Origin: Yuukianura sp. NJ FZ-2021
Lineage: Eukaryota
NCBI GenBank assembly: GCA_046563655.1
Contig: CM102286.1
Coordinates: 10,974,001-11,038,000 of the forward strand
Length of the DNA stretch: 64,000 nucleotides
Direction of reading: 5' to 3'
Shown here: piece after piece, positions 1 to 64,000 of the stretch
Position numbering within the stretch: the first letter of the stretch is position 1
How the letters are laid out: every line of letters begins with the position of its first letter
Notes under the pieces: generated by a model
The model's input: the letters and a program-made list of their open reading frames with translations, nothing else
Told to the model about the DNA's origin: nothing
The model's database searches: none
Made by a program: the position numbers and the translations under genes

Positions 1-1671
1 ACTGCTTTACACCAGAATGTTGTTGCAAACGATGACCTCGCAAACTCCTCGCACTGATGAACAGCTTGTTGCACACCGTACATTGAAAACATTTTTGTCG
101 AGACTTGTCATGCGATTCCATGTGTACCACTAGCTCACTTCTGGTTGTGAATGCCTTACCACAAATCTCACAAATAACGTCACGAATCCCGTCATGTACT
201 GCCTTCACATGCATTCGTAGTTTGTTCTTGTCACGTAACAATTTACCGCATATCTCACAAGGACAACGGTCATTTGCCTTCGTATGCTGGTATAGGCGAT
301 GAATGTCGAGGTAATTTTTCGTTGGAAACTTTCTTGCGCAACCCTCCACTTCACACTCAAACGGTTTCTCTGTACTGTGAACCGAAATTTGATGCGTTTT
401 GAGTTGACTCTTAGTTCCAAAAACTTTAGGACAGTCAGGACAACTACGACCTTCAAGGTCATCAGAGGTTAATCCATGACCGTGCTTGTACTTCAAATGT
501 CTCCGGTATTCCGTGCCTCGTTGATAACTTTTACCGCACTCTTCGCAAGTGAAACTCGGGGTTTCACCGTGTACGGACTTCAAATGTTCCGTGAATCTCG
601 CTTCTGAAGGAAACGAGGTTTCGCAGTTGTGAGGACAAAGTAATGGCTCTTTCAGTTTGGTTGGTTCTGAGGAATTCTGTGCGGATTCGGCAGAGTGGTG
701 CTTGACAGTTAAAGAATTGGCACTCGCAGATTCATGGTCCGCACAGTTCTCTTCCAAGTTTAGAGAACGTTTGATATCTTCCTTTGTCCGTCTACGTTCC
801 AACTCTTTCTTAGCAACATTTTTCTTGACTGATCTTCTGTTATCTTTAGGCGGGATTTGTCTGGAAGTGGTGACATTCTTCCTCAGGTTAACCTTATTTC
901 GTACCGCACCTGAACAAAGTTATTATATAAATGTTTGGTAAGTGTATTTGGCTTAAGCTTTTTCTAATTGTTAATTCTTCAAGTTTTGTCTTATAATATC
1001 ACCTTTCAATTTGTTTGTTCGCATTTTTCGCCTTGAAAGCCGGAGATGAGCTTCGTCTTCCGACGAGGTATATGATATATGGAGCTGATCCATCACAAAA
1101 GATGAATCCTCTTCCTTAATTACCGGAAAATCGGTGTCATGTTCATCCGTTTCCACCTTCACATTTACTACTGCCGAGTCGTCGTTCAGTAAAGGATCAG
1201 ATTCAAAATCCCGAGTTGCTGCAAATGACGACCATAGAATGGAACTTCTCAACAGCTTCTGGATGTATGAGCCGCCGACAGTCAGCTTCATAAACTTGAT
1301 GTAGGTTGCATTCAAACTAGTTAGCGCGGAGAGGCATTGAAAACACATCAGCAATCGACAATTGGATGGCACTTGCTTCTAAGAAAAAATTGATAAAAAG
1401 AAAAACTATTATTTTGAACAAAAATAAAATTAACTCAGTCGATTAGTGATTCCAGACTTCTTACACTTACTTTATGTAACTTGAGATTTGCCTCAAATAC
1501 GGTTGATATCATGACGGAAATCGGAATATCTCGGATAGGTTCCTCTTGTCCGACGCAGGGCTCATTTTCCGCATTACGTAACAAAAATATACTGCAATCG
1601 TCTCCGCCATTGATGTTTCCATCTTCATTAGGCAGTGCAGTCAAGACCCTTCTGCAATTGGCGCAAGGCAT
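1..1671 (-). CDS. ZAD-like N-terminus plus C2H2 zinc-finger array protein (3' end runs off the window)
   Basis: Exons ~1671-1471, 1378-1003, 909-<1 with GT/AG. CANC...CFQC pairs at the N-terminus (ZAD-like). Exon 3 encodes at least 7 C2H2 fingers, e.g. CEECGKSYQRGTEYRRHLKYKH, HSTEKPFECEVEGC, CEICGKAFTTRSELVVHMESH. Confidence 0.9.
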
Positions 1672-2693
1672 CGCTGTTGTCTGTAATTGATTTTGCCAGA
1701 TTACTGCCCGTGCCCTGCGTATCGCTCAATCCTGGTAAACTGCAATTCGCTTCCCCTATAAATTACAGAACAAAAACACATAATAAATGGAAAAATCACT
1801 TTCAAATTAAATAGTTTCATTTTCGTTGATCTGTAACGGACTCCCCTTCAATCCTACACAAGCATAAAACATAAATGACAAGCAAATAGCAATAACATAT
1901 AACTTTCATAAGCAACGATTATCGATTAACTTTACTTTCTAATTATTAGCTTACCGATTTCGCTATATAACTGCGACGCCTAAGTCGTTGTAACGCTTCC
2001 GTACGTCCGCTTCATGTAAAAATTAATTATTGTCATTTATTGTATCATGTGAGACGTTTCCAGAATTTTTTTTGCTGGAAAATGAATGTTTACATTTTCC
2101 CAAATGACGACGTCGCATTTGTTTTTACCTAGCCACATTTTTCCGGATGGAAATAGGGATCTCACTATTTCCCAGAAAAATCAGACGGAGAACGACGCTC
2201 CGGGCCGGGCTCCGAACAGTTTTTGGATTCGACTGTGACTTATGCGTCAACACAATGGTTGCACTACAAATATCATTTTAACAATAACTATTAAGTTAAG
2301 TTAAATTAAGTTTAAGTTAAAATAAAAACTGATTAAATAAAGTTAATTACAGTCACTGCGATGAGGCAGTAAAGCAACCAGCTTCCATGTGCGTGAGTTT
2401 GCCAAAGCGTTTCCGACATTGTACGTTTCAAACAGAAAATTGAGATATGATTTATTGAGCAAATTGTCCCACTGCGCTTAGGACGTAATTTAATTATAAT
2501 TAAAAATACTAAACGAACCATGGTGAAAATTATAACTTTGGTGCGTAAAGTATTCTCATAAAATTATCACCTAAAATTACAGGTGAAAGGTGTAACTTAA
2601 TGCATCATAGTAAATAAAAAAAAACTATTCCAACAAATCTCCCAAAATATAATTCTCTTAAAATAAACCAGAGTCACAATTAGTCTTGGTGTT

Positions 2694-5600
2694 AAACAAG
2701 GTAGGGCGATTCTCAAGGGTTGAGCATAGGTCTTCTGGAGGAAGTTGACAATTGATACGGCTTTTTAAACCGGCTGTCCGCAAACCCGTCGAAGAGAAAC
2801 GTTAAGACACCGTTTTTACTAGATTTATGCAACAAAACATCGCTCATAATTTTCAATGCAGATGTGGGGCCTTTTGTGCACAATTGCACCAAAATGTCAA
2901 AAAAACCGTTTGCATCAAAATGTTGTTCTACTTTGAACAGTTTTCACAAAATTGAACGTTCAAGAAACGGTGTCGAATATCGTTTCTTAAAATCAAAATC
3001 GGTTAGGTTAGGTTTTAGTTTGGAACAAACCAAACGCGTGGCACGACTCTGGCGTTGACCCAAATAAATTTTAAGCGAGCGATCTAACTTTGTCTGTACT
3101 TCCCTACTATTTTCCAAAGTGGGAAACTTGCCGCTGATTCTTCTCATTCCTGCGTACGACATTTGAGAACAAACCAAACGCGTGGCACGACTCTGGCGTT
3201 GACTCAAATATATTTTAAGCGAGCGATCTAACTTGGTCTGCACTTCCCTACTATTTTCCAAAGTGGGAAACTTGCCGCTGATTCTTCTCATTCCTGCGTA
3301 CGACATTTGAGAACAAACCAAACGCGTGGCACGACTCTGGCGTTGACTCAAATATATTTTACTCGAGCGATCTAACTTGGTCTGCACTTCCCTACTATTT
3401 TCCAAAGTGGGAAATTTGCCGCTGATTCTTCTCATTCCTGCGTACGACATTTGAGAACAAACCAAACGCGTGGCACGACTCTGGCGTTCGCTGAATTATA
3501 TTTTCTGCAAGTGATCTAACTTCGCCTGCACTTCAATACTGTTTCCCAAAGTGGGAAATTTACCGCTGATTCTTCTCATTCCTGCGTACGACATTTGAGA
3601 ACAAACCAAACGCGTGGCACGACTCTGGCGTTGACTCAAATAAATTTTAAGCGAGCGATCTAACTTGGTCTGCACTTCCCTACTATTTTCCAAAGTGGGA
3701 AATTTACCGCTGATTCTTCTCATTCGTACGTACGACATTTGAGAACAAACCAAACGCGTGGCACGACTCTGGCGTTGGCTGAATTATATTTTCTGCAAGT
3801 GATCTAACTTCGCCTGCACTTCAATACTGTTTCCCAAAGTGGGAAATTTACCGCTGATTCTTCTCATTCCTGCGTACGACATTTGAGAACAAACCAAACG
3901 CGTGGCACGACTCTGGCGTTGACTCAAATAAATTTTAAGCGAGCGATCTAACTTGGTCTGCACTTCCCTACTATTTTCCAAAGTGGGAAATTTACCGCTG
4001 ATTCTTCTCATTCGTACGTACGACATTTGAGAACAAACCAAAAGCGTGGCACGACTCTGGCGTTGACTCAAATAAATTTTAAGCGAGCGATCTAACTTTG
4101 TCTGTACTTCCCTACTATTTTCCAAAGTGGGAAATTTACCGCTGATTCTTCTCATTCCTGCGTACGACATTTGAGAACAAACCAAACGCGTGGCACGACT
4201 CTGGCGTTGACTCAAATAAATTTTAAGCGAGCGATCTAACTTGGTCTGCACTTCCCTACTATTTTCCAAAGTGGGAAATTTACCGCTGATTCTTCTCATT
4301 CGTACGTACGACATTTGAGAACAAACCAAACGCGTGGCACGACTCTGGCGTTGGCTGAATTATATTTTCTGCAAGTGATCTAACTTCACCTGCACTTCAA
4401 TACTGTTTCCCAAAGTGGGAAATTTACCGCTGATTCTTCTCATTCCTGCGTACGACATTTGAGAACAAACCAAACGCGTGGCACGACTCTGGCTTTGACT
4501 CAAATAAATTTTAAGCGAGCGATCTAACTTGGTCTGCACTTCCCTACTATTTTCCAAAGTGGGAAATTTACCGCTGATTCTTCTCATTCCTACGTACGAC
4601 ATTTGAGAACAAACCAAACGCGTGGCACGACTCTGGCGTTGGCTGAATTATATTTTCTGCAAGTGATCTAACTTCGCCTGCACTTCAATACTGTTTCCCA
4701 AAGTGGGAAATTTACCGCTGATTCTTCTCATTCCTGCGTACGACATTTGAGAACAAACCAAACGCGTGGCACGATTCTGGCGTTGACTCAACTATATTTT
4801 AAGCGAGCGATCTAACTTGGTCTGCACTTCCCTACTATTTTCCAAAGTGGGAAATTTGCCGCTGATTCTTCTCATTCGTACGTACGACATTTGAGAACAA
4901 ACCAAACGCGTGGCACGACTCTGGCGTTGGCTGAATTATATTTTCTGCAAGTGATCTAACTTCACCTGCACTTCAATACTATTTTCCAAAGTGGGAAATT
5001 TACCGCTGATTCTTCTCATTCGTACGTACGACATTTGAGAACAAACCAAACGCGTGGCACGACTCTGGCGTTGACTCAAATAAATTTTAAGCGAGCGATC
5101 TAACTTTGTCTGTACTTCCCTACTATTTTCCAAAGTGGGAAATTTACCGCTGATTCTTCTCATTCCTACGTACGACATTTGAGAACAAACCAAACGCGTG
5201 GCACGACTCTGGCGTTGACTCAAATATATTTTAAGCGAGCGATCTAACTTGGTCTGCACTTCCCTACTATTTTCCAAAGTGGGAAATTTACCGCTGATTC
5301 TTCTCATTCGTACGTACGACATTTGAGAACAAACCAAACGCGTGGCACGACTCTGGCGTTGACTCAAATAAATTTTAAGCGAGCGATCTAACTTTGTCTG
5401 TACTTCCCTACTATTTTCCAAAGTGGGAAATTTACCGCTGATTCTTCTCATTCCTACGTACGACATTTGAGAACAAACCAAACGCGTGGCACGACTCTGG
5501 CGTTGACTCAAATATATTTTAAGCGAGCGATCTAACTTGGTCTGCACTTCCCTACTATTTTCCAAAGTGGGAAATTTGCCGCTGATTCTTCTCATTCGTA

Positions 5601-8600
5601 CGTACGACATTTGAGAACAAACCAAACGCGTGGCACGACTCTGGCGTTGGCTGAATTATATTTTCTGCAAGTGATCTAACTTCACCTGCACTTCAATACT
5701 ATTTTCCAAAGTGGGAAATTTACCGCTGATTCTTCTCATTCGTACGTACGACATTTGAGAACAAACCAAACGCGTGGCACGACTCTGGCGTTGACTCAAA
5801 TAAATTTTAAGCGAGCGATCTAACTTTGTCTGTACTTCCCTACTATTTTCCAAAGTGGGAAATTTACCGCTGATTCTTCTCATTCCTACGTACGACATTT
5901 GAGAACAAACCAAACGCGTGGCACGACTCTGGCGTTGACTCAAATATATTTTAAGCGAGCGATCTAACTTGGTCTGCACTTCCCTACTATTTTCCAAAGT
6001 GGGAAATTTACCGCTGATTCTTCTCATTCGTACGTACGACATTTGAGAACAAACCAAACGCGTGGCACGACTCTGGCGTTGACTCAAATAAATTTTAAGC
6101 GAGCGATCTAACTTTGTCTGTACTTCCCTACTATTTTCCAAAGTGGGAAATTTACCGCTGATTCTTCTCATTCCTACGTACGACATTTGAGAACAAACCA
6201 AACGCGTGGCACGACTCTGGCGTTGACTCAAATATATTTTAAGCGAGCGATCTAACTTGGTCTGCACTTCCCTACTATTTTCCAAAGTGGGAAATTTGCC
6301 GCTGATTCTTCTCATTCGTACGTACGACATTTGAGAACAAACCAAACGCGTGGCACGACTCTGGCGTTGACTCAAATAAATTTTAAGCGAGCGATCTAAC
6401 TTGGTCTGCACTTCCCTACTATTTTCCAAAGTGGGAAATTTACCGCTGATTCTTCTCATTCGTACGTACGGCATTTGAGAACAAACCAAACGCGTGGCAC
6501 GACTCTGGCGTTGACTCAAATATATTTTAAGCGAGCGATCTAACTTGGTCTGCACTTCCCTACTATTTTCCAAAATGGGAAATTTACCGCTGATTTTTCT
6601 CATTCGTACGTACGACATTTGAGAACAAACCAAACGCGCGGCACGACTCTGGCGTTGACTCAAATATATTTTAAGCGAGCGATCTAACTTGGTCTGCACT
6701 TCCCTACTATTTTCCAAAGTGGGAAATTTACCGCTGATTCTTCTCATTCCTACGTACGACATTTGAGAACAAACCAAACGCGTGGCACGACTCTGGCGTT
6801 GACTCAAATAAATTTTAAGCGAGCGATCTAACTTGGTCTGCACTTCCCTACTATTTTCAAAAGTGGGAAATTTACCGCTGATTCTTCTCATTCCTACGTA
6901 CGACATTTGAGAACAAACCAAACGCGTGGCACGACTCTGGCGTTTGCTGAATTATATTTTCTGCAAGTGATCTAACTTCACCTGCACTTCAATACTGTTT
7001 CCCAAAGTGGGAAATTTACCGCTGATTCTTCTCATTCCTGCGTACGACATTTGAGAACAAACCAAACGCGTGGCACGACTCTGGCGTTGACTCAAATATA
7101 TTTTAAGCGAGCGATCTAACTTGGTCTGCACTTCCCTACTATTTTCCAAAGTGGGAAATTCGCCGCTGATTCTTCTCATTCGTACGTACGACATTTGAGA
7201 ACAAACCAAACGCGCGGCACGACTCTGGCGTTGACTCAAATAAATTTTAAGCGAGCGATCTAACTTGGTCTGCACTTCCCTACTATTTTCCAAAGTGGGA
7301 AATTTACCGCTGATTCTTCTCATTCGTACGTACGACATTTGAGAACAAACCAAACGCGTGGCACGACTCTGGCGTTGGCTGAATTATATTTTCGGCAAGT
7401 GATCTAACTTCGCTTGCACTTCAATACTGTTTCCCAAAGTGGGAAATTTACCGCTGATTCTTCTCATTCCTGCGTACGACATTTGAGAACAAACCAAACG
7501 CGTGGCACGACTCTGGCGTTGACTCAAATAAATTTTAAGCGAGCGATCTAACTTGGTCTGCACTTCCCTACTATTTTCCAAAGTGGGAAATTTGCCGCTG
7601 ATTCTTCTCATTCCTGCGTACGACATTTAAGAACAAACCAAACGCGTGGCACGACTCTGGCTTTGACTCAAATAAATTTTAAGCGAGCGATCTAACTTGG
7701 TCTGCACTTCCCTACTATTTTCCAAAGTGGGAAATTTACCGCTGATTCTTCTCATTCGTACGTACGACATTTGAGAACAAACCAAACGCGTGGCACGACT
7801 CTGGCGTTGGCTGAATTATATTTTCGGCAAGTGATCTAACTTCGCTTGCACTTCAATACTGTTTCCCAAAGTGGGAAATTTACCGCTGATTCTTCTCATT
7901 CCTGCGTACGACATTTGAGAACAAACCAAACGCGTGGCACGACTCTGGCGTTGACTCAAATAAATTTTAAGCGAGCGATCTAACTTGGTCTGCACTTCCC
8001 TACTATTTTCCAAAGTGGGAAATTTGCCGCTGATTCTTCTCATTCCTGCGTACGACATTTAAGAACAAACCAAACGCGTGGCACGACTCTGGCTTTGACT
8101 CAAATAAATTTTAAGCGAGCGATCTAACTTGGTCTGCACTTCCCTACTATTTTCCAAAGTGGGAAATTTACCGCTGATTCTTCTCATTCCTACGTACGAC
8201 ATTTGAGAACAAACCAAACGCGTGGCACGACTCTGGCGTTGGCTGAATTATATTTTAAGCGAGCGATCTAACTTGGTCTGCACTTCCCTAGTATTTTCCA
8301 AAGTGGGAAATTTGCCGCTGATTCTTCTCATTCCTGCGTACGACATTTGAGAACAAACCAAACGCGTGACACGACTCTGGCGTTGGCTGAATTATATTTT
8401 CTGCAAGTGATCTAACTTCGCCTGCACTTCAATACTGTTTCCCAAAGTGGGAAATTTACCGCTGATTCTTCTCATTCCTGCGTACGACATTTGAGAACAA
8501 ACCAAACGCGTGGCACGACTCTGGCGTTGACTCAAATAAATTTTAAGCGAGTGATCTAACTTGGTCTGAACTTCCATACTATTTTCCAAAGTGGGAAATT

Positions 8601-11600
8601 TACCGCTGATTCTTCTCATTCCTACGTACGACATTTGAGAACAAACCAAACGCGTGGCACGACTCTGGCGTTGGCTGAATTATATTTTCTGCAAGTGATC
8701 TAACTTCACCTGCACTTCAATACTGTTTCCCAAAGTGGGAAATTTACCGCTGATTCTTCTCATTCCTGCGTACGACATTTGAGAACAAACCAAACGCGTG
8801 GCACGACTCTGGCGTTGACTCAAATAAATTTTAAGCGAGCGATCTAATTGGTCTGAACTTCCCTACTATTTTCCAAAGTGGGAAATTTACCGCTGATTCT
8901 TCTCATTCCTACGTACGACATTTAAGAACAAACCAAACGCGTGGCACGACTCTGGCGTTGGCTGAATTATATTTTCTGCAAGTGATCTAACTTCGCCTGC
9001 ACTTCAATACTGTTTCCCAAAGTGGGAAATTTACCGCTGATTCATCTCATTCGTACGTACGACATTTGAGAACAAACCAAACGCGTGGCACGACTCTGGC
9101 GTTGACTCAAATAAATTTTAAGCGAGCGATCTAACTTTGTCTGTACTTCCCTACTATTTTCCAAAGTGGGAAATTTACCGCTGATTCTTCTCATTCCTAC
9201 GTACGACATTTGAGAACAAACCAAACGCGTGGCACGACTCTGGCGTTGACTCAAATATATTTTAAGCGAGCGATCTAACTTGGTCTGCACTTCCCTACTA
9301 TTTTCCAAAGTGGGAAATTTGCCGCTGATTCTTCTCATTCGTACGTACGACATTTGAGAACAAACCAAACGCGTGGCACGACTCTGGCGTTGACTCAAAT
9401 AAATTTTAAGCGAGCGATCTAACTTGGTCTGCACTTCCCTACTATTTTCCAAAGTGGGAAATTTACCGCTGATTCTTCTCATTCGTACGTACGGCATTTG
9501 AGAACAAACCAAACGCGTGGCACGACTCTGGGGTTGACTCAAATATATTTTAAGCGAGCGATCTAACTTGGTCTGCACTTCCCTACTATTTTCCAAAATG
9601 GGAAATTTACCGCTGATTTTTCTCATTCGTACGTACGACATTTGAGAACAAACCAAACGCGCGGCACGACTCTGGCGTTGACTCAAATATATTTTAAGCG
9701 AGCGATCTAACTTGGTCTGCACTTCCCTACTATTTTCCAAAGTGGGAAATTTACCGCTGATTCTTCTCATTCCTACGTACGACATTTGAGAACAAACCAA
9801 ACGCGTGGCACGACTCTGGCGTTGACTCAAATAAATTTTAAGCGAGCGATCTAACTTGGTCTGCACTTCCCTACTATTTTCAAAAGTGGGAAATTTACCG
9901 CTGATTCTTCTCATTCCTACGTACGACATTTGAGAACAAACCAAACGCGTGGCACGACTCTGGCGTTTGCTGAATTATATTTTCTGCAAGTGATCTAACT
10001 TCACCTGCACTTCAATACTGTTTCCCAAAGTGGGAAATTTACCGCTGATTCTTCTCATTCCTGCGTACGACATTTGAGAACAAACCAAACGCGTGGCACG
10101 ACTCTGGCGTTGACTCAAATATATTTTAAGCGAGCGATCTAACTTGGTCTGCACTTCCCTACTATTTTCCAAAGTGGGAAATTCGCCGCTGATTCTTCTC
10201 ATTCGTACGTACGACATTTGAGAACAAACCAAACGCGCGGCACGACTCTGGCGTTGACTCAAATAAATTTTAAGCGAGCGATCTAACTTGGTCTGCACTT
10301 CCCTACTATTTTCCAAAGTGGGAAATTTACCGCTGATTCTTCTCATTCGTACGTACGACATTTGAGAACAAACCAAACGCGTGGCACGACTCTGGCGTTG
10401 GCTGAATTATATTTTCGGCAAGTGATCTAACTTCGCTTGCACTTCAATACTGTTTCCCAAAGTGGGAAATTTACCGCTGATTCTTCTCATTCCTGCGTAC
10501 GACATTTGAGAACAAACCAAACGCGTGGCACGACTCTGGCGTTGACTCAAATAAATTTTAAGCGAGCGATCTAACTTGGTCTGCACTTCCCTACTATTTT
10601 CCAAAGTGGGAAATTTGCCGCTGATTCTTCTCATTCCTGCGTACGACATTTAAGAACAAACCAAACGCGTGGCACGACTCTGGCTTTGACTCAAATAAAT
10701 TTTAAGCGAGCGATCTAACTTGGTCTGCACTTCCCTACTATTTTCCAAAGTGGGAAATTTACCGCTGATTCTTCTCATTCCTACGTACGACATTTGAGAA
10801 CAAACCAAACGCGTGGCACGACTCTGGCGTTGGCTGAATTATATTTTAAGCGAGCGATCTAACTTGGTCTGCACTTCCCTAGTATTTTCCAAAGTGGGAA
10901 ATTTGCCGCTGATTCTTCTCATTCCTGCGTACGACATTTGAGAACAAACCAAACGCGTGGCACGACTCTGGCGTTGGCTGAATTATATTTTCTGCAAGTG
11001 ATCTAACTTCGCCTGCACTTCAATACTGTTTCCCAAAGTGGGAAATTTACCGCTGATTCTTCTCATTCCTGCGTACGACATTTGAGAACAAACCAAACGC
11101 GTGGCACGACTCTGGCGTTGACTCAAATAAATTTTAAGCGAGTGATCTAACTTGGTCTGAACTTCCATACTATTTTCCAAAGTGGGAAATTTACCGCTGA
11201 TTCTTCTCATTCCTACGTACGACATTTGAGAACAAACCAAACGCGTGGCACGACTCTGGCGTTGGCTGAATTATATTTTCTGCAAGTGATCTAACTTCAC
11301 CTGCACTTCAATACTGTTTCCCAAAGTGGGAAATTTACCGCTGATTCTTCTCATTCCTGCGTACGACATTTGAGAACAAACCAAACGCGTGGCACGACTC
11401 TGGCGTTGACTCAAATAAATTTTAAGCGAGCGATCTAATTGGTCTGAACTTCCCTACTATTTTCCAAAGTGGGAAATTTACCGCTGATTCTTCTCATTCC
11501 TACGTACGACATTTAAGAACAAACCAAACGCGTGGCACGACTCTGGCGTTGGCTGAATTATATTTTCTGCAAGTGATCTAACTTCGCCTGCACTTCAATA

Positions 11601-14284
11601 CTGTTTCCCAAAGTGGGAAATTTACCGCTGATTCATCTCATTCCTGCGTACGACATTTGAGAACAAACCAAACGCGTGGCACGACTCTGGCGTTGACTCA
11701 AATAAATTTTAAGCGAGCGATCTAACTTCGTCTGAACTTCCATACTATTTTCCAAAGTGGGAAATTTACCGCTGATTCTTCTCATTCCTACGTACGACAT
11801 TTGAGAACAAACCAAACGCGTGGCACGACTCTGGCGTTTGCTGAATTATATTTTCTGCAAGTGATCTAACTTCACCTGCACTTCAATACTGTTTCCCAAA
11901 GTGGGAAATTTACCGCTGATTCTTCTCATTCCTGCGTACGACATTTGAGAACAAACCAAACGCGTGGCACGACTCTGGCTTTGACTCAAATAAATTTTAA
12001 GCGAGCGATCTAACTTGGTCTGCACTTCCCTACTATTTTCCAAAGTGGGAAATTTACCGCTGATTCTTCTCATTCCTACGTACGACATTTGAGAACAAAC
12101 CAAACGCGTGGCACGACTCTGGCGTTGGCTGAATTATATTTTCTGCAAGTGATCTAACTTCGCCTGCACTTCAATACTGTTTCCCAAAGTGGGAAATTTA
12201 CCGCTGATTCTTTTCATTCCTGCGTACGACATTTGAGAACAAACCAAACGCGTGGCACGACTCTGGCGTTGACTCAAATAAATTTTAAGTGAGCGATCTA
12301 ACTTGGTCTGCACTTCCCTACTATTTTGCAAAGTGGGAAATTTGCCGCTGATTCTTCTCATTCCTGCGTACGACATTTGAGAACAAACCAAACGCGTGGC
12401 ACGACTCTGGCTTTGACTCAAATAAATTTTAAGCGAGCGATCTAACTTCGTCTGAACTTCCATACTATTTTCCAAAGTGGGAAATTTACCGCTGATTCTT
12501 CTCATTCCTACGTACGACATTTGAGAACAAACCAAACGCGTGGCACGACTCTGGCGTTTGCTGAATTATATTTTCTGCAAGTGATCTAACTTCACCTGCA
12601 CTTCAATACTGTTTCCCAAAGTGGGAAATTTACCGCTGATTCTTCTCATTCCTGCGTACGACATTTGAGAACAAACCAAACGCGTGGCACGACTCTGGCT
12701 TTGACTCAAATAAATTTTAAGCGAGCGATCTAACTTGGTCTGCACTTCCCTACTATTTTCCAAAGTGGGAAATTTACCGCTGATTCTTCTCATTCCTACG
12801 TACGACATTTGAGAACAAACCAAACGCGTGGCACGACTCTGGCGTTGGCTGAATTATATTTTCTGCAAGTGATCTAACTTCGCCTGCACTTCAATACTGT
12901 TTCCCAAAATGGGAAATTTACCGCTGATTCTTCTCATTCCTGCGTACGACATTTGAGAACAAACCAAATGCGTGGCACGACTCTGGCGTTGGCTGAAATA
13001 TATTTTCTGCAAGTGATCGAACTTCACCTGCACTTCAATACTGTTTCCCAAAGTGGGAAATTTACCGCTGATTCTTCTCATTCCTACGTACGACATTTGA
13101 GAACAAACCAAACGCGTGGCACGACTCTGGCGTTGGCTGAATTATATTTTCTGCAAGTGATCTAACTTCGCCTGCACTTCAATACTGTTTCCCAAAATGG
13201 GAAATTTACCGCTGATTCTTCTCATTCCTGCGTACGACATTTGAGAACAAACCAAATGCGTGGCACGACTCTGGCGTTGGCTGAAATATATTTTCTGCAA
13301 GTGATCGAACTTCACCTGCACTTCAATACTGTTTCCCAAGGTGGGAAACTTAAAGCTGATTCTTCTCATTCATACGGGCGAAATTTGAGAACAAACCATC
13401 GGCATCCAAGGCGAAATTTGTGTACTTTTGTGTATTACATTTAAGTTTAACGATTTATGACTAATATGTTACCAGGTTTGCTTGCGTTCATTTAGCTTCA
13501 TTGTACTTACCATACATCCCGACATTTGACAAAGGTAACAGGAACGACTACCGAACAGTGTTCCGAAATCCAAGAGAAAGTGGATAATCCTCAACTCAAC
13601 TATATTACGTGTAAATTGTTTTACTAATTTTTGTAAAATTGCATCAAAAGGGAAATTATATCAAAAGAAAATTGTATCAAATCAAATGGATATTAAAGTT
13701 GTGATAGATGAGAGTTCAAAAAGCGATTTCTAAATCTTCGAAAAACGGACACCCTACTCAACGTATAAATGCCATCATTTCTTTTACATTTGTAAATGCA
13801 CCATGTGTTATTAAGTGCATAAGCTGTGGAGTCGAATATCGCTTGTTCAAAATGAAAATAAAAATTTGTTGCAAAGGCAAATTTGAACCCTGCCAAACAC
13901 TGTTTACCTATTAAGAATTTAAGCCGGAATTTCTAGCCTCTAATTAGGCTTAATTTAACAACGTGATTAAACTAACTATCAGAAAATGAGATCAAAACTT
14001 CGTTGTTAAAAAATATTTTGAGTATAATGCAGACCTAACACAAAATTTTGACGACTTAAGAAACAGCAACGCGAAGCAGCCGCATACTTTGGCGTTGTTA
14101 ATGTACGACTTTGAGTGCAATGTAGAGGTAGAGAAAACACTTGAGCCATACATACATAACCCCCCGAACGGGATTGGCCTCATGCTTCAGTGGAAGGGGT
14201 CCTAAAAAATGTGACAGACAGACAGACAAAGTCGTATCAATAGTCTTCTTCAGCACGTCGTAGACGTGCGTCTCCAGAAGACTA
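2694..14284 (-). mobile_element. Non-autonomous Helentron-like (HINE/DINE-type) element carrying an expanded central tandem repeat
   Basis: GTCTTCTGGAG (2730-2740) is the exact reverse complement of CTCCAGAAGAC (14272-14282). ATTGATACGGCTTT (2751-2764) pairs 13/14 with 14228-14241. Right end: inverted repeat TAGTCTTCT...AGAAGACTA around the hairpin GCACGTC-GTA-GACGTGC, (GACA)4 at 14213-14228, and an adjacent A/T run. Left end: small hairpin CTCAA-GGG-TTGAG at 2712-2724. The left boundary is approximate. Confidence 0.7.
3023..13398. repeat. 144-bp tandem (satellite-like) array, 72 units, two subtypes with higher-order structure
   Basis: GAACAAACC anchor recurs every 144 bp from 3023 to 13389 (10366 bp = 72x144 minus two 1-bp deletions at ~8848 and ~11438). 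Subtype A 'gactcaaataaattttaagcgagcgatc' and subtype B 'ggctgaattatattttctgcaagtgatc'. Confidence 0.98.
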
Positions 14285-14918
14285 AAAAAAGGAGGCGTTT
14301 TTGCATGTACAGCCTAACTTAAAAAAATTTCTAATAAATTTGAACTGTTTTACAGTTGTAGTTGACGTAGATGAGAAGGGTACACAAACACAACCTTAAT
14401 CGTAATACACGTTAACGACCATGTACTTTCTTTGCGTACTTTCTTCGTACTTACAGACTAAGTAATGTCACCTTCGGAGTCTGAGTGTAAAGTCTTTGAA
14501 AAAAAGCAGTTAAATATGTTTGACTATTTGACAACAGTACCAAAATACAACAAATCTTCCGAGTTCAAACAATTCTGAAGCGTTCGTGTAAGGAATTAAG
14601 CCACCTTTCAGCTATTATTTAATAGCACCGTCAATTGTGATTCATTGTATTGCGTATTTCTGAATTGCACTTTAAGTTCCCAACAGGTATTAGAATGACG
14701 ATCAAAACAACAAAAGTTTGAGCAGATAGCACCTTTTAAAACCTTAGTTTTACAGGTAGTATTAAGACATTGATCTAGAAATTAACCATACTTCGTTTAG
14801 AAGTGGCGAGAGGTTAAGCTTAACATAACAAGTGTTGCGCCTTAAATAGGACCCAGTTAAAATAACACAGATTTTGTTGTTTTTAAATTAACATAAAAAT
14901 AAATTTGTTCCCTCTTGT

Positions 14919-17866
14919 TTAATGTAGTTTAATTTCAGACTTCAAACGGTCGTTGATAATTGTCAGCGGAATGAGTTCCAAAGCGTGCTTCTCGTCAAAC
15001 TCAACAAGAGCACACCAGTCGTCTTCCAGGATAAACGACTCCAAAGTCTTGTGGTACGTCAGGCCTTCGTCGAATCCATTCCTCCCATTCTAAAACACAA
15101 AAACAATAAAGGTAAAGCTGAATCTCCATCAATTTCTGAATTCAAATTGAGTTAGTACCCGATTATCCGTAAAAGTGTACGGGTAAGACATACAGCCTGG
15201 ACATTTGACTTTGGACTGAGGCTTGACTGAAATACTCCGCATGACTGATTTAAATTCGGGCGGTGAGTGATTGATGTCGACTCCGTCGATGACCTTCACA
15301 AGCTGCCCGGTCTCAGAAACCTTCTTTTCATAGGCCGCGATTAAATCTAATGAAAAGTTTTCCTCCGGTTCCCATGTATTCTTTGAACTGTGAGTATCAA
15401 TTAACGAAAATGCATTATTAGTTAACTCTAATAGATTTGTTCACCAAAAGGCACACAGTTCTGATGTAAAAATTTTTCTACCGGTGTAATTTAAACATGT
15501 TACCTAGGATAATTGAGCCATTTCACGTAGAAGTAAGGATGTCCATTGATAATTCCCTTCTTCAATATCTTTTCAACAATGAAAAGACCATTTTGACTTT
15601 GAGGTTTCACTTTTTTCGACTTTGTTTCACTATTCGATGATTCGGACGAAAGTTTACGACGTCTCGGTTTTGTTTTAAGTACTGGCTTGTCCCCATCAAG
15701 GAGAGCCTCCGAAATGGCGTCCTCGGACATAATAGCCGTTCCATAAGACTGAGTAGTTTTTCTTTGCCGATTCTTGACTCGTTCCTGTATTTCAGCTGAA
15801 GAATGGGGTATTACTACAGGAACTGGCGTTCTGTGCAGTGCTGGTGCATCTTTATTGTGCCCTTTAGAGGGGGAATTACCATTCACTTCTTCTGTTATGT
15901 GGGTGCATAAGGATGCTGTTTTTGATTTTGCAGTTTTCGGTTGCTTTGGACTACGCTTCCGCTTCTGTCCTGGAGGACGACCGCGGCCGCGGCGAATTTG
16001 TTTTGCCCCCTCCAGCTCCTTTGTCAAAGATGGTGGCTGCTCGTCTGATCCACAAACCGTTTCCGTGCGGTCTTCTACTTCGTAATTAGGACTGAGGATT
16101 GGTGGCCCGTCGTATGGCACTGTTAAACTGTGGTACTCCTTTGGTCGAGCATCAGTTAGTGGACTTGAAAGCGACGTTTCTTCAATTGTATTTCGTCGGT
16201 CTTGACCACAGTGGTCAGTCACTATGTCTTCCGCATTAAGTTCAAATACGCCATTGCCCAGGCAAAGCTCAATGCTTTCTCGGACGCATGATTCAATTGT
16301 TTCTTGATCCTTGGTAGAGTTAGTTTTGCCCTCAGCGTTCTCAGATACAGATACAACTCGTGCGGAACGTTTCGTGAGACTGTGACACATCTCGGGGAGT
16401 AGTGAGTGTGACAGATCGGAGAAGATAGATTCCTCTCCCTCCGATACTTCTTGGACGGAGGTGGTTTGGTGTTCACGTAATTGACTGCAATTATAATACA
16501 AGTAGTGCAAATTATTTAACGATAAAATGAAACAGATTTATATATTTCTGAAAAAAATAAAACAGAACGTTTTTGACTTACAAACATGGTTTGTAAAGGC
16601 TAACTCACCTGACCATCGAATGACAATTGTGTGCTGAAGGTGATGCCATGTCTTCCTCTGGAACTACAATTCGCACTCCATCACAGTTGTTCTCTGTTAT
16701 AAGTGTAACCATTTTGAGCTCGAGTTCTATTGAAGGCTTGATGAGCTTTGAATGTGATTTATTGTTTAACACCACTTCAGTCGCAGGTACTGTCGGTTCA
16801 TATGTTAGAGGATATTCTTCCACATCTTCCAGTTCGGCCAAAAATTCCGATTCAGCGAATCCAACAATTTCCCTACAAAATAAATTTTGCATAACAGTAA
16901 CTCACAATATTAATCAAATTAGTAAACGAGAATACGAAAGAATTTACACTGCAAGTACAACTGTTGCAACTTGCAAATTGTGCTGTACGAGCACTTTATT
17001 ATAACTGTTAGTATTGAGATCTAAAGTAAAAAGCTCTGAATGTAAAAGCATTGGAGTTTAATACATAATAGAAATGTAACTATGTGGGGAATTTGCAGAA
17101 CCTGAACCACGCAAAAAACCAAGGTCGATTAATGAGAATGGTTCGGTTAAATCCTTTCTCTGGATTTAAAGTTCGCTATGAATCTGCAAATCAATTGTAT
17201 CTTGTGTGCATTATCAATACCAGCTCAACTTCAAATGGAACTCAAGGTTGTTTTTTGTTTAGTGTAATAAGAGTAAGCATAGTGCAATGTAAACCATGCT
17301 AAAGTGCGAGAATTGAATCGGTTAAGGAGTATATTCGATTACAAAATTAACGCACTAAGTTAGGATTACATAAGCAAACAGGCGGCTACCGGCGTAAAAC
17401 GCATAAACAAATTGATCCGACCGAGATGAAATTTGAAAAGAAAGCCTCAGCCGAGCGCAAATCAACAGGTTGTTCTGCTATAAAACGTTGTCGCAACCAG
17501 AAAAGAGACAACCACAACCACAATTGCAGTTAACTATGAATACTATAAATGTGTTTTACATATATTAATAAATTCTACATTTCAATCATTGAATCTGCCA
17601 TCTTTGGCAGCATCAATGCTGTGAAAGGTAAAGTGATACAGGGCGGAAGTACCGCGATAAAAAACCGCGAAAAAAAATACACAAAACTTATCTTCGTTTT
17701 AGTATTGTTAGTCGTAACCGATAAATAAGCATAAGCTCTTTATAGGTAGTAATTAGAATGTAACGTAAGTATATAATTTAGAAAATAAAAAGCCTTACTC
17801 TGTAGTTATTCCTCCATCTTCTGTAGAATATGAAATCTGTATGGATGTGGATGCAGCTCCCGTCAT
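14919..17866 (-). CDS. HP1/chromobox-like protein: long acidic N-terminus, AT-hook, chromodomain, chromo-shadow-like C-terminus
   Basis: Phase-compatible exons 17866-17799 (uncertain), 16872-16609, 16484-15504, 15387-15159, 15089-14919. AT-hook RRGRGRPP. Chromodomain FIVEKILKKGIINGHPYFYVKWLNYPSSKNTWEPEEN. Last exon GFDEGLTYHKTLESF...LVEFDEKHALELIP resembles the HP1 chromo-shadow start GFDRGL. Confidence 0.8.
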
Positions 17867-20119
17867 TATCCTTCTAACAACCAAATATAAATTGAAACCA
17901 GCCCACGAAGTCAGCAAAAGTCGTACAGCAACGCTCCTTTATACAATTGACAGGTCAAATTAAGTCATTTGCTGCAATTAGGTGGAGACAGAAACCCTGC
18001 CCAAATCAAAGCACGTTGCGGTTTATTCGACTGCAGCTTTCCTCTGAATTTGTAAATCATCCAATACGGTTGCCTGCCACCAGTCAAATCCCCTGTGGAA
18101 AAAAAGGAAATAAAAAGTGAAAGCCTCAATGCCAAGTTGTCAATCAAAGAATTATTTTAAGGAAAATGCTGCATCGTTAAAAAATCAAGATAACTATGCC
18201 TCCTAACTTCTGTTAAGCAATACGATTCAGTTCCACACGGTGTCGTCTGGCGTCGGCGCTGGATGGGAATAATTAAATATGAGTTTAATTACTCAGGCAC
18301 TGTCAAGCTTTTTCCAGTAATCGACTTGGAATTGCTAGCGCTTGTTTAGGAATAGAATATTAGGCAAGTACTTTCTTACAACTACAAAATGATGCCGTCC
18401 AGTCTTCAGCCGCGATTTGACCTACTCCGGTACCCCGATCCAATCCCGTTGTTGATTGTACTCGGACAGGGAACTATGGTGGTACAGCACCAGCATGAAC
18501 AAAAGATAGACATGGAATGTGTCTTTTACAACACAACTAGAATACGAGAAGACCTCCACCAATAAATCGATATTTACTAGGGTCTATTGTTTGTTATACC
18601 TTAATAAAAATGTGGAATAAGTGGATCGGATGCCTATCTCTGAGGTGCTTGTAGTTGTAGTATTGAAGCTTGTAGAGAAGCATTTAAGCACTCCAATTTA
18701 CTACAAACAAACCCACTAGAACACAAACAGGTTGCCGTCGTCGTCGTCATCTGTACTTGTGCTTATTAAAAAAAACTACACTATGTAATGTAGACTGTAG
18801 AGTGTGGACTGTGATGAGATGAAACGTCGAAATGTCTTGCTATACCCCTACTTCTACTTGTTACTCCACAAATCCTTATTGTAGGTGCCAAACCACCATG
18901 ACAAGACACTCATGTTCGGTCATTTCTCAACCGATGGCAATTGTGAAGGAAGGCACATAAGACATAAGATGTCTCTATTAGAAGTTCATACTGGATAATA
19001 TTTCGACATCGATAAGCACCCTCATAGAAACAAGTAATGCTGGTGAATAGGTCACGTCCACTATTGGCGTAATTGGCTGTGGCAATTTGCCACTTCCACT
19101 GGATATCCACTGGAAAATATGTACCCCAGATGGACGAAACTATTAGTGGATGGAAGAAATAAAAAATTTAGTGCGAAAGTTAAAAAAAAAATTCAAATGT
19201 AAAATTACAAAGTGATATCAATAATTTTCGCCAATTATCATTCGCCGTTAAAATTAATTAATTATTTAGCACTTATTTAAAACCGATATTTACTCCTTTT
19301 TTGTGCTTTATTTCTAATTCTTAGCTTTATTCAAATTTCGAGGGCAAAGCTCCGTCCCTTTCGTTTTAATTATTCATTTCGCCCATTTCTTCTACTGGAT
19401 ATCCAGCCATGGATGAAATGCCGAAAAAGAGGATTTCCACCAACCTAAACGTACTGCTAATGAAGCTACGGGTCCTTAAACACCGTACAAAAGTGTCTGA
19501 AAATAGTAAACCAAGTTTTAATTCCTATCGTTTGGGGTGGGGACTATTCTGGCAGGTTGACGCTTATCCAATTCTTGTTGATATTTTTTCTCCATGTCCA
19601 TAGTCCACCACTTTTCCTCACAAACCAACCACTGCACAGTGGATGTTTTTTTTTATTATTTGGGTCTCAAGGAATCAAATAAATTTTGTAAACAAACTAA
19701 TTTATAAGTGTCATTTTGACCCAAAAATTGACACACCGATTAATTTTTTGCCTCGAAATGCCTCACCCTCTAATGACAAACCCAATGGTGATTAGCGTTC
19801 TGGAAGACTTGGTCTTCAAGATTTTGATGTGCAAATTTGCGCATAATGCTTAATTATAGCCCAAGGCTTATCCAAAGTATTTGGAAATTCTTGTTTATTT
19901 TTTTTGTTGCAGTAATCATAATTTACGGAATTGTGTTTTCGCATTCATAACATGATGTTATGTTGAGATCTGGCGTCACCGCTTCAGACGCGCCAAATCC
20001 ATACTTTCAAAAAGTAAAATCTCATAGTTCAAACTGTTCTTTGTATTTCGTGTTTGTCTGGTGGTGGTCGGTCGTCATTCTACTCGCAAAGTCATTCTTA
20101 GAGTCAAGTCAAGGTCATC

Positions 20120-20445
20120 AATTTCAGCGGTTAGTCAAGGTCGTCAGTCAAAGCCGTCAGTCAAGGTCGTCAGTCCTGGTCAGCAGTTTCTCAAGGTCTT
20201 CAAACTACTCGTCAAACATGGTAATGTCTCTATTTCATTTGTTGCTAATGTATCCTATACAAAGAAAAATTGTTCCGTGTCATCACAGCCAAATCAAAAA
20301 GAGCCTACACCAAAAGAGCCAGTCAAAAAGAGCCTATACCAAAAGGGCCAGTCAAAAAGAGCCTAACCAAAAGAGCCAGTCAAAAAGAGCCTATACCACC
20401 AAAAGGGCCAGTCAAAAAGAGCCGATGCCATAAGAGCCAATTTCA
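20120..20445. repeat. Short degenerate tandem repeats inside the Transib 5' region
   Basis: 'gtcaaggtcgtca' units (~20120-20200) and ~28-31 bp 'caaaagagccagtcaaaaagagcctatac' units (~20290-20445). Confidence 0.85.
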
Positions 20446-20487
20446 AAAGCGCTGATTTCTTATATTTAATCTGATTTGCATCGATAA

Positions 20488-21825
20488 TCTGTTAATGCCG
20501 GTCATAAGAATCTTTTCCCTTCGTATGCCAAAGTTGTGAAAGCCAAAGAAATTTGCCGACCACCCGCCGCTTCTATTCAAGCAAGTGAAACAGGGGCAGA
20601 AGTTACCCTATCTGCATTACTCGAGCACACTTGTACCAGGATTGTAAAGTTTCAAGAGGACGTCATTACTCAGGAGATGAGGGCTTCCCATGTACCAAAC
20701 AAGCTTGCCAAAATGATATTTGCTTGGGGAATGGACGGTTCCGGTAACCAGTCTCAGTACAATCAAAAGGGTGGAAGTGGAGATTTTCCTGAAGAGTCGC
20801 ACTTGTTTATTGTGTCATTGGTTCCACTACAACTTGGCAGTTCTGACGCTTTGTACTGGCGTAATCCAAAACCCTAGTCGCCTCTATTCTGTCGACCAAT
20901 AAATTGGAATTCAGGAAGGAATCCAAAGACTTTGTGCTAGCAGAAAGAAGACGAATTGAAGAGGAGATCAGCAAGTTACAGCCATTCGAAATAGCTATTG
21001 CTGAAAACTTAAAGTAAGCAATTTAGAAGTTAGAATTAAGAATTCAGGATTATCTAATGTGGATACGCTAATATTTAGGTTGACAGTCGTGTTTCAATTG
21101 CATCTCACAATGATTGACGGGAAGATTTTGTGTTTTTTGACGGACACGAGCTCTGCACAAACATGTCCAATTTGTCATTCGAATCCTACTGACTTCACCT
21201 TAGCAAATATAGGAACAACGAAATTCGCTCCAAAGGAAATGAGTCTTCAACATGGAATATCACCCTTGCATGCCTGGATTAGAATTTTCGAGTGTTGCCT
21301 GCACATCAGTTACCGCCTCCCCTTTCAAGTTTGGTTAATAAAACTACAAAATAATAATTTGGAAATCATATTCATTCAAAATTGGAATACAGGCGCATCA
21401 CTCAAGACTTGCTTCCTCAAGTAAAGGAGCGGAAGACTCGGATTCAGCGCGCTATGTGGGAAACTTTTGGATTGCGAGTTGACTTCCCAAACCCAAAAGG
21501 TGGCAACTCCAACAATGGGAACACCGCACGACGAGCTTTTGATGATATCGATGGGTTTGCAAAAGTTGTTGGACTGGATAGAAATTTGCTGATGTACTTC
21601 AAACGCATTCTTTATTGCTTAACGTGCCAACTCGCAGTCGATCCACAAAAATTTGGAACCCTTTGTGCTGACACCGTCTCACTCTTCCATGAACTTTACG
21701 GCAGTTGGTTCTACATGCCCGCAACATTCAATCAGCCTTGGGACGAGCCAAATCTAGAGGAAGAGGATAATTTCCGAGAATATTTTGACTGGGACATCCC
21801 TGTCGCAGAAGAAATCGAAATATAA
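20488..21825 (+). pseudogene. Transib transposase, disrupted
   Basis: Motifs FPSYAKV, AWGMDGSG (1st catalytic D), TMIDGK (2nd D), CPIC, SPLHAWIR, GNSNNGNTARR, YMPAT. In-frame stop at 20875-20877 with an apparent frameshift just after. Two introns (~21014-21078, ~21330-21392). N-terminus and the third-catalytic-E region are missing. Confidence 0.88.
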
Positions 21826-22041
21826 TCCTAGGGGTAGTAAATAGGTTTATCGTTAACTAGCATTCCTTCTCAGATACTTAAGTTTTCCAAGTTTCACTTT
21901 GTGTGTTATTGTCTTTGGTTTTTGTCTTGTTTTACGAGTAAAATTTTGGTAGTCACTGTTTGGATTTTTTTCCAGTAAAAGTTTTACGGAAGAATAAATG
22001 TACTACCACAAACTACAAGACTACAAATAAAACTAAATTTC

Positions 22042-22633
22042 ATGTGGTGGGGTTTTACCGTAAGCCAGGAGTAACCCATATGGGCGAAAGTGCCGGTGGT
22101 TAGGGAATCTTGTAATCGTCCATGAGTTATGCCAAAAAAATTAAGCTTCAAACAAGTTTAACATGCTTTGCCAAATTTTTGTTATAAAATAAGTATGTTA
22201 TTTGCTTGTCATCTTGCTTGCATTTGCTTTATAGGGCTGCATTAGAGGAAATGCAAGGACGACGAAACGGAAAATTCAGTCGGTCTATAAGACATTGCCA
22301 GAATTTGCTGAAGCTGACGAGGTTCAAGAGATGACTGAACAAATGCAGGGAGCAATTGCTCTGGACGCGAATGAAGAGCTAGCTGTTGACAATGAGGCGG
22401 AGGGTGAGATCTTGGACGAGATCGGGGAAGATAGCGATATGGAATGGGTGGAAGATGTAGAACACATCGCGTCTACAGCAATTGACAATATCATTTGGGA
22501 GATTGAGTGGGAGGAATGCAATCAGGAGATCCAGGAGAGCTTTGCGAATATGCAAGATAATGTCGACGATGATGTTGTAGCGGAGCCAACGACCAAGGCC
22601 TGGGACACTGATTCGTCCGACGATGAAGTCTAG
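22042..22633 (+). CDS. Small highly acidic protein inside the Transib element
   Basis: Putative exon 22042-22059 (MWWGFT|gtaagc) spliced at phase 0 to 22235-22633 (tttatag|GCIRGN...). About 138 aa, D/E-rich, no stops. Confidence 0.55.
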
Positions 22634-22968
22634 TCAAGCTTTCCAATAGCTTTTGCAATTACTTATAGCTTCTTGTTTGTTTTCACTTCCTCACAAGTTC
22701 CTCATTTCTAGTTTTAACTGTTATTCTGCATACTGTATTATTTAGATGTAACGGTTTTGGGGAAAAACTGATTTAAAGTTCATTCATTTAACCCTTGAGT
22801 TTTATTGGGTTGTCAATTCATTTATTTATGTATTTAATCGTTCTTATTCATTATTATGTTATGTTTGCAACTTAGCTCAAACAACGCATATTACATCATG
22901 AAATTTGAGTTATATACTTGGCTTATAATCTGAAAACACTATTAACCCAAGCACTTAAATTTTTACAG

Positions 22969-23434
22969 GAAGGACCATCCGTATCAACTCTGAAAAAGGT
23001 AAATTTACATGTTTCGAAGCTTGAATAGGCAGTAGCCGGCTTGAGTTCAAACGTTCATTAAAGTCTATTAAATTTTCAGTTTAAAATTCCCAAGAAACCG
23101 ATCCGTCTTCCAGAAATCAAGGACGAGAAGGTTCGGGAAAAGCTGGAGGATGAGGCATGCCGCGCTAGAAATGTAATACTAAAACAAGGTATTTACATAT
23201 AGTGACTTGTGTTTTCACCGTATTTTCATTTATGTGTTTTAGTCTGGAAATGAAGCGACAAGGAAAAAATTCGACACTGATTTGAAGAAGCAAGCTAGAA
23301 AGGAGCATAAAGCCGGAAGAAAGTTAGCACTAATGGGTAAAGGTCAAACGAAGAAGGAGAAAAGGAAGGTCAAGAAGAGTTTGAAGAAGAAATTAGAAAT
23401 GCTAGATTCTGCCACGAAAGAGAAGAAGCTTTAG
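22969..23434 (+). CDS. Small Lys-rich spliced ORF inside the Transib element (start not found)
   Basis: Exons 22969-22998, 23080-23172, 23243-23434 join in frame with GT/AG: EGPSVSTLKK FKIPKKPIRLPEIK... SGNEATRKKF...KKSLKKKLEMLDSATKEKKL*. Confidence 0.5.
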
Positions 23435-24413
23435 TTAAGTTTTGTTTTTTACAGTTAGCCAATTGCTAAATGTTGAAAGAAGCATAATGGGTACATTGTG
23501 TAGTGTTGCATTCCTTCAACCGAATGAGTTGTCAACGGCAACGTTGAAATTAAAGTTTGTTTCAAAAAACGCCTGAACTGTTTTTTTTTAAAACCGACCA
23601 CTGTGCACTGGACCTACGCAATTAAGTTCACACCCCGCAGAGTTGGAGTTCTTTTAGCAATTTAGATAAGTAGCTCTATTCCAGCGAAATGACTGACACT
23701 GACAGGGACAAAGACATCATCGCTTTCCTTCATGCCTATAATTCATAGTAGTGAGTAAGTACGGGCAGCGTCTCACACAATTACAAAGCCACATAACCTT
23801 TCACTAACGTTGTAAAGTAATTTCCAAACGAAGTAATAAATGAACCATGTGAGGAAGTAGCGAAAGATCGATGACCTTTCTCTCAAACACTTTGTATATA
23901 ATAGTGGCGAATGATGAAAACAAAAGTTTCTTCATAGGATTTACACAAAAAATATATGCGTCTTATACGAAACAATTTTTTCCGTGCTGAGGGCCGAGGG
24001 CGTTAGCCATGCATTCTCTTGTGCTAACATAGATCGAATTGGATAAGCGAGACCAGGGAGCAAAATATTTTGCCAAACATTTCAAAAAAAAAGGTTGGAG
24101 AAAATACAGACTTCGCAGTTTTAAGAAATCATACATAATGTTGTTTAGAGCTCCTTTTTGTATCCCATTATATTAAGCTTTCACCAGGTATTGTAGGACG
24201 GAAATTGACAAATAGGGAATATAATTTTAACTACACTTAACTTAAACATCTTGTCTGTTTCTTGGTGTAGATCTTCCTTGAACGTTGAAAAAATGCTATT
24301 TACAAATTCCTGTTCAGTTTCTGTTGATTTTGGTTTCACAGTTTTGAGTTAAACGAGAATTATTGGAAATTGGCTGAAAATTACCTTAGCAGGAAAGAAA
24401 TGAAAGAATTTTT

Positions 24414-24829
24414 TTAGAGCGTTGTACAAGTAACGCTACCCTCATTTTCGCTAACAATTGAGCACCGTGTGAATGTCTTTTCCTGTCCTGCGTCGTTGCA
24501 GTAAAGGTCAAGGTAGCCTGCTCCAGGGGATGGATTCTTGATGACGCATTCATTACAGGCGTCATTCTTCGTACACGAAATATTCCCAAATCCTGTCGCA
24601 CGACAAGTGAACTCTCCGCCATTTCGACATGGCACCTTCTTGGTGTTGTTCTTATCACCCTGCACAGAAAAATAACGGTTTCTAGTTAAAAATTATTTCT
24701 AAAAAAAAAAACACTTCTAATTTTGAATCCTAGATAACCCAAAAATTTCTTTAAAACTTGACTTACTGTGACGGAAGTACAATGAATCATTATTCCAACT
24801 ATCACCATTACAGCCAGTTTGGGTGACAT
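24414..24829 (-). CDS. Small secreted cysteine-rich protein
   Basis: Exon 1 24829-24767 is a signal peptide (MSPKLAVMVIVGIMIHCTSVT|gtaagt). Exon 2 24659-24414 has 8 Cys. Confidence 0.75.
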
Positions 24830-25362
24830 CTTTTTTAATTCTATGTCGCAAATAGAATTTTTTTTTTAAATTGAAGATTTAGAACGGCAGCAATGTTGAA
24901 TTTTTGAGGAAAAAAAATGGAAAACTCAAAGTGAACTAAAAATATCGTTCTAATTTTGACGACGTTTCGAAGAGACAATTCCCATTGTACTTTACTTACA
25001 ACTGACAGGGTTCATTAAACCGCAAAGTTCACAAGTGTTCCACGTCTTTACTGTCAACATTACCTACATGTGATGAGAAGCTAAGGAAAAAAGAGCGGAA
25101 AGTTTGAGTTCTCTAATTAGGTACAATGGAACAGAAATCTGAATTGTAAACCGTATTTTTCAATTTGATATTTCAATTTTTAAACGGTCTCCATGTGCAT
25201 GCGCCGCTTTCCTACAGTGTTTGCTTTTGTTTAATACATGTTGGGAATTGAATAACTTTTTAGCTTCAGACGAGTCTCAGTGCGAAACAGCATTTTTGAT
25301 TTAAATTACTAAATTTTAAATTTTTGTAACAAGATTTGTTTGAACAAATTCTATTGCTCGGT

Positions 25363-25824
25363 ATGGCTGGATACTGGTTGGGTTCAGTGAGTCCTGAAGA
25401 AGTGAAGCCCCGATTCTTCTACGAGGAGAAGCTCATTGGCTATGAGGCCTTCCGGAAACGAATAGCGGAGATTGACGAAGTGAACTACGACAATGATCAG
25501 ATTCTCGTAATGTTCATTGGAGAGGGCAATGCTCCATTGGCAGATGACGGTGCGTTCCGTTCTACCAACGGATGGGATCCGGAGTGTCACCTGCTCGAGG
25601 ACGCCGTGGATTTCGTCAAGGTGCGTGCGCAGCCGCAGGGATGGCTTCTGCGCGTCGGCGTTGGCAGTATGGACGAATGGCGAAATCCGCTGAATCCATT
25701 TCGCAGAGATCCACGCATTCGGCTCACAAAACTTCCCACGCTCATGGCTTGGAATACTATGAAGAAAGTGTCGGGCTTCCAGGCATTGCAACTGGAAAAT
25801 ATTCTCGTGATGCTGGATGACTAA
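25363..25824 (+). CDS. TXNDC17/TRP14-like thioredoxin-fold protein with variant active site
   Basis: VGSMDEWRNPLNPFRRDPRIRLTKLPTL matches the recalled TRP14 VG..YWKDPNNDFR...VTAVPTL pattern. WDPEC replaces WCPDC. Intronless. Confidence 0.8.
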   Translation: MAGYWLGSVSPEEVKPRFFYEEKLIGYEAFRKRIAEIDEVNYDNDQILVMFIGEGNAPLADDGAFRSTNGWDPECHLLEDAVDFVKVRAQPQGWLLRVGVGSMDEWRNPLNPFRRDPRIRLTKLPTLMAWNTMKKVSGFQALQLENILVMLDD

Positions 25825-26550
25825 AACAGGAGTGTCGTCGTGAGTCCGCGATCGCGACAACAATAATCTTAAATTCAAAATTTGGTTTTCAACAACTCAA
25901 ATTAAAATGTCTCCGTTCTGCCATTCATATTTATGAAAAGAATTGTGAAATAATTTATTTTACCCAATAATTCTTTGAACAGCAGAATTTGAAATGTTAT
26001 TATTAACAATGTTTTTACTTCTTACAACCAATTGTTTGTAAATTAGTAATGTGAGTCGTATGACGCACGTTGCGCGAAATTCACACAACATATGTTGGAA
26101 TTACGACAGCCTCCTGTTTTGCACTTTCCATTTCAGTTCAACTCGATTGGAATCCTGCTGACCTGCGATTTTACAAATCAACCTTGGATATTTATGGTTT
26201 ATTATATTAGTGATTAACATGTTATTTTTTATAATAGTTATAATTCAATTATAAAAGTGCATACTTTTTTAAACTTTCTCAAGACTCAATTTTCTTGACT
26301 AAAGAATTTCCGCCGCGCGCATAGTGTATTCATTTTTTTAACACGGATTTTATTTATCTCAGCCGAGATTCGTAGAAAGCAAAAGTTCCTTGGCAATTAA
26401 GATTTAAATTAATATCCGAAATTCCGAGTGCCACTATGACCTCGGTTTGTATTTGTAAATTCTTCAAACAATTAAAAGTTAATTCTCCTGTGATGGACTT
26501 TTAACGGTAATCCGTCGGATTTTAATTTAGAATCATTATTGCCAACGGAA

Positions 26551-26977
26551 CTACTGCTGTCTACGCATCTCGGCTGAAATAAAACAAAATCAGTTTTCGA
26601 ACAAAACAATCTATTATGGCGCAACCCGTTGTAAACCCACCTTGCATTGACCTCGAATTATACCACTGGAATCCAATTCTCAGGACGACAACAACTACTA
26701 AAACGGCAAGAACCACGCCAATACCGATGATCCAGATTCTATACAAGTTAATAAAAAACTGGAGTAAACGTTGGATAATTAAATAAATTATATTCACCAA
26801 AAACTCATAAAAATTTCAACTAAACCTTGGTTATGAAATAACGTTTATTAACCTTAGAAAGTCCAGTTTCCCTTTTAGTGCTTCGAATTCCTCTCTTAAT
26901 TGTTTAGTTTGTACATATACAGTATAATTGATGTGATCGTTGATATGATTCCACGTTTCCTTATCGAAAACTGCCAT
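26551..26977 (-). CDS. Possible small single-pass membrane protein
   Basis: MAVFDKETW...LKGKLDFL spliced to hydrophobic IWIIGIGVVLAVLVVVVVLRIG. Start and 3' exon uncertain. Confidence 0.4.
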
Positions 26978-27828
26978 CGTTACTACGATGACACTCAGCA
27001 AATAATTGAATTCTTCGATGAAATAATATTTACTGCCACTTTGGGATTTATCGCAATCTAGATAATGAGAAAACTTAAATTACGATTTTGTAAAATTCGA
27101 TTGTTTCGATTCTAAATAAAATCTCAAATAAAACTACTATCAGAGAGTTAGCAGGAGGAACATAGATGAGTGCCTTCGATGTTGAAGGCAATTTCTAGTT
27201 CTAGCTGAAAGCTTGATGGTGTTCACTGACCATCTAAACGTGAATTCGAAAAAGTTTGTTTCCAATTTGATTAGGAATACACCCTAAGAAAGTACAGAAA
27301 TATTGTTCACGAATTAAAATGGTTGTAGTTATCCAATCAACATGTAATATTTATAGTAGTTCGATGACATTTTTCGCAAAAAATATCAATAAATTTGGTG
27401 AGGCAAATGACTTTAGTCACTTCATCCCATTTGCTCAAACTTGTGCTTGAAAACAAAATCTTATAAGTAAAACCTTATTAGTAAATTTGTCTTTAAGTTG
27501 CGCAACACAAAAAGTTGGACTAATGTGGACTTCTGTGACATCAAAGTATCAGATTTTGCATCAGCATGTTATTAGAATTTAAAAGACAAACGTCTCTTGG
27601 AATTGATCATTTCTCAATAAAATTTAAATTAATTGCTTGAAGATTATATACTTCTCTGAAATATGAAAGTTTAGTTAAATTACGTTTAGCGCTTCTACTT
27701 TATATAATTGTTTTTTTGGCAGTAGCAACCAACCTATACTTAAAAAAATCACTTTTACAATGAATAGTAGTCATTTCAGTTTTTATTACTTCTCGCATTA
27801 CTAAATTTACTGCTAAACAACTGTTGAC

Positions 27829-29718
27829 TCAAAACGCCCGCGGTAGTGAACCAATAATTAATTTTTCTGCAATCCATGAAACAGTCGCACAGGAAAGCCC
27901 GACAATCCACAAGCAAAAAATCCCAAAGAAACTCCGGAGATTGAGTCCTTTGCTGCCAATTTCTACAAAATTTTGAATTTCCTTCAATTTTTTGGCTACT
28001 GTTGAGTTAGGTGTAGTTCTGAGATGTCGCGATCCTTCAATTCTCTTTCTACGTTCATCAGAAGCTATCCAATGCGCATGAAGTCCTGCTGCGCATGATC
28101 TCCCAATAATTGCTGAAAAGTCTGCGCGAATAGGGTAGCCTTTCCGAAAGGCCCACACAATTCCAATGGCATAGTCAGTGTCATCACTACGTCGAAATGC
28201 CATCGGACTTTGAGACGACACGAGTGACATATTTTCAGCAAGACTAAACTCTCCTGCTTCAATGTAGTCTAGGCAAGCAGAGGAATCAGTCATTAGGGCT
28301 AATGTGATACACTCCGCTGAAGAGTTGACAAGATGAATACGTTTAAAAATGGCTTGATGAGTGGGCTTTTTTGAATTTTTGGTGTAATGATACACCCCAC
28401 CGCCATAGAATCGGAAGAACAGCTTATAGTTGGAGAATGCAAGTTCGGGATGTGTCTTCGGAAGGTTCACGACATCTTCCGGATTCGATAAGGATGAAAT
28501 TAGTTTTGAGCGATAGGCGGTTCCTATGAGAAGGGAAAAGGCGGCCCAAAGACAAAGAAGGGCGCGAAACTGTTTTCGCGGCCACTGAATTAGGCTAGTT
28601 GCTTGATCAAGCAGGATTTTCAAAACTCCGGCCAATGCATTTGAGACTTTTTTAAAATTTGCACCACGACGAGCCGAGATGGGATTGCATGGGCTCAAGC
28701 GGTAGTTGTAATGAAAGAGCACATGCGCAATGACCAAACTGCAGTAAATGAAAGTTGTGAACAAGATGGCGCCCCATAAAGTAGGATTGAATGGGCGGTA
28801 GACTGCGCTCCAGGAAAATCCTTTCGGAGAAACTCTAACGTAGAACACACGACGGTAGATATCGTAGGTCGTACTGTAGTCAACGATGACGTCACGCCAA
28901 TCCAGTGCTCCAATCATAACTCCAAATTCGGCTTTCCCGCTGACAATTTCTCCGATTGCTCCATTCCAAGTTCCATTTTTCAATTTCCACCCAGACCCTT
29001 CTTTACTCGAAGAAAGTCGCAACGTAAAATTGAATTGGGTTGCAGAGAAACGCAACATTTCAAAGATACTCCCTTGACCGTGAATCAAATTTTCGCGGTC
29101 GTCGTTCTGAAACCGTAATCTCTCTGGAGTTGGAGTACTTGACACTAAAATTGTTTTACCACTCAAATGACCTCCGCAGAGTCGTCCATTATCCAAGCAA
29201 CTGTGGTTCAAAATTTGAAAATTTCCTTCCGCCCCAACCGTTACCCGCCAACGGTATCGAAAATGGGACCAAAACGTGTCGCTTTTAGCCCCACACATAT
29301 CGTCTCTTGTCAATACTTGAACAAATTGATCTACTTCTTTCCGAATAAGTCGTCTGAGCAATAGCATACTTATAAAATTTTCTGCGTATTCGCAATTGGA
29401 TAGTGGTGATGAAGGTGTCAGCACAATGGAACAGAAACCGCTGTACTTTTTGTTGAAAAAACGATATGAGTTGATGACTTCAGCTTCGGTAAATTCTCGA
29501 GCAAAGTCTGCAATTGAAGTATTTGAACTTGGAAATTCTTTGATCAATATTTTTGTTACTAATTTAAGGTCAATGACCGCAAGGTGAACTGCGTCAAAAT
29601 CTCCATGTGTGGTAACAATCCACGTGTTATTACAAGTGGAGTCGAATTGAAATGGAAAGGCATGTACAAATACGCAGAGTGGAAACAAATTAAGCCAATG
29701 AATGTTTTGCCACTGCAT
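27829..29718 (-). CDS. Divergent ionotropic receptor (IR/iGluR family), intronless
   Basis: Signal-like MQWQNIHWLNLFPLCVFVHA. S1 GWKLKNGTWNGAIGEIVSGKAEFG, RDVIVDYS. M1 YRPFNPTLWGAIL. M3 LWAAFSLLIGTAYRSKLISSL. C-terminal TM LNLRSFFGIFCLW. Confidence 0.9.
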   Translation of the reverse strand: MQWQNIHWLNLFPLCVFVHAFPFQFDSTCNNTWIVTTHGDFDAVHLAVIDLKLVTKILIKEFPSSNTSIADFAREFTEAEVINSYRFFNKKYSGFCSIVLTPSSPLSNCEYAENFISMLLLRRLIRKEVDQFVQVLTRDDMCGAKSDTFWSHFRYRWRVTVGAEGNFQILNHSCLDNGRLCGGHLSGKTILVSSTPTPERLRFQNDDRENLIHGQGSIFEMLRFSATQFNFTLRLSSSKEGSGWKLKNGTWNGAIGEIVSGKAEFGVMIGALDWRDVIVDYSTTYDIYRRVFYVRVSPKGFSWSAVYRPFNPTLWGAILFTTFIYCSLVIAHVLFHYNYRLSPCNPISARRGANFKKVSNALAGVLKILLDQATSLIQWPRKQFRALLCLWAAFSLLIGTAYRSKLISSLSNPEDVVNLPKTHPELAFSNYKLFFRFYGGGVYHYTKNSKKPTHQAIFKRIHLVNSSAECITLALMTDSSACLDYIEAGEFSLAENMSLVSSQSPMAFRRSDDTDYAIGIVWAFRKGYPIRADFSAIIGRSCAAGLHAHWIASDERRKRIEGSRHLRTTPNSTVAKKLKEIQNFVEIGSKGLNLRSFFGIFCLWIVGLSCATVSWIAEKLIIGSLPRAF

Positions 29719-30966
29719 ATCTTGACTTACTAACAAATAAAAGCAAAATTTTTTCTGAAACTTTTGTCTAGTAGCCGGACACTTATCAAAAGAGTTATTA
29801 TAGTTATAGTTGACAGTTGTCAATTCCGATAGTAACAAAATTACACGGAAAACTTTCAATTTTATCGTACACGTAATTGTTGAGTTGTTACAGCACAACC
29901 CAAAAGACACGCTCCGCAAGCCAAAGTGACAGATTGTCAATTGACAACCCCAAACGGAATCGATTATCGCAATGCATTCAATTCACTGGCATAAACAGCT
30001 TTACCATTTTCCAACACTACTCAATTAATCTATTGTACTAATGGGCTCCTGTCATTCCGCAATCGATTATAGTTGCAGACTATATAGTTCGTTTATTCTT
30101 AAGATTTTGAAAAATCAACAACATTTCTTCTCTCATATAAAGTACCGTGGTCGAAGGGACTTCCCCTCGATCCGAAATTCGAACTTCCACGTGGAAACGT
30201 GGAATTCAAAAAAAAAAAATTTATTTTTAAACTTAAAGCTGGACGAAAGTCCTTTCGGTTGATGGGAGTGATCCCATTTTTGCGTGTTGGGTTGCGCAAT
30301 ACTTCCGAGGTCTTGGGAACAAAAAATTTCCAAAGTTGGACTTGATATTTTCAAACAATTCGTGTCTCTTACCTTATGGTGGATACGGTTTTTGAATTTC
30401 ACGCGAACGCTACAATGAAACCCACCATAACGTAATTCTACCATTCATGGCGACATTTTGGTGTTAGACCCGAGGCATCAGGTTCTCTTGAAAAATTTTA
30501 AACTTTGGTATGAACTCATACAATAATTCATGTTTCTCAAATATAGGTTCTTCGATTTAAAAATTTTTAAGATTGAATTATGAAGTTTTGGAAAAATATA
30601 AAATTAAAAAAACGAAGCTGAGACGAACTGAAATTCTAAAACCTCCAAAAAATTCTGAAAACAATGGTGGCAATTTTTGAATCCGTTACAATGGGAATGT
30701 TTAGTTTGAAAGTTTGCAGGCGATCTTTTAAAAAGAAATAGTCGTTATAGCTAGAGTTATTATTACTAGGACGATTGAACGTGCATCGGGCTAAGCCCCA
30801 GCAAGCATACGAATCATACTGTAACTCATCTATATGGAATATTAAATGAATCATAAAAAATTTAGGGATTTTTTAATTAGGGATTAAATTAGGGATTTAA
30901 AAAAAAAACTTTATTTAGAAAAAACTCTTTTGGCTGGAGTTTTGTATACGAAAACTCTACTACCAT

Positions 30967-31717
30967 CTAAACTGCGACACCTCCTAAGAGAGGCTCGTAT
31001 TCGGCTTTAATTTCTTGAATAAATTTGAAAACAATGTAAATGACAAGCACTCGAATGACAAGGGTCAAGCAACTGGCGAGAGTCGACCAAAACACAAACG
31101 TGCCAAAAACCAATTTCAAAACGAGTGTAATAAGTTGGAAACTCCACAGGAATAGACTTGTACAGAGCCACGCAAATACCAACTTGTGGTTACGCTGAAA
31201 AACAATAATCCCAATTTCAAAATAATCTTTGTTAAAATTTGAAACATAAAAGTTTCGTTTAGCTTTGAAATTCTACCTTGCTTGCTCCACTCCTTAGAAC
31301 TATGCCCATAACAAAACGAAGCACGCTGTTTGCTATTAGAAGGTACAAGAGATTTATTGTCCAGGTATCTGTTCAAACAACGCAAAGATGTGACTTGTCA
31401 AATGCCGATTTAAAAAAAAAAAAACAAATGAATTTTTTGTTTTTATCAATATTTTACTTTCTGTGGTTTCAACGGGAGTCACTTCTGTGTCGTTAATAAT
31501 CTCTTCATTCAGTGCAAGTAAATCCGCGACAGAAGAGGAGATTCCTATTATTGCCAGGATCTAAAATAAAAATCAAGTTTTGACTTTGTGTTTTGAAAGT
31601 AGTAAAGTTTTTTAAACAGATTTTTTGAACAGTTTTTAAAAAACAAGAACGTTTACTAACAATGTCGACCATCCCTGCCCGCATGGCCCTTTGTTCCGGC
31701 GTGAGTCTACGGCACAT
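30967..31717 (-). CDS. Small four-TM membrane protein of unknown function
   Basis: Four exons: MCRRLTPEQRAMRAGMVDI | ILAIIGISSSV... | TWTINLLYLLIANSVLRFVMGIVLRSGASK | RNHKLVFAWLCTSLFLW...VIYIVFKFIQEIK. Hydrophobic segments with GT/AG boundaries. Confidence 0.7.
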
Positions 31718-32740
31718 TTTTGAATCGGCGAACAAGGCAAAATGTCAAAATTCAAAATATATTTCCGAAATACTTTTATGTTTTTTAAAACTTAATTCCC
31801 AAATGCAGAGTTGCTTCCAACGTTTCAAGTTCGGTCTGACTCACACCACAATGCAAAATTTTGTGAATCGTGAATCAAGTTCACACTTTTTTACCACTTA
31901 CCAAGAATGCTATCTTATCACAAATTGAGAATACATGATAGCCGTACACTCACCATACTAACATCGATAATCGCTAAAAGAACAATTCAAAGAAGCTTGT
32001 GCCTTGAACACGGTCATCATCACATGTCACCAAAATCAATATGAAGTGATTCTTACACAAACGAGGGTCAAAAGGTCAAGCCCAGTAATTATCAAAATGC
32101 ATTTCCGACGAACAATCCTGCAAATTAATCGTAAGTAATGTGTTGCGCAACGTGACAAGCTGATGTTTATATTTTGTTTTTGCATCTGAACATAACCATG
32201 CGGCAGTGACTGAGACAGACAGTGGAAGATTTTTGTAAATCATTCATCTAACTTGGGGCTAACTTCAGTTAAGTGATGATGCCGTGTTGTTAGCACGAAA
32301 TAGTTATTTATGTTAATGTGTGACGACACGATGTTAATAGACGCTAGAATCAATTTAAACGGAGGACTACATATGTAGTGTAAATATATGTCAATTTCAA
32401 TTTCAATTTCAATTTAATTTACAGAAACTTCGTTGCACTTCCTGTGTAGTGAACAATTTGTAGATATTTATTAGATAGTGAACGTTATGTCCTGTATAAT
32501 TAAGTTCATATTTTTTACAATTAACTATAGTTAATTGTAAAAAAAAGTTGTTCTTTTTAGGGAGAAAGAGTGAATGTAATTAAGTAATTAATTAATGTCA
32601 CAACTTCCGGAAACAAACCTATATCTAATGAAATCGTGAATTTATATCGGTCCAATAATTGTCTAAATTGAATTAAACTTGAGCTATAATTTTTCAAATT
32701 TTGAATCTGGTCAATTTGAAAATAAAGCGTGAAATATATT

Positions 32741-33950
32741 TTATTGCCTACTGGTTATGTTTAGTGGTTTAGCCGTGGCTTGATTGACGCAGGAGATGTG
32801 CGTTTTGTTACCTCCCGCAGTACATACGAATCCAGCAGGGTTAAACGGTGTAAATAATTGCCTCGGAAGGAGCGCTTTCGTGATGTATGCGGCTCTGTCA
32901 ATGCAGGCGAGCTTCACCGACCCCATTTCTTTCCGTGTTGGCGGTCGACATACTAATGGATTTGGATTCCGCGCAGTCTCGTTGAAACTTGAGGTCTTGT
33001 GTAAAAGAAAAATTAAAACAGGTTTTTTTGTGAAGAAGCGTTCGTTGCTTTACAACGCTTTTACCTGGAAATATGAAAATCCACAGGCTCTGTCACAGAA
33101 AGAAGTACAGTTGCTATCAATGTCGAAACATGTTTTGAAAATGCCGTGCTTCATGTTTTCTTGATGCGTCAAAATCTGGTCACAATCCTTCATTTGGACA
33201 CAACCCGACTTGGCTTTGGTAGGCATCTGTTTAATTACAAAATTACAAATTATTTTCTAAATGTTTTTTAAAAAATTTGAATAAAGAAGATTCATATTAC
33301 AACTTGTTCTCCTTTAGCTAGCTTTACGACTAGCTTTGTTTCGACTACTGTGCCACTACAAGTAAAGTAATTCCGTTTCTTTTTGTACAGGGTTTTGCGG
33401 TAGTAGATCTCTTCTAGTTCAAAGAAGAATTTCGGATATTGTGACGTAATATAACTGGCTCCAGAACTGCATTTACCAAGCAACTCTCTCGTCGGCCGAA
33501 TCTTCGTACACTTTGGGCCAGGCGGGTCCGTTAGATTTGCCCAGTAGGTAATTGTAATTGCCTGCAAACAAAATTGGGTATTTGTTGTCTTCTTTCTGGT
33601 TTTCAGTTTAAATTGTTTTCCAACCTTTCAACCGCAGTAGAGGATATAATTTGAAGAAGGCTTACTTTGAGGTATCCGATGAAACATACACCGTTTGTAG
33701 TTTCATTGCTGCAAAAGCCCTTGATCGAATCGTTTTAGATGTCGTCCATGTTCAGAATCTCTTCGCAGTCGTCAGGAGTTGAACATTTCAGGGAAAATAG
33801 GAGAGTACAAATATAAAATGTCTAATAAGAAGAATTAAACATTTACATTTGACTGAAGAGTTTTCTTACGTCCTCGGTTAAACCTTGTATTCCTTTTATT
33901 TCGGTGGTCAAAAGCAAAAACCAACCGACAAAAATCAACTGAAACCTCAT
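32741..33950 (-). pseudogene. Secreted Cys-rich protein with two internal repeats; in-frame stop in exon 2
   Basis: Signal exon 33950-33870 (MRFQLIFVGWFLLLTTEIKG), then four exons. TAA at 33735-33737 interrupts KCSTPDDCEEILNMDDI*NDSIKGFC. Homologous to 37249-37908. Confidence 0.65.
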
Positions 33951-34288
33951 CTTGTAGTGGTGAAAGTGATTCTGCACACTTATTCCAAAAGTTTTTTTTT
34001 TTTGCTTGAACTTTTGGAAGAAGACGTACCTTCACGAAGCATAAAATTGAACTGGTTAGGGTATAAGAAAGTCGATATTTATATATCCCAAATTGGGACA
34101 ACGTCTAAAATCGAATTTGGGCTTCTGAATTTTTTTTTAGGACAAGACCCATTTGGCAAGAATAAATAATTTTCTGCTGATTTGGAATTAAGACCGATTT
34201 TATTGTTCTAGGTTGAGATGTGACATAGTGACCAAGGTTCCTTCTTCATCAAAGTTTTGGAAACGAAAATGAAATAATGAAATTTTTT

Positions 34289-36891
34289 TTAGTAAACTGA
34301 AACTCCAACATTGTTGCAAACTTCCTCTGATTCTATTGGTGGAAATTGGTAGACTTGTTTTGCAATTTCTTCATCTTCGATAAAGGTCATGCCCAGTCCA
34401 GCTTCCAAATGCTGATTGAATAGAACAAAACATTGGTTGAAATGTAATTTTTTTTTAAATTCAGTCAAGCATACCCAATTAATGTGACAGTGGAAGAACC
34501 AGGCGCCAGGGTTGTCTGTAGTGTACGTAAATACTGCCCATGAATTTCCCAGGGTAAAAGTTGTATCTCGTCTCACTCCATCTGGCGTCAACTTTGATTC
34601 GTCTCTGCTAGAAATGAATGCTCCTGCTTCGGCAGCTCCAGTTCCAAGCACCCAAAAAGAATGGCCTTCAAATTATGAAAAATTATTCTTGTACTTTTCA
34701 AACTTTGAAAAGGAAATTCTAACAAATTCCTTCTGTAGCAGTATCTTACCGTGGAGGTGCCAGGGATGCGGCAGCGGATGATAATTGTTAATGACAACGC
34801 GAATCACCTAAAAATTAAAATTCAAATGTAGATAAAAGTGGCATGAACTATTTACAGAAATTTACTTCTCGTTGCTTTGGGGTGCGGATGGGTCTTGCCG
34901 AGCTTGGAATTTGTTGGTTGTTGATTAGTTGAAAAAGAACTGGGCTTTTGTTCACACTGGCCGGAACAAACGGTTGACCATTCATGCACATGCGCGAAGG
35001 ACTTCCAGCGATTGGACAGTCTGTTACATTGATGGTAATGAGTCGGTCATATTTCGTAGGCGCTTTTCCTTCTACTCCAAATTGCAATGGTGGGCATTGC
35101 ATGTCGTCGAGCAAAGTAGCTGTAGAAGCACTGACAGGAGTAGATGTTGGAAGTCGAGTCTTTTTGACCAACTGCGCATGCTCTTCATCCAGTTTCTTTT
35201 GTAAATTAGTATCAATTTGTGGCGGTTTTTTTGGAAAGAATTTGTCCAAATCCTCTATTGTGTCGGGAGTGATGCCACCAGCTTGGATGATATCGTCCCA
35301 CGGAACGTCTTGGAAATCGGGTCGACCTTGAGCCACTCCGGAAGGAGGGTCATCACGCCCAGGACGTACTGCCCCAGTTGTTACCGACGAAGATGATGAT
35401 GCACTGGCTGCTCCCGATGCCGAAGCAGTGGCTCGACCTTGACGTTTACCGCCACCCTTTCCTTTTGCGTTACCTTTGTTGTCACGTATAGGGTTAGCAT
35501 AGTTGAGTTACACTTTATCATTTTTATTGTTACTTTTAGTGGTTACCTTTTGGTTTAGTTGTAGGTTTCGGTGTAGGGTTTGCAGGGTTTGGCTGGGGAT
35601 TGTCGTTTGACGCAGTTGAATTGCTTGTGTTCGACGTGTACCGCAAAACAGCTCGACCCAAAAGTCCAGCTGATCCTACCGGTATCCCAGAAATTCGGAT
35701 CCAATACTCGTTGCGGGGTTGATCCATCGTAACCAGGATTGAGTACCTCTGTGCTGCTAGAATCGGAATGACATCTACCGCTGGACTTTTGAAAGTGTCA
35801 ACTCCATCCGTTTCAATGACAACCATCTTGTGCCCATCTATGCTAAAGTTGTAGGTTCTTGCGCCAGAGGAATTCAAAATTCGAAACCGGTAGCGTTTTC
35901 CACGCGTGACTTCAACTACAGCTGGACCTTGCATTGTACTGTTACAAGTTTGACCTTTCTCAACCGTTGAACAGTTGAACGTACCGCGAGCGTTGATGAG
36001 TGACGAGTTTGTGTCAGGAAAAATTCCTTGCTTTAGGTACACTTCGCTGACATCCTTAGCTGGACGGTGAATCCAATCGTTGATGGAGATTAGCCGTTCA
36101 TCGTCGTACGAATTTTGCCAACATTCCGCTGGCGAGTTTTTGATAATCAGGAAACCCCAAGCTCCGTCGACGTACTGGTAGGAATGATGAGAATGGTACC
36201 TGAAACCATGGTAAAAAAAAAACGGCGCTAGTTTTGAATTTTAGAATTGTAGTTTTGAAGTTGTTTTTACCAGTATGTCCCAGCTTGGAACACTTGAAAC
36301 TTGTAAATCATAGATGTGTGTTTTATAACAGGGCATTGCGTGATGGACTGTGGACCGTCATAGAATGGTGACAAGTTTTGTTGAATCCCGTGCCAGTGGA
36401 TAGACGTTGGTTCATCTTTGTCTGGAATGTCATTCGTCACACGTACCAGCATGGTTTTACCTACTGTGCATCGCAGGACAGGCCCAGGGAATTGTCCATT
36501 GAACCCAATTATTCGTTTCTGGACCCCATCGGGTGAACCATTGATGTATTGCATACGTATATCATAAATGCAGAGGTCATCTGACTCTGAAATGTCATAA
36601 AAACGCGCCACTGTATCAAAATTCGGTTTCTAATATTTGATGTTTCAACCTACCGAAACCGATAGTGTTGTTGTCGCTAGCATTGACGATACTGACACTG
36701 CCAGTGGTGGTAACGTTCTTGCTTGGAGCAGATAGACTTGGTACCTTGATGTTGCTCAAGCTGTGGTTCAGCTTGGCCCAGCTTTTCCAAAATTCAGTGT
36801 TGCGTGCTTGCCCGGAAGTGGAAGACTGAAAAAATTTAGCAGTTGTCGTCGAAAACAAGAGGAAAACCAGAACAGTTGAACGGAACACCAT
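34289..36891 (-). CDS. Secreted three-domain multicopper oxidase (laccase-like)
   Basis: Signal peptide plus all four Cu-binding motifs across introns: SIHWHG, GTYW|YHSH, HPWHLHG|H, DNPGAWFFHCHINW|HLEAGL. Low-complexity linker between domains 2 and 3. Confidence 0.93.
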
Positions 36892-37248
36892 TTTCGAGGA
36901 AACAAAAAATCTAACTGATCGAATTTTCACAAGTTTTGACCAAAAAATGAAGCTTTTAGCTGCAGCATATTTAAAATTCAATTATTTGGAGAACCAGCAG
37001 CTGTATATGGTTTTTGCTGCATCCTTTTTGACGCTATCACGCTTATGTACATTTCCCAACAGGATCATCATACTTAAGACAAACTAATTACCGTATTACA
37101 TGTCATAGAATCAGAATAACGAGATCATCAACCAGCCAAATTAGTTTTCAAGGTGAAATGTATTTTTCGTAAATAGGAAAGTTATATTATAATATTCACA
37201 TATTGAAATATTATAATGGGTTTGTTGAGAAGGGCACGTTTGTTACGT

Positions 37249-37908
37249 TTAGGCTGTTTCCTTCTCAATCCCTTCTCCGGAACATGCGAAGTACGTTCGG
37301 TTTTTATCAATTTGATTTTGACACGAGTAGGCATCTCCAAATCGGGCTGCAAACATTGGAAATCGTTGAAGGACTTCTTCTACTGCTTCGCTGCAACGTT
37401 TGAAATTGTTGGTGTCTTTTGGCAATTTAGTACACCAGGGCGCGACTGGATCCTGCAGCTTTGCCGCCAAGTTATAAGATGGAGCCTGAGAAATTAATTT
37501 GTTTCGTTTGGGTTAAATAAATGAGAAAATAAATGAGATTAAATAAATGAGAAAAAAAAGATTTTCACAGTGATGTAGCCAATGAGGCAAGTTCCAGGAA
37601 AATTCTTGGCAGTGCAGAAAACCTTGATGGATTCATTTTCCTTGTCTGCATCTCCGAGAATCTCTACGCATTCTGCAAACATCTCGCATTTCTATCGGTT
37701 TAGAATTCACCAATGAAGAAATATTGAAACATGAAATAATGATTATCTACGCTGGAAGTGTTATATGTTATTCTGCTCTTTGCTTGATGTAACCAAGTTA
37801 CTGGAAAAAATTTATTGAAAACATAATTACCGTATCAGCAGCAGTCACGGAAGAGGTGCAAATGTTGCTGAGAATAAAGCACGCTAAGTAATACAGAAAA
37901 ATATCCAT
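37249..37908 (-). CDS. Small secreted Cys-rich protein, single-domain paralog of 32741-33950
   Basis: Three exons: signal MDIFLYYLACFILSNICTSSVTA; KCEMFAECVEIL...SIKVFC...CLIGY; ...DPVAPWCTK...RTYFACSG. Confidence 0.75.
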
Positions 37909-38684
37909 AGGTTTGAATTTATTTCTTCAAAAGTTTGTTGAATACTGTGGCAATATTTTCAAAGCGCATTTGAGATATGAGGAGGAGAAATGTTATTCCA
38001 CATCCAATAAATTATGACGGCATTGATTCGGTAAAAGAGGTCATAAGCATTTGAATTTTAAAGTTAACCTAAATATAATCTTACAAATTTTCAGGTCGAG
38101 CTTTGAATTTAAACAAAAAGACACGTCGGAAGTTTTTTCCAGATTTTCAAAAAAGCGGTATTTACTATGATATATTTTCTATTACATTTATTTTAATTTT
38201 TGCTAAAAAATTTGCAATTTATATTTTTATAATTAGGGATACGATACAAAGTGTTTCACTGTTCCGCGAGTGCAAATGAATTCGGCAGGGTTGAATGATT
38301 CGTAGAATTGCTTGTTTGTCAAACCGTCGGTGCATGCTGCTTTGAACTTTGCCGAGGCCTCCTTGTATTTTGGTGTTTATTCAGTTCGGTGTTCAGGATT
38401 TGGATTCGGCGCAAACTAATCGTTATTTAAAAAAAACTTATTCGAAATCCAATATTTACCAATTCAAAATACCGGCTAATTTTGTTGTAAAAATAAAATA
38501 AGTTTCTAAAAATTAACAATTTCTGCCAATTATATTTTAGTACTCTGACAACGCGAAAGAGTACCTCCTAACGTTTCAAAACAGAACCTGCAATTTCTAG
38601 TTTATAATATGGTTGTGTGCCTTCTGAGTTCACAAATTTCAAAATTGGTACGAACTTTTTTTTATCAAAATTCCGAGATACAGC

Positions 38685-40557
38685 ATGAAAAGTAATGGAT
38701 GTTTCCAATGGCTAAGGAATGTTTGGGCACCCAAGCGAGTCATTGCTGCAGGATCCCTCTACGACATTTTTCTGGAAGAGAAAGATCGACATCAAACCCA
38801 GTTGTTGGACACAGCTTTGGCTGAGTTGCAGATCATGAGAAATGACGTCTATGAGTCACATGAAACCGTGATGGAAGTGTGTGCCATGTTCAAGTACGCT
38901 CTCTGGGATGCCCTGCGTCACTTAAATTGGAATCAAAGTCAAATGTACAGCGTTATGAGCACTGTGGTTGGACGATGCAGCAACACACACAATGTAAATG
39001 TAGTTGACCGTGCACAGGCATCTGAACGGATCCAACTGGCAGACACGTTGAAAACTTCCGTTGACTTCGTCCGTTCTGTTGATTCCTCGGACCCTACAGC
39101 AGGTCAGCGTATTGTGAGTGGGTATTTAATGCCAATCAACGACGAGTTTCAAAAAATGGCCAAAATTATGGACAAATTGTGCGACCTGTTCAAGTCCAAC
39201 TTGGAATATGTGACACCAGTATTGCAGAGCCAAAGTTTAAAAGTTTCTGTGGTGGAGTCTGAAAATTTGGAGCGACGACCCAAAAATCACAGACTTTGCA
39301 TGAGAAAGGGAAAAAGATTATACAAAAATTCATCAGAATCACTTTACGGTAATAAAAAAAAATCCAATTCAACAATTTGAAAAACACACCCAGCATCTTC
39401 AAAGAATTTTTTTTTCAATTGTTTACCAGATCCCACTTACTCTACCGTAGTGAGCGAAAGATCAACTTCGGCTATGGCCTGGACGTTATCCGCTGCCACT
39501 GATCCTGATCAGCCTGTCGCAGGTCCTTCAAAATTCTGGTCCAAAGCAATTTCGAGACTTGGTAGACTCTGTATTTGTTTTCGAAAAAACACACAGAAAG
39601 ATCCATCTTCTCAAGCCATCGTCGTCAAACCTGTTCTGCAAAATGACAAACCGACGGAATCCGAACACCATCAAGCTGGAGCCATTTTCCTCCCACGTGA
39701 AGAAAGCGTAGTTACGAAATTGTCCAAAGAAGTTTTAGCAAACAAAAATGCCAATGCATTGCCTTCACATCAACTTCAAGTCGCTCCTATCTCCACAAAC
39801 GCACAACAAGGCTATTTTGAAAGTAAGAACTAATTCGCTTAATTTTTTGAATCAGAAAATAAGTAGAAGCTAAACGTTCTTTAAGATTCATGGTTTTCAT
39901 TAATATATGGCTTTCAGCTCCGAACGGGAATTTAAACTGTAACGAAGAGCAGAACCAATTAGTGACAGTAAGCTTTACAGGTACGCCAAACCACTTTTTA
40001 GTGAAAATTTCATGAAAACTTATTAAAATTTGTGAAATATTTAAATCAGGCAGTTTATTATTTAATTTAATTTAGACTTCGACTTCAAAGATAAGCCTAC
40101 AACCCTAACCAGTGAAGACCTCAATCTTGCCAATACTGAAGAATCGTCAGGCTCAAGTTGCCTTAACCCACTGAGCGACATTTTGGTCCCTCTAAACCAA
40201 GTCACAAAAACGATTTTTGCCATCTCTAAAATTATTTCTGAAGTTGATGAAAAGCACTCTGCAGTGCCGGTTCGCTTTATCAACTTCAAGGCTCAAAGGA
40301 ATGCTACTCGGTCAATGACCTTTGATCATCTCTTGAAACACATACTGCAGAGTGTGCAAAAGATTGAAAAAGTTGCTTTTCCGAAGATCTACGATGAAGA
40401 AGAGTCTGTCGTACGTTCTGGTATTGAGCACCTCTTCCTGGAAATACTGAAATGTTCTGAACTCTTCATAAGTTTCTCAACCATGCTTCGAACAGTTGAA
40501 GCCCCGCTTCGTGACTTTAACTTTTCCATGACGGCGACTTCTCAAATTTCCACTTAA
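38685..40557 (+). CDS. Uncharacterised ~533-aa protein
   Basis: Exons 38685-39348, 39430-39822, 39918-39980, 40076-40557 join in frame (1602 nt) with GT/AG. No family recognised. Confidence 0.7.
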
Positions 40558-41073
40558 AATGTCCTAGACACTACAACACAAATTTACCAAGTAAACTCCT
40601 GATGCTGTAACGTTGTTGGCGACTACTCATGCGCGTTTCGTCGCCTCACAAAATGAATTTCTCTTCAAATTAGAAACGTCAACTAAATTCATTGTTAAAA
40701 GTTCAGGTTAAAAAAATTACGTTTTTTTTTAAAATAAAACGGGTCATCTGAGCACGAAAATTAAATCTGTTGGATTTTTGTGTTTTTTCATGCTTTAAGT
40801 ACAAAAGTATTCAACAAAAGTTCATCCCATGTAATAAATTATAGGCCGAATTATAAATAGCATAAATTAATGTGCCGACTATGTGTAAAACTAGATGCGT
40901 ATATAATTCTGTAAACATTTGTAGTAAACGTGAAATCAGAAATGAATTGAAATGAGAAATAATACAGTAACTGGCCAAATTGGTTTATATGTAAGGAACC
41001 TTGTAATAATGCTTTTATTTAAATTATTGCAATAGTAATTAATATATTGTTGAAATTCATATGGTTGAACAGA

Positions 41074-41509
41074 TCAAGTACAAATTCCCGTCGTACTGCA
41101 AGTGTTTCCTGGCAAGCAGTCCACACGACGCGGCCAGTTCGGAATGGTGCCACATTTCGCGCCACGAGTCGCAAAACATTTCTTGCGGGTAGAGTCCCAC
41201 CAAGTATTGAGGTTCGACGGCAAATCAGCACTTGACATCGTTAAAGCTTCCGGACAACGACACCTTCCTTCGAAGCATACAAGATTCGTTTGAGCTCCAT
41301 TACAGTGATCGTTTCCAATACAGAGACTCCCTAGATATTCAAAAGACACAAAAATTATTTCGCCAAAACGCAATGACATAGTTTTAAATCTATACAAAGT
41401 TGCGAATTATACTTTGTACTAATAAATTACCTCTCACAATTTGGCACGTCCCAATTGTTACTGCGACACAGATTACAAAGACCACAGGCAAAAGGCAACT
41501 TGCCTTCAT
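41074..41509 (-). CDS. Small secreted Cys-rich (EB-module-like) protein
   Basis: Signal exon MKASCLLPVVFVICVAVTIG. Exon 2 LCIGNDHCNGAQTNLVCFEGRCRCP...CFATRGAKC...CLPGNTCSTTGIC. Confidence 0.75.
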
Positions 41510-41985
41510 CCTTTGCAACTCGATTGTGGATTTCAGAAATCAATTTTAGTAAACTCTCCACTAAAGACAATGTATAGTTTGCCAGAAGAAAATCTGAAGT
41601 AGTGATGAAGCAACTCCAATCTTGTCTACACTGAAATCCTTGGAAAAATTAGGAGCACTTTGGACTAATTGAATTCTTAAGGATTTTGACTTTCAAAAGA
41701 CCTTGGAAAGTGGGACAACCACAAAAAATACGCCTGGAGTGGATTAGTACTTCACGTTTTTGGCTTAGAGACAGATTTTTTGCCCTTTAGTGTTTATAAA
41801 TAAAGCAGGGTCAAATTCAAAAAAATTAAACAGTCAGTTGGCACGGATCCAGCTCATATTGCATTGATGCGCGCCAAAGTCTAATCCGACTTGCATAAGT
41901 TTAATAATTTTATTGCAAGTTCTTAACGTAGCCGCAGAGAAAAGAGTTCAGAATATAGTTATTTTGCTTTTCCCGAATTTCGGGT

Positions 41986-44900
41986 TTACATACATTGCGG
42001 AACTGCCGGAGCTTGGCCTTCTGACTCTGAAGCTAAATCATCCTTAACAATATGCTTGTTAGTGGTCGTCGCAACCATTTCAGCATTCATGAGGTTCTCC
42101 AAGTGAGCTGTAAGTTTTCTAACTGTCTGGTTTTCCTGTATAGCGCCAACAGTCACTTGGCTTTTTTCGAAAATGCTTTGAAAACGATTGCGTAGTTCAA
42201 TGGTCATTAGAGAGTCGACTCCAAACGCTGAAAAGAGTTTATCTGGATCCAATTGCTCGGCATCATCAACCCGAAGCGTCGCCTTCAACAACATGCAAAC
42301 AAATTCTTCAATTTTGTTTCGTCTTTCCTGTGCATCGGTTGTTTCTTTGAATTTCGTTCGGGTGAATTTTTCCCCAACATTTGTAGCCGTCACCGAATTC
42401 AAATTGTTAGAATTCAGTTCATCCAAATAATGGCCCAGGTTCACGACCTTTTTTAATATAGCCCAGTCGAAGACATCTACCACGGTACACCGAAGTTTAT
42501 GTTCCTCCATGACCATTTGAAGAGCAGCCAACCCTTGACTTGGAGAGAATGTAATGACTCCGTTCCGATTTCCTTTATAAACTTTTGCATCCGCTGCGCC
42601 TCCAACCTAAAACAAAAATGTTTATGTAATGTTTGTAATATTTTCATTTTTTTCGTTTCTTGTAAATTCATTTCAAAATCCAACGAGTGAACCAGCCCCC
42701 TGCGTTCAGCCCCCTTAGCAACCAACGCCAGCTTTTGTTTGTGACGTCACTCGTTGAAAAATACCGGAATTCGGGGAATAATGATGGCATCCTATAGAAA
42801 CCCATATATTGTTTGATGTTTAGATACGCGCCTCGGATAATAAGCTGACGATTACGGTATTTTTCAACGAGTGACGTCATAAAAAATGCCGTGGTAACCT
42901 AACAAACTTTCTGTTCGCACTACCTGTAGTTATTCTATTTACCTTGGGAGTGAACTAGAAACGCCAGTCAATGCAGAAATACTATTTATAGTAATACCTT
43001 CTGCCACGCGCCGAAGTTGATGCTGCATGCCGGGAGACCCATTGAGTGTCGATAGTGTGCAAATGAATCTAAGAATCCACAAGCGGCTGTATGGTTGCTG
43101 TTTCCTAGACTGCCAAAATTTGATGCTATACTTGAAAACATAACGAAGAATTCAAGACCACAGTCGAGAGTCAACTTGTGCAAATTGATGCACCCTTGAA
43201 TTTTTGGTTGGAAAACCATTTCGAATTTTTCCCACGACAAATTTTGTATGATCCCGGATGCGTACACTCCTGCTGCGTGCATAATTCCGCGAAGCGGCGG
43301 CAAATTTAAACTCTTTAAAGATTCGAAAAGTGCTTCTGCTTCTTTGTAGATACCAATATTTGTTTGAACTGCCAAAGTTCGACATCCATTTTTGTTCATA
43401 CCCTTCAAAGCTTCTTGGGCTTCAACTGAAGGTTTCCTGCGTCCAACAAGCACTAGGTTGGTGGCCCCCAATTTTATCATCCACTTGGCCACTTCCATAC
43501 CGATCCCACCCAACCCACCGGTGATAATGTACGTACTCTGTGAATTGAAAAGACGTTTTTCAAAATGGACGCGGCCTTCCGGGGAAATTTTGGTTTCTGG
43601 AATGGTGATCACAACTTTCCCAATGTGTTTTGCTCCTTGAAAAAAAGAGAAAGCTTGCTGAATTTTGTCTATTGAAAATGTTTGGTGTGGAAGACTGGTG
43701 TAAATGCCATTTTTCAATTCGGTTTCAATTTTTCTCATAAGATGGCAGAATTTCTCGTTGATCTGCAACATGCCATGAGATACGTCTACTAGAAAATATT
43801 TTACATCTGGACGTATTGTCTTCACTTCGTCTTCGGTCCAGGTATTTACTTTCCCAATTTCAACAAATCGCCCATTTTGAGCACAAGCTCTGAGAGACGC
43901 TTCTTTGAAGCCAGAACCAGTGAGCGAGTTAAGGACAACATTCACTCCAGCTCCATATGTGTCTTTCATTATTTCGTCCCCAAAATCCGTAGTTCTGGAG
44001 TGGTAGACATGTTGAATTCCAATTGATCTTAGGTACGCTCGTTTCCTTTTGCTGCCTGCCGTGGCAAATATTTCCGCGCCAAGACGTTTGGCCATTTGAA
44101 TCGCCGCGAGGCCAACCCCTCCTGTGGCTACATGTATCAGAACTCGCTCCCTTTCATCTAGATTTGCAAGTTCTTCGAGTGCATAAAAACATGTGAGAAA
44201 TGCAACTGGAATTGTAGCTGCCGAGGTAAATGTCATTTCGGGCGGTTTTCGTACCAAACACCGAGAGGAGACAGTGAGGTGAGAAGCCAATCCATTCCCA
44301 GGCACAAAACCAAAGACAGCGTCACCGAGGTTAAATTTGGTGCAAGTGGGACCAACGGCTGAAACGATTCCAGCTATTTCTAACCCTGGTTCTTGAAGAT
44401 CAGTTATCGAATCCACAAATCCTTCTGGTTGAAGGATGAGAAACAAATCTCTGAAGTTTAGTCCCGTTGCTCGTACAGCTACTTCAACTTCGTCTCCCAC
44501 CGGATCCATTCTCGAAGCAGGAGAAATTTCCAAATCATTCAGACTTTGGCTAACTGGCTTCGTTACTTGAAAGCAAGTCGAATTTGGAAACGCAAGTGCA
44601 CGCGTTGAATTTTTATCAAGTATTAATCTTTGGTGGAAAATTGTGTCTTGCCGTATTGCTCTGAACACTTCATCGCTTTCCCTGGACCAGATCATCGCAA
44701 AAGTCTCTTCTACTTCTCGTTCAAAATCGACTTCATCCTGTGCAAGGTCAATGACCTTGAGTTTAAAATCTCTGTGTTCGTTTGCAAAAGATCTAATGAA
44801 GGCTGCAGCCGTTCCAGCAACTGGGTTTCCTGGTCCAGTGTCTCCAACGTAATAAACTCCACGCGTCACCAAAACTAATTTTGATTTTGTAGTTTCGTTT

Positions 44901-47900
44901 TCCTGGGCTGAAGAAAGTTTTTGGCAAAGTTCGAAAAATTCTCTGCATTTTTGTTGACTTCCGTCAGAATGTTCATGAGTCTCAGTCCATAGAAAAAGCA
45001 CTCCTTCTAACATTTCATACATGTCAATTCCTGTATCGTAGGAAACGACTTTACGTCCATAATATGACAACTTCGAAGTCAGGTTTGATTTCAAAAAAGA
45101 ACAATCTCCATGTACAATCCACGTTGATTTATATGGAGCTGAGAGGACCATAGTAGGCAGAGCTGAAGCCAATTTATGTCCAGCTACGACGCCAAAGTGT
45201 TCATCAAATGCTGAGAATGTTCTTGTTCCACCAAATCCAGCTCTCTCGAATGCAATCTTCCATTTTTCTGTAGTCAAAAGTGGTGAACCAGTTCTACCAT
45301 CCGTTGACTTCCACCATTCTTTCAGGAATCCGAACGATAAATTGACGTACGTCAAATCCTTAAACATTTCACCCAATACAATAATGCCTCCTGGTCGCAG
45401 AACAATGTTTAAATTTTTCAGAGTTTGTACAATATCTGCTGTTGCATGAATTACGTTGGCAGCAATGATAATGTCAAATTCGTCTGGAGGAAAGCCTTGA
45501 CTCAGAGGATCTTCCTCAATGTTGAACAATGCAAAGGTTACGCCCTTTTTGAATTTCTTTTCCGCTTCATTCAGAAAAGAAGGTGAAATGTCTGTGAAAG
45601 TGTACTGGCATGAGACCTTGAGCTGCGTGAGTCCTTCAAAAATCAAACTGCAACAAATTCCTGATCCTGCGCCAACCTCCAAAATTTTAAAGGCTCCATT
45701 TCCGGTTGACGAGTTGCTAATGCAGTCCAGAACCAATGAGGTTGGCAGGATACTAATTTCTTTGAATCCTTCTCCTAATAATTTTTTTCAAATTCAAATT
45801 AATTCAATTCAAATTAATTAATCAAATCAATTCAAATTCAGTTTTACAAATGAATTCAAATGTAACATTGTTTTCGAGATAGAACAGGTTGATTTCTTTT
45901 AGACTTTGATTTTATAATAAAAAAGAGAAAAAAAAAGGAGTTTCAATTACCTTCAGAATAAAATCTCAAAGCACCAATTTCAGACGAGTTTTCTGTAAAG
46001 AGGTATGAAGTAGGAGCAATTTTCCCTTGAAAAACGCTTGGAAGATGACGGCCACATCGTTTTGCAAATTGAGAAATCACACTTTCCTTTTTGTTTGTCA
46101 GTTCGAAATGATGTCCGAATCCATCCGAAATTTCTTTCTCTAATTCTTCCGAGGTGGGAAGTTTTTGTAACACTTCATAAGTTCCATCTTTAGTTTTTTG
46201 CAAATAGGAAATCTTAGCTAAAATTTCCATGACCTTCCCAGACTTCACAATTCCCAATCCGGGAGCCAACTTTGCCCAATCACAAATATTTAGGTTTTCT
46301 CCAACGTCGGGCCAAGGCCATTCAGATTCAGTAATTCCCTTAATGAGGAACATCGTAAATAATTTGTCGATGATTTGAAAGCTACGCAATGTTGCGACCT
46401 CTTTATCGGAAATAGATTTTAGCGTGTGTTTCATGAATCCGGATAGTTTTATCTCAATTAACTTTGACTCGACTTGACTTCGTGTAATCCTGTTTGTTGG
46501 ACGCCAAACTTCTTCCAAAATTGTCGGTAATAATTCAGTTTCTTGACATAATGTTTGCAAGAATCGGAATGGTGTCGTGCTAATAAATTTGACTCCTTCC
46601 ATTGTTGTCAAAATGTTTCCTAAATCATTTGCCAACGTTATAGTACGTGCTCCTTCTGAAATTGTAAGGTACGCAAAAACTTTTCGTGTAAATGTCCCCG
46701 AGTAGAAACTGAATTTTTTGATTGCAACTGGCAACTGCAGTCTGCTGGCTTTATCAGTTTCTTTGTCAGTCAACATTGCATGAATAACAGAAGTTTGGAG
46801 CATTGCGTCGAGAACGATTGGATGACAAATGTAAGAATTAGAATCTTCTGCAGGAATTTCAATTTCCGCTAAAACAGCATCCTGTGCAACCCAAGCTCGA
46901 GAAATTGATCGAAATCTCTTTCCAAACTGGTATCCGACCTCCACCAGTTTATCATACGTTGTGTGCATTGACTCCAAACAGTCTAATGTTTGCTGTATGG
47001 TTTGTAAGTCAATAGACGTGATGCCTGTGAGACGACTTGGAGTAATTGTCGCTATTGCGTGTCGTTTCCACTGCTGTGGAGTGTCACGAGATTGCTCGTG
47101 GATTGTCACTTCGAACTTGAGTCTTTCTTTGTCAATTGATTGCACAATAGTTTGAATTTGACAGGATCTGTTCAGTTCTAGGGCAGCCTCGATTGTGAAG
47201 TTTTCAATGCAAAATGGAACTCGAACCTTTCCGCCCTGCAAAACGTGATACCCGGCCGCCATTATGGTTTCAAGGAAAGCCGCTCCAGGAAAAACAATTC
47301 TCTCCGCAATACGATGATCACCGAGAAATTTAAGATTTCTGGTTGATAGAACTTGAGTGAAGATGTGTGCTGGAAATGGAGTCGGTAGTGGCGCTCCAAG
47401 TGTTGGGTGTAGAGACATGGGATGCTGTGAGCCAACGTCAACATCTTCTCGTTGAAACCAAAATTTTTGACGTTGGAATTGATACGTAGGAAGAGTCAGT
47501 TTACTAGCGCCAGAAAACCAATTCGTCCAGGAAATCTCAGCACCAGCTACAAACATCTTGGCCAGTGAATTCAAAATAGAAGCCAAGTCATCTTCGCTTC
47601 TGCGTAGTGAAGGACAAAATGCGTCCTCTTCCGAACCCTGCAGGTTTGACATAGTCAAGGCTAACAAAGTCGGTTGGGTACCGATTTCGACAAAGACTTT
47701 TGGGGAAGGGACAAGTCTTTCTAGTTGGATTACAGCGTCACGAAATCTAACCCTGTCTCGCAAATGACGCGCCCAGTATTTGGAAGAAAGTTCACCCAAT
47801 TCTAATTTTCGCCCAAATGTACTGGAGATGTAGCAACAATTGAAGTCGTGTGTTTTAACTTCCGCCGCGATTTGTTCGAATTCTATTGATATTGGATCCA

Positions 47901-50900
47901 TAAGTTGAGAATGAAAAGCGTGAGAAGTTTTCAAAAAGTTTGCTTGGAGTCCGTTGGATTTACAAAAGTTAGCAAACTTTTCCACGTTATCTGAGGCGCC
48001 AGACACCACGACTTGCTCGTCGGAATTCTCGGCTGCAACATCAATCCAAGAATCTGCTGAGGATTGAATGAATTCTTCAATCAACTTGCGGACATCTTCT
48101 GGCGAATTTTTTAAAGCCAACATTTTCCCGGCTTCGAGTGAATGGACGAGTTTACTTCTGCTAGCAACTAGTTTCATCCCATCTTCAAGTGACAGCACGC
48201 CAGCGCAAACTGCCGCACAGAATTCACCCGCGCTGTGACCTAGGACAACGTCAGGGTGAATTCCAAAAGAGTTCCACAGTTGAACCAGTGCAAACTGAAC
48301 TGAAAAAATGGCCGGTTGGCAGTAGATGGTTTTGTCCAACAAGGCAGCATCTCCCCACAGAACTTCCTTCAGTGAACACATCAAATGATTCTGGAAAAGT
48401 ATTTCACATTTGTCCAGCGCCGTTCGAAAAACTGGCGAATCATTGTAAATGCTTTTCGCCATTCCGAAGTACTGTGACCCTTGACCTGTGAATAGAAAAA
48501 CCACTTTCGGTTTCTGCTGCACCGCCTTTCCTTTGATGAAACTTCTCTGTTTTAATTTTGACACGAGTTGCTCCGTATTATTGACTACAAGTGCAATCCG
48601 GTTGGCCATGCTTGCCCTTCCAGTATTTAGAGTATATGCGATGTCATACAATGTAAGTTCTGGATTCTGCTCAAAATGGGAAATGTGTTTTTCACAAAGA
48701 GATCCCAAGGCTTCTTCGGATTTGGCAGAAACCTGTATCATTTGTAACAAGTTTGAATTGGGTTCAAGATTTTTAGGTGTGCGCTTCGGTGGCTCTTGAA
48801 CGATAATATGAACGTTGGCTCCACTCATGCCGCTCGAACTAGTGGCTGCAATCCGCCTTTCTTGTTTCCATTCTGTCACTTCCAATGGAATAATTCCCGG
48901 AATTTTGTCGAGATGGATTTTGGGATTTAAATTTTTAAAGTGGAGGTGCGGTGGTATCTGTTTGTGTTTGAGACAAAGCAGAATTTTTATAAGTCCAGCA
49001 ATTCCTGAGCATCCTTCAGTGTGTCCAATGTTGGTTTTCACAGAACTGACAAGGAGCGGTTCTGCCCGATTTTCGGAATAAACTTGTTCAATTGCTCCCA
49101 TTTCCGCTGGATCTGAAATAATGTGTATAAAACTTATTCAAAAGCTCGTTAAAGTTACAGCCTTCGAGGTATTTTTGTTTCCGTTAACAAGGTTAATTAA
49201 GAAGCAGTGCCATTTACTTGGCTTCGTTAGACTACATTTGGGTTTCCTTTGGTACTAATAGAGATTTAAATATGCTACATCGTATATGCTCGGTTATTCC
49301 GCCTAACCTAATAAATAGGTACAATCTCTTGCAATTAAGAAAAAATTAAACTCCATTGTTGTAAAGATTTCCATTGTTATGGTTATGGGGAAGGGTATGG
49401 GGGCAAGTGACTATAGGGTCATGGGGGAAGGATATAGGGGAGAGGGTGGGAGGAGGGGGGTTCGGAAGCGGGGGTGGATGAGATGACGTCATTATGTCAG
49501 AAACGTTTTACGCAGATGCAATTGCTGATGAGGGCAGCCATTTTCAAAACCCGAGCATTCCCATGGAGGTACATGAAAACGTACATGGAGAATTAGGAAA
49601 GTACATAATTTCGCTACCTCCTGCTGGCGTTCCTGTTCCATGTGGCTCGATGAGAGTAACATCGCGAGGCTGAATGCAAGCATCAGTCAACGCCTCCCGG
49701 ATTACCCTTTTCATGGCATAAAGATTTGCAGTTCCGTAGCTTGATGGCCCGTTGTTATTTAACCCAATTCCGCGAATTACGCCGAGAATATTATGACCTT
49801 CGCGAATGGCGTCAGGCAGGGGTCGCAGCACTACTGATGCAATTCCTTCAGCCCGAGCATAACCATCGGCTCTAGAACGGAAAAGTTACTTTAAGAAGTA
49901 TGATTTTATAATTTTAGCTGTTATGATTCCTCACCTCGCGTCGAACGATTTGCACTTGAAATCTTTTGCAAAGGTTGGCGCGTCCGAAATTGTTCCGCCA
50001 CCAATTGGATTAAGGCTGCGAAGTACTAGGTTTACTCCAGCGGCAATTGCAATTTTGGAGCTTCCATTGCGCAAGTTTTGGCAAGCAAGGTACAAAGCTG
50101 TTCCGCTACTCGAACAACCGGTTCTATAAAATAAAAAATATACGTGTTAAATATTTCGTTTTTAAGAATTCACAGTACGAGCAAAACGGGATAATTTTTG
50201 TATTTAGAGGTTCTCACTCTGTACAGTAGTTTGGTCCATGAAGTCCAAGCAAATTAGAAATTCGTCCAGAGGTTGTGCTGAAAGTATTTCCCAGGTAGAC
50301 TCGAATGTAGTCGTCTGGATCTAGTCCATACTCTGGAAACCAACTCTTGTACTCAGATTGCCAAATACCTAAATATACTCCCGTGTCACCTCCACGCAAG
50401 TCGTCTGGATTGATGGCAGAGTTTTCGAGACTCTCCCAAATCACTTCCAGAAGAAGACGTTGCTGAGGATCCAAAAACGGTGCCTCACGAGCACTAATTC
50501 CAAAAAATTTAGCATCAAATTCATCTATTGGGCATTTCAAAAATCCCGCCTGAAAATTTTTTGTATCGTCGTTTAGGTGGCGTGATCTATTGGATGGGAA
50601 CGGTCCAATGGGATTTCGACCACTGATGAGCAACTCCCAAAGTTCATCGGCATCATTTGCTCCAGGAAATCTGCAACTCATGCCCACCACTGCAATTGCA
50701 TTTTTCAAATCCTCCCGGTGGTCCTCTCGTTCAGTACCATTTACCGTGACGTGTCCATTTTTATTTAGTTGATACCTTTCTGCGGATTTCAAAAGATACG
50801 TTTTTGTACCGTCGTCCTGTTTAAAAAAAAGTTTGAAATGTGTTATTCAACTTATTAGTTACTTTGTTAGATAGTATATTTTGGCAATGAATTTCGTTTG

Positions 50901-53347
50901 AAGCTGGAGTAAAAAGTGTTACTATATTTTACTTGTATTTGCTGAACTTGTGGCATAATTTCGGTTTCAAATGTAGCCATCCAATTTTGTTTCATTTCTT
51001 CACAATAAAATATCTTGCACGAAGACGGTGCAGTAGCAGCATTGTTATCTTGCGAGGCATAAGAGTCTTCATTGCTGGACAAACCTTGCATGTCTCTATC
51101 AAATTTATTTCAAATAAAAATTTTAAAATAGTTGTTACTAAATTGAAGCTGTGCTTCTATAAATGTTTCCATCTTTACGAGTTTTTTCCATCCACTTACA
51201 TCAGCTTTTCTGAGGCAGACTCAAGGATTTGATGTCTTGAATTGCGAAGGACAGAGGAATATTTAGAGCTCAAAATTTCCATCGCATGCCCTATCACAAA
51301 GAGGGAACCTTAAATTTACTTCCAGTTATTAAGTACTACTTAAATTTCGCTACTTTGCTAACGTTATGGTTTGAGGTTGTCTGTCTGGCCAGCCATTTGT
51401 CCGTCCGTCGACGGCAATTATCTCGGAAACGCTCAACAATTCCGGGAACTTTTTTCATTAATGAACATCGGGTCGCGCATAGGGTTCGATGCTGAATACA
51501 TTCCGGCGTGCGAACTCTTTCCGGGTCAAAGGTCAGGGTCAACAATTTTTCCCCCCAGTAACATGGAAAGTGACCCATACAAAAGTTGTTCATGCATTGA
51601 GATGAACTCTTGTGTTCAGCGTGTGACCACAAGTGACCACCTCCGTGTCAAACGTCAGTAATTTTATCGTTCATAAACATAATGCAGCGCCATCTCTTGC
51701 TTCGCTACTTTAGACTCCGGTTACGACCGGATTTATTAAATAGCGAAGGCTATTTGATAATAAGATTCGTGGGCGTCCGTTTCTCCTTGAAAACATCAGA
51801 ACAATTATCCCTGGAACCATTATTGGAAAAATTTCAACTGCGTCACCATGTCATGACCCGGACCTATTACGGAATATCACCAGATTGATGACTTTTTACT
51901 AGGTCAAAGGTTAAGGTCATGCACCTTTCCAATATAAAACCGGGAAAGGCAACCCCCCGCTCCCACGAAAAGTGTGGCAACCCACACTCCCCCATGGGGA
52001 TGCCGATTAGAGGCGGGAACCCACCACGCGCTCTAAGAGTTCCCGCCGTGCACTACTACCTCCGCAGTATACTACCTGGGTTAAAGGTCAGTGGGTCCTT
52101 CGCTACTTACGTACCCTCGGTTTATTACAACCAGAACTTGTTTTCTTCTATTTTTGAACGTAGGCTTACCTCGCAGATTTTTTTGGCTTAGTTTCACCAG
52201 TTGATCAAATTCCTCTAGACTCGGTTTGAACACGACAACCTTCGATGAAATTTTTATACCGCAGTCAGCAATGTCTTCAACAACAGCCGAGAACGACGGA
52301 TGCAAAAACAGTTCATCCGAATTCTTGTGCATCTGTAAGACAGCAATGTCCATACCAAATCATTAAAGATAACTACCAAATGAAAAATTCTCTGCTTAAA
52401 ATTAATTCTGGTTTGTTGATTCAAGTATGGTTAGTTAGGCATTGCTGAAAATAAAGGTTCGCTTGAAATCATAGTTGTCACATCCCGTAAAGACTGGAGG
52501 ACTTACGTAGGTCATAGGGTGAACGTAGACACACTTAATCCAATTGCGCAAACTCCAAAGCCAAAACACGCCATGCTCTTTGTTCCCCACTTCGCTTGAC
52601 TCAAACCGCAAAACCGTATCAAATTCACGATTTAAGAGTTTTCTGAAATTCAAATAAAAATCCAATTTTGAAGGCGACGTTTGGCTGAAATCAAACTGAA
52701 CGGAGCTCTTTTGTGGTAAGATCAGTACGTAACATATATGCCGAGTTTGACTCCAAATCTAAACCGAATGGAATACTTACAGCGTCACCGACCTCATTTT
52801 CTATATTATCGTAGTTAAGTTTTATGTTCTTTAAGTATAGGTAGTAAAAAAAAAAAGAAAAAGTTGGCAACAATATTCCTTTCGCTTTAAACAGCTTTAA
52901 AAGTTCTGACAACGTAATTCTATCAAGTCATAATTATAGTATTCACTATTAGAGCAGTTTTTTGTTGTTGCAAGCGGTGTTTATAAGTTTAATTATCAGC
53001 ATAAAGTCAAGGAAAGAAATTAACTTGACCTATTAGTTCTGTTGTTAAGCATGCGTAACTTTCAAGCATTTTCATTTTTGCTACTCTTCCTCACAGACAA
53101 AAAAACATGGTTTTACCTTATCTCATTTGAAACGTCTTCCGAGATTACAATGACCAAGGGTTTAGTTGTCACCGAATTTCGGATTGATCTAGCGAGCACC
53201 AACGCTCCCCAAGCTTCTTCCTCATTGCTCGCCAACGTCACCCAACACTCGTCTTCTACATGCCAAATAAATACCGATAAAAAATGACAATCTATAAAAA
53301 TGCATAAAGTGTATGCTTTATAGAATTTTTTGGTAACTACCCTTCAT
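41986..53347 (-). CDS. Glycogenin-like (GT8) domain fused to a reducing type I polyketide synthase: GT8-KS-AT-DH-MT-ER-KR-ACP, ~2,770 aa
   Basis: Exons 53347-53341, 53255-53117, 52642-52507, 52332-52170, 51290(or 51308)-51200, 51095-50933, 50816-50218, 50123-49935, 49871-49618, 49112-45951, 45774-42998, 42606-41986 join in one frame. KS TGCSSS/EPHGTGT/NIGHTE; AT GHSAG/HAFH; DH DHRIAERIVFPG/LDAMLQ; MT LEVGAGSG; ER GGVGLAA; KR TGGLGGIG; ACP GVDSL; no TE. PKS identity is near certain; the fusion is inferred. Confidence 0.85.
42691..42946 (-). mobile_element. ~256-bp interspersed non-autonomous repeat, copy 1 (PKS last intron)
   Basis: Near-identical inverted copy at 62575-62830. Internal 25-bp inverted repeat TGACGTCACTCGTTGAAAAATACCG. 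Confidence 0.85.
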
Positions 53348-54308
53348 CGTTTTAGAGTTGAAGAACAAAATTGAGAATGACTTCTGATTATATGAAGGCA
53401 CCCTTCTCTATTGTGTTTTTAAGTTGCTAAACGGTTAAGTTTTGTTGTAAGAATCGTGATCTCAAAAATTGTTTGTGGAAGAAACTAATCCTCGCTGAAG
53501 ATTTCGTGAATTTATAGTCGGGCGTAAATTGAGACGCAGCGTCGCTACAAAACATTGAGTTTTTTGAGTAATTTGAGTGACTTTATTTTTCGAGATACAG
53601 CGAGTGGTTTGCGAAACCAGTCTCAAAACCAGTTATCAATTAATATGTCTTCAACTTCTATAATATCGATTTAAAGCAGGTTTCACAGGACTTTTTTCTC
53701 GTTTTCAAAATGATTGGCACTCACACCGACAATTTGGTTCTTCGGCTTGGAAATTCCAAAATTGACTTAAGACGCGTGCATTGCCATTGTAACCTTGCAT
53801 CCAGACCCTCGAATTTGTACATAAAGTGGTCGTGAAGACATCTGGTATCTACCATTAGAATGTATTTATTTAGCGCATATTGAAATGTATACGTAAATCT
53901 ACCTAAATGATAACAATCAACTATATAAAAAAAATAAAGACATTTTCAATTATGAAGCAAGTTTTTGTGTTTGTTCTAAGTTAGGTTACGTATAGCTAAT
54001 GTATGCTATTGGTTAGTGTGAGATGTGGGAGGTACCCAATTAAAACAACTTGAAATTGAAAACTTTAATTTACAAAATGAATTTTTTATTACTTTAGACT
54101 TCACGTTGATTAAACCAAAGACGACAAATGTATAGTGTCAATTTTAAGCCCTACAATTACGTAAGTGAGTCCAGAATTTAAATTATTGTATTAATTTATT
54201 CCTGAGCCAACTGGACATCACCAACTTCAAGTTCCTGGAAAGCAGGTTTGATAAACCTTTTTGCGACTTAACTGGGCAATAAGAATGTTGTGTTGGGATT
54301 TGTTGTAC

Positions 54309-56090
54309 TTAATATGTAAGGGCGGTGGCCCTGTTTCTGGCTTTCTTGGAATATGTAGAGGTTGAATTAAGAAATTGGGGGGTAACGAGGGATGAATTTG
54401 TAACCAGGATTGTACTGCTGTTGCCGGAATTCGGATTTCTTCTTCTAAATTGCAACCTGCGTTCACTGTTCCTCCTGCGGACTTCATTTGTGGCAGGCGA
54501 AGATGGGTTCGCTCTCGGTACCATCAGATCGATGAAATTGAAGAAGAAGCCCACGGCGGGTGAACTAAAGCAATCCACAGCGTACGGCGTAAATGTCTGT
54601 AGTATGCTCCTAACCACACACTGTGTAAATGGAGCGTAACTTTGGCAGTAGTACTGTTTCGGTTGAAACTCACCTGGAGCGGAAATAAATAAAATGAAAT
54701 TGAATTCTGTTTCTGATTTTTTTATATCTTTTAAGCGAAGTGCCTGATTCTTGATAATGTTTTGCTACTTACTTGCCATTGCCAAACCTGAGAATAAATA
54801 AATTTCGATCAAAACCAGAAAAGGCTGGCAAATAATTAGAAGTTGTTGGAATATTTTTACTTACATGCCTGTGCTTGCTCAATTACCGTCTCACGAATAG
54901 CTTCTGGAACATTCTCTTGGAAGTAAAACAGTGCTTGAACTTCATCCAACATACCGTCTTCCCCGATCTGGAACAAAAAATTATACTTTGCTAAACAATT
55001 GTATATTCTATACAATTTCAATAGATACATTTTCAAAAAAACAGGTTTCTTATTTTTTTGTTAATCAAGATTGTTCTCTTTTAAAAGATTCCGTACACTC
55101 AATTGCGTCAAAAACTAAAACCGTAAAATTGGACGGATTCAATAAAATTCTTTGATACTTTTATGCTATATCGCAACGTACGACATGGCTTTTAGCTATG
55201 CTTCTGCACGGTTTGCCGATGTTTAGTTTGCGATAAATAGTTGAAATGGCGAGATGCATGGTTGAAATATTCAAATCGGGTGCGATTGCGCGACTTGTGT
55301 AGGATGTCTACCGCATACCAATATCGCAAGTGATCACATCTTTCTAAAGTTAAGCAAGTTTGGCTTCTGTAAGTTAAAAAAGATCCAGTTCTCGCTGTCA
55401 ACAAACGTTAACCGCGTTTACTTGAAATAGCTGATATACAGGTTACGTGCGGTTTTCATTCTAACTACAAAAGAGTCATAAAAAAAGTTTGAAAAAAAAG
55501 TAACGGATGAATCTTACCACGCCGAGATCCATCATAGAGCACTTTACGATGCACTACAAATATTTTTCAAACAGTTTACAAACAAATGATTAAACAAATA
55601 GTTGTCAACTACATGCTACATACTACATGCAAGTTAGCAGAGAAACAGAAATATGCCTACAAAATGAGCTGCATCATTTTGTGTACGTAATAATAAGCTC
55701 TCTCTTAAATTTTATGCATAGTATAACATATATTACATAAAATCTTTTCGTCAGTTCAAATGGGGACTGCAACTGCAATTTCCCGCCGAGGCAGTTCAAG
55801 GCCGCCGTAATAAAGCCTTGAACGAGGCTGATAATTGACTTCTGGCAGGTTGGTTCTGGAACTTCTTCTCCGCCGCCATCTTCTCCTCCTTCATCTTGAC
55901 TCCGGACAGTTGGAACCTATTCCGATATGAACAATTTTAAATCTTAAACTTATACAACTATATTTTAATGTTTGGCACATTATAATATTGCCGCTGTATT
56001 TTCATAACACACCTGTATTTTCAGTAGTAATAAACAAAAATTGAATAGAAAGACGTATTTTCGAGAATTCAAAACTAATCGTAAATTCAT
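54309..56090 (-). CDS. Odorant-binding-protein-like secreted protein
   Basis: Six phase-compatible exons 56090-56013, 55916-55737, 55553-55518, 54967-54865, 54787-54773, 54673-54309. OBP cysteine pattern LNC...CIVKCSMMDLGVIGEDG...QAC...CQSYAPFTQC (C-x3-C, C-x8-C). Confidence 0.8.
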
Positions 56091-58004
56091 TTTGTTTACT
56101 ATGGGTTTTTTTTTTAAGAAATGTCAAATCGAAATTACTCACGGGGATTAAATTTTTTCTAACCTTTTTAATTCAATATTAAAGCAATACCATGGAGAGC
56201 CATTTCAGTTCTACTTTTATACAAAAACTTAGCCAACTCTTCCGGTATGGTTTGAAAAGTGTAGTGTTGAATGCCTGCTGCATTCTAAACAATGTCAAGT
56301 TCAAATACAATTGCCTGATAGCATCTAAAAAAAAGATGCAATTTGATCCATTGGTTTCTCATCATTTTGATGTGCAATATTCAAATACTTGACTTGAAAC
56401 TACTGTTGTTGAGGACTCTGAAACGATTCGGATTGAGAATTTAATTATGGGGGTTGACAAAGCAGGAAGCAAGTAGTATTGTTCAAAAACGCGTCAATGT
56501 TGGAAATAATTTATAGTTCGATGAAAGTGGGAAAATATGTAATTTAACCAAAAAAAAAATTAATTCGTTTACCCCGGGAACCCAAGTTATTCAAATTTTG
56601 ACGTTGACACAACTAGGACCGATCAGTTGAGAACAAACTGTAGTATTCCCACAACATTTCCCAGGAATTGGAAGCGTTGAACACTGTGCCAACTATGAAA
56701 CTATATTTCCACATTTTTGGCATGTCATAGAACAATAAATTGGTTTACATCTCAGAAATTTACAAAGGGTTCACTGTAGAAGCACTCATAGACTCCAACG
56801 GCAAAGGTGCAAAACAGTGGCATAAAATCGGATAAAATTATATGATTCAAAAAGCTATAAATTGTAGTAAACAATCAACCTTGGTTCCATCTCCATGTTA
56901 CAAGAATTTTGGAGAAGAAAAATCAATCATGACATATCAAATTTTTTTTAGTCAAATCAACAACGAGAGTAACTTAATTGCGCATTTTAGTATTTGATGG
57001 CAGTAATATCATCGTCGTGTATTTTTTTGTTTTACAGAGAAAGATGGAAAAGCGTTTGCTTTTTGTCAAAAAAGAACAGTTTTTTCTTTTCAAAATTCGT
57101 CCAATGAAATTTCAAAATTACGACTGTACTCAAGGCAGCTCGAGTGTAATTAACTCAAACAACCTTGATTGTACCTTAGTTTGCGTTTTTTGAGATCATG
57201 GATATAATCTGCATTAAAGTAAATTCTATTTTGCATTCGGTTTGCGTCATCAAATTTTTGTTCCAGAATAATTCCGAACACAAGATGAACATTTGAACAA
57301 TAGGAAATTTAGCAACCAGCATTTAGACAGCCCTCCGAATTTTAACGCCTGCGATTTCGACAAATAAAGTTCAACAGATCATTACGTTGCAGTACTCCAT
57401 TGAACTATAAAAAGTAAATCATGAATTAAGAAGTTCAAATTCTAAGTTTATAATGTTTTTGAGAGTAGGAATATAAAAAGTCGTTTCCGAAGGAATGATA
57501 TGTTCCATTTTTGCGTTTATCTGAACTAATTTTTGCTAGTACTTTTTGCTCCGTAATGTTAATTATAAAGGGTAATTTATAAGGTCAACAAAAATGACAT
57601 TTATACCTTTTTCGCCATTCATGTGCTATTTCTTGGTGATCTTTTTACTTTTACACAAATAACCACATTTTGTGGCCTTTTACGTTACGTTTTGCGTTAC
57701 GTTACCTGTGAATTAGCATTAGATTTGTTATACGACGGGCGAGGGAGACACGCAGTCCCATTAGTGTGTTCAACGAATTAGTATAATTCCAGTATCACTC
57801 CACTCGAATGCTTGTTTCTAGGTATTTCCTGACAGTTGAATTCAGTCGATTGTCATATTTCTTGTAAGGCTCATCTGCACTGTCAGTGAACTCCAAGCGA
57901 GACAGTTTGAATTGTTGTTTTTGGTGTTTAGTTTTTATATCAAAAGAATTTCAAGCTAATAGCCAAAATTTAAATTCTTTTGTTGGAAGTTTATTAAAAT
58001 TTTG

Positions 58005-61000
58005 ATGGAGTACAAACTTAGTGTCAGAAATGGGTACAATAGCGAGCAAAGTGTCGCTTCCGACTCTTCCCAGCGACCGGAAGTGGAAACAACGAAGTCT
58101 AATCAGGACTTTGGAATGGAAGATGCTCTTCAGAAACTAGGTTAGTTTCAAGTTTAATTTTTATCCTATTCCTGAATCAAATTTCAGTCTTTTTAACATG
58201 TTGTGTCATGCTCATAAACATAAACATAAAGGCTCCAAAAAACTAAAGTTATATTATGATTTTATTCAAACAGAAAATATTTTGGTATCCCGTAGGTGGT
58301 TTCTCCTTTTTCCAATTCTTTGTAATGATTTCACTTCTGGCAATTGACTTCCCTGCAGTTATGCTCACAATGAATCCGCTTCTCACCGGAACCAGTCACG
58401 TTCCATTTCAATGTCAGTTTCAAAATGGAACTTCAGTGATGATACCGGAAGCAGACCTTTGTACTTTCAACTGTTCAGGCGAACTTATTCCAGTTGGAAA
58501 ACCTCCCTTTCAATCCATTGTTCAAGAAGTAACGCCTACACTAATTGCTATTTTCAGATTAATAACATGCTTACTTATGATTTTTGAAAAACTAAATTCA
58601 TTTGTATTCACAGTGGAACTTGTTTTGTGGAAGCTCCTGGATTACCGATACTGTCGTTAGTATTCAAATGGCAGGAAATCTATTAGGATCATTGGGAGTC
58701 GCATATTGCTCAGACAGGTTAATTTTCTCAGAACATGACCTTAATGAAAACAGAACATGCGAAATGAGAAATAATGGCCAATAGGTTTGGAAGAAAACCA
58801 GCATTCTACACTATCACAATTTTGATGGGATTTACCGGAGTACTATCAGCAGTTTCAACTGGACCAGTTTTCTTTACGTTTTCGAGGTTTCTAACTGGAT
58901 TTGCAATTGGAGGTATGAATTACATATCTTATGTGCTAGTACTATTTGTTTTTAAATGAGATTTTCAGGCTACGCGTCGTCATTTTTTTAATGTAGTTTG
59001 CAAGGTTCCTTGACAACGGAATTGTATTTCCTACAACAGGTTGTCCAATAACTCAGGGTTTTTTAAAAATCTAGCTTTAAACAACTTTTAGCATCAATTT
59101 TGTTTACACATTTTTAGAACAAATGAATGAAGGCTTGAACATAGAATACATTAAAAATCTTCCTGCTAGTCTGTAATTTCTACACTCACTAATATAATTT
59201 ATGAGGGCAAAGACTCCTAAGAATACATCCCTCGCGAACAAATCTTTGCAGTGAAACATGGCAACATTGGAAAGGTAGCAAGAATAACCTAAACTTGCTA
59301 CTTCAACGCTGTACAACAAGTGAACGAAGGCTTGAACATAGAATACATTAAAAATCTTCCTGCTAGTCTGTAATTTCTACACTCACTAATATAATTTATG
59401 AGTGCAAAGACTCCTAAGAACACATCCCTCGCGAACAAATCTTTGCAGTGAAACATGGCAACCTTGGAACGGTAGCAAGAATAACCTCAACTTTCTACTT
59501 TAAAGCAGTGATTTTCCCGATTTTATTTTTCAAACTTTGAACATTTGAAATCGCATAGGAGTAAAGTAAAAGTGAAAAAAATTCAAATGCAGTAAAGAAA
59601 AATGGAGGCTAAGTTTAAAGCGCTCGGTTTTTGAAAATTTTGGCAAAAAATTGAAACACCTGAGCTATTGGACAACCTGGCGTAGAAAAAACATTTTCTT
59701 TGTTTACGAACCATGACTGTTTGGATTTATTTTCTAAAGGTTCGTTTACAAGCCATTTCAATTATTTGATGGAATTCCTACCTGCTAGATGGAGGCAAGT
59801 GTGTGGATGCGTTTCGTTTTGGAGTCTTGGAGAAATGTGTTTAGGATTAATCGGATATCTGATTCCGTCATGGCGCACAGTATCATGGGTTACAGCATTT
59901 CCAGCATTTATTATATTTCTGACTATCTTGTAAGAGAACAGTTCCAATTCCAAGCAACTAGTGTCATGCTGCTGTAAATAATCAAAATATTATTATTTTT
60001 TGCAGTTTTATTCCAGAAAGTCCACGGTGGGCTTTCGCCAATGAAAAGTCGGCAGCAGCCGAGGCCGCGCTAAATCAAATTTCAAAATGGAACGGTAAAA
60101 CGGCTCTCAATCCACAAGAAACGGAGCGATTAAAGAACTCTGTGTGTCGGGAGAAAAGTTTAGAAGAGGCGGGAAGAGATCACACATGGAAAGTGTTTAG
60201 AAATTTTAAACTTCTGCGGACCTTACTGGTTTTTGCTCTAGCTTGGTTTGCAAATGCTGTCGTTTATTTTGGAATCAGCTACAACATGAAGAATATCAGT
60301 GGTGATCCATACTGGAATATTTTCTTTCTTGGAATGGTGGATTGCCCAGCAGAACTCTCGGGATTCTATTTTAGTAACAAGTAATTCCTTAAATTCGAGA
60401 TTCATTTCAAATGACATTTTAAAAATTTCGAATTTTGATGGCAGGTATGGGCGACGCAAATCGTTCATAGGATACCTCATGATTTCGAGCATATTTCTGG
60501 TTGCTATTCCCGTCCTCATCTTGGAAGAAACACTAGCAAACAAATATCCATGGTTAATTCTGGTGCTTTCACTGGCGGGAAAGTTCTTTTGTGAAGGTAA
60601 ACACCTTGATCTGTGCAATTGGCAATGCCTTACCGACATTCTTTTCCTCCATTTTGAAAAACTTTCAAAATTCAAAACTAAAAAAATTCGGTTTCATTAT
60701 TCAACTTGAGTGAATTGATTATTGCACAGGATCGTGGGCTATAATGGCTTGCTTCAGTAGCGAATCGTTCCCAACAGTTTGTCGATCTTTTTCTCTCAGT
60801 GTCTGCTCTGCCGCATCGACTATCGGAGGGTATTTCAATTATGAAGATTTAAATCAATTTAAATTAAATGTATATATTAAAATATTGTAAATTGTGATGT
60901 TTTTTAAAGGATTATTGCACCACAACTTATTGGAGCTCCGTTCCCCAAGGCTGTTCCATATTCAGTATTTGCTGTATTGTCAATAATTAGCGCAACGACT

Positions 61001-61048
61001 TCTCTTTCATTGCCAGAAATGAAAGGAAAGCCGCTCGCTGACATTTAA
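58005..61048 (+). CDS. SLC22/organic cation transporter-like MFS protein
   Basis: Multi-exon. SIVQE|WNLFC, SDR|FGRKP, LMEFLPARWR, IPESPRW, YGRRKS, SESFPTVCR, LPEMKGKPL motifs. Confidence 0.92.
59037..59679. mobile_element. MITE-like element in an SLC22 intron, with an internal ~197-bp tandem duplication
   Basis: Inverted termini CAGGTTGTCCAATAACTCAGG (59037) and CCTGAGCTATTGGACAACCTG (to 59679). Direct repeat units start at ~59124 and ~59321. TSD not resolved. Confidence 0.75.
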
Positions 61049-61479
61049 TTACCTTGAATTTGGACTGGGTTCATTTCTTCACTTCTCGCATTAGATGATA
61101 CGAATTTTATTTATTTTTGCAAAAATGAGTCGCCAAATCATTAAATTAAAACTTAATGAAATAAACTTTCATACGCAAGAATAAGAAAACAATTCAAGAA
61201 ATTAAAAGTTAATTTATTTTTAAACGCTTCACAAATTTTACTCCTGCTACTTAAAACTAAATTTTAGGCTTGAATACAGCAAACAATTGTGTAACTTAAG
61301 AATTTTTGTCAGTATGAACATGGATTCACAATTTTTCAAATCCGGAAATGAAACTCTTTTTTTCGATTTTTTTTGCAGCTTTTTTCGACGTTTCAACTCA
61401 TTTCCAACCGTTTTCCGCAAAAAAAAAGCATGTGGATAGGCTCTCTCTTGCATATTTTTGAACTTTTACTTTTTGGAAA

Positions 61480-61900
61480 TGAAGGGAAGAGGTTTGAACT
61501 GCTGTGCGGGTGAACGTTTTTTGCTCTTGGCGTCTGTATCCACTAATTTGTGGAAAAATTTTGAGAAATGGAAAAGTTGTGAGGAGATTTGCGGGGCGCA
61601 GAATTTCGAAAATTTCGTTGCTGACGTGTTTTTGAAAACTTTGACTCCAGGTCATCAATGTCCATTGGCGGGTCACCAAAGTTTTGAGGCTAAAATGATG
61701 AAAACGTTGAGCAGCACTGTAAATGACGTCACCGCGAGGCTAGAGATTCCCATAGCAAGAATAGCTTTTGAAAAAAAAAACAATCATAAAGGACCCTATA
61801 CCTATTAGTACACTATTTGCCTTGGCATTTTACGTTAGAAAAATGAAATTTCCGAACTCTCCATGGAATTACCAAAGGCAAAATTCTCTGACGTAAAACT
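61480..61900 (-). pseudogene. Degenerate cytochrome P450 fragment
   Basis: NEIFEILRPANLLTTFPFLKIFPQISGYRRQE closely matches the exon at 63738-63880 of the neighbouring CYP. VREFAFGNSME-like remnant near 61860-61895. No other exons seen. Confidence 0.7.
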
Positions 61901-62061
61901 AAAAACTTGTTCTCCAACACTATTCATCTTAATAAATAATAAATTTCCACTTTTATTTTTATTTATTTATTAATTTATTTAAGTATTTATGGCTGATAAC
62001 TACCAACTATTCACGTGTGTTCTTTGATCCAAACTTCTAAAGACTTTGTGTCATGGCTATG

Positions 62062-64000
62062 TTATGCCCGAGAGACAAACCTGACTACGCATGGTTTTGG
62101 AAGAATTGAAAGTGTTACAGCTCCAGGTTCGAGTGATGGTTCATGCCCTTCTTTGACCTCAAGTGAAAAAGTCAACAGAAGAGAAACCACAAAACGAAAT
62201 AAAGTATCCATTGCCATTGTTTCTCCCGGACAAACGCGTTTTCCTAAAAAATTCAAAATCTCAAAGTCGAAATTTCCAAAAACCGTAATCCCTATCCTGC
62301 ATAACTGCACAAGTGATGTAATAACTTATGTAACCGCACGACTTATGTAATCCGAGCGTAACATAGAGTTATAAAGCTTGTTTAACTCGAAATTTGGATT
62401 ATTTTCTCTTAATAATAACTTCTTTTTGCAAAATTTCAAACTTTTTGAAAACAGCACATCTGATACGGCTCCGTGGCGTAAGCAATTCAAATCCAAAACT
62501 AGTATGACTCAGCAATGTGAAAATTGAAAAATTTCAAAAAAATATTTTGAAAATCAACAAAATTGGTACAAAGGCAAGGTAAATAGAATACTACAGGTAG
62601 TGCGAACAGAAACTTTGTTAGGTTACCAAGGCATTTTTTTATGACGTCACTCGTTGAAAAATACCGTAATCGTCAACTTATTATCCGAGGCGCGAATCTA
62701 AACATCAAACGGTATATGGGTTTCTATAGGATACCATCATTATTCCCCGAATTCCGGTATTTTTCAACGAGTGACGTCACAAACAAAAGCTGGCGTTGGT
62801 TGCTAAGGGCGCTGAACGCAGGGGGCTGGTACAAAGGTTGTTTTTTCGTGTTTTTAAAAAAATTAAGAGTTATGACAAAACCTCTTAGAGCATTTGTATA
62901 AATGGTCGCTATAGCAACCTTGGTTATACCTATATATAACTCACCAAATCCGAAACAACTTGCTCGTTCCTTCTTTTCAGCGTTCAAGGTCATCTCATCT
63001 GGGTCAATAAATCGCTCTGGTCGGAATTGTTCTGGGTCACCCCAGTACGCAGAATCGTCGAATACGGGACGCAAGTTGTTGAGAATGCAAGTGCCTTTCG
63101 GAATGACGTAGCCCTCGTATGCAACGTCGCAAGTCGTTTGTCGCGGTGGCGGCATACTCCTAAAAGGACTGTGACGGATCACTTCCAAAATGACGGCAAT
63201 GGTGTACGGCATTCTACATCAAACGTAAATTTGTGAATAATGTTCAAAATTTGTACATTTTGTAAAGAAAAAAATGTGTTTTACAAAAAAGGAGTACTTG
63301 TTTGTAGCAGTGAGTGGTATGTATTTCGATCCATTTTCAGAAACGTTCAAAATTTCTTCGCGCGCTTGTTTTTGAACTTCTGGAAACAAAGTGAGGTAGA
63401 TCAGAGTCCAACTCATTACGGTACTCGTAGTTTCGCTTCCGGCCAAAAACAGATCCATGATAACAGCAATTAGTTGCTCCTCTGTTCAAAATTTTTAAAA
63501 TTTAAGATTCGATTTTTTTTTAAATATAGCTATCGCTGTACCGGTCATGATTGTATTGGGATTCCCACGATTTTTTTCAATTTCATCCAGAAAAACTTCC
63601 ACAAAACTCTCCGCTTTCTGGTCACTTCGCCCGAGTCTTTTCATTTTCGCATCTTCCACTAAATCCTGTCAGCAAAAATTAGAAAAACTGCTGTTACTAA
63701 AATTTTTAACTTTTTAACGTTTTTTTTTTGAAATTTTACCTCCATGACCTTCCAGCATGCTTTGTTAATTTCCTCTTGGCGTTTGTATCCACTCGTTTCC
63801 GGAAAAAATTTGAGAAACGGAAAAGCTGTGAGGAGATTTGTGGGGCGCAGAATTTCGAAAATTTGGTTGTTGACATCGATTTGTCTCTGGATAAATTCGG
63901 ACTTGGGGTCAAACCGGTACCCACCAACCGAATTCCATATGATGTTGAGTGAAGCAATACCGAACCGGTTCGAATCGACTTTCCACACTCCGTCGGAATT
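62062..64000 (-). CDS. Cytochrome P450, clan 2-like (5' part outside the window)
   Basis: I-helix DLFLAGSETTS, EVIR (ExxR), FRPERF, heme motif FGFG|KRVCPGE across an intron. Stop at 62062. Confidence 0.93.
62575..62830 (+). mobile_element. ~256-bp interspersed non-autonomous repeat, copy 2 (CYP last intron)
   Basis: Inverted near-identical copy of 42691-42946. Confidence 0.85.

Follow-up and report, generated by a model that had tools for sequence, protein, structure and literature searches.

Animal polyketide synthase (PKS) genes have often been dismissed as contamination or taken as plain bacterial imports. The closest known relatives of the gene in the window (the whole 64,000-nt stretch of DNA analysed) are type I PKSs of springtails (Collembola), for example Orchesella cincta P0123; O. 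dallaii P0124, P0126, P0131 and others; and Folsomia candida P0154, P0171, P0184 and P0194. They are collinear with the window gene (glycogenin-like domain, short linker, KS-AT-DH-MT-ER-KR-ACP) and likewise lack D-x-D, but their identity to it is only ~35%, and they run to 3000-3200 aa with a terminal reductase (PF07993, NAD_binding_4) that the window gene does not have. Their glycogenin-like domain of ~245-285 aa matches the whole catalytic domain, whereas the domains of the window and of a related gene on contig L001 match the springtail profile significantly at positions 5-153 of 261 only, plus weak remnants beyond.

Glycogenin-1 and glycogenin-2 (4ueg, 1ll2, 3t7o) are homologous to the window domain over the GT-A domain (first strand-helix, N-x-D-E-L-F, last helix), but the window has H-P-M instead of DxD, its D-Q-G and H-F..K-P-W segments have either degenerated or disappeared, and it receives no PF01501 score. 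The solved glycogenin chains that were matched are of 263-501 residues, whereas the window domain is fused to a PKS. Only their catalytic domain is matched (chain residues 2-269), and the glycogen-targeting role once suggested for the window domain therefore finds no support.

In cyanobacteria and myxobacteria, reducing type I PKS modules have the same KS-to-ACP order, including the C-methyltransferase, but differ from the window gene, which has introns. The PKS of Moorena producens (P0186; ~33% identity over ~2580 aligned positions) aligns from window residue 273 only, so it is without the glycogenin-like domain. Other N-terminal PKS domains are known before the first KS, namely docking domains, the GNAT loading domain of CurA and the SAT domain of fungal non-reducing PKSs; they share the position and a similar proposed role (structural or priming), but their fold and origin are unrelated.

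Gene model and PKS domains

We consider it likely that the locus is one gene, encoding a fully reducing type I PKS of iterative type (2761 aa) headed by a glycogenin-descended domain of ~233 residues, for which we propose the role of a structural module. On the minus strand (53347-41986), 12 exons with GT-AG junctions join into one open frame of 8286 nt (Table 1), whose single stop is the terminal one; the spliced frame runs without a stop from the ATG of e1 into KS. The glycogenin-like 5' part consists of six small exons (699 nt, the first 233 aa) and the PKS part of six exons (7587 nt), two of them ~3 kb long, and the introns crowd toward the 5' end. All peptides and junctions quoted in the original prediction were found at their coordinates on the minus strand; the in-frame link e4-e5-e6-KS was that prediction's own choice and is not a statistical test in its own right. 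The exon of lowest certainty is e5, and the weakest of the PKS junctions is the 5' junction of exon 11, at 45759. With an alternative acceptor, at 51093, e4 could skip e5 and join e6 in frame.

Table 1. Exons of the window gene, with matches to the springtail N-terminal profile (exons 2 to 6) or to Pfam families (exons 7 to 12)
Feature	Content	Coordinates	Strand	Evidence
Exon 1 (e1)	7 nt, ATGAAGG then gtagtt; putative start codon	53341..53347	-	Start inferred; L001 has 7-nt ATG counterpart
Exon 2 (e2)	Start of glycogenin-like domain, W-V-T-L ... A-L-V-L-A region	53117..53255	-	E 5.2e-16, profile positions 4-51
Exon 3 (e3)	3' end is the glycogenin DxD position, here V-H-P-M-T-Y	52507..52642	-	E 3.5e-3, profile positions 50-101
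Exon 4 (e4)	N-x-D-E-L-F motif (conserved) and next strand; phase 1 end	52170..52332	-	E 1.3e-5, profile positions 103-156
Exon 5 (e5)	Degenerate equivalent of glycogenin D-Q-G-L-L-N region	51200..51290	-	E 1.8, profile positions 173-193
Exon 6 (e6)	Low-complexity linker, then last helix of glycogenin-like domain; phase-0 joint to KS exon	50933..51095	-	E 2.7
Exon 7	Linker and KS N-terminal part	50218..50816	-	PF00109 2.1e-41
Exon 8	KS segment with active-site cysteine, T-G-C-S-S-S	49935..50123	-	Translation and junction reading
Exon 9	End of KS-N, start of KS-C	49618..49871	-	PF02801 5.5e-11
Exon 10	3162 nt; KS-C, KS-AT linker, AT, DH	45951..49112	-	Acyl_transf_1 (PF00698) 5.5e-58, PKS_DH_N, PS-DH
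Exon 11	2762 nt; C-methyltransferase, ER, KR	42998..45759	-	Methyltransf_12 4.6e-19, ADH_zinc_N 3.6e-20, KR 2.6e-56
Exon 12	ACP and stop codon (41986-41988)	41986..42606	-	PP-binding (PF00550) 8.8e-10

From residue ~273 onward, Pfam recognises a complete reducing type I PKS (KS-AT-DH-MT-ER-KR-ACP), with KS, AT and ACP in one polypeptide, each above the Pfam cut-offs (PF00109, PF02801, PF00698 and PF00550), a full reducing loop (DH, ER and KR) and a methyltransferase. The translation reads T-G-C-S-S-S in KS, G-H-S-A-G-E in AT and G-V-D-S-L-M in ACP, which correspond to the PKS active-site motifs KS cysteine, AT G-H-S-x-G and ACP D-S-L. When springtail C-terminal reductase regions were searched against the window, the best tblastn match had E 0.64, and the frame ends after ACP.

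Glycogenin ancestry of the N-terminal domain

The claim that the N-terminal exons are homologues of glycogenin-type GT8 proteins was borne out. The spliced window N-terminus matched P0247, a GT8 protein with PF01501 above the cut-off and the best PF01501-bearing protein among those tested (E 1e-21, 70.6 bits), as well as a profile built from 14 springtail PKS N-termini (E 7e-34), and the profile itself matched glycogenin-2 (4ueg_A, E 7.7e-33, profile positions 5-247). A PDB search with the same profile returned 19 glycogenin sequences (glycogenin-1/2) at E 8e-33 to 7e-31, with 6mw5 as the next family at only 4e-12, and the window N-terminus matched all 149 of the 149 retrieved glycogenin-like proteins at E <= 0.01. 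Judged by these sequence comparisons, the likeness to glycogenin is well beyond chance. Pfam recovered the predicted KS but not the predicted GT8 domain: PF01501 was found in 0/5 single-exon window pieces and in 0/5 springtail N-termini at E <= 1.

Taken singly, e5 and e6 are not significant against the profile, yet they lie in the correct order. Inclusion of e5 added 12.8 bits to the match with P0241, the alignment crossing the e4/e5 joint, which supports this "bridging" exon as homologous coding sequence; likewise, the helix of e6, predicted to be the last helix of the glycogenin domain, lines up with L001, springtail proteins and glycogenin.

The DxD position, placed via profile alignments to glycogenin and to the window N-terminus, reads H-P-M in the window and D-P-T in L001. 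D-x-D occurs in 0/16 aligned PKS-linked domains; the first Asp is retained in five of the 16, and P0123 and P0244 have D-x-H, so the loss of metal binding may not be universal. D-x-H serves metal binding in some GT-A enzymes. The window His occupies the position equivalent to Asp102 of glycogenin-1. PMC5203857 describes DxD as coordinating Mn2+, essential and present in all GT8 enzymes, and states that Asp102His in human glycogenin-1 abolishes autoglucosylation. The window domain retains the first half of the GT-A fold and the last helix, and the acceptor-side half is mostly gone: the D-Q-G and H-F..K-P-W segments of glycogenin are unconserved in the springtail profile and reduced or absent in the window, and no more exons for the missing half were found in the window introns. 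Because DxD and most of the C-terminal half are lost, sugar transfer by the domain is unlikely, and the domain most likely no longer transfers sugar.

Probable joining of the domain to the synthase

Contig L001 carries a 46%-identical gene with the same exons and splice phases and a 7-nt ATG exon, adjoining its KS exon. Phases are equal in L001 and the window at e2, e3 and e4, and at the phase-0 e6/KS joint; the L001 ATG exon (ATGAAAA then gtgaga) lies ~80 nt 5' of its exon 2, the gap from e4 to the KS exon is only ~520 nt, and the e5-like ORF is out of frame with e6. Window and L001 are 40.8% identical (58/142) in the N-terminal domain and 44-56% in the PKS exons (44.4% in exon 10), values that suggest purifying selection on the domain. 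The peptide of e2 also has its homologue, in identical phase, in L001.

A glycogenin-like domain precedes KS in 19/239 retrieved PKS proteins (18 named springtail proteins and P0142). In 16 of the 19, most or all of the domain is present and ends 20-40 residues before KS, and P0142 holds the C-terminal part of the domain and the PKS within one product; those of these records that come from springtails are gene models. A single BLASTP HSP spans window residues 4-2728 and O. cincta P0123 residues 17-2790 (35%), and a further HSP pairs window residues 1-2730 with residues 3-2782 of P0124. The L001 exon set, the 19 PKS proteins and the P0123 HSP are comparative evidence that upholds the proposal that the GT8 exons and the PKS belong to the same gene, and it is probable that the window exons are spliced into one mRNA. 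The architecture is not confined to this genome and is already in public springtail protein records, where the domain sits unlabelled because Pfam is blind to it, the analysis in PMC10764717 was limited to KS domains and PMC5490193 listed antiSMASH clusters. No description of a glycogenin-like domain heading a PKS was found in the literature searched.

Alternatively, there could be two genes side by side at the locus, one of them short, degenerate and glycogenin-like (e1-e4, perhaps e5), ending in the 880-nt intron, and the other a PKS beginning at an in-frame ATG (51091-51089) where e6 begins, an arrangement that we regard as unlikely. That ATG makes a PKS-only transcript possible, and a short stand-alone product is conceivable because the intron 3' of e4 contains AATAAA (52126-52121) and an in-frame stop (52081-52083) would be reached if the e4 donor were read through. 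Short proteins of the same lineage without a PKS are also on record (P0241, 221 aa; P0250, 242 aa; P0305, 252 aa; P0288, 595 aa and no Pfam family), but these may be pieces of larger genes. The first in-frame Met of L001 e6 sits within the conserved helix, so an independent PKS start is not conserved, and since e6 encodes the last helix of the glycogenin-like domain, a split between two genes would cut the domain. The union of domain and KS in 16 springtail gene models, and of its C-terminal part with the PKS in P0142, likewise argues against two genes. Within exon 7, no in-frame ATG was found 5' of the KS domain.

Role and history of the domain

Under the one-gene reading, an ancestral glycogenin (the GT8 enzyme that primes glycogen by glucosylating itself) would have become the N-terminal domain of a PKS, where it may serve as a structural module, e.g., a dimerising or scaffolding cap above the KS dimer, a role that can be likened to that of the docking or loading domains found at the N-terminus in other PKS classes. 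A structural module without catalysis is the likeliest reading of the domain, though the structural role itself is put forward tentatively, at somewhat less than even chances.

We think it improbable that a glycogenin gene was captured at the 5' end of a horizontally acquired, intron-poor PKS to give a new class of N-terminal module, a working part rather than just a cap, in an animal-specific PKS lineage extending beyond springtails. If so, the module could bind nucleotides or sugars as a primer or gate and thereby select or tether the starter, with metal binding preserved in D-x-H paralogues, and sugar-primed or protein-primed polyketides could result.

It is quite improbable that the fused domain has kept an enzymatic or ligand-binding function, i.e., that it is a glycosyltransferase or a UDP-sugar/nucleotide-binding module priming, glycosylating or gating the polyketide. 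Conservation is highest in the first, nucleotide-binding half of the fold; none of the 14 springtail rows departs from the W of W-V-T or the N-x-D of N-x-D-E-L-F, the window has both, and D-x-H stands at the DxD site of P0123 and P0244. This is opposed by the absence of D-x-D from all 16 aligned domains, by the window H-P-M with His where an Asp-to-His change inactivates human glycogenin-1, and by the decay of the D-Q-G and H-F..K-P-W counterparts. There is hardly any chance that the upstream exons are a decaying, untranslated glycogenin pseudogene lying beside the PKS by coincidence: catalytic motifs are lost, the domain lacks its middle part and Pfam does not recognise it, but all six exons are open in frame with canonical splice sites, the protein identity to L001 (41%) is similar to that of the PKS domains, L001 shares the e2, e3, e4 and e6/KS phases and the 7-nt ATG exon, and the domain is retained in 19/239 related proteins.

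The favoured reading, one gene for a glycogenin-headed PKS, fits the gene structure, in that a eukaryote-type 5' end of small exons ahead of a large-exon PKS is what a chimera of a resident and an acquired gene may look like; the exon pattern also anchors the synthase firmly in the animal genome. The domain offers a sequence marker for this glycogenin-headed PKS lineage. It is a candidate for a new way of building the N-terminus of an iterative PKS, and it is a clear example of a housekeeping enzyme turned into a pseudo-enzyme domain.

On the tree, 67 ordinary GT8 rows fall on one side of a branch with SH-aLRT 96, and on the other side are 22 rows, namely every one of the 17 PKS-linked domains, two short proteins and three unlabelled rows; the branches of the PKS-linked rows are long, and the grouping of these rows could be partly an artefact. 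The domain belongs to a separate and rapidly evolving lineage among glycogenin-like domains, found before KS, within the retrieved set, in springtail PKS proteins and in at least one other animal (L001). The window clusters with L001 and P0241, outside both springtail groups.

Gene model and glycogenin-type homology of the N-terminus

The window DNA is animal-like (G+C ~40%, genes spliced), and the six small 5′ exons of the PKS gene (e1–e6, 233 aa) join into an open frame that runs from the ATG through to the KS exon, which starts at 50816. With the remaining PKS junctions placed by homology, the full gene model comprises 12 exons (8286 nt, 2761 aa) and has its sole stop at the end; the KS cysteine, the AT motif G-H-S-A-G-E and the ACP motif D-S-L were all found in the translation. 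No second copy was found within the window.

Features of the PKS gene and its neighbourhood in the window
Feature	Position	Strand	Evidence
Small 5′ exons e1–e6	53347-53341, 53255-53117, 52642-52507, 52332-52170, 51290-51200, 51095-50933	minus	GT-AG borders throughout
Six PKS exons (7–12)	50816 to 41986	minus	Pfam, every domain above cut-off
KS		minus	Pfam on exon translations, PF00109 2.1e-41, plus PF02801
KS-AT linker		minus	Pfam, above cut-off
AT		minus	Pfam, 5.5e-58
DH		minus	Pfam, above cut-off
C-methyltransferase		minus	Pfam, 4.6e-19
ER		minus	Pfam, 3.6e-20
KR		minus	Pfam, 2.6e-56
ACP		minus	Pfam, 8.8e-10
Cytochrome P450 exons	61398-61739, 62724-63218, 63659-64000	minus	PF00067 1.3e-19
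Cysteine-rich ORF	41074-41406	minus	weak EB-module match, E 2e-4, below cut-off
Multicopper oxidase, three Cu-oxidase domains	34289-36629	minus	
Ionotropic-glutamate-receptor-like, 717-aa single ORF	27829-29982	minus	sub-threshold Lig_chan matches
TXNDC17-like thioredoxin	25330-25824	plus	
C2H2 zinc-finger protein	2-919	minus	

The GT8 similarity originally predicted for the N-terminal exons was borne out. The spliced window N-terminus matches all 149 retrieved glycogenin-like proteins at E ≤ 0.01, including P0247, which carries PF01501 above cut-off (70.6 bits, E = 1e-21), and it matches a family profile of 14 springtail PKS N-termini (E = 7e-34, profile positions 5-153). Pfam matched none of five single window exon pieces at E ≤ 1. 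Pfam likewise found no GT8 in five springtail PKS N-termini, the one sub-threshold match over both sets being Mannosyl_trans3 (E = 0.0044), and exon 2 alone had no match in the protein collection (proteins of 80-2000 aa). Among solved structures, the family profile matches glycogenin-2 (4ueg_A, E = 7.7e-33, positions 5-247) and, at E ≤ 7e-31, 18 more chains of glycogenin; Skp1 galactosyltransferase follows as the next family (4e-12). The N-terminus of P0123, an Orchesella cincta PKS, used alone as query, matched 485 proteins at E ≤ 1e-3 among 1.84 billion (best 5e-22), and PF01501 was carried by 10 of the 13 matches tested. Taken together, the spliced-protein, profile, solved-structure and library matches indicate, at the level of sequence, that the N-terminus is truly homologous to glycogenin and specifically of that type.

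Comparative evidence on the probable fusion of the domain to the PKS

When the 1064-aa exon was compared with longer proteins, the matches were mostly bacterial multi-module PKSs, and only P0029 was informative. This protein, the sole close relative found at first, maps to L001, a contig with a 46%-identical PKS gene. Upstream of its KS exon, L001 has a 7-nt ATG exon followed by counterparts of e2, e3 and e4 in the window's phases, and its helix exon joins KS in phase 0, with everything from the ATG exon through the KS joint packed within 1.2 kb. The two N-termini are 40.8% identical (58/142) and the PKS exons 44-56%, so the domain's evolution resembles that of the remaining enzyme. Two related contigs were also seen in the collection that includes L001: L002 has a paralogue (best segment 81% identical to P0029), and L004 has a PKS 3′ part at 6862-10474 (46% identical), with neither KS nor glycogenin-like exons found in the 6.8 kb upstream of that match. 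L004 therefore added nothing as a third locus for comparison.

The predicted combination of GT8 and KS recurs elsewhere: by profile, the glycogenin-like domain is present in 19 of the 239 proteins retrieved with PKS queries, 18 of them named O. cincta, O. dallaii or Folsomia candida and one, P0142, without a name. Most or all of the domain is carried by 16 of these proteins and ends shortly ahead of KS; the springtail entries come from gene models. The Logan-assembly protein P0142 combines the C-terminal part of the domain with a whole PKS in a single 3053-aa product. No PF01501 was seen in the precomputed domain lists consulted for related PKS proteins. In BLASTP, a single HSP aligns window residues 4-2728 with residues 17-2790 of P0123 (35%), whereas the alignment with a cyanobacterial PKS (P0186, Moorena producens) starts only at window residue 273. 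The domain is probably fused to the PKS, and the case for this is a comparative one.

Separate products could be read from the same exons. A short product could end after e4, where 52126-52121 reads AATAAA and 52081-52083 is a stop in the same frame, and short proteins of the same lineage exist, possibly as pieces of longer genes (P0241, P0250, P0305, P0288); a PKS-only product could begin from the ATG at 51091-51089. Against both stand the 16 springtail gene models with the domain shortly ahead of KS.

A maximum-likelihood tree was built quickly from 89 domains; its rows from matches of the P0123 N-terminus excluded envelopes <180 residues and comprised at most the first 70 passing, by id number. 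All 17 PKS-linked rows fell on one side of a branch (SH-aLRT 96), where P0241, P0244 and three short or mid-length proteins that carry no label joined them, and 67 ordinary GT8 rows fell on the opposite side; the tree is unrooted and its branches are long. The window grouped with L001 and P0241 (96). In P0246 (1766 aa), DH, MT, ACP and reductase domains come after a glycogenin-like N-terminus, and Pfam found neither KS nor AT; the product is a KS-less variant, or else its gene model is truncated.

Degeneration of the domain and its putative role

At its N-terminus, this complete reducing PKS carries a glycogenin-derived domain that lacks DxD and that constraint has maintained. At the DxD site, two chained alignments equate L-D-A-D-T of glycogenin with V-H-P-M-T of the window, and in the family alignment none of the 16 PKS-linked domains has D-x-D, the first Asp being kept in 5/16 and the second in 1/16. 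The motif is described as essential to Mn2+ coordination and present in all GT8 enzymes, and Asp102His abolishes autoglucosylation (PMC5203857); the window residue at the Asp102 position is His. P0123 and the glycogenin-like P0244 read D-x-H at this site and may represent a subgroup that still binds metal. The tree pairs the two at a basal fork that has weak support and was marked as a join of long branches.

Past profile position ~153, no significant similarity was found in the window or L001, and when the introns were scanned with the profile in all three minus-strand frames, no hidden exons that could supply the domain's missing half were found. By alignment, exons 5 and 6 are remnants of the domain. 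Exon e5 had been proposed as a bridge to e6, and its inclusion adds 12.8 bits against P0241, the alignment spanning the e4/e5 joint; the e6 helix, proposed as the glycogenin domain's last helix, does align with the last helix of L001, the springtail proteins and glycogenin. Inclusion of e5 is nevertheless the least certain point, because the in-frame path of L001 leaves out an e5-like ORF and a second window acceptor at 51093 would permit the same skipping. No other intron in the 5′ part is as long as the e4-e5 intron (51291-52169; 880 nt), which contains repeat-like stretches of higher G+C; L001 has ~315 nt at the equivalent place.

Glycogenin is a dimer. The domain would have lost glucose transfer and would have a structural role, for which the most plausible form is a cap that dimerises or scaffolds the enzyme in front of the KS dimer. 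Alternatively, it may still bind nucleotides or sugars to some residual extent, the D-x-H paralogues being the likeliest to do so. The glycogen-targeting function suggested originally was dropped, since the match to glycogenin is confined to its catalytic domain.

Relation to known PKSs and genomic neighbourhood

At ~35% identity, the gene is a divergent representative of a PKS lineage that is otherwise known from springtails. The springtail proteins compared here end in a C-terminal reductase, whereas the window protein ends after ACP, where the frame stops, and no reductase domain was found downstream within the window; the glycogenin-like domain is also more reduced in the window. Capture of the 5′ end of a resident gene by an intron-poor PKS fits the exon pattern: the domain has six exons over 699 nt and the PKS six over 7587 nt. 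Introns are likewise concentrated at the N-terminus in mollusc PKS genes, in a study that analysed KS domains alone (PMC10764717). In F. candida, 30 type I PKS clusters were reported and mostly called horizontal transfers, in an account whose consulted text does not mention glycogenin (PMC5490193). The consulted portions of PMC5490193, PMC8460440, PMC13389473 and PMC10764717 make no mention of a glycogenin-like N-terminal PKS domain, and the architecture was not found described in the literature consulted on PKS with glycogenin, glycosyltransferase family 8 or Collembola/springtails. The glycogenin-PKS architecture is already in public records, without a label.

Upstream of the PKS gene, similar F-E-I-L-R-P-x-N-L-L-T segments are found in two of the three P450 exons, as would be expected if P450 paralogues lie there in tandem. 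The cysteine-rich ORF lies directly downstream of the PKS stop, outside the PKS frame. A near-identical ORF segment of ~34 aa, ending in L-V-E-K-Y-R-N-S-G-N-N-D-G-I-L, occurs twice, at 42666-42797 (plus strand) in the intron that separates PKS exon 11 from exon 12 and in the tail of 62724-63218 (minus strand) adjoining a P450 exon, and looks like a dispersed repeat. A tandem array at 3019-13398 (144-bp unit, 72 copies, 91% matches) has long stop-free minus-strand frames repeating a 48-aa unit; its Pfam matches look spurious because no single matched stretch passes alone.

Follow-up and report, generated by a model that had tools for sequence, protein, structure and literature searches.

How a PKS of microbial style came to reside in an animal genome, how it obtained the beginning of a eukaryotic gene, and how an enzyme without a thioesterase (TE) parts with its product are the questions raised by a gene in a 64,000-nucleotide stretch (“the window” in what follows) of the genome of Yuukianura sp. 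NJ FZ-2021. That springtails possess many microbial-type PKSs is already published: Folsomia candida has 30 type I PKS clusters, and horizontally acquired springtail PKSs have been described (PMC5490193), as has the springtail protein OXA62418.1, also noted as horizontally acquired (PMC10764717). The kinship of the Folsomia PKSs with the window gene rests on those papers rather than on sequence comparison. Literature searches found no paper on the product of this springtail PKS family and no glycogenin-PKS fusion in print. The explanation developed below, which is considered probable as a whole, is that a bacterial module would have been fused to part of a host glycogenin, would later have lost a terminal reductase (R) domain, and may now serve as an iterative reducing synthase whose product is released in trans.

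The gene lies on the minus strand (53347-41986) and comprises 12 exons (Table 1), joined across 11 GT-AG introns into 2766 codons without an internal stop. The earlier note had delimited only the PKS part, 50816-41986, which forms one spliced frame of 2533 codons interrupted by five GT-AG introns (94, 63, 505, 176 and 391 nt), in agreement with the spliceosomal introns that it described; position 50816, taken there as the gene start, is instead a splice acceptor, and six further exons upstream (53347-50933) add 233 codons. Integration into the animal genome, as claimed in the same note, is borne out by the 11 introns, the 15.5-Mb contig, the host-derived exons and the paralogues on 8 large contigs, and the GC content along the window shows no break at the gene. 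The arthropod neighbours named there fared less well: the IR-like gene corresponds to an open reading frame at 27832-29982 with two ligand-gated channel matches, both below the Pfam cut-off, and the OBP-like neighbour was not recovered, none of the three PF01395 matches in the genome being inside the window. It is very improbable that the locus is a decaying, truncated gene or that the assembly has taken in foreign DNA here. Frameshifts or insertions do occur in 7 of the 23 family loci modelled in this genome, and the window gene is without the R domain ascribed to its ancestor, but its 2766 codons are free of stops and evolve at a dN/dS of about 0.2, and the 11 GT-AG introns, the exons derived from host glycogenin and the relatives on 8 large contigs speak against both decay and contamination.

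Table 1. Exons and domains of the PKS gene, in window coordinates.
Feature	Position	Strand	Basis
Exon 1 (inferred), 7 nt, Met-Lys, phase 1	53341..53347	-	human GYG1 implies a first coding exon of equal length
Exon 2, glycogenin-like domain	53117..53255	-	PDB and genome matches
Exon 3, glycogenin-like; DxD metal-binding motif replaced	52507..52642	-	alignment to host glycogenin
Exon 4, glycogenin-like	52170..52332	-	alignment to host glycogenin
Exon 5, glycogenin-like, degenerate	51200..51290	-	tandem copy with identical intron phases
Exon 6, end of glycogenin-like part; phase-0 intron to PKS	50933..51095	-	paralogue models
Exon 7, linker and N-terminal part of KS (KS from ~50699)	50218..50816	-	Pfam and spliced frame
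Exon 8, KS with catalytic Cys (ETGCSS)	49935..50123	-	motif
Exon 9, KS with first catalytic His (EPHGTG)	49618..49871	-	Pfam and motif
Exon 10, KS end (GHTEG), CurL-like linker, AT, DH	45951..49112	-	Pfam, motifs, best PDB match CurL
AT, malonyl-type (GHSAG, HAFH), exon 10	~48504-47539	-	Pfam and motifs
DH, His and Asp retained, exon 10	~47412-46579	-	Pfam and motifs
Exon 11, C-methyltransferase, ER, KR	42998..45774	-	Pfam
C-methyltransferase core, exon 11	~45682-45380	-	Pfam
ER, exon 11	~44494-43607	-	Pfam
KR, exon 11; His at catalytic Tyr site, Cys at Asn site	~43537-43001	-	Pfam and alignment
Exon 12, ACP, short tail, stop; no TE or R	41986..42606	-	Pfam
ACP (GVDSL), exon 12	~42303-42100	-	Pfam

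The encoded chain consists of a dead glycogenin-like domain followed by KS-AT-DH-cMT-ER-KR-ACP. Pfam matches above the curated cut-offs were obtained for KS, a CurL-like linker, AT, DH, MT, ER, KR and ACP, and all seven motifs previously listed for the locus (LDPQQRLLLEV, RADGYARAEG, FLFTGQGSQY, LPTYQFQRQKFW, LEVGAGSG, NVIHAT and HAFH) occur in the one spliced frame. The Pfam scan of the gene returned no thioesterase, as had been stated, and also no reductase. This single chain carries the KS (Cys-His-His), AT (GHSxG) and ACP (Ser) residues of a type I reducing PKS; the His and Asp of the DH and the NADPH motifs are retained, and the KR has His for Tyr, which is a family trait, and Cys for Asn. 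Measured against the tandem copy, the dN/dS ratio is 0.25; three other paralogues give 0.18-0.21, each computable domain stays below 0.5, and the values of 0.13-0.21 for KR, ER and MT give no sign of relaxed selection. The window gene is predicted, with considerable assurance, to encode an active enzyme.

A reading of the KR as dead on the ground that His replaces Tyr is rejected, since His is the norm in the family and in the donor type: it is found in 16 of 20 host KRs, in 24 of 27 other family KRs and in none of 128 FAS, and among presumed bacterial KRs it is found in 96 of 116 that lie behind an MT as against 5 of 552 without one. In the window KR, moreover, neither the conserved Asn nor the Asp of the LDD-type motif is preserved: it has Cys at the Asn site, Ser at the LDD Asp site and Asn at the Gln site, residues found at these sites in 5, 1 and 1 of 141 His-type KRs, respectively. 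These three substitutions, together with the Leu at the catalytic site of the tandem copy's KR and the absence of this Asn from reductase-incompetent KRs according to a review (PMC7327777), favour an explanation in which the KR is reductase-dead and a short methylated poly-keto chain releases itself as a pyrone or lactone, which would also explain the loss of R. Such an explanation is unlikely: Cys at the Asn site is seen as well in large multimodular proteins (124 KRs) and among presumed bacterial His-type KRs (3 cases), the KR, ER and MT show no relaxed selection, and L023, a paralogue that is likewise without R, has a KR normal for the family.

The origin of the family was addressed with IQ-TREE sets of 99, 55, 42, 40 and 27 rows drawn from 1126 KS domains; for reasons of size most bacterial and FAS rows are omitted from these sets, as are 5 host loci and 2 FAS loci, and the bacterial rows were picked by similarity to the query. 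In the KS tree, 18 host rows, 5 Orchesella rows and 8 further rows form one clade (SH-aLRT 100), with FAS separate at 100. The clade of host and Orchesella dallaii PKSs receives an SH-aLRT of 100 in all three trees (KS, AT and four-domain); it falls inside the bacterial rows in the best AT tree and, via nodes of 96, 94, 95 and 96, in the four-domain tree. The 25 bacterial rows lie at patristic distances of 2.1-3.4 and the 6 FAS rows at 4.5-5.3. In the KS, the best presumed bacterial modules are about 44-49% identical to the window gene, the FAS rows listed 32-36%. Forcing the KS into arthropod FAS, the position which the earlier note had named as contrary to its view, lowers the log-likelihood by 190 units (AU p 1.4e-31). 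Its description of the gene as a microbial-style PKS rather than an animal FAS thus holds on both the nesting test and the KS identities; the KS phylogeny that it proposed now covers FAS and bacterial rows, with fungal highly reducing (HR) PKSs compared by PDB scores only. The host's own FAS is insect-like in the four-domain analysis; together with the Orchesella kinship and the IR-like gene, this suggests that the host is probably a springtail.

In the PDB, exon 10 scores 376 bits against CurL, at most 287 against DEBS, 149-211 against fungal structures and 130 against EcPKS1, and no mammalian FAS is found among the 60 exon 10 matches listed (cut-off 122); the MT taken by itself matches a fungal structure slightly better than a cyanobacterial one (118 vs 106 bits). 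The best 80 of at least 704 stretches in a scan of GTDB genomes have top identities of 40-47% and belong to many phyla, and a search of protein representatives with the MT returned mostly giant multi-MT proteins; the sequence searches retrieved none of the vertically inherited animal PKSs of sea urchins, birds or fish. A Parachlamydiaceae KS scored highly against the clade profile but is not its sister in the KS tree, and was discarded as a candidate. The distances, the PDB scores and the His-type KR, which the family has in common with bacterial MT modules, favour bacteria on sequence grounds, and a bacterial origin of the family is judged highly probable.

An origin within eukaryotes would require that an old PKS line, sister to FAS or akin to fungal and protist PKSs, was retained by springtails but lost, or overlooked, in other groups. 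Trees in which the PKS clade and FAS are sisters are indeed not rejected by AU tests (KS p 0.535, AT p 0.452, four domains p 0.41), the tree constrained to that arrangement being 1.36 units better in the KS test, and the eukaryotic rows in the trees are those of this family and of FAS, to the exclusion of fungal HR-PKSs, of PKSs from sea urchins or vertebrates, and of named AFPKs. In addition, two KS intron sites coincide with sites in host FAS genes, namely the window's third KS intron (in 3 of 8 FAS genes) and one intron of L039 (in 5 of 8). In both cases, however, the intron comes after a G in a conserved motif that contains Gly, and other subclades gained introns at neighbouring codons; a third apparent coincidence, at position 91, is an alignment artefact. 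Given also that the clade is about half as distant from bacterial modules as from FAS, that the His-type KR is typical of bacterial MT modules and absent from the FAS examined, that Orchesella is the only eukaryote named among the 120 matches listed, and that PKSs are very few among more than 18,000 arthropod KS genes (PMC10764717), a eukaryotic origin is quite unlikely. The horizontal acquisition suspected earlier is probable, but as an ancient event shared across the springtail family and not as an event of this gene.

The bacterial counterparts are cis-AT KS-AT-DH-cMT-ER-KR-ACP modules of cyanobacteria, Chloroflexi and Acidobacteriota, of which curacin CurL, CurJ and CurK are solved examples. 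They share with the window gene the domain order, the CurL-like linker, the HAFH-type AT and the His-type KR behind the MT, with 34-37% identity over MT-ER-KR; the window gene differs from them in its introns, its host-derived N-terminal domain and its lack of an adjoining assembly-line partner. The Orchesella dallaii proteins compared (P0127, P0131, P0135, P0136, P0139, P0142, P0143 and P0145) agree with the window gene in domain order and His-type KR and are 35-39% identical to it over MT-ER-KR, and P0127 has a glycogenin-like N-terminus (E 2.6e-15), but R is present in seven of these eight and missing from the window gene. Spliced metagenome relatives on the Orchesella side have an intron set unlike that of the window gene. 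The fungal highly reducing iterative PKS LovB, which is also a single module with a cMT and without a TE, is likely a functional analogue, although its PDB scores are much lower (69 vs 107-115 bits, 167 vs 376 and 173 vs 310). Animal FAS and AFPKs have the same overall fold plan as the window PKS. FAS, of which 8 FAS-like genes were modelled in the host, has a Tyr-type KR and normally ends in a TE, whereas the window PKS has a His-type KR and no TE; the AFPKs EcPKS1 and EcPKS2 score 130 bits on exon 10 against 376 for CurL, and the window KS is not closer to FAS than to microbial PKSs.

The first six exons are by sequence homologous to glycogenin (GT8), a host-derived part that the earlier note had missed. 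All 19 PDB matches of exon 2 are glycogenins, the best being glycogenin-2 and -1 (E 9e-4 to 0.04), and each of its 15 matches in the genome lies upstream of a KS. The N-terminal 233 residues align to host glycogenin, which was located by a short pattern (PF01501 gave other GT8 genes only), with a score of 165, where 200 shuffles reached at most 27; Pfam scans of 4 single glycogenin-like exons gave no match. The intron phases run 1,2,0,1,2,0 in both genes and 4 or 5 of the 6 sites correspond, although the second intron of the host gene lies at another codon. Introns 1 and 2 of human GYG1 match the window-gene introns after nt 7 and 146, and its implied first coding exon has the 7 nt of the inferred exon 1 (PMC5735306); the aligner placed Met-Lys and a phase-1 intron likewise in 2 paralogues. 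Of 13 paralogue models, 12 have the phase-0 junction between the glycogenin-like part and the PKS at the same or a near site. The window gene lacks the DxD and GGDQG motifs that host glycogenin carries, with HPM in place of DAD at the DxD site, and DxD is absent also from the 13 paralogue models listed. From this structure we infer an order of events in which a copy of host glycogenin contributed its first six exons and a phase-0 intron joined the module after them; the PKS would thereby have received both a start and its now non-catalytic N-terminal domain.

The window gene is one of 23 paralogues modelled in the host genome, and the family, with at least 23 loci, has gained introns lineage by lineage: no KS intron is common to all subclades, and the KS of L038 is intron-free. 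An R domain is present at 13 of the 23 loci. The missing release domain, which had been counted as a microbial trait, is best read as a secondary loss of the reductase from an ancestor that ended in R. No remnant of R was found in the window between 30001 and 42700, and downstream of the window gene and 4 other R-less paralogues the best E was 0.39, as against 1e-138 or better at a control locus.

The proposed history thus begins with one bacterial cis-AT KS-AT-DH-cMT-ER-KR-ACP module, from which an old springtail-type family would have descended; its ancestor, to judge from the tree, had a terminal R, which this branch would have dropped. To judge from its intact motifs, the enzyme would load malonyl-CoA, introduce methyl branches from SAM and reduce the chain, most likely iteratively. 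The ACP-bound methyl-branched acyl chain might then be removed by a separate enzyme, at a guess a host hydrolase, acyltransferase or reductase, or a paralogue's R; no release enzyme was recognised among the scanned neighbour genes. As to the product, the best guess is a methyl-branched, reduced acyl chain that is built iteratively and released in trans, and that could end as a cuticular, signalling or defensive lipid, and the combination of an iterative reducing mode with release in trans is somewhat favoured. Alternatively, the R-less enzyme could carry out one or a few extensions of a chain before passing it to a paralogue, like bacterial single-module proteins of the same architecture. The nearest bacterial architecture matches also stop at the ACP (e.g. 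P0150 and P0160), the genome contains the short forms L039 (KS-AT-DH-ACP) and L040 (KS-only), and the host paralogues account for at least three losses of R, but the R-less genes are scattered and the sole adjoining PKS is a frameshifted R-less copy, so that a relay of this kind appears distinctly improbable. The characterised animal single-module PKSs are, to our knowledge, iterative, which also counts against it. A doubtful further suggestion is that the dead glycogenin fold acts as a pairing or targeting module linking R-less synthases with R-bearing paralogues or other release enzymes.

The window gene offers an intact, testable member of the springtail PKS family. Its glycogenin exons illustrate how a foreign gene could plausibly obtain a eukaryotic start, and its KR signature ties it to one bacterial module type. 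One genome holds natural variants with and without the MT, R and glycogenin domains, and their comparison would probe chain release in animal PKSs without a TE. If the proposed linking role of the glycogenin fold is true, the family would constitute a mix-and-match PKS system in an animal, which may lead to undescribed springtail methyl-branched lipids or lactones.

Once five GT-AG introns are spliced out, the polyketide synthase (PKS) part of the window gene reads as 2533 stop-free codons, and every motif quoted in the earlier note was located in this frame. The Pfam domains are KS, CurL-like and RhiE-like linkers, AT, DH, methyltransferase (MT), ER, KR and ACP, with nothing beyond the ACP, in agreement with the reported absence of a thioesterase. 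The gene had been taken to consist of this part, which stands, but it runs further, since six additional exons supply another 233 in-frame codons, for a total of 2766 codons and a stop; the first exon is apparently 7 nt long. The contig measures 15.5 Mb in a host genome of 98.7 Mb, and the neighbours include a multicopper oxidase, a transporter, a P450 and, of the arthropod genes named previously, the IR-like ORF (weak matches only), while the OBP-like gene was not confirmed by Pfam and is perhaps the small gene just upstream, for which the single exon scanned gave no Pfam match.

Features of the window and of the host contigs, with coordinates
Feature	Location	Strand	Remarks
PKS part of window gene	window 50816-41986	-	whole gene 53347-41986
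Six N-terminal exons	window 53347-50933	-	glycogenin-like
Duplicated block, ~34 kb	window 27425-61261		IR-like gene, multicopper oxidase, unknown genes, PKS, transporter
Small multi-exon gene	window 54300-56000	-	kept in duplicate block
Multicopper oxidase gene	window 34292-36981	-	top PDB matches laccases (107 bits)
Tandem array	window 3019-13398		144-bp unit, 72 copies, 91% matches; long open frames on minus strand
GT8 gene (L243)	G000:C3:3424574-3425401		nearly intronless
One PKS paralogue (L024, L083, L055)	G000:C4:10377-10397 kb		KS split by ~10 kb with retroelement-like ORFs

The N-terminal exons encode a domain related to glycogenin. In the PDB, exon 2 matches only glycogenins (19 matches, best E 9e-4), the N-terminus of the Orchesella dallaii protein P0127 matches glycogenin-1 (E 2.6e-15), and the host glycogenin (L270) aligns with the PKS domain at a score of 165, whereas shuffles (n=200) reach at most 27. 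The DxD and GGDQG motifs of the host glycogenin are absent from the domain. Intron phases are 1,2,0,1,2,0 in both; the second intron lies at different positions in the two, and its site in the PKS (after nt 146) corresponds to that of intron 2 of human GYG1, which the available part of PMC5735306 places after c.143, with exon-2 skipping beginning at codon 3. The domain was modelled upstream in 13 of the 18 other loci examined and not found there in five, and the tandem copy of the window PKS likewise carries it. No glycogenin-PKS fusion was found in the literature searched, as judged by titles or the opening of abstracts. The GT8 gene L243, distinct from the host glycogenin, is the genome's best PF01501 match and possibly another foreign gene.

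The earlier interpretation, a microbial-style PKS and candidate horizontal acquisition, holds in the main, and the feature is real. That the enzyme is a PKS rather than an animal FAS is borne out by the rejection of a placement inside arthropod FAS (p 1.4e-31), and a bacterial origin of the family is highly probable. In the 120 matches listed for KS-AT and MT-ER-KR, the named organisms are all bacterial for KS-AT, and bacteria or Orchesella for MT-ER-KR. Exon 10 scores 376 bits against CurL, up to 287 against DEBS, 149-211 against fungal structures and 130 against EcPKS, with mammalian FAS absent among the best 60 PDB matches listed; exon 11 scores 310 against mycocerosic acid synthase, 216 against FAS and 173 against LovB. 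The MT alone scores higher with a fungal structure (118 bits) than with a cyanobacterial one (106).

All trees were built without fungal PKS and vertical animal PKS, and with bacterial rows selected by similarity. In the KS tree (99 rows) the host sequences group with those of Orchesella and unnamed relatives in a clade supported at 100, and FAS make up a separate clade, also at 100, the bacterial backbone being a polytomy; in the KS+AT+ER+KR tree (40 rows) the PKS clade is nested among bacterial rows, at distances of 2.1-3.4 from these versus 4.5-5.3 from FAS. Against this stands the fact that an arrangement with the PKS clade and FAS on one side is not rejected by AU tests on KS (p 0.535, the tree with this arrangement imposed being 1.36 units better), AT (p 0.452) or the four domains (p 0.41), and that two KS intron sites of the family fall at host FAS intron sites. 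In favour of bacteria, the KS introns differ between subclades, with some of them common to spliced metagenome relatives (L164-L172), the pattern that would follow if the ancestor had no introns and gained them later; the KS of one of these relatives, L165, is 88% identical to that of host paralogue L033, and their first three KS intron sites coincide.

Where the KR has its catalytic Tyr, 16 of 20 host sequences carry His, as do 24 of 27 further members of the family but none of 128 FAS; in the presumed bacterial proteins among P0001-P0511 and L084-L242, His is found in 96 of the 116 KRs that follow an MT (C-methyltransferase) and in 5 of 552 others. This could be due to shared descent or functional convergence; a review, in the part available, says only that His 'sometimes' replaces Tyr (PMC7327777). 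The site holds Tyr in paralogue L021 and Leu in the tandem copy (L030).

KS searches of the host genome gave 36 and 56 exon-level matches, and 22 PKS and nine FAS-like loci, one of the latter poorly, were modelled besides the window gene. Of the 23 PKS models, fifteen are free of frameshifts and another, a short form, consists of KS only; the remaining seven are interrupted by frameshifts or an insertion, some of which may stem from errors in the assembly. A terminal reductase (R) ends 13 of the 23, as well as seven of the eight named Orchesella dallaii relatives. One R-less branch unites the window gene with its tandem copy and L021, and R-less L023 and L037 are each sister to R-bearing genes, so that at least three losses of R have occurred; downstream, no remnant of the domain was found. 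The duplicate of the block lies directly downstream on G000:C4 (L049, L050, L030, L051) at 77-91% DNA identity, and its PKS is without the MT and is frameshifted twice within KS. The MT is absent from L021, L026 and L030, paralogues on different branches, through deletions that span nearly the same region. Four divergent forms (L038, L039, L040, L044) branch early: one is intronless in a 2157-codon frame, one is KS-AT-DH-ACP, one is KS-only and one is R-less with a long tail.

The window gene retains its catalytic motifs (KS Cys-His-His, AT GHSAG and HAFH, DH His and Asp, ACP Ser, the MT SAM motif, and the ER and KR nucleotide motifs), and HAFH we take to be a mark of malonyl-CoA use. Its dN/dS against the tandem copy is 0.25 overall (glycogenin-like part 0.30, KS 0.08), and 0.18-0.21 against three other paralogues. 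Three sites set the KR apart from the rest of the family, and one of them is the Asn that reductase-dead KRs lack according to the available part of PMC7327777; the Cys found there is common among KRs of large bacterial-type proteins, and selection on the KR is not relaxed. Judged from sequence, the enzyme is best read as an iterative reducing synthase that would make a methyl-branched acyl chain released in trans; the rival readings are a pyrone synthase with self-release and a relay module.

The host appears to be a springtail. As far as the sections available of these papers go, the Folsomia candida genome has 30 type I PKS clusters, most of whose genes were called horizontally acquired (PMC5490193); Lin et al. 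found very few PKSs in arthropods, noted one of this kind and suggested more (PMC10764717); and no product of springtail-type PKSs is given in PMC10531068, PMC11258130 or PMC10825826. The literature searched, whose coverage leaves out most subscription journals, yielded no biochemical work on any springtail PKS. The window gene belongs to a springtail PKS family that has been reported but not characterised, and has a chimeric N-terminus and its reductase lost.

Follow-up and report, generated by a model that had tools for sequence, protein, structure and literature searches.

A glycogenin-derived domain lacking the DXD motif, predicted to form the N-terminus of a highly reducing polyketide synthase in Yuukianura sp.

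Results

Gene model

The window analysed here is a stretch of 64,000 nucleotides from Yuukianura sp. NJ FZ-2021 (contig CM102286.1). On its minus strand, six predicted exons with GT..AG boundaries run from 53347 to 50218, with consistent phases, an open frame and no stop codon; further exons complete a polyketide synthase (PKS) gene. In the encoded protein, a glycogenin-like domain of 202 aa is followed by a linker of some 45 aa and then by the KS of the KS-AT-DH-MT-ER-KR-ACP synthase. The features are as follows.

Exon 1, 53341..53347, minus strand: start codon and four bases (ATG AAG G), then a phase-1 donor GTAGTT
Exon 2, 53117..53255, minus strand: N-terminal strand-helix-strand of the glycogenin-like domain, containing DECWVTLASNEEEAWGALVLARSIRNSVTTKPLVIVISEDVSNEI
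Exon 3, 52507..52642, minus strand: ends in KCVYVHPMTY, the strand that bears DXD in glycogenin
His-Pro-Met codons (CAC CCT ATG), 52513..52521, minus strand: at the position of Asp102-Ala-Asp104
Exon 4, 52170..52332, minus strand: corresponds to glycogenin residues about 109-153, with SSK for NSG
Exon 5, 50933..51093, minus strand: degenerate C-terminal part, DMQGLSSNEDSYASQDNNAATAPSSCKIFYCEEMKQNWMATFETEIMPQVQQIQ
Exon 6, 50218..50816, minus strand: linker of about 45 aa and N-terminal part of KS; Pfam PF00109, E 2.5e-41; donor GA/GTGAGA (slash at the splice site)
Exon 7, 49935..50123, minus strand: KS active-site cysteine, TGCSSS
Exon 8, 49618..49871, minus strand: C-terminal part of KS, HGTGT
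Exon 9, 45943..49112, minus strand: remaining KS, AT and DH (Pfam); lower coordinate taken from the ORF limit, donor approximate
Exon 10, 42998..45787, minus strand: MT, ER and KR (Pfam); upper coordinate taken from the ORF limit; donor AAG/GTATTA
Exon 11, 41986..42606, minus strand: ACP (GVDSLM; Pfam PF00550) and stop codon

The statement of an earlier note on this DNA that frame and splice sites are intact agrees with this model; a stop-free run of 202 random codons has a probability of 6e-5. Exon 3, translated as KLLNREFDTVLRFESSEVGNKEHGVFWLWSLRNWIKCVYVHPMTY, is preceded by the acceptor ...tttcag before 52642 and followed on the minus strand by the donor gtaagt after 52507. The predicted acceptor of exon 5 was chosen because no other acceptor preserves the frame. 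Exon 6, which has no Met upstream of the KS motif, follows exon 5 after an intron of just 116 nt. Scanning the 1076-nt intron for overlooked exons returned the known C-terminal helix and nothing else, and Rfam gave no match over 50800-53600. At the other end of the gene, a GTATGT lies immediately upstream of the stop codon in exon 11 and is a possible extra donor.

The synthase matches Pfam families PF00109, PF02801, PF00698, PF21089/PF14765, PF08242, PF00107, PF08659 and PF00550. The order KS-AT-DH-MT-ER-KR-ACP is that of a highly reducing type I PKS, and the TGCSSS, HGTGT and GVDSLM motifs are all present. Exon 9 is collinear with residues 1-1044 of one database protein (P0029; 43.8% identity) and exon 10 with residues 1075-2007 of the same protein (50.9% identity). 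A search with the 1064-aa ORF returned mostly multimodular bacterial PKSs, with P0029 as the one close match, and a search with the DH region gave 22 distant matches and no orthologue. With its motifs intact and its collinearity with P0029 unbroken, the synthase appears functional.

Homology of the N-terminal domain to glycogenin

The first five exons encode a domain that, judged by sequence comparison, is descended from glycogenin (CAZy GT8, GT-A fold), the GT-A fold itself being deduced from homology. Searched alone against the PDB, exon 2 found glycogenin-1 or -2 in all 19 matches (best E 9e-4, residues 3-45), exon 3 found nothing, and exons 4 and 5 had one match each, neither of them a glycogenin. 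Two-sequence profiles were more informative for exon 4, for which glycogenins made up 19 of the 20 matches (best E 1.4e-3, residues 109-153). The corresponding HMMER profile of exon 3 found glycogenin-1 in seven of ten PDB matches, at an E of 0.61 that is weak when taken alone. The matches of exons 2, 3 and 4 are collinear along glycogenin.

A 221-aa database protein, P0143, bridges the two ends of this comparison. The spliced domain matches it at 8e-33, and it matches glycogenin-1 at 1.5e-28 over residues 1-202. The exon 3 profile also retrieved it at E 1.2e-6 from 1.84 billion proteins. In the protein Atlas, P0143 falls among PF01501 clusters (score 0.96). The Pfam model PF01501 (Glyco_transf_8) itself matched neither eight short single-exon ORFs nor P0143 nor a further family member, P0144, at E up to 1, and a search with exon 2 of proteins of 80-2000 aa gave no match. 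A search of representatives gave four matches, of which P0145 and P0146 are repeat proteins and were set aside as spurious. We also discarded a combined alignment of P0143 and all the exon fragments, in which exon 4 was misplaced. Prediction of a complex of two P0143 copies gave a score of 0.00 and returned no answer.

Altogether, about 150 N-terminal residues are collinear with glycogenin-1 and -2 (GYG1/GYG2; PDB 3q4s, 7zbn, 1ll2, 4ueg). Among the shared features are Met1, the KCV[FY] strand, a first strand of FVTL type and a helix with GALVL; in the alignment, the Met of exon 1 pairs with Met1 of both P0143 and glycogenin-1. Unlike glycogenin, the window domain has no free C-terminal tail, and its chain continues into the PKS.

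Active-site residues

It had been noted that exon 3 reads KCVYVHPMTY where glycogenin has KCVFMDADT, with HPM at 52513-52521, and these coordinates are exact. In the HMMER alignment of the exon 3 profile with glycogenin-1 (7zbn_E, native residues 85-105), KCVY-l-d-P-t-t aligns with KCVFMDADT without a gap, so that H takes the place of D102, P that of A103 and M that of D104. This placement is secured because exons 2 and 4 are collinear, P0143 provides a bridge and the KCV[FY] anchor is invariant, directly preceding the motif in all members. DXD is absent from all four family members examined: HPM stands in its place in the window, DPT in L001 (a metagenome contig described below), NSN in P0143 and DSN in P0144.

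The TK, NSG and GDQG signatures, also described previously as altered, do differ. We take K86, N133-S134-G135, D160 and D163-Q164 to have active-site roles in glycogenin. In the window domain, T85-K86 is replaced by G-V and N133-S134-G135 by S-S-K; whether the GDQG (D160-Q164) stretch reads R-D-M-Q-G or is deleted depends on the placement of the gap. A Lys at the K86 position is retained in L001, P0143 and P0144. About 13 glycogenin residues (73-85) are absent from the window domain. The arm that carries the acceptor Tyr195 has no counterpart there, and P0143 has a 7-residue gap at 189-195. The window domain retains the Asn corresponding to N12 and may also retain one Asp close to D160/D163.

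The Mn2+ ligands of the family are the two Asp of DxD and one His (bioRxiv 10.1101/764241). The third ligand, His212, is Tyr in the window, where the alignment is less certain, Ala in L001 and Arg in P0143. The His at the D102 position is the residue of the human glycogenin-1 variant D102H, in which autoglucosylation is abolished and the protein still expressed (PMC5203857, in excerpt).

Conservation and a second fusion

L001 is a second intact fusion of a glycogenin-like domain to a PKS. Its seven introns all have GT..AG boundaries, and the first four match those of the window in phase; the 7-base first exon is common to both. Exon 2 is 50% and exon 3 is 44% identical to the L001 counterpart. 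Between the two fusions, pN is 0.30, 0.42 and 0.39 in exons 2, 3 and 4, against a saturated pS of 0.75, with a range of 0.71-0.86; the KS has a pN of 0.23. We dropped the dN/dS ratio because dS is saturated, and give pN and pS instead. Since pN of 0.30-0.42 lies far under the saturated pS, the domain is under constraint. A comparison of fusions and a substitution check, as proposed in the earlier note, point to constraint and to no decay.

The hydrophobic core motifs are invariant across all members, and conservation is highest in the N-terminal, nucleotide-binding half. Exon 5 is poorly conserved: pN with L001 is 0.54, it falls some 27 aa short of the combined length of its three L001 counterparts, and the matching part consists of the last 22 aa only (E 0.004). 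The C-terminal third of the fold may therefore be gone. As an enzyme homologue that has lost its catalytic residues and bears the signature of purifying selection, the domain is a predicted pseudoenzyme.

Discussion

The explanation that we consider probable is that a dead glycogenin-derived domain, which could no longer bind Mn2+/UDP-glucose or self-glucosylate, makes up the N-terminal part of the highly reducing PKS protein and is retained as a folded module without catalysis. That the catalytic residues are lost and the domain is nevertheless conserved makes a non-catalytic role, perhaps structural or binding, probable. By analogy, the likeliest such role would be to dock a partner, or to act on the dimeric KS as an N-terminal element for dimerisation or scaffolding. 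Glycogenin and its relative Gat1 form the same stable dimer, whose Kd is 0.85 uM in the case of glycogenin (bioRxiv 10.1101/764241). The interpretation of the domain as a pseudo-enzyme, already put forward in the earlier note, holds in so far as the domain is a glycogenin homologue, has the Mn2+ ligands D102, D104 and (less certainly) H212 replaced, and is conserved. The general premise on which it was built, that GT-A enzymes need DXD, is too broad: bacterial NXN enzymes of GT6 and enzymes of GT14 are active without metal (PMC3961637, in excerpt).

The absence of DXD is thus no proof of inactivity, and P0143 itself reads NSN. The domain could then still be an enzyme or a ligand sensor, either a metal-independent GT-A enzyme or a UDP/CoA-binding module that glycosylates or primes for the synthase. 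Besides these active DXD-less enzymes, the Lys kept at the K86 position outside the window and the better conservation of the nucleotide-binding half are in line with this idea. However, Bacteroides ovatus GT6a (NXN) and the GT14 enzyme C2GnT-L, which lack DXD in a GT-A fold (PMC3961637), as the window domain is predicted to do, are active and keep their other catalytic and diphosphate-binding residues, whereas nearly all the corresponding residues are changed in the window: D102, D104, K86, N133, G135 and H212 are all replaced. A selected active site would show consistent replacements, and those seen here are inconsistent among members; D102H by itself kills glycogenin (PMC5203857, in excerpt), and the acceptor Tyr arm is absent. 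We regard a remaining enzymatic or sensory activity as very unlikely. The gene model could also mislead, if the glycogenin-like exons formed a small gene or pseudogene of their own ahead of the PKS, or if the whole locus were dying. Splicing is predicted here from sequence alone; retention of the intron after exon 5 would lead to a stop 22 codons on (ORF 50867-51109) and so to a stand-alone protein, and P0143 is itself a 221-aa record without a PKS part. Yet every phase fits, the KS exon lacks its own start codon and lies a mere 116 nt from exon 5, L001 independently shows the same fusion, and the PKS active-site motifs are intact, which makes an artefact or a decaying locus highly improbable as well.

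A leftover of exon capture is somewhat easier to reconcile with the data, although we still think it unlikely. The PKS would have captured 5' exons from a glycogenin gene of the host, with promoter, start codon and first intron, and the domain would be functionless and conserved merely so that it folds harmlessly. Such an origin would fit the start Met and first residues, which align with Met1 of glycogenin and P0143, the 7-base first exon shared with L001, active-site residues that differ in each member (HPM, DPT, NSN, DSN), the eroded and shortened C-terminal third in the window, and the reported horizontal acquisition of springtail PKS genes (PMC5490193). However, with synonymous sites saturated, the pN of exons 2-3 (0.30-0.42) is near the 0.23 of the KS, and the core motifs are invariant; this constraint exceeds what a passive leader would need.

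If the domain is indeed a retained non-catalytic module, it has partial counterparts among known proteins. Modular PKSs carry N-terminal docking or dimerisation elements, short non-catalytic coiled coils directly before the dimeric KS. The window domain likewise precedes the KS and is proposed to be non-catalytic, but it has about 200 aa and is GT-A derived. In plants, IRX9 (GT43) has GLN for DxD, and GAUT7 (GT8) is inactive and anchors GAUT1; both are described in excerpts of PMC4132061 as GT-A proteins without catalytic residues that have a structural role. They differ from the window domain in being separate Golgi proteins of polysaccharide synthase complexes, whereas the latter is fused to a megasynthase of cytosolic type. 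Glycogenin-1 and -2 themselves differ from it at the active site, where the window has HPM for DXD, V for K86, SSK for NSG and Y for H212. As to the synthase, Folsomia candida has 30 type I PKS clusters, many of them called horizontally acquired, and springtail type I PKS genes (one is named in PMC10764717) are, like the present one, intron-bearing and located in an animal genome (PMC5490193). The PKS survey covered KS domains only, and the word glycogenin is absent from both articles. A glycogenin-PKS fusion was not found in titles and opening lines of abstracts in the literature on glycogenin/GT8 and PKS or, among the papers listed, on springtail PKS; the papers that joined GT8 and PKS all dealt with fungal genomes.

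Going further, the domain could be a new PKS accessory module confined to one family of springtail-type animal synthases: a GT-A derived N-terminal clamp, either holding the KS dimer together or docking a partner or a protein that supplies the starter, and recruited from host glycogenin when the gene was domesticated. We advance this only tentatively and consider it rather unlikely. The architectures of type I PKSs have been catalogued in detail, and a glycogenin-derived N-terminal domain was not found among them in the literature searched. Should the domain be needed for folding, dimerisation or docking, it would have to be retained when these animal synthases are expressed for their products. 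The series DSN, NSN, DPT and HPM represents a natural series of active-site decay on one fold. If the proposed explanation is true, the gene would clearly exemplify how a housekeeping enzyme can become a non-catalytic part of a megasynthase.

Predicted gene and its surroundings

The first six predicted exons of the polyketide synthase (PKS) gene, which carries a glycogenin-like (GT8) domain at its N-terminus, are the following.

Predicted exons
53347-53341, minus strand: exon 1, ATG AAG G
53255-53117, minus strand: exon 2
52642-52507, minus strand: exon 3, carrying HPM
52332-52170, minus strand: exon 4
51093-50933, minus strand: exon 5
50816-50218, minus strand: exon 6, the ketosynthase (KS) exon

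Exon 3 is flanked directly by ...gaatttcag on its 5' side and by gtaagt on its 3' side. Its in-frame translation is KLLNREFDTVLRFESSEVGNKEHGVFWLWSLRNWIKCVYVHPMTY, in which CAC CCT ATG (52521-52513, minus strand) encodes His-Pro-Met; the coordinates and letters reported for this exon in the earlier note were exact on re-reading of the minus strand. The six exons were joined by coordinates in a script, the exon 5 acceptor being the sole one that keeps the frame. All introns are GT..AG, their phases fit (1, 2, 0, 1, 0) and the product contains no stops, in agreement with the previous claim that frame and splice sites are intact. In the predicted product, a 202-aa N-terminal domain is followed by a linker of ~45 aa and the ketosynthase motif AIAVVGMSCRFPG. 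No Met is present ahead of this motif in the KS exon, and only 116 nt separate this exon from exon 5. The downstream exons encode TGCSSS, HGTGT, AT, DH, MT, ER, KR and ACP with GVDSLM, and the synthase body is collinear, with no breaks, with P0029, a database protein (44–51% identity). The ACP exon ends in ...CAATGTATGTAA (41986-41995), with GTATGT directly before the stop codon, which could be a splice donor to another exon.

A missed exon was sought in the 1076-nt intron between exons 4 and 5 (51094-52169) and none was found, and an Rfam search of this intron gave zero matches. It contains two 29-nt elements of the GGTCAAAGGT type, 378 nt apart, and G+C-rich repeat-like sequence. The KR-ACP intron harbors a 36-nt inverted repeat (42735-42886; 92% complementary, arms 80 nt apart) around GACGTCAC...GTGACGTC, which looks like a small MITE-type insertion. 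Other minus-strand ORFs resemble an ionotropic glutamate receptor (27829-29982; Pfam matches weak, below cut-off), a multicopper oxidase (34848-36240) and a C2H2 zinc-finger protein (2-919). Together with the spliceosomal introns, these neighbors point to an animal genome. Long minus-strand ORFs recur at 4936-12565 with a period of ~3 kb, including three of 143 aa (6952-7383, 9975-10406 and 12134-12565); their Pfam matches are only diffuse and of low complexity, and the run may represent one large coding array repeated in tandem.

Homology to glycogenin

Pfam did not detect the glycogenin-like domain in single exon ORFs. Compared alone with PDB sequences, exon 2 matched glycogenin-1/2 in 19 of 19 cases (best E 9e-4, residues 3–45), and exons 3, 4 and 5, each alone, gave no glycogenin match. 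Two-sequence profiles were then built exon by exon from the window and L001, a second intact fusion on a metagenome contig, and run against PDB sequences. Glycogenins made up 19 of the 20 matches of the exon 4 profile (E 1.4e-3, residues 109–153); for exon 3, glycogenin-1 accounted for 7 of 10, with an E of only 0.61 (residues 50–72 and 85–105). The matches of exon 2 and of both profiles are collinear. When the exon 3 profile was run exhaustively with HMMER against 1.84 billion representative proteins, four had E values no higher than 0.001, and P0143 (221 aa, E 1.2e-6) and P0144 (67 aa) are the genuine ones among them. The other two, being repeat proteins, were dropped. P0143 matches human glycogenin-1 over residues 1–202 (E 1.5e-28) and is itself matched by the spliced window domain (E 8e-33, 40.5% identity across 148 aa) and by the L001 domain (E 1.8e-44). 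By this chain of alignments, the glycogenin homology of the first ~150 residues of the window domain can be considered secure.

A second fusion and selective constraint

Scanning metagenome contigs with P0029 yielded four loci, and tblastn with the window gene model matched glycogenin-like exons plus KS in L001 only. The L001 model is complete, with eight exons, GT..AG throughout and no stops; its introns 1–4 have the phases of those in the window gene, and its N-terminal domain is 229 aa long. L002, L003 and L004, contigs from the same metagenome, encode relatives of the PKS body (81%, 51% and 46% identity to P0029), and the model of the N-terminal part (glycogenin-like exons and KS) matched none of them. 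These relatives indicate a family of such synthases in the organism behind L001. Full-text literature searches turned up no account of a PKS bearing a glycogenin or GT8 domain. According to excerpts, the Folsomia genome paper counts 30 type I PKS clusters (PMC5490193) and a survey of animal PKSs was confined to KS domains (PMC10764717); looking up the term in these two papers gave no instance of glycogenin.

Nonsynonymous differences, window versus L001
Exon 2: pN 0.30
Exon 3: pN 0.42
Exon 4: pN 0.39
Exon 5: pN 0.54
Linker: pN 0.47
KS: pN 0.23

No dN/dS ratio is given because the synonymous differences are saturated (pS 0.71–0.86). The probability that 202 random codons are stop-free is 6e-5, and neutral sequence would be expected to lose its frame at this divergence. 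The open frame and a pN below the saturated pS indicate that exons 2–4 are under purifying selection. Neutral decay, for which an alignment of orthologous fusions with dN/dS had been proposed as a check, is thus not what is seen in these exons (pN 0.30–0.42). The last third of the domain (exon 5) is weakly conserved and ~27 aa shorter in the window than in L001.

Loss of catalytic residues

From the invariant KCV[FY] on, the HMMER alignment of the exon 3 profile to glycogenin-1 is gap-free and places HPM over the DXD motif, as the earlier note had claimed. Other residues were mapped onto the window and L001 through the P0143 alignments.

Glycogenin residues and their counterparts
M101-D102-A103-D104-T105: window V-H-P-M-T; L001 L-D-P-T-C; P0143 L-N-S-N-S; P0144 L-D-S-N-S
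K86: window V; L001 K; P0143 K; P0144 K
N133-S134-G135: window S-S-K; L001 Y-P-Q; P0143 N-T-D; P0144 not covered
H212: window Y; L001 A; P0143 R; P0144 not covered

DXD is absent from all four members, with a different replacement in each. K86, N133 and D160/D163 have roles in the active site of glycogenin. The D160-Q164 stretch is deleted in the window or reads R-D-M-Q, depending on gap placement. The TK, NSG and GDQG signatures are all altered, as previously noted. The Tyr195 arm has no counterpart, ~13 residues (glycogenin 73–85) are missing from exon 3, and Asn is kept at the N12 position. P0143 is clearly glycogenin-like, with Asn-Ser-Asn for DXD and the Tyr195 segment missing.

Excerpts of published work describe the DxD of glycogenin-1 as essential to Mn2+ coordination and a patient variant, p.Asp102His, as expressed with autoglucosylation impossible (PMC5203857); the window domain has His at that very position. 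In Gat1, a relative of glycogenin with the same dimer, both aspartates of DxD coordinate Mn2+ together with a conserved His and with the UDP phosphates (bioRxiv 10.1101/764241, in part).

Possible role of the domain

The premise that GT-A enzymes need DXD was too general: bacterial GT6 enzymes with NXN, and also GT14, are active without metal (PMC3961637, excerpt), so absence of DXD alone is no proof of inactivity. P0143 shows this same NXN pattern. In the window domain, all three metal ligands and most other glycogenin residues checked are lost, with replacements that are inconsistent between members, which argues against retained glycosyl transfer; a still active or ligand-binding module is, on these grounds, quite improbable. 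The conserved hydrophobic core elements (WVTLA, LVLARSIR, ISExVS, RF, LWxW and KCV[FY]) argue for a folded module. Given the intact second fusion, a gene-model artefact or a dying gene is hardly to be expected. That the domain is a passive relic of exon capture seems rather unlikely; constraint on exons 2–4 stands beside a weakly conserved exon 5.

Metal-ligand loss and purifying selection on exons 2–4 lend good support to the earlier view of a probable pseudo-enzyme. Precedents for a non-catalytic domain would be IRX9, in which GLN replaces DxD and the role is structural, and GAUT7, an inactive GT8 member that anchors GAUT1 (both from excerpts of PMC4132061). Located N-terminal to the dimeric KS, such a pseudoenzyme domain would provide a scaffold, promote dimerisation or offer a surface for docking, a role that we infer and consider reasonably probable.

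Follow-up and report, generated by a model that had tools for sequence, protein, structure and literature searches.

Intron positions and sequence relationships support a chimera of an animal glycogenin and a bacterial-type polyketide synthase in Yuukianura sp.

A large gene of Yuukianura sp. NJ FZ-2021 very probably originated as a chimera, in which a native glycogenin was joined to an acquired polyketide synthase (PKS). It lies within a stretch of 64,000 nucleotides, here called the window (assembly GCA_046563655.1, contig CM102286.1, positions 10,974,001 to 11,038,000). The initial annotation had suggested a chimera of this type, and intron columns, sequence comparisons, and the KS-AT tree all support it. 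The intron record shows a likely route by which a bacterial gene became expressed and kept in an animal. The foreign synthase follows six leading exons that come from the duplicate of a housekeeping gene, and the join is at an intron belonging to that gene. The explanation as a whole, which covers function as well as origin, is considered probable.

The gene is located on the minus strand (53347-41986) and has 12 coding exons, which form an open frame of 2766 amino acids with a single terminal stop. All eleven introns are of the GT-AG type, and introns 1 to 6 are in phases 1, 2, 0, 1, 2, and 0. The ATG is at 53347 (-) in exon 1 (53341..53347, -, 7 nt), which is predicted from genomic DNA and is followed by a phase-1 GT-AG intron of 85 nt. 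The short first exon and the phase series noticed at the outset are thus both confirmed in the gene model, exon 1 as a prediction. Exon 2 (53117..53255, -, 139 nt) encodes strand 1 and helices of glycogenin, and the phase-2 intron after it is at the site of human c.143. In exon 3 (52507..52642, -, 136 nt) the DxD motif is replaced by H-P-M, and a phase-0 intron follows. Exon 4 (52170..52332, -, 163 nt) ends at a phase-1 intron, the shortened exon 5 (51200..51290, -, 91 nt) at a phase-2 intron, and exon 6 (50933..51095, -, 163 nt), which encodes the last GT8 helix, at the phase-0 junction intron.

The join between the two halves is found in database proteins as well as in the gene model. P0068 is encoded without introns on a contig of 1488 nt and combines a glycogenin-like start with a KS domain. 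Given only this protein, a spliced aligner placed the same five introns between exons 2 and 7, the one at the junction with the KS exon among them. P0091 likewise spans the glycogenin/PKS join without introns. Exon 6 has no stop ahead of its GT donor, and a phase-0 in-frame join was modelled in all 14 full copies of the fusion in this genome. It is therefore extremely unlikely that the locus consists of two adjacent genes that are not spliced together, one for a PKS and one resembling a truncated glycogenin, even though the splicing of the window copy is predicted from genomic DNA and a stand-alone relative of 221 amino acids exists (P0132, which may be a fragment).

The PKS half encodes a single reducing module. 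Exon 7 (50218..50816, -) contains a linker and the N-terminal part of the KS (PF00109, E=2.5e-41). The KS continues in exon 8 (49935..50123, -) with the catalytic Cys and in exon 9 (49618..49871, -) with the first catalytic His, both assigned from the model and motifs. Exon 10 (45951..49112, -, 3162 nt) includes the end of the KS, the KS-AT linker, the AT, and the DH (PF02801, PF22621, PF00698, PF21089, PF14765). Exon 11 (42998..45774, -, 2777 nt) encodes the C-methyltransferase, ER, and KR (PF08242, PF00107, PF08659), and exon 12 (41986..42606, -) the ACP (PF00550, E=8.8e-10) and the stop; thioesterase and reductase domains are absent. The domain order is KS-AT-DH-MT-ER-KR-ACP in one chain, with no release domain. 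The Cys-His-His residues of the KS and the AT, DH, MT, and ACP motifs are intact, and the AT motif is one that we take to be of the malonyl type. The KR has His at the position of the catalytic Tyr, which leaves the extent of reduction uncertain. Of the six other loci compared at this motif, three (L043, L045, and L048) have the same His, one has Leu, and two have Tyr. This His may be a variant specific to the family and not a sign of decay. The PKS half had been described as intron-poor. It has 5 introns in about 2530 codons versus 6 in the 233 codons of the glycogenin half, and the long exons 10 and 11 fit the description, but three of the five introns fall within the KS domain.

The positions of the introns agree with those of animal glycogenin genes. 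Introns were compared on one alignment of 14 fusions, the host glycogenin (L030, C2:6135500-6145400), the rotifer-like loci L124 and L125, and the controls L123, L129, and L001. Four of the five internal introns of the window gene share a column with introns of the host or rotifer-like genes, and the fifth matches in 11 of the 14 copies, so that mapping onto animal glycogenins supports the idea from which this analysis began. The phase-2 intron at column 56 is found in all 14 fusions, L124, and L125; it equals the human c.143 site and is missing in the host glycogenin. The phase-0 intron at column 116, just past the DxD motif, is present in every fusion and in the host gene. At column 179 the phase-1 intron is exact in nine fusions and in both rotifer-like loci, within two columns in three fusions, and absent from two; the host gene has it at column 175. 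A phase-2 intron lies at columns 226-227 in 11 of the fusions and at column 225 in L030 and L124, and one copy has none. The window gene and its sister L019 have their phase-2 intron at column 214, a position due to the shortening of exon 5 from 112 nt, its length in seven paralogs, to 91 nt. The phase-0 junction to the PKS is at column 297 in all 14 fusions, and this is also the donor of intron 6 in the host gene, which points to exon capture. Two of the eight isoform pairs compared (P0157/P0159 and P0180/P0185, insect by tree position) diverge at the residue in this column.

These coincidences are not expected by chance. For a six-site reference on 690 positions, the probability of three exact coincidences among five is about 4e-6 and that of four about 8e-9; the figures are optimistic, since about eight sites make up the pooled reference and a uniform model underestimates hits at proto-splice sites. 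No intron column is shared by the controls, which comprise three genes only: L123 has one intron (column 30), L129 has none, and L001 has one elsewhere. The metagenome scan returned mostly transcripts, and 6 of 80 loci, representing four distinct genes, were treated as genomic. The non-animal genomic glycogenins compared amount to two distinct genes, with no identified Dikarya gene among them.

The host glycogenin has introns that differ from those of the fusions. No intron is present at column 56, an additional phase-2 intron occurs close to the start, and intron 4 is displaced upstream by four codons relative to the rotifer-like loci, differences that can be described as loss plus gain or as sliding. 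The fusions retain two sites that are missing or moved in the host gene, so the duplication predates these changes. The first coding exon of the host gene is 13 nt, and the use of a 7-nt exon as a diagnostic marker was accordingly rejected. A 7-nt first-exon candidate (ATG..G|GT) is found in 10 of the 14 full copies. The first intron is 3, 4, and 5 codons ahead of the first strand in the host, human, and window genes, respectively, so it shares phase only.

The likeness to vertebrate GYG1 is partial. We assume that introns 3-6 of human GYG1 are at c.318, c.481, c.608, and c.828, coordinates that were not found in the literature searched. Human intron 6 would then presumably lie about 11 codons downstream of column 297, so the junction intron fits the host gene better than the human gene. 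The location of human c.646 in exon 6, as given in the part of the source available, fits these assumed positions. In the available text of PMC5735306, the variant c.143+3G>C causes skipping of exon 2 and p.Asp3Glufs*4, which places intron 2 after c.143 and implies that exon 1 has 7 coding nucleotides. The resemblance suggested by the initial annotation thus holds for the 7-nt exon and the c.143 intron, but the exon match is largely incidental given the 13 nt of the host gene.

Sequence comparisons also indicate that the glycogenin half is of animal origin. Residues 1-237 of P0068 match human glycogenin-1 in the PDB with E=1.7e-29 and match 1247 representatives at E<=0.001. After another fusion-type protein the top match is an insect glycogenin, and the glycogenin of Folsomia candida is sixth. 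A strand-1 Trp together with the Cys of a KCV motif is present in 16 of 16 fusion rows and in five of six named arthropods, and is missing from every named row of non-animals, vertebrates, or rotifers; rotifers have Phe at the Trp position. An HMM of the fusions scores 65 bits on an exon of the host glycogenin and 13 bits on L001. Together with the intron columns, these results support an animal source.

The GT8 trees neither prove nor refute this origin, although a tree of the domain had been put forward as a check. In a tree with 50 of 252 rows, the fusions group together as a single clade (100/98), the stem of this clade is very long (1.63), and their placement among animals is unstarred (91/63). 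The free tree puts them beside three unnamed non-hexapod rows, and FastTree with distant GT8 outgroups draws them to the base with no support. In AU tests, grouping the fusions with hexapods gives p=0.298 (5.7 log units worse) and grouping them with the fungal side gives p=0.124 (19.9 log units worse). A clade of the fusions with the host and Folsomia glycogenins alone is rejected (p=0.0098), and the host gene itself groups with Folsomia candida glycogenin at 99/97. On the basis of these sequences the duplication of glycogenin looks old, and the fusion does not look like a recent copy of the springtail gene, because sisterhood with the present-day springtail glycogenin is rejected.

The long stem and the intron differences raise the question of which animal supplied the glycogenin half. 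Its source, or that of the whole chimera, could be a different intron-rich animal or a very old non-hexapod duplicate. The introns at columns 56 and 179, which the fusions share with the rotifer-like loci but which the host gene lacks, agree with this, as do the rejected clade with the host and Folsomia genes and the non-hexapod neighbors in the free tree. On the other hand, the junction and column-116 introns match the host exactly, while L124, which groups with a Rotaria protein, has no column-116 intron and has its sixth-site donor one codon later. The strand-1 Trp is arthropod-like, and sisterhood with hexapods is allowed. The simpler account is that the canonical copy lost or shifted introns once an old duplication had taken place, and a foreign animal source is unlikely.

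A fungal or protist source for the whole gene, GT8 domain included, is very unlikely. Such a source would require the intron agreement to reflect ancient opisthokont introns or parallel gains. The fungal side is allowed by the AU test, and the order KS-AT-DH-MT-ER-KR-ACP is also that of fungal highly reducing PKSs. The genome also carries a GT8 gene, L001, that from its motifs we take to be of fungal type. However, the constrained fungal tree is far worse than the hexapod one, the HMM strongly favors the host glycogenin, none of the three non-animal-type controls shares an intron column, and bacterial PKSs exceed LovB by more than 200 bits. L001 (C3:3423074-3426901), a one-intron gene with an intact DxD motif, is a candidate for a separate horizontal acquisition. 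It was rejected as the source of the GT8 domain of the fusion on its HMM score and its lack of shared intron columns.

The PKS half appears to be of bacterial type, as supported by the KS-AT trees and AU test. The KS domains of this genome's PKSs form one clade among bacterial modular KS domains, apart from the host FAS-like genes. In a KS-AT tree of 30 rows, they are nested in bacteria behind three starred branches, and a clade with host FAS is rejected (p-AU 0.0006). The bacterial rows of both trees were picked by similarity, fungal and animal PKSs entered only the rankings of PDB scores, and the frameshifted L019 was left out. A KS tree had been proposed as the check on acquisition, and its nesting among bacterial modular KS domains agrees with the proposal, but on the KS alone a clade with FAS stays allowed (p=0.17). 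Within the sampling described, the KS-AT tree supports a bacterial-type origin. The AT scores 226 bits against the best bacterial locus and 90 bits against host FAS, with identities of 35-38% to the top bacterial loci versus 22-28% to host FAS-like genes. Against PDB sequences, the KS-AT-DH region scores 381 bits with CurL, 167 with LovB, 133 with EcPKS1, and 123 with FAS, and the ER-KR region scores 312 bits with MAS and 255 with CurK. The sister row in the KS-AT tree is a Moraxellaceae genome while cyanobacterial loci score highest, so no donor is named.

The introns of the PKS genes have a more complex distribution. No intron interrupts the AT region of the window gene or of seven of eight other PKS loci, while all four FAS-like loci share one intron there. 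In the KS, intron sets vary among PKS subfamilies, and L027 has none. Three sites coincide with those of FAS-like genes: codon 581, phase 1, of the window gene with L038; 367, phase 1, of L028 with L036-L038; and 324, phase 1, of L035 with L037. Across L010-L038, KS introns cluster at close but non-identical sites (codons 427-435, 496-502, and 580-581), some on or beside FAS-like sites. We tentatively read the coincidences with FAS-like genes as parallel gain at G|G-type sites. They could instead reflect descent of the PKS half from an old animal FAS/PKS lineage, which would make the chimera an internal shuffle. The KS-only AU test and the lack of metazoan PKSs in the trees leave room for this, but it is quite unlikely given the KS-AT test and the AT identities. 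The differences in KS introns among subfamilies and their absence from L027 are as expected of late gains. The available text of PMC5490193 and of PMC10764717 also treats Folsomia PKSs as horizontally acquired.

The glycogenin-derived domain appears to fold as in glycogenin and to have lost its catalytic residues. In the predicted structure of P0068, residues 1-240 are confident and have a GT-A fold, with TM scores of 0.75-0.84 on target length versus glycogenin structures; the result is biased by an alignment made of glycogenins. Asp102 and Asp104 form the metal-binding DxD motif of glycogenin, Tyr195 is the self-glucosylated residue, Gln164 and His212 belong to the catalytic site, and the C-terminal tail binds glycogen synthase. 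The equivalent of D104 is missing in 16 of 16 fusion rows, and that of D102 is retained in nine. The Y15, Q164, and Y195 equivalents are missing in all 16 rows, and that of His212 is present in one, in a stretch (Tyr195/Gln164/His212) where the alignment is weak. According to the text available of PMC13737462, His at the D102 site of human glycogenin is reported in patients, and the window gene has the same substitution. Most fusion copies have a deletion of 7-13 residues before strand 3, and a new, near-invariant Trp is found in 15 of 16 rows. The canonical tail, which follows intron 6 in the host and other animal proteins, is replaced by the PKS. The dN/dS of the domain is 0.11-0.35 in eight of eight pairs, showing purifying selection. 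Since catalytic residues and tail are lost, yet dN/dS is low and the new Trp is conserved, we read the GT8 domain as a folded pseudo-enzyme that would no longer glucosylate and that may be kept at the N-terminus for scaffolding or binding.

The fusion has expanded in this genome and is present in at least 16 copies. The KS exon has at least 36 matches in the genome, with 40 candidates scored. Of 21 PKS loci modelled, 13 have a full set of glycogenin-like exons, 2 are degenerate, and 6 have none. The 14 full copies are these 13 loci and the window gene; neither the counts nor the GT8 trees include the degenerate loci L029 and L031, and small extra exons (17-39 nt) called in L011-L013 were excluded as probable aligner artefacts. 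No GT8 remnant was detected by HMM scan in the six loci without GT8 exons or in L035, so some family members do without the GT8 domain. Five PKS loci (L010 and L023-L026) are nested within the fusion clade although the 8 kb upstream of each shows no detectable GT8 exons, which were likely lost secondarily.

Profile searches do not recognize the domain. Pfam gave no match for single glycogenin-like exons of the window gene and no GT8 match on the continuous P0068, and a search of the host genome with the Pfam GT8 profile detected neither the fusions nor the host glycogenin. Since Pfam misses the GT8-derived domain, springtail PKS gene models may be truncated, which matters for anyone expressing these proteins. 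The pseudo-glycogenin domain is small and is predicted to fold.

The chimeric gene family is real, and transferred animal PKSs and pseudo-enzyme domains are the kinds already known. Folsomia candida has 30 type I PKS clusters, largely flagged as transferred in the available text of PMC5490193, and the Folsomia PKS OXA62418.1 is cited as horizontally acquired in that of PMC10764717. By these published descriptions, Folsomia candida likewise has a large bacterial-like type I PKS family in a springtail-type genome. The word "glycogenin" is absent from the main text of the former paper and "glycosyl" from that of the latter. The available texts of PMC10531068, PMC4809457, and PMC5630876 contain nothing on a glycogenin-PKS fusion, and no description of one was found in the literature searched, which covered few subscription journals. 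Protein searches for named full-length springtail fusions returned bacterial PKSs instead, the ESM Atlas gave only leads under 0.9, and a phage search gave no match.

Three other known systems resemble parts of the fusion. Glycogenin (GYG1/GYG2; CAZy GT8; PDB 3t7m, 7q0b, 4ueg, 1ll2) is alike in sequence, predicted GT-A fold, and intron columns, but the fusion has a DxD motif broken in 16 of 16 rows, has lost the Tyr195, Gln164, and Tyr15 sites, has the new Trp, and has a PKS in place of the tail. Bacterial cis-AT modules with a C-methyltransferase (CurL/CurJ/CurK and mycocerosic acid synthase) are the best PDB matches and share the KS-AT linker families PF22621 and PF22336. In contrast to them, the fusion is a eukaryotic gene that is spliced, encodes a single module behind a GT8-derived N-terminus, has a KR Tyr->His change, and has no release domain. 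Animal FAS and AFPK (EcPKS1/2) have a similar iterative, single-module animal layout. The fusion scores far lower with these (123-133 bits), its KS-AT clade with host FAS is rejected, its MT motif is intact, and it has no TE.

The fusion probably formed by capture of glycogenin exons. An animal glycogenin gene would have been duplicated, most likely early in the arthropod line leading to the host, and the duplicate would have lost its last exons, which encode the glycogen-synthase-binding tail. By way of the ancestral phase-0 intron 6, exon 6 would then have become joined to a bacterial-type reducing PKS with a single module, whose foreign frame would thereby have acquired a host promoter, a start codon, and splicing. 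The PKS part may later have gained a few introns, after which the chimera would have multiplied. We infer this order of events, as well as the donor type, the product, and the role of the domain, from the comparisons above.

The function of the protein is predicted from its domains. As a best guess, the PKS would act iteratively with malonyl-CoA and SAM to build a methyl-branched chain on the ACP, and a separate enzyme would release it in trans. The GT8 pseudo-enzyme would occupy the place where bacterial modules carry a docking domain. Given a chimeric origin, there is about an even chance that the domain serves as a scaffold. A role in ligand binding or sensing is possible with a lower probability, and it is doubtful that the domain is an altered enzyme and equally doubtful that it is a passenger. 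A broader and tentative suggestion is that the GT8-derived domain represents a novel type of PKS domain with its own task. Its remodelled pocket, with family-specific tryptophans, a deleted lid, and a lost metal site, might bind a sugar nucleotide, glycogen, or the chain, and might anchor synthesis or gate it by carbohydrate stores. Exon capture might then have been the domesticating step that allowed spread across springtails.

Other features of the locus and genome were also observed. Intron 4 (51291..52169, -, 879 nt) contains a dispersed repeat with at least 49 matches, with 40 of 276 candidates scored in the genome, mostly at 70-79% identity. This repeat is probably a non-autonomous mobile element, and it is missing from intron 4 (66 nt) of L019. 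The latter (C4:11060000-11069900), the nearest paralog at about 35 kb, has a frameshift near the beginning of the KS, carries Leu where the KR should have Tyr, and is possibly a decaying tandem copy. L002-L009 belong to GT8 families other than the fusion or glycogenin; among them L003-L008 (C4:1.287-1.295 Mb and others) form a tandem array with dispersed copies of another GT8 family that has N-terminal hydrophobic segments. Downstream of the PKS, the window contains a multicopper oxidase gene (34289-36981, -), an open reading frame of 717 amino acids resembling ionotropic receptors (27829-29982, -), and a long repetitive coding region (3784-13000, -).
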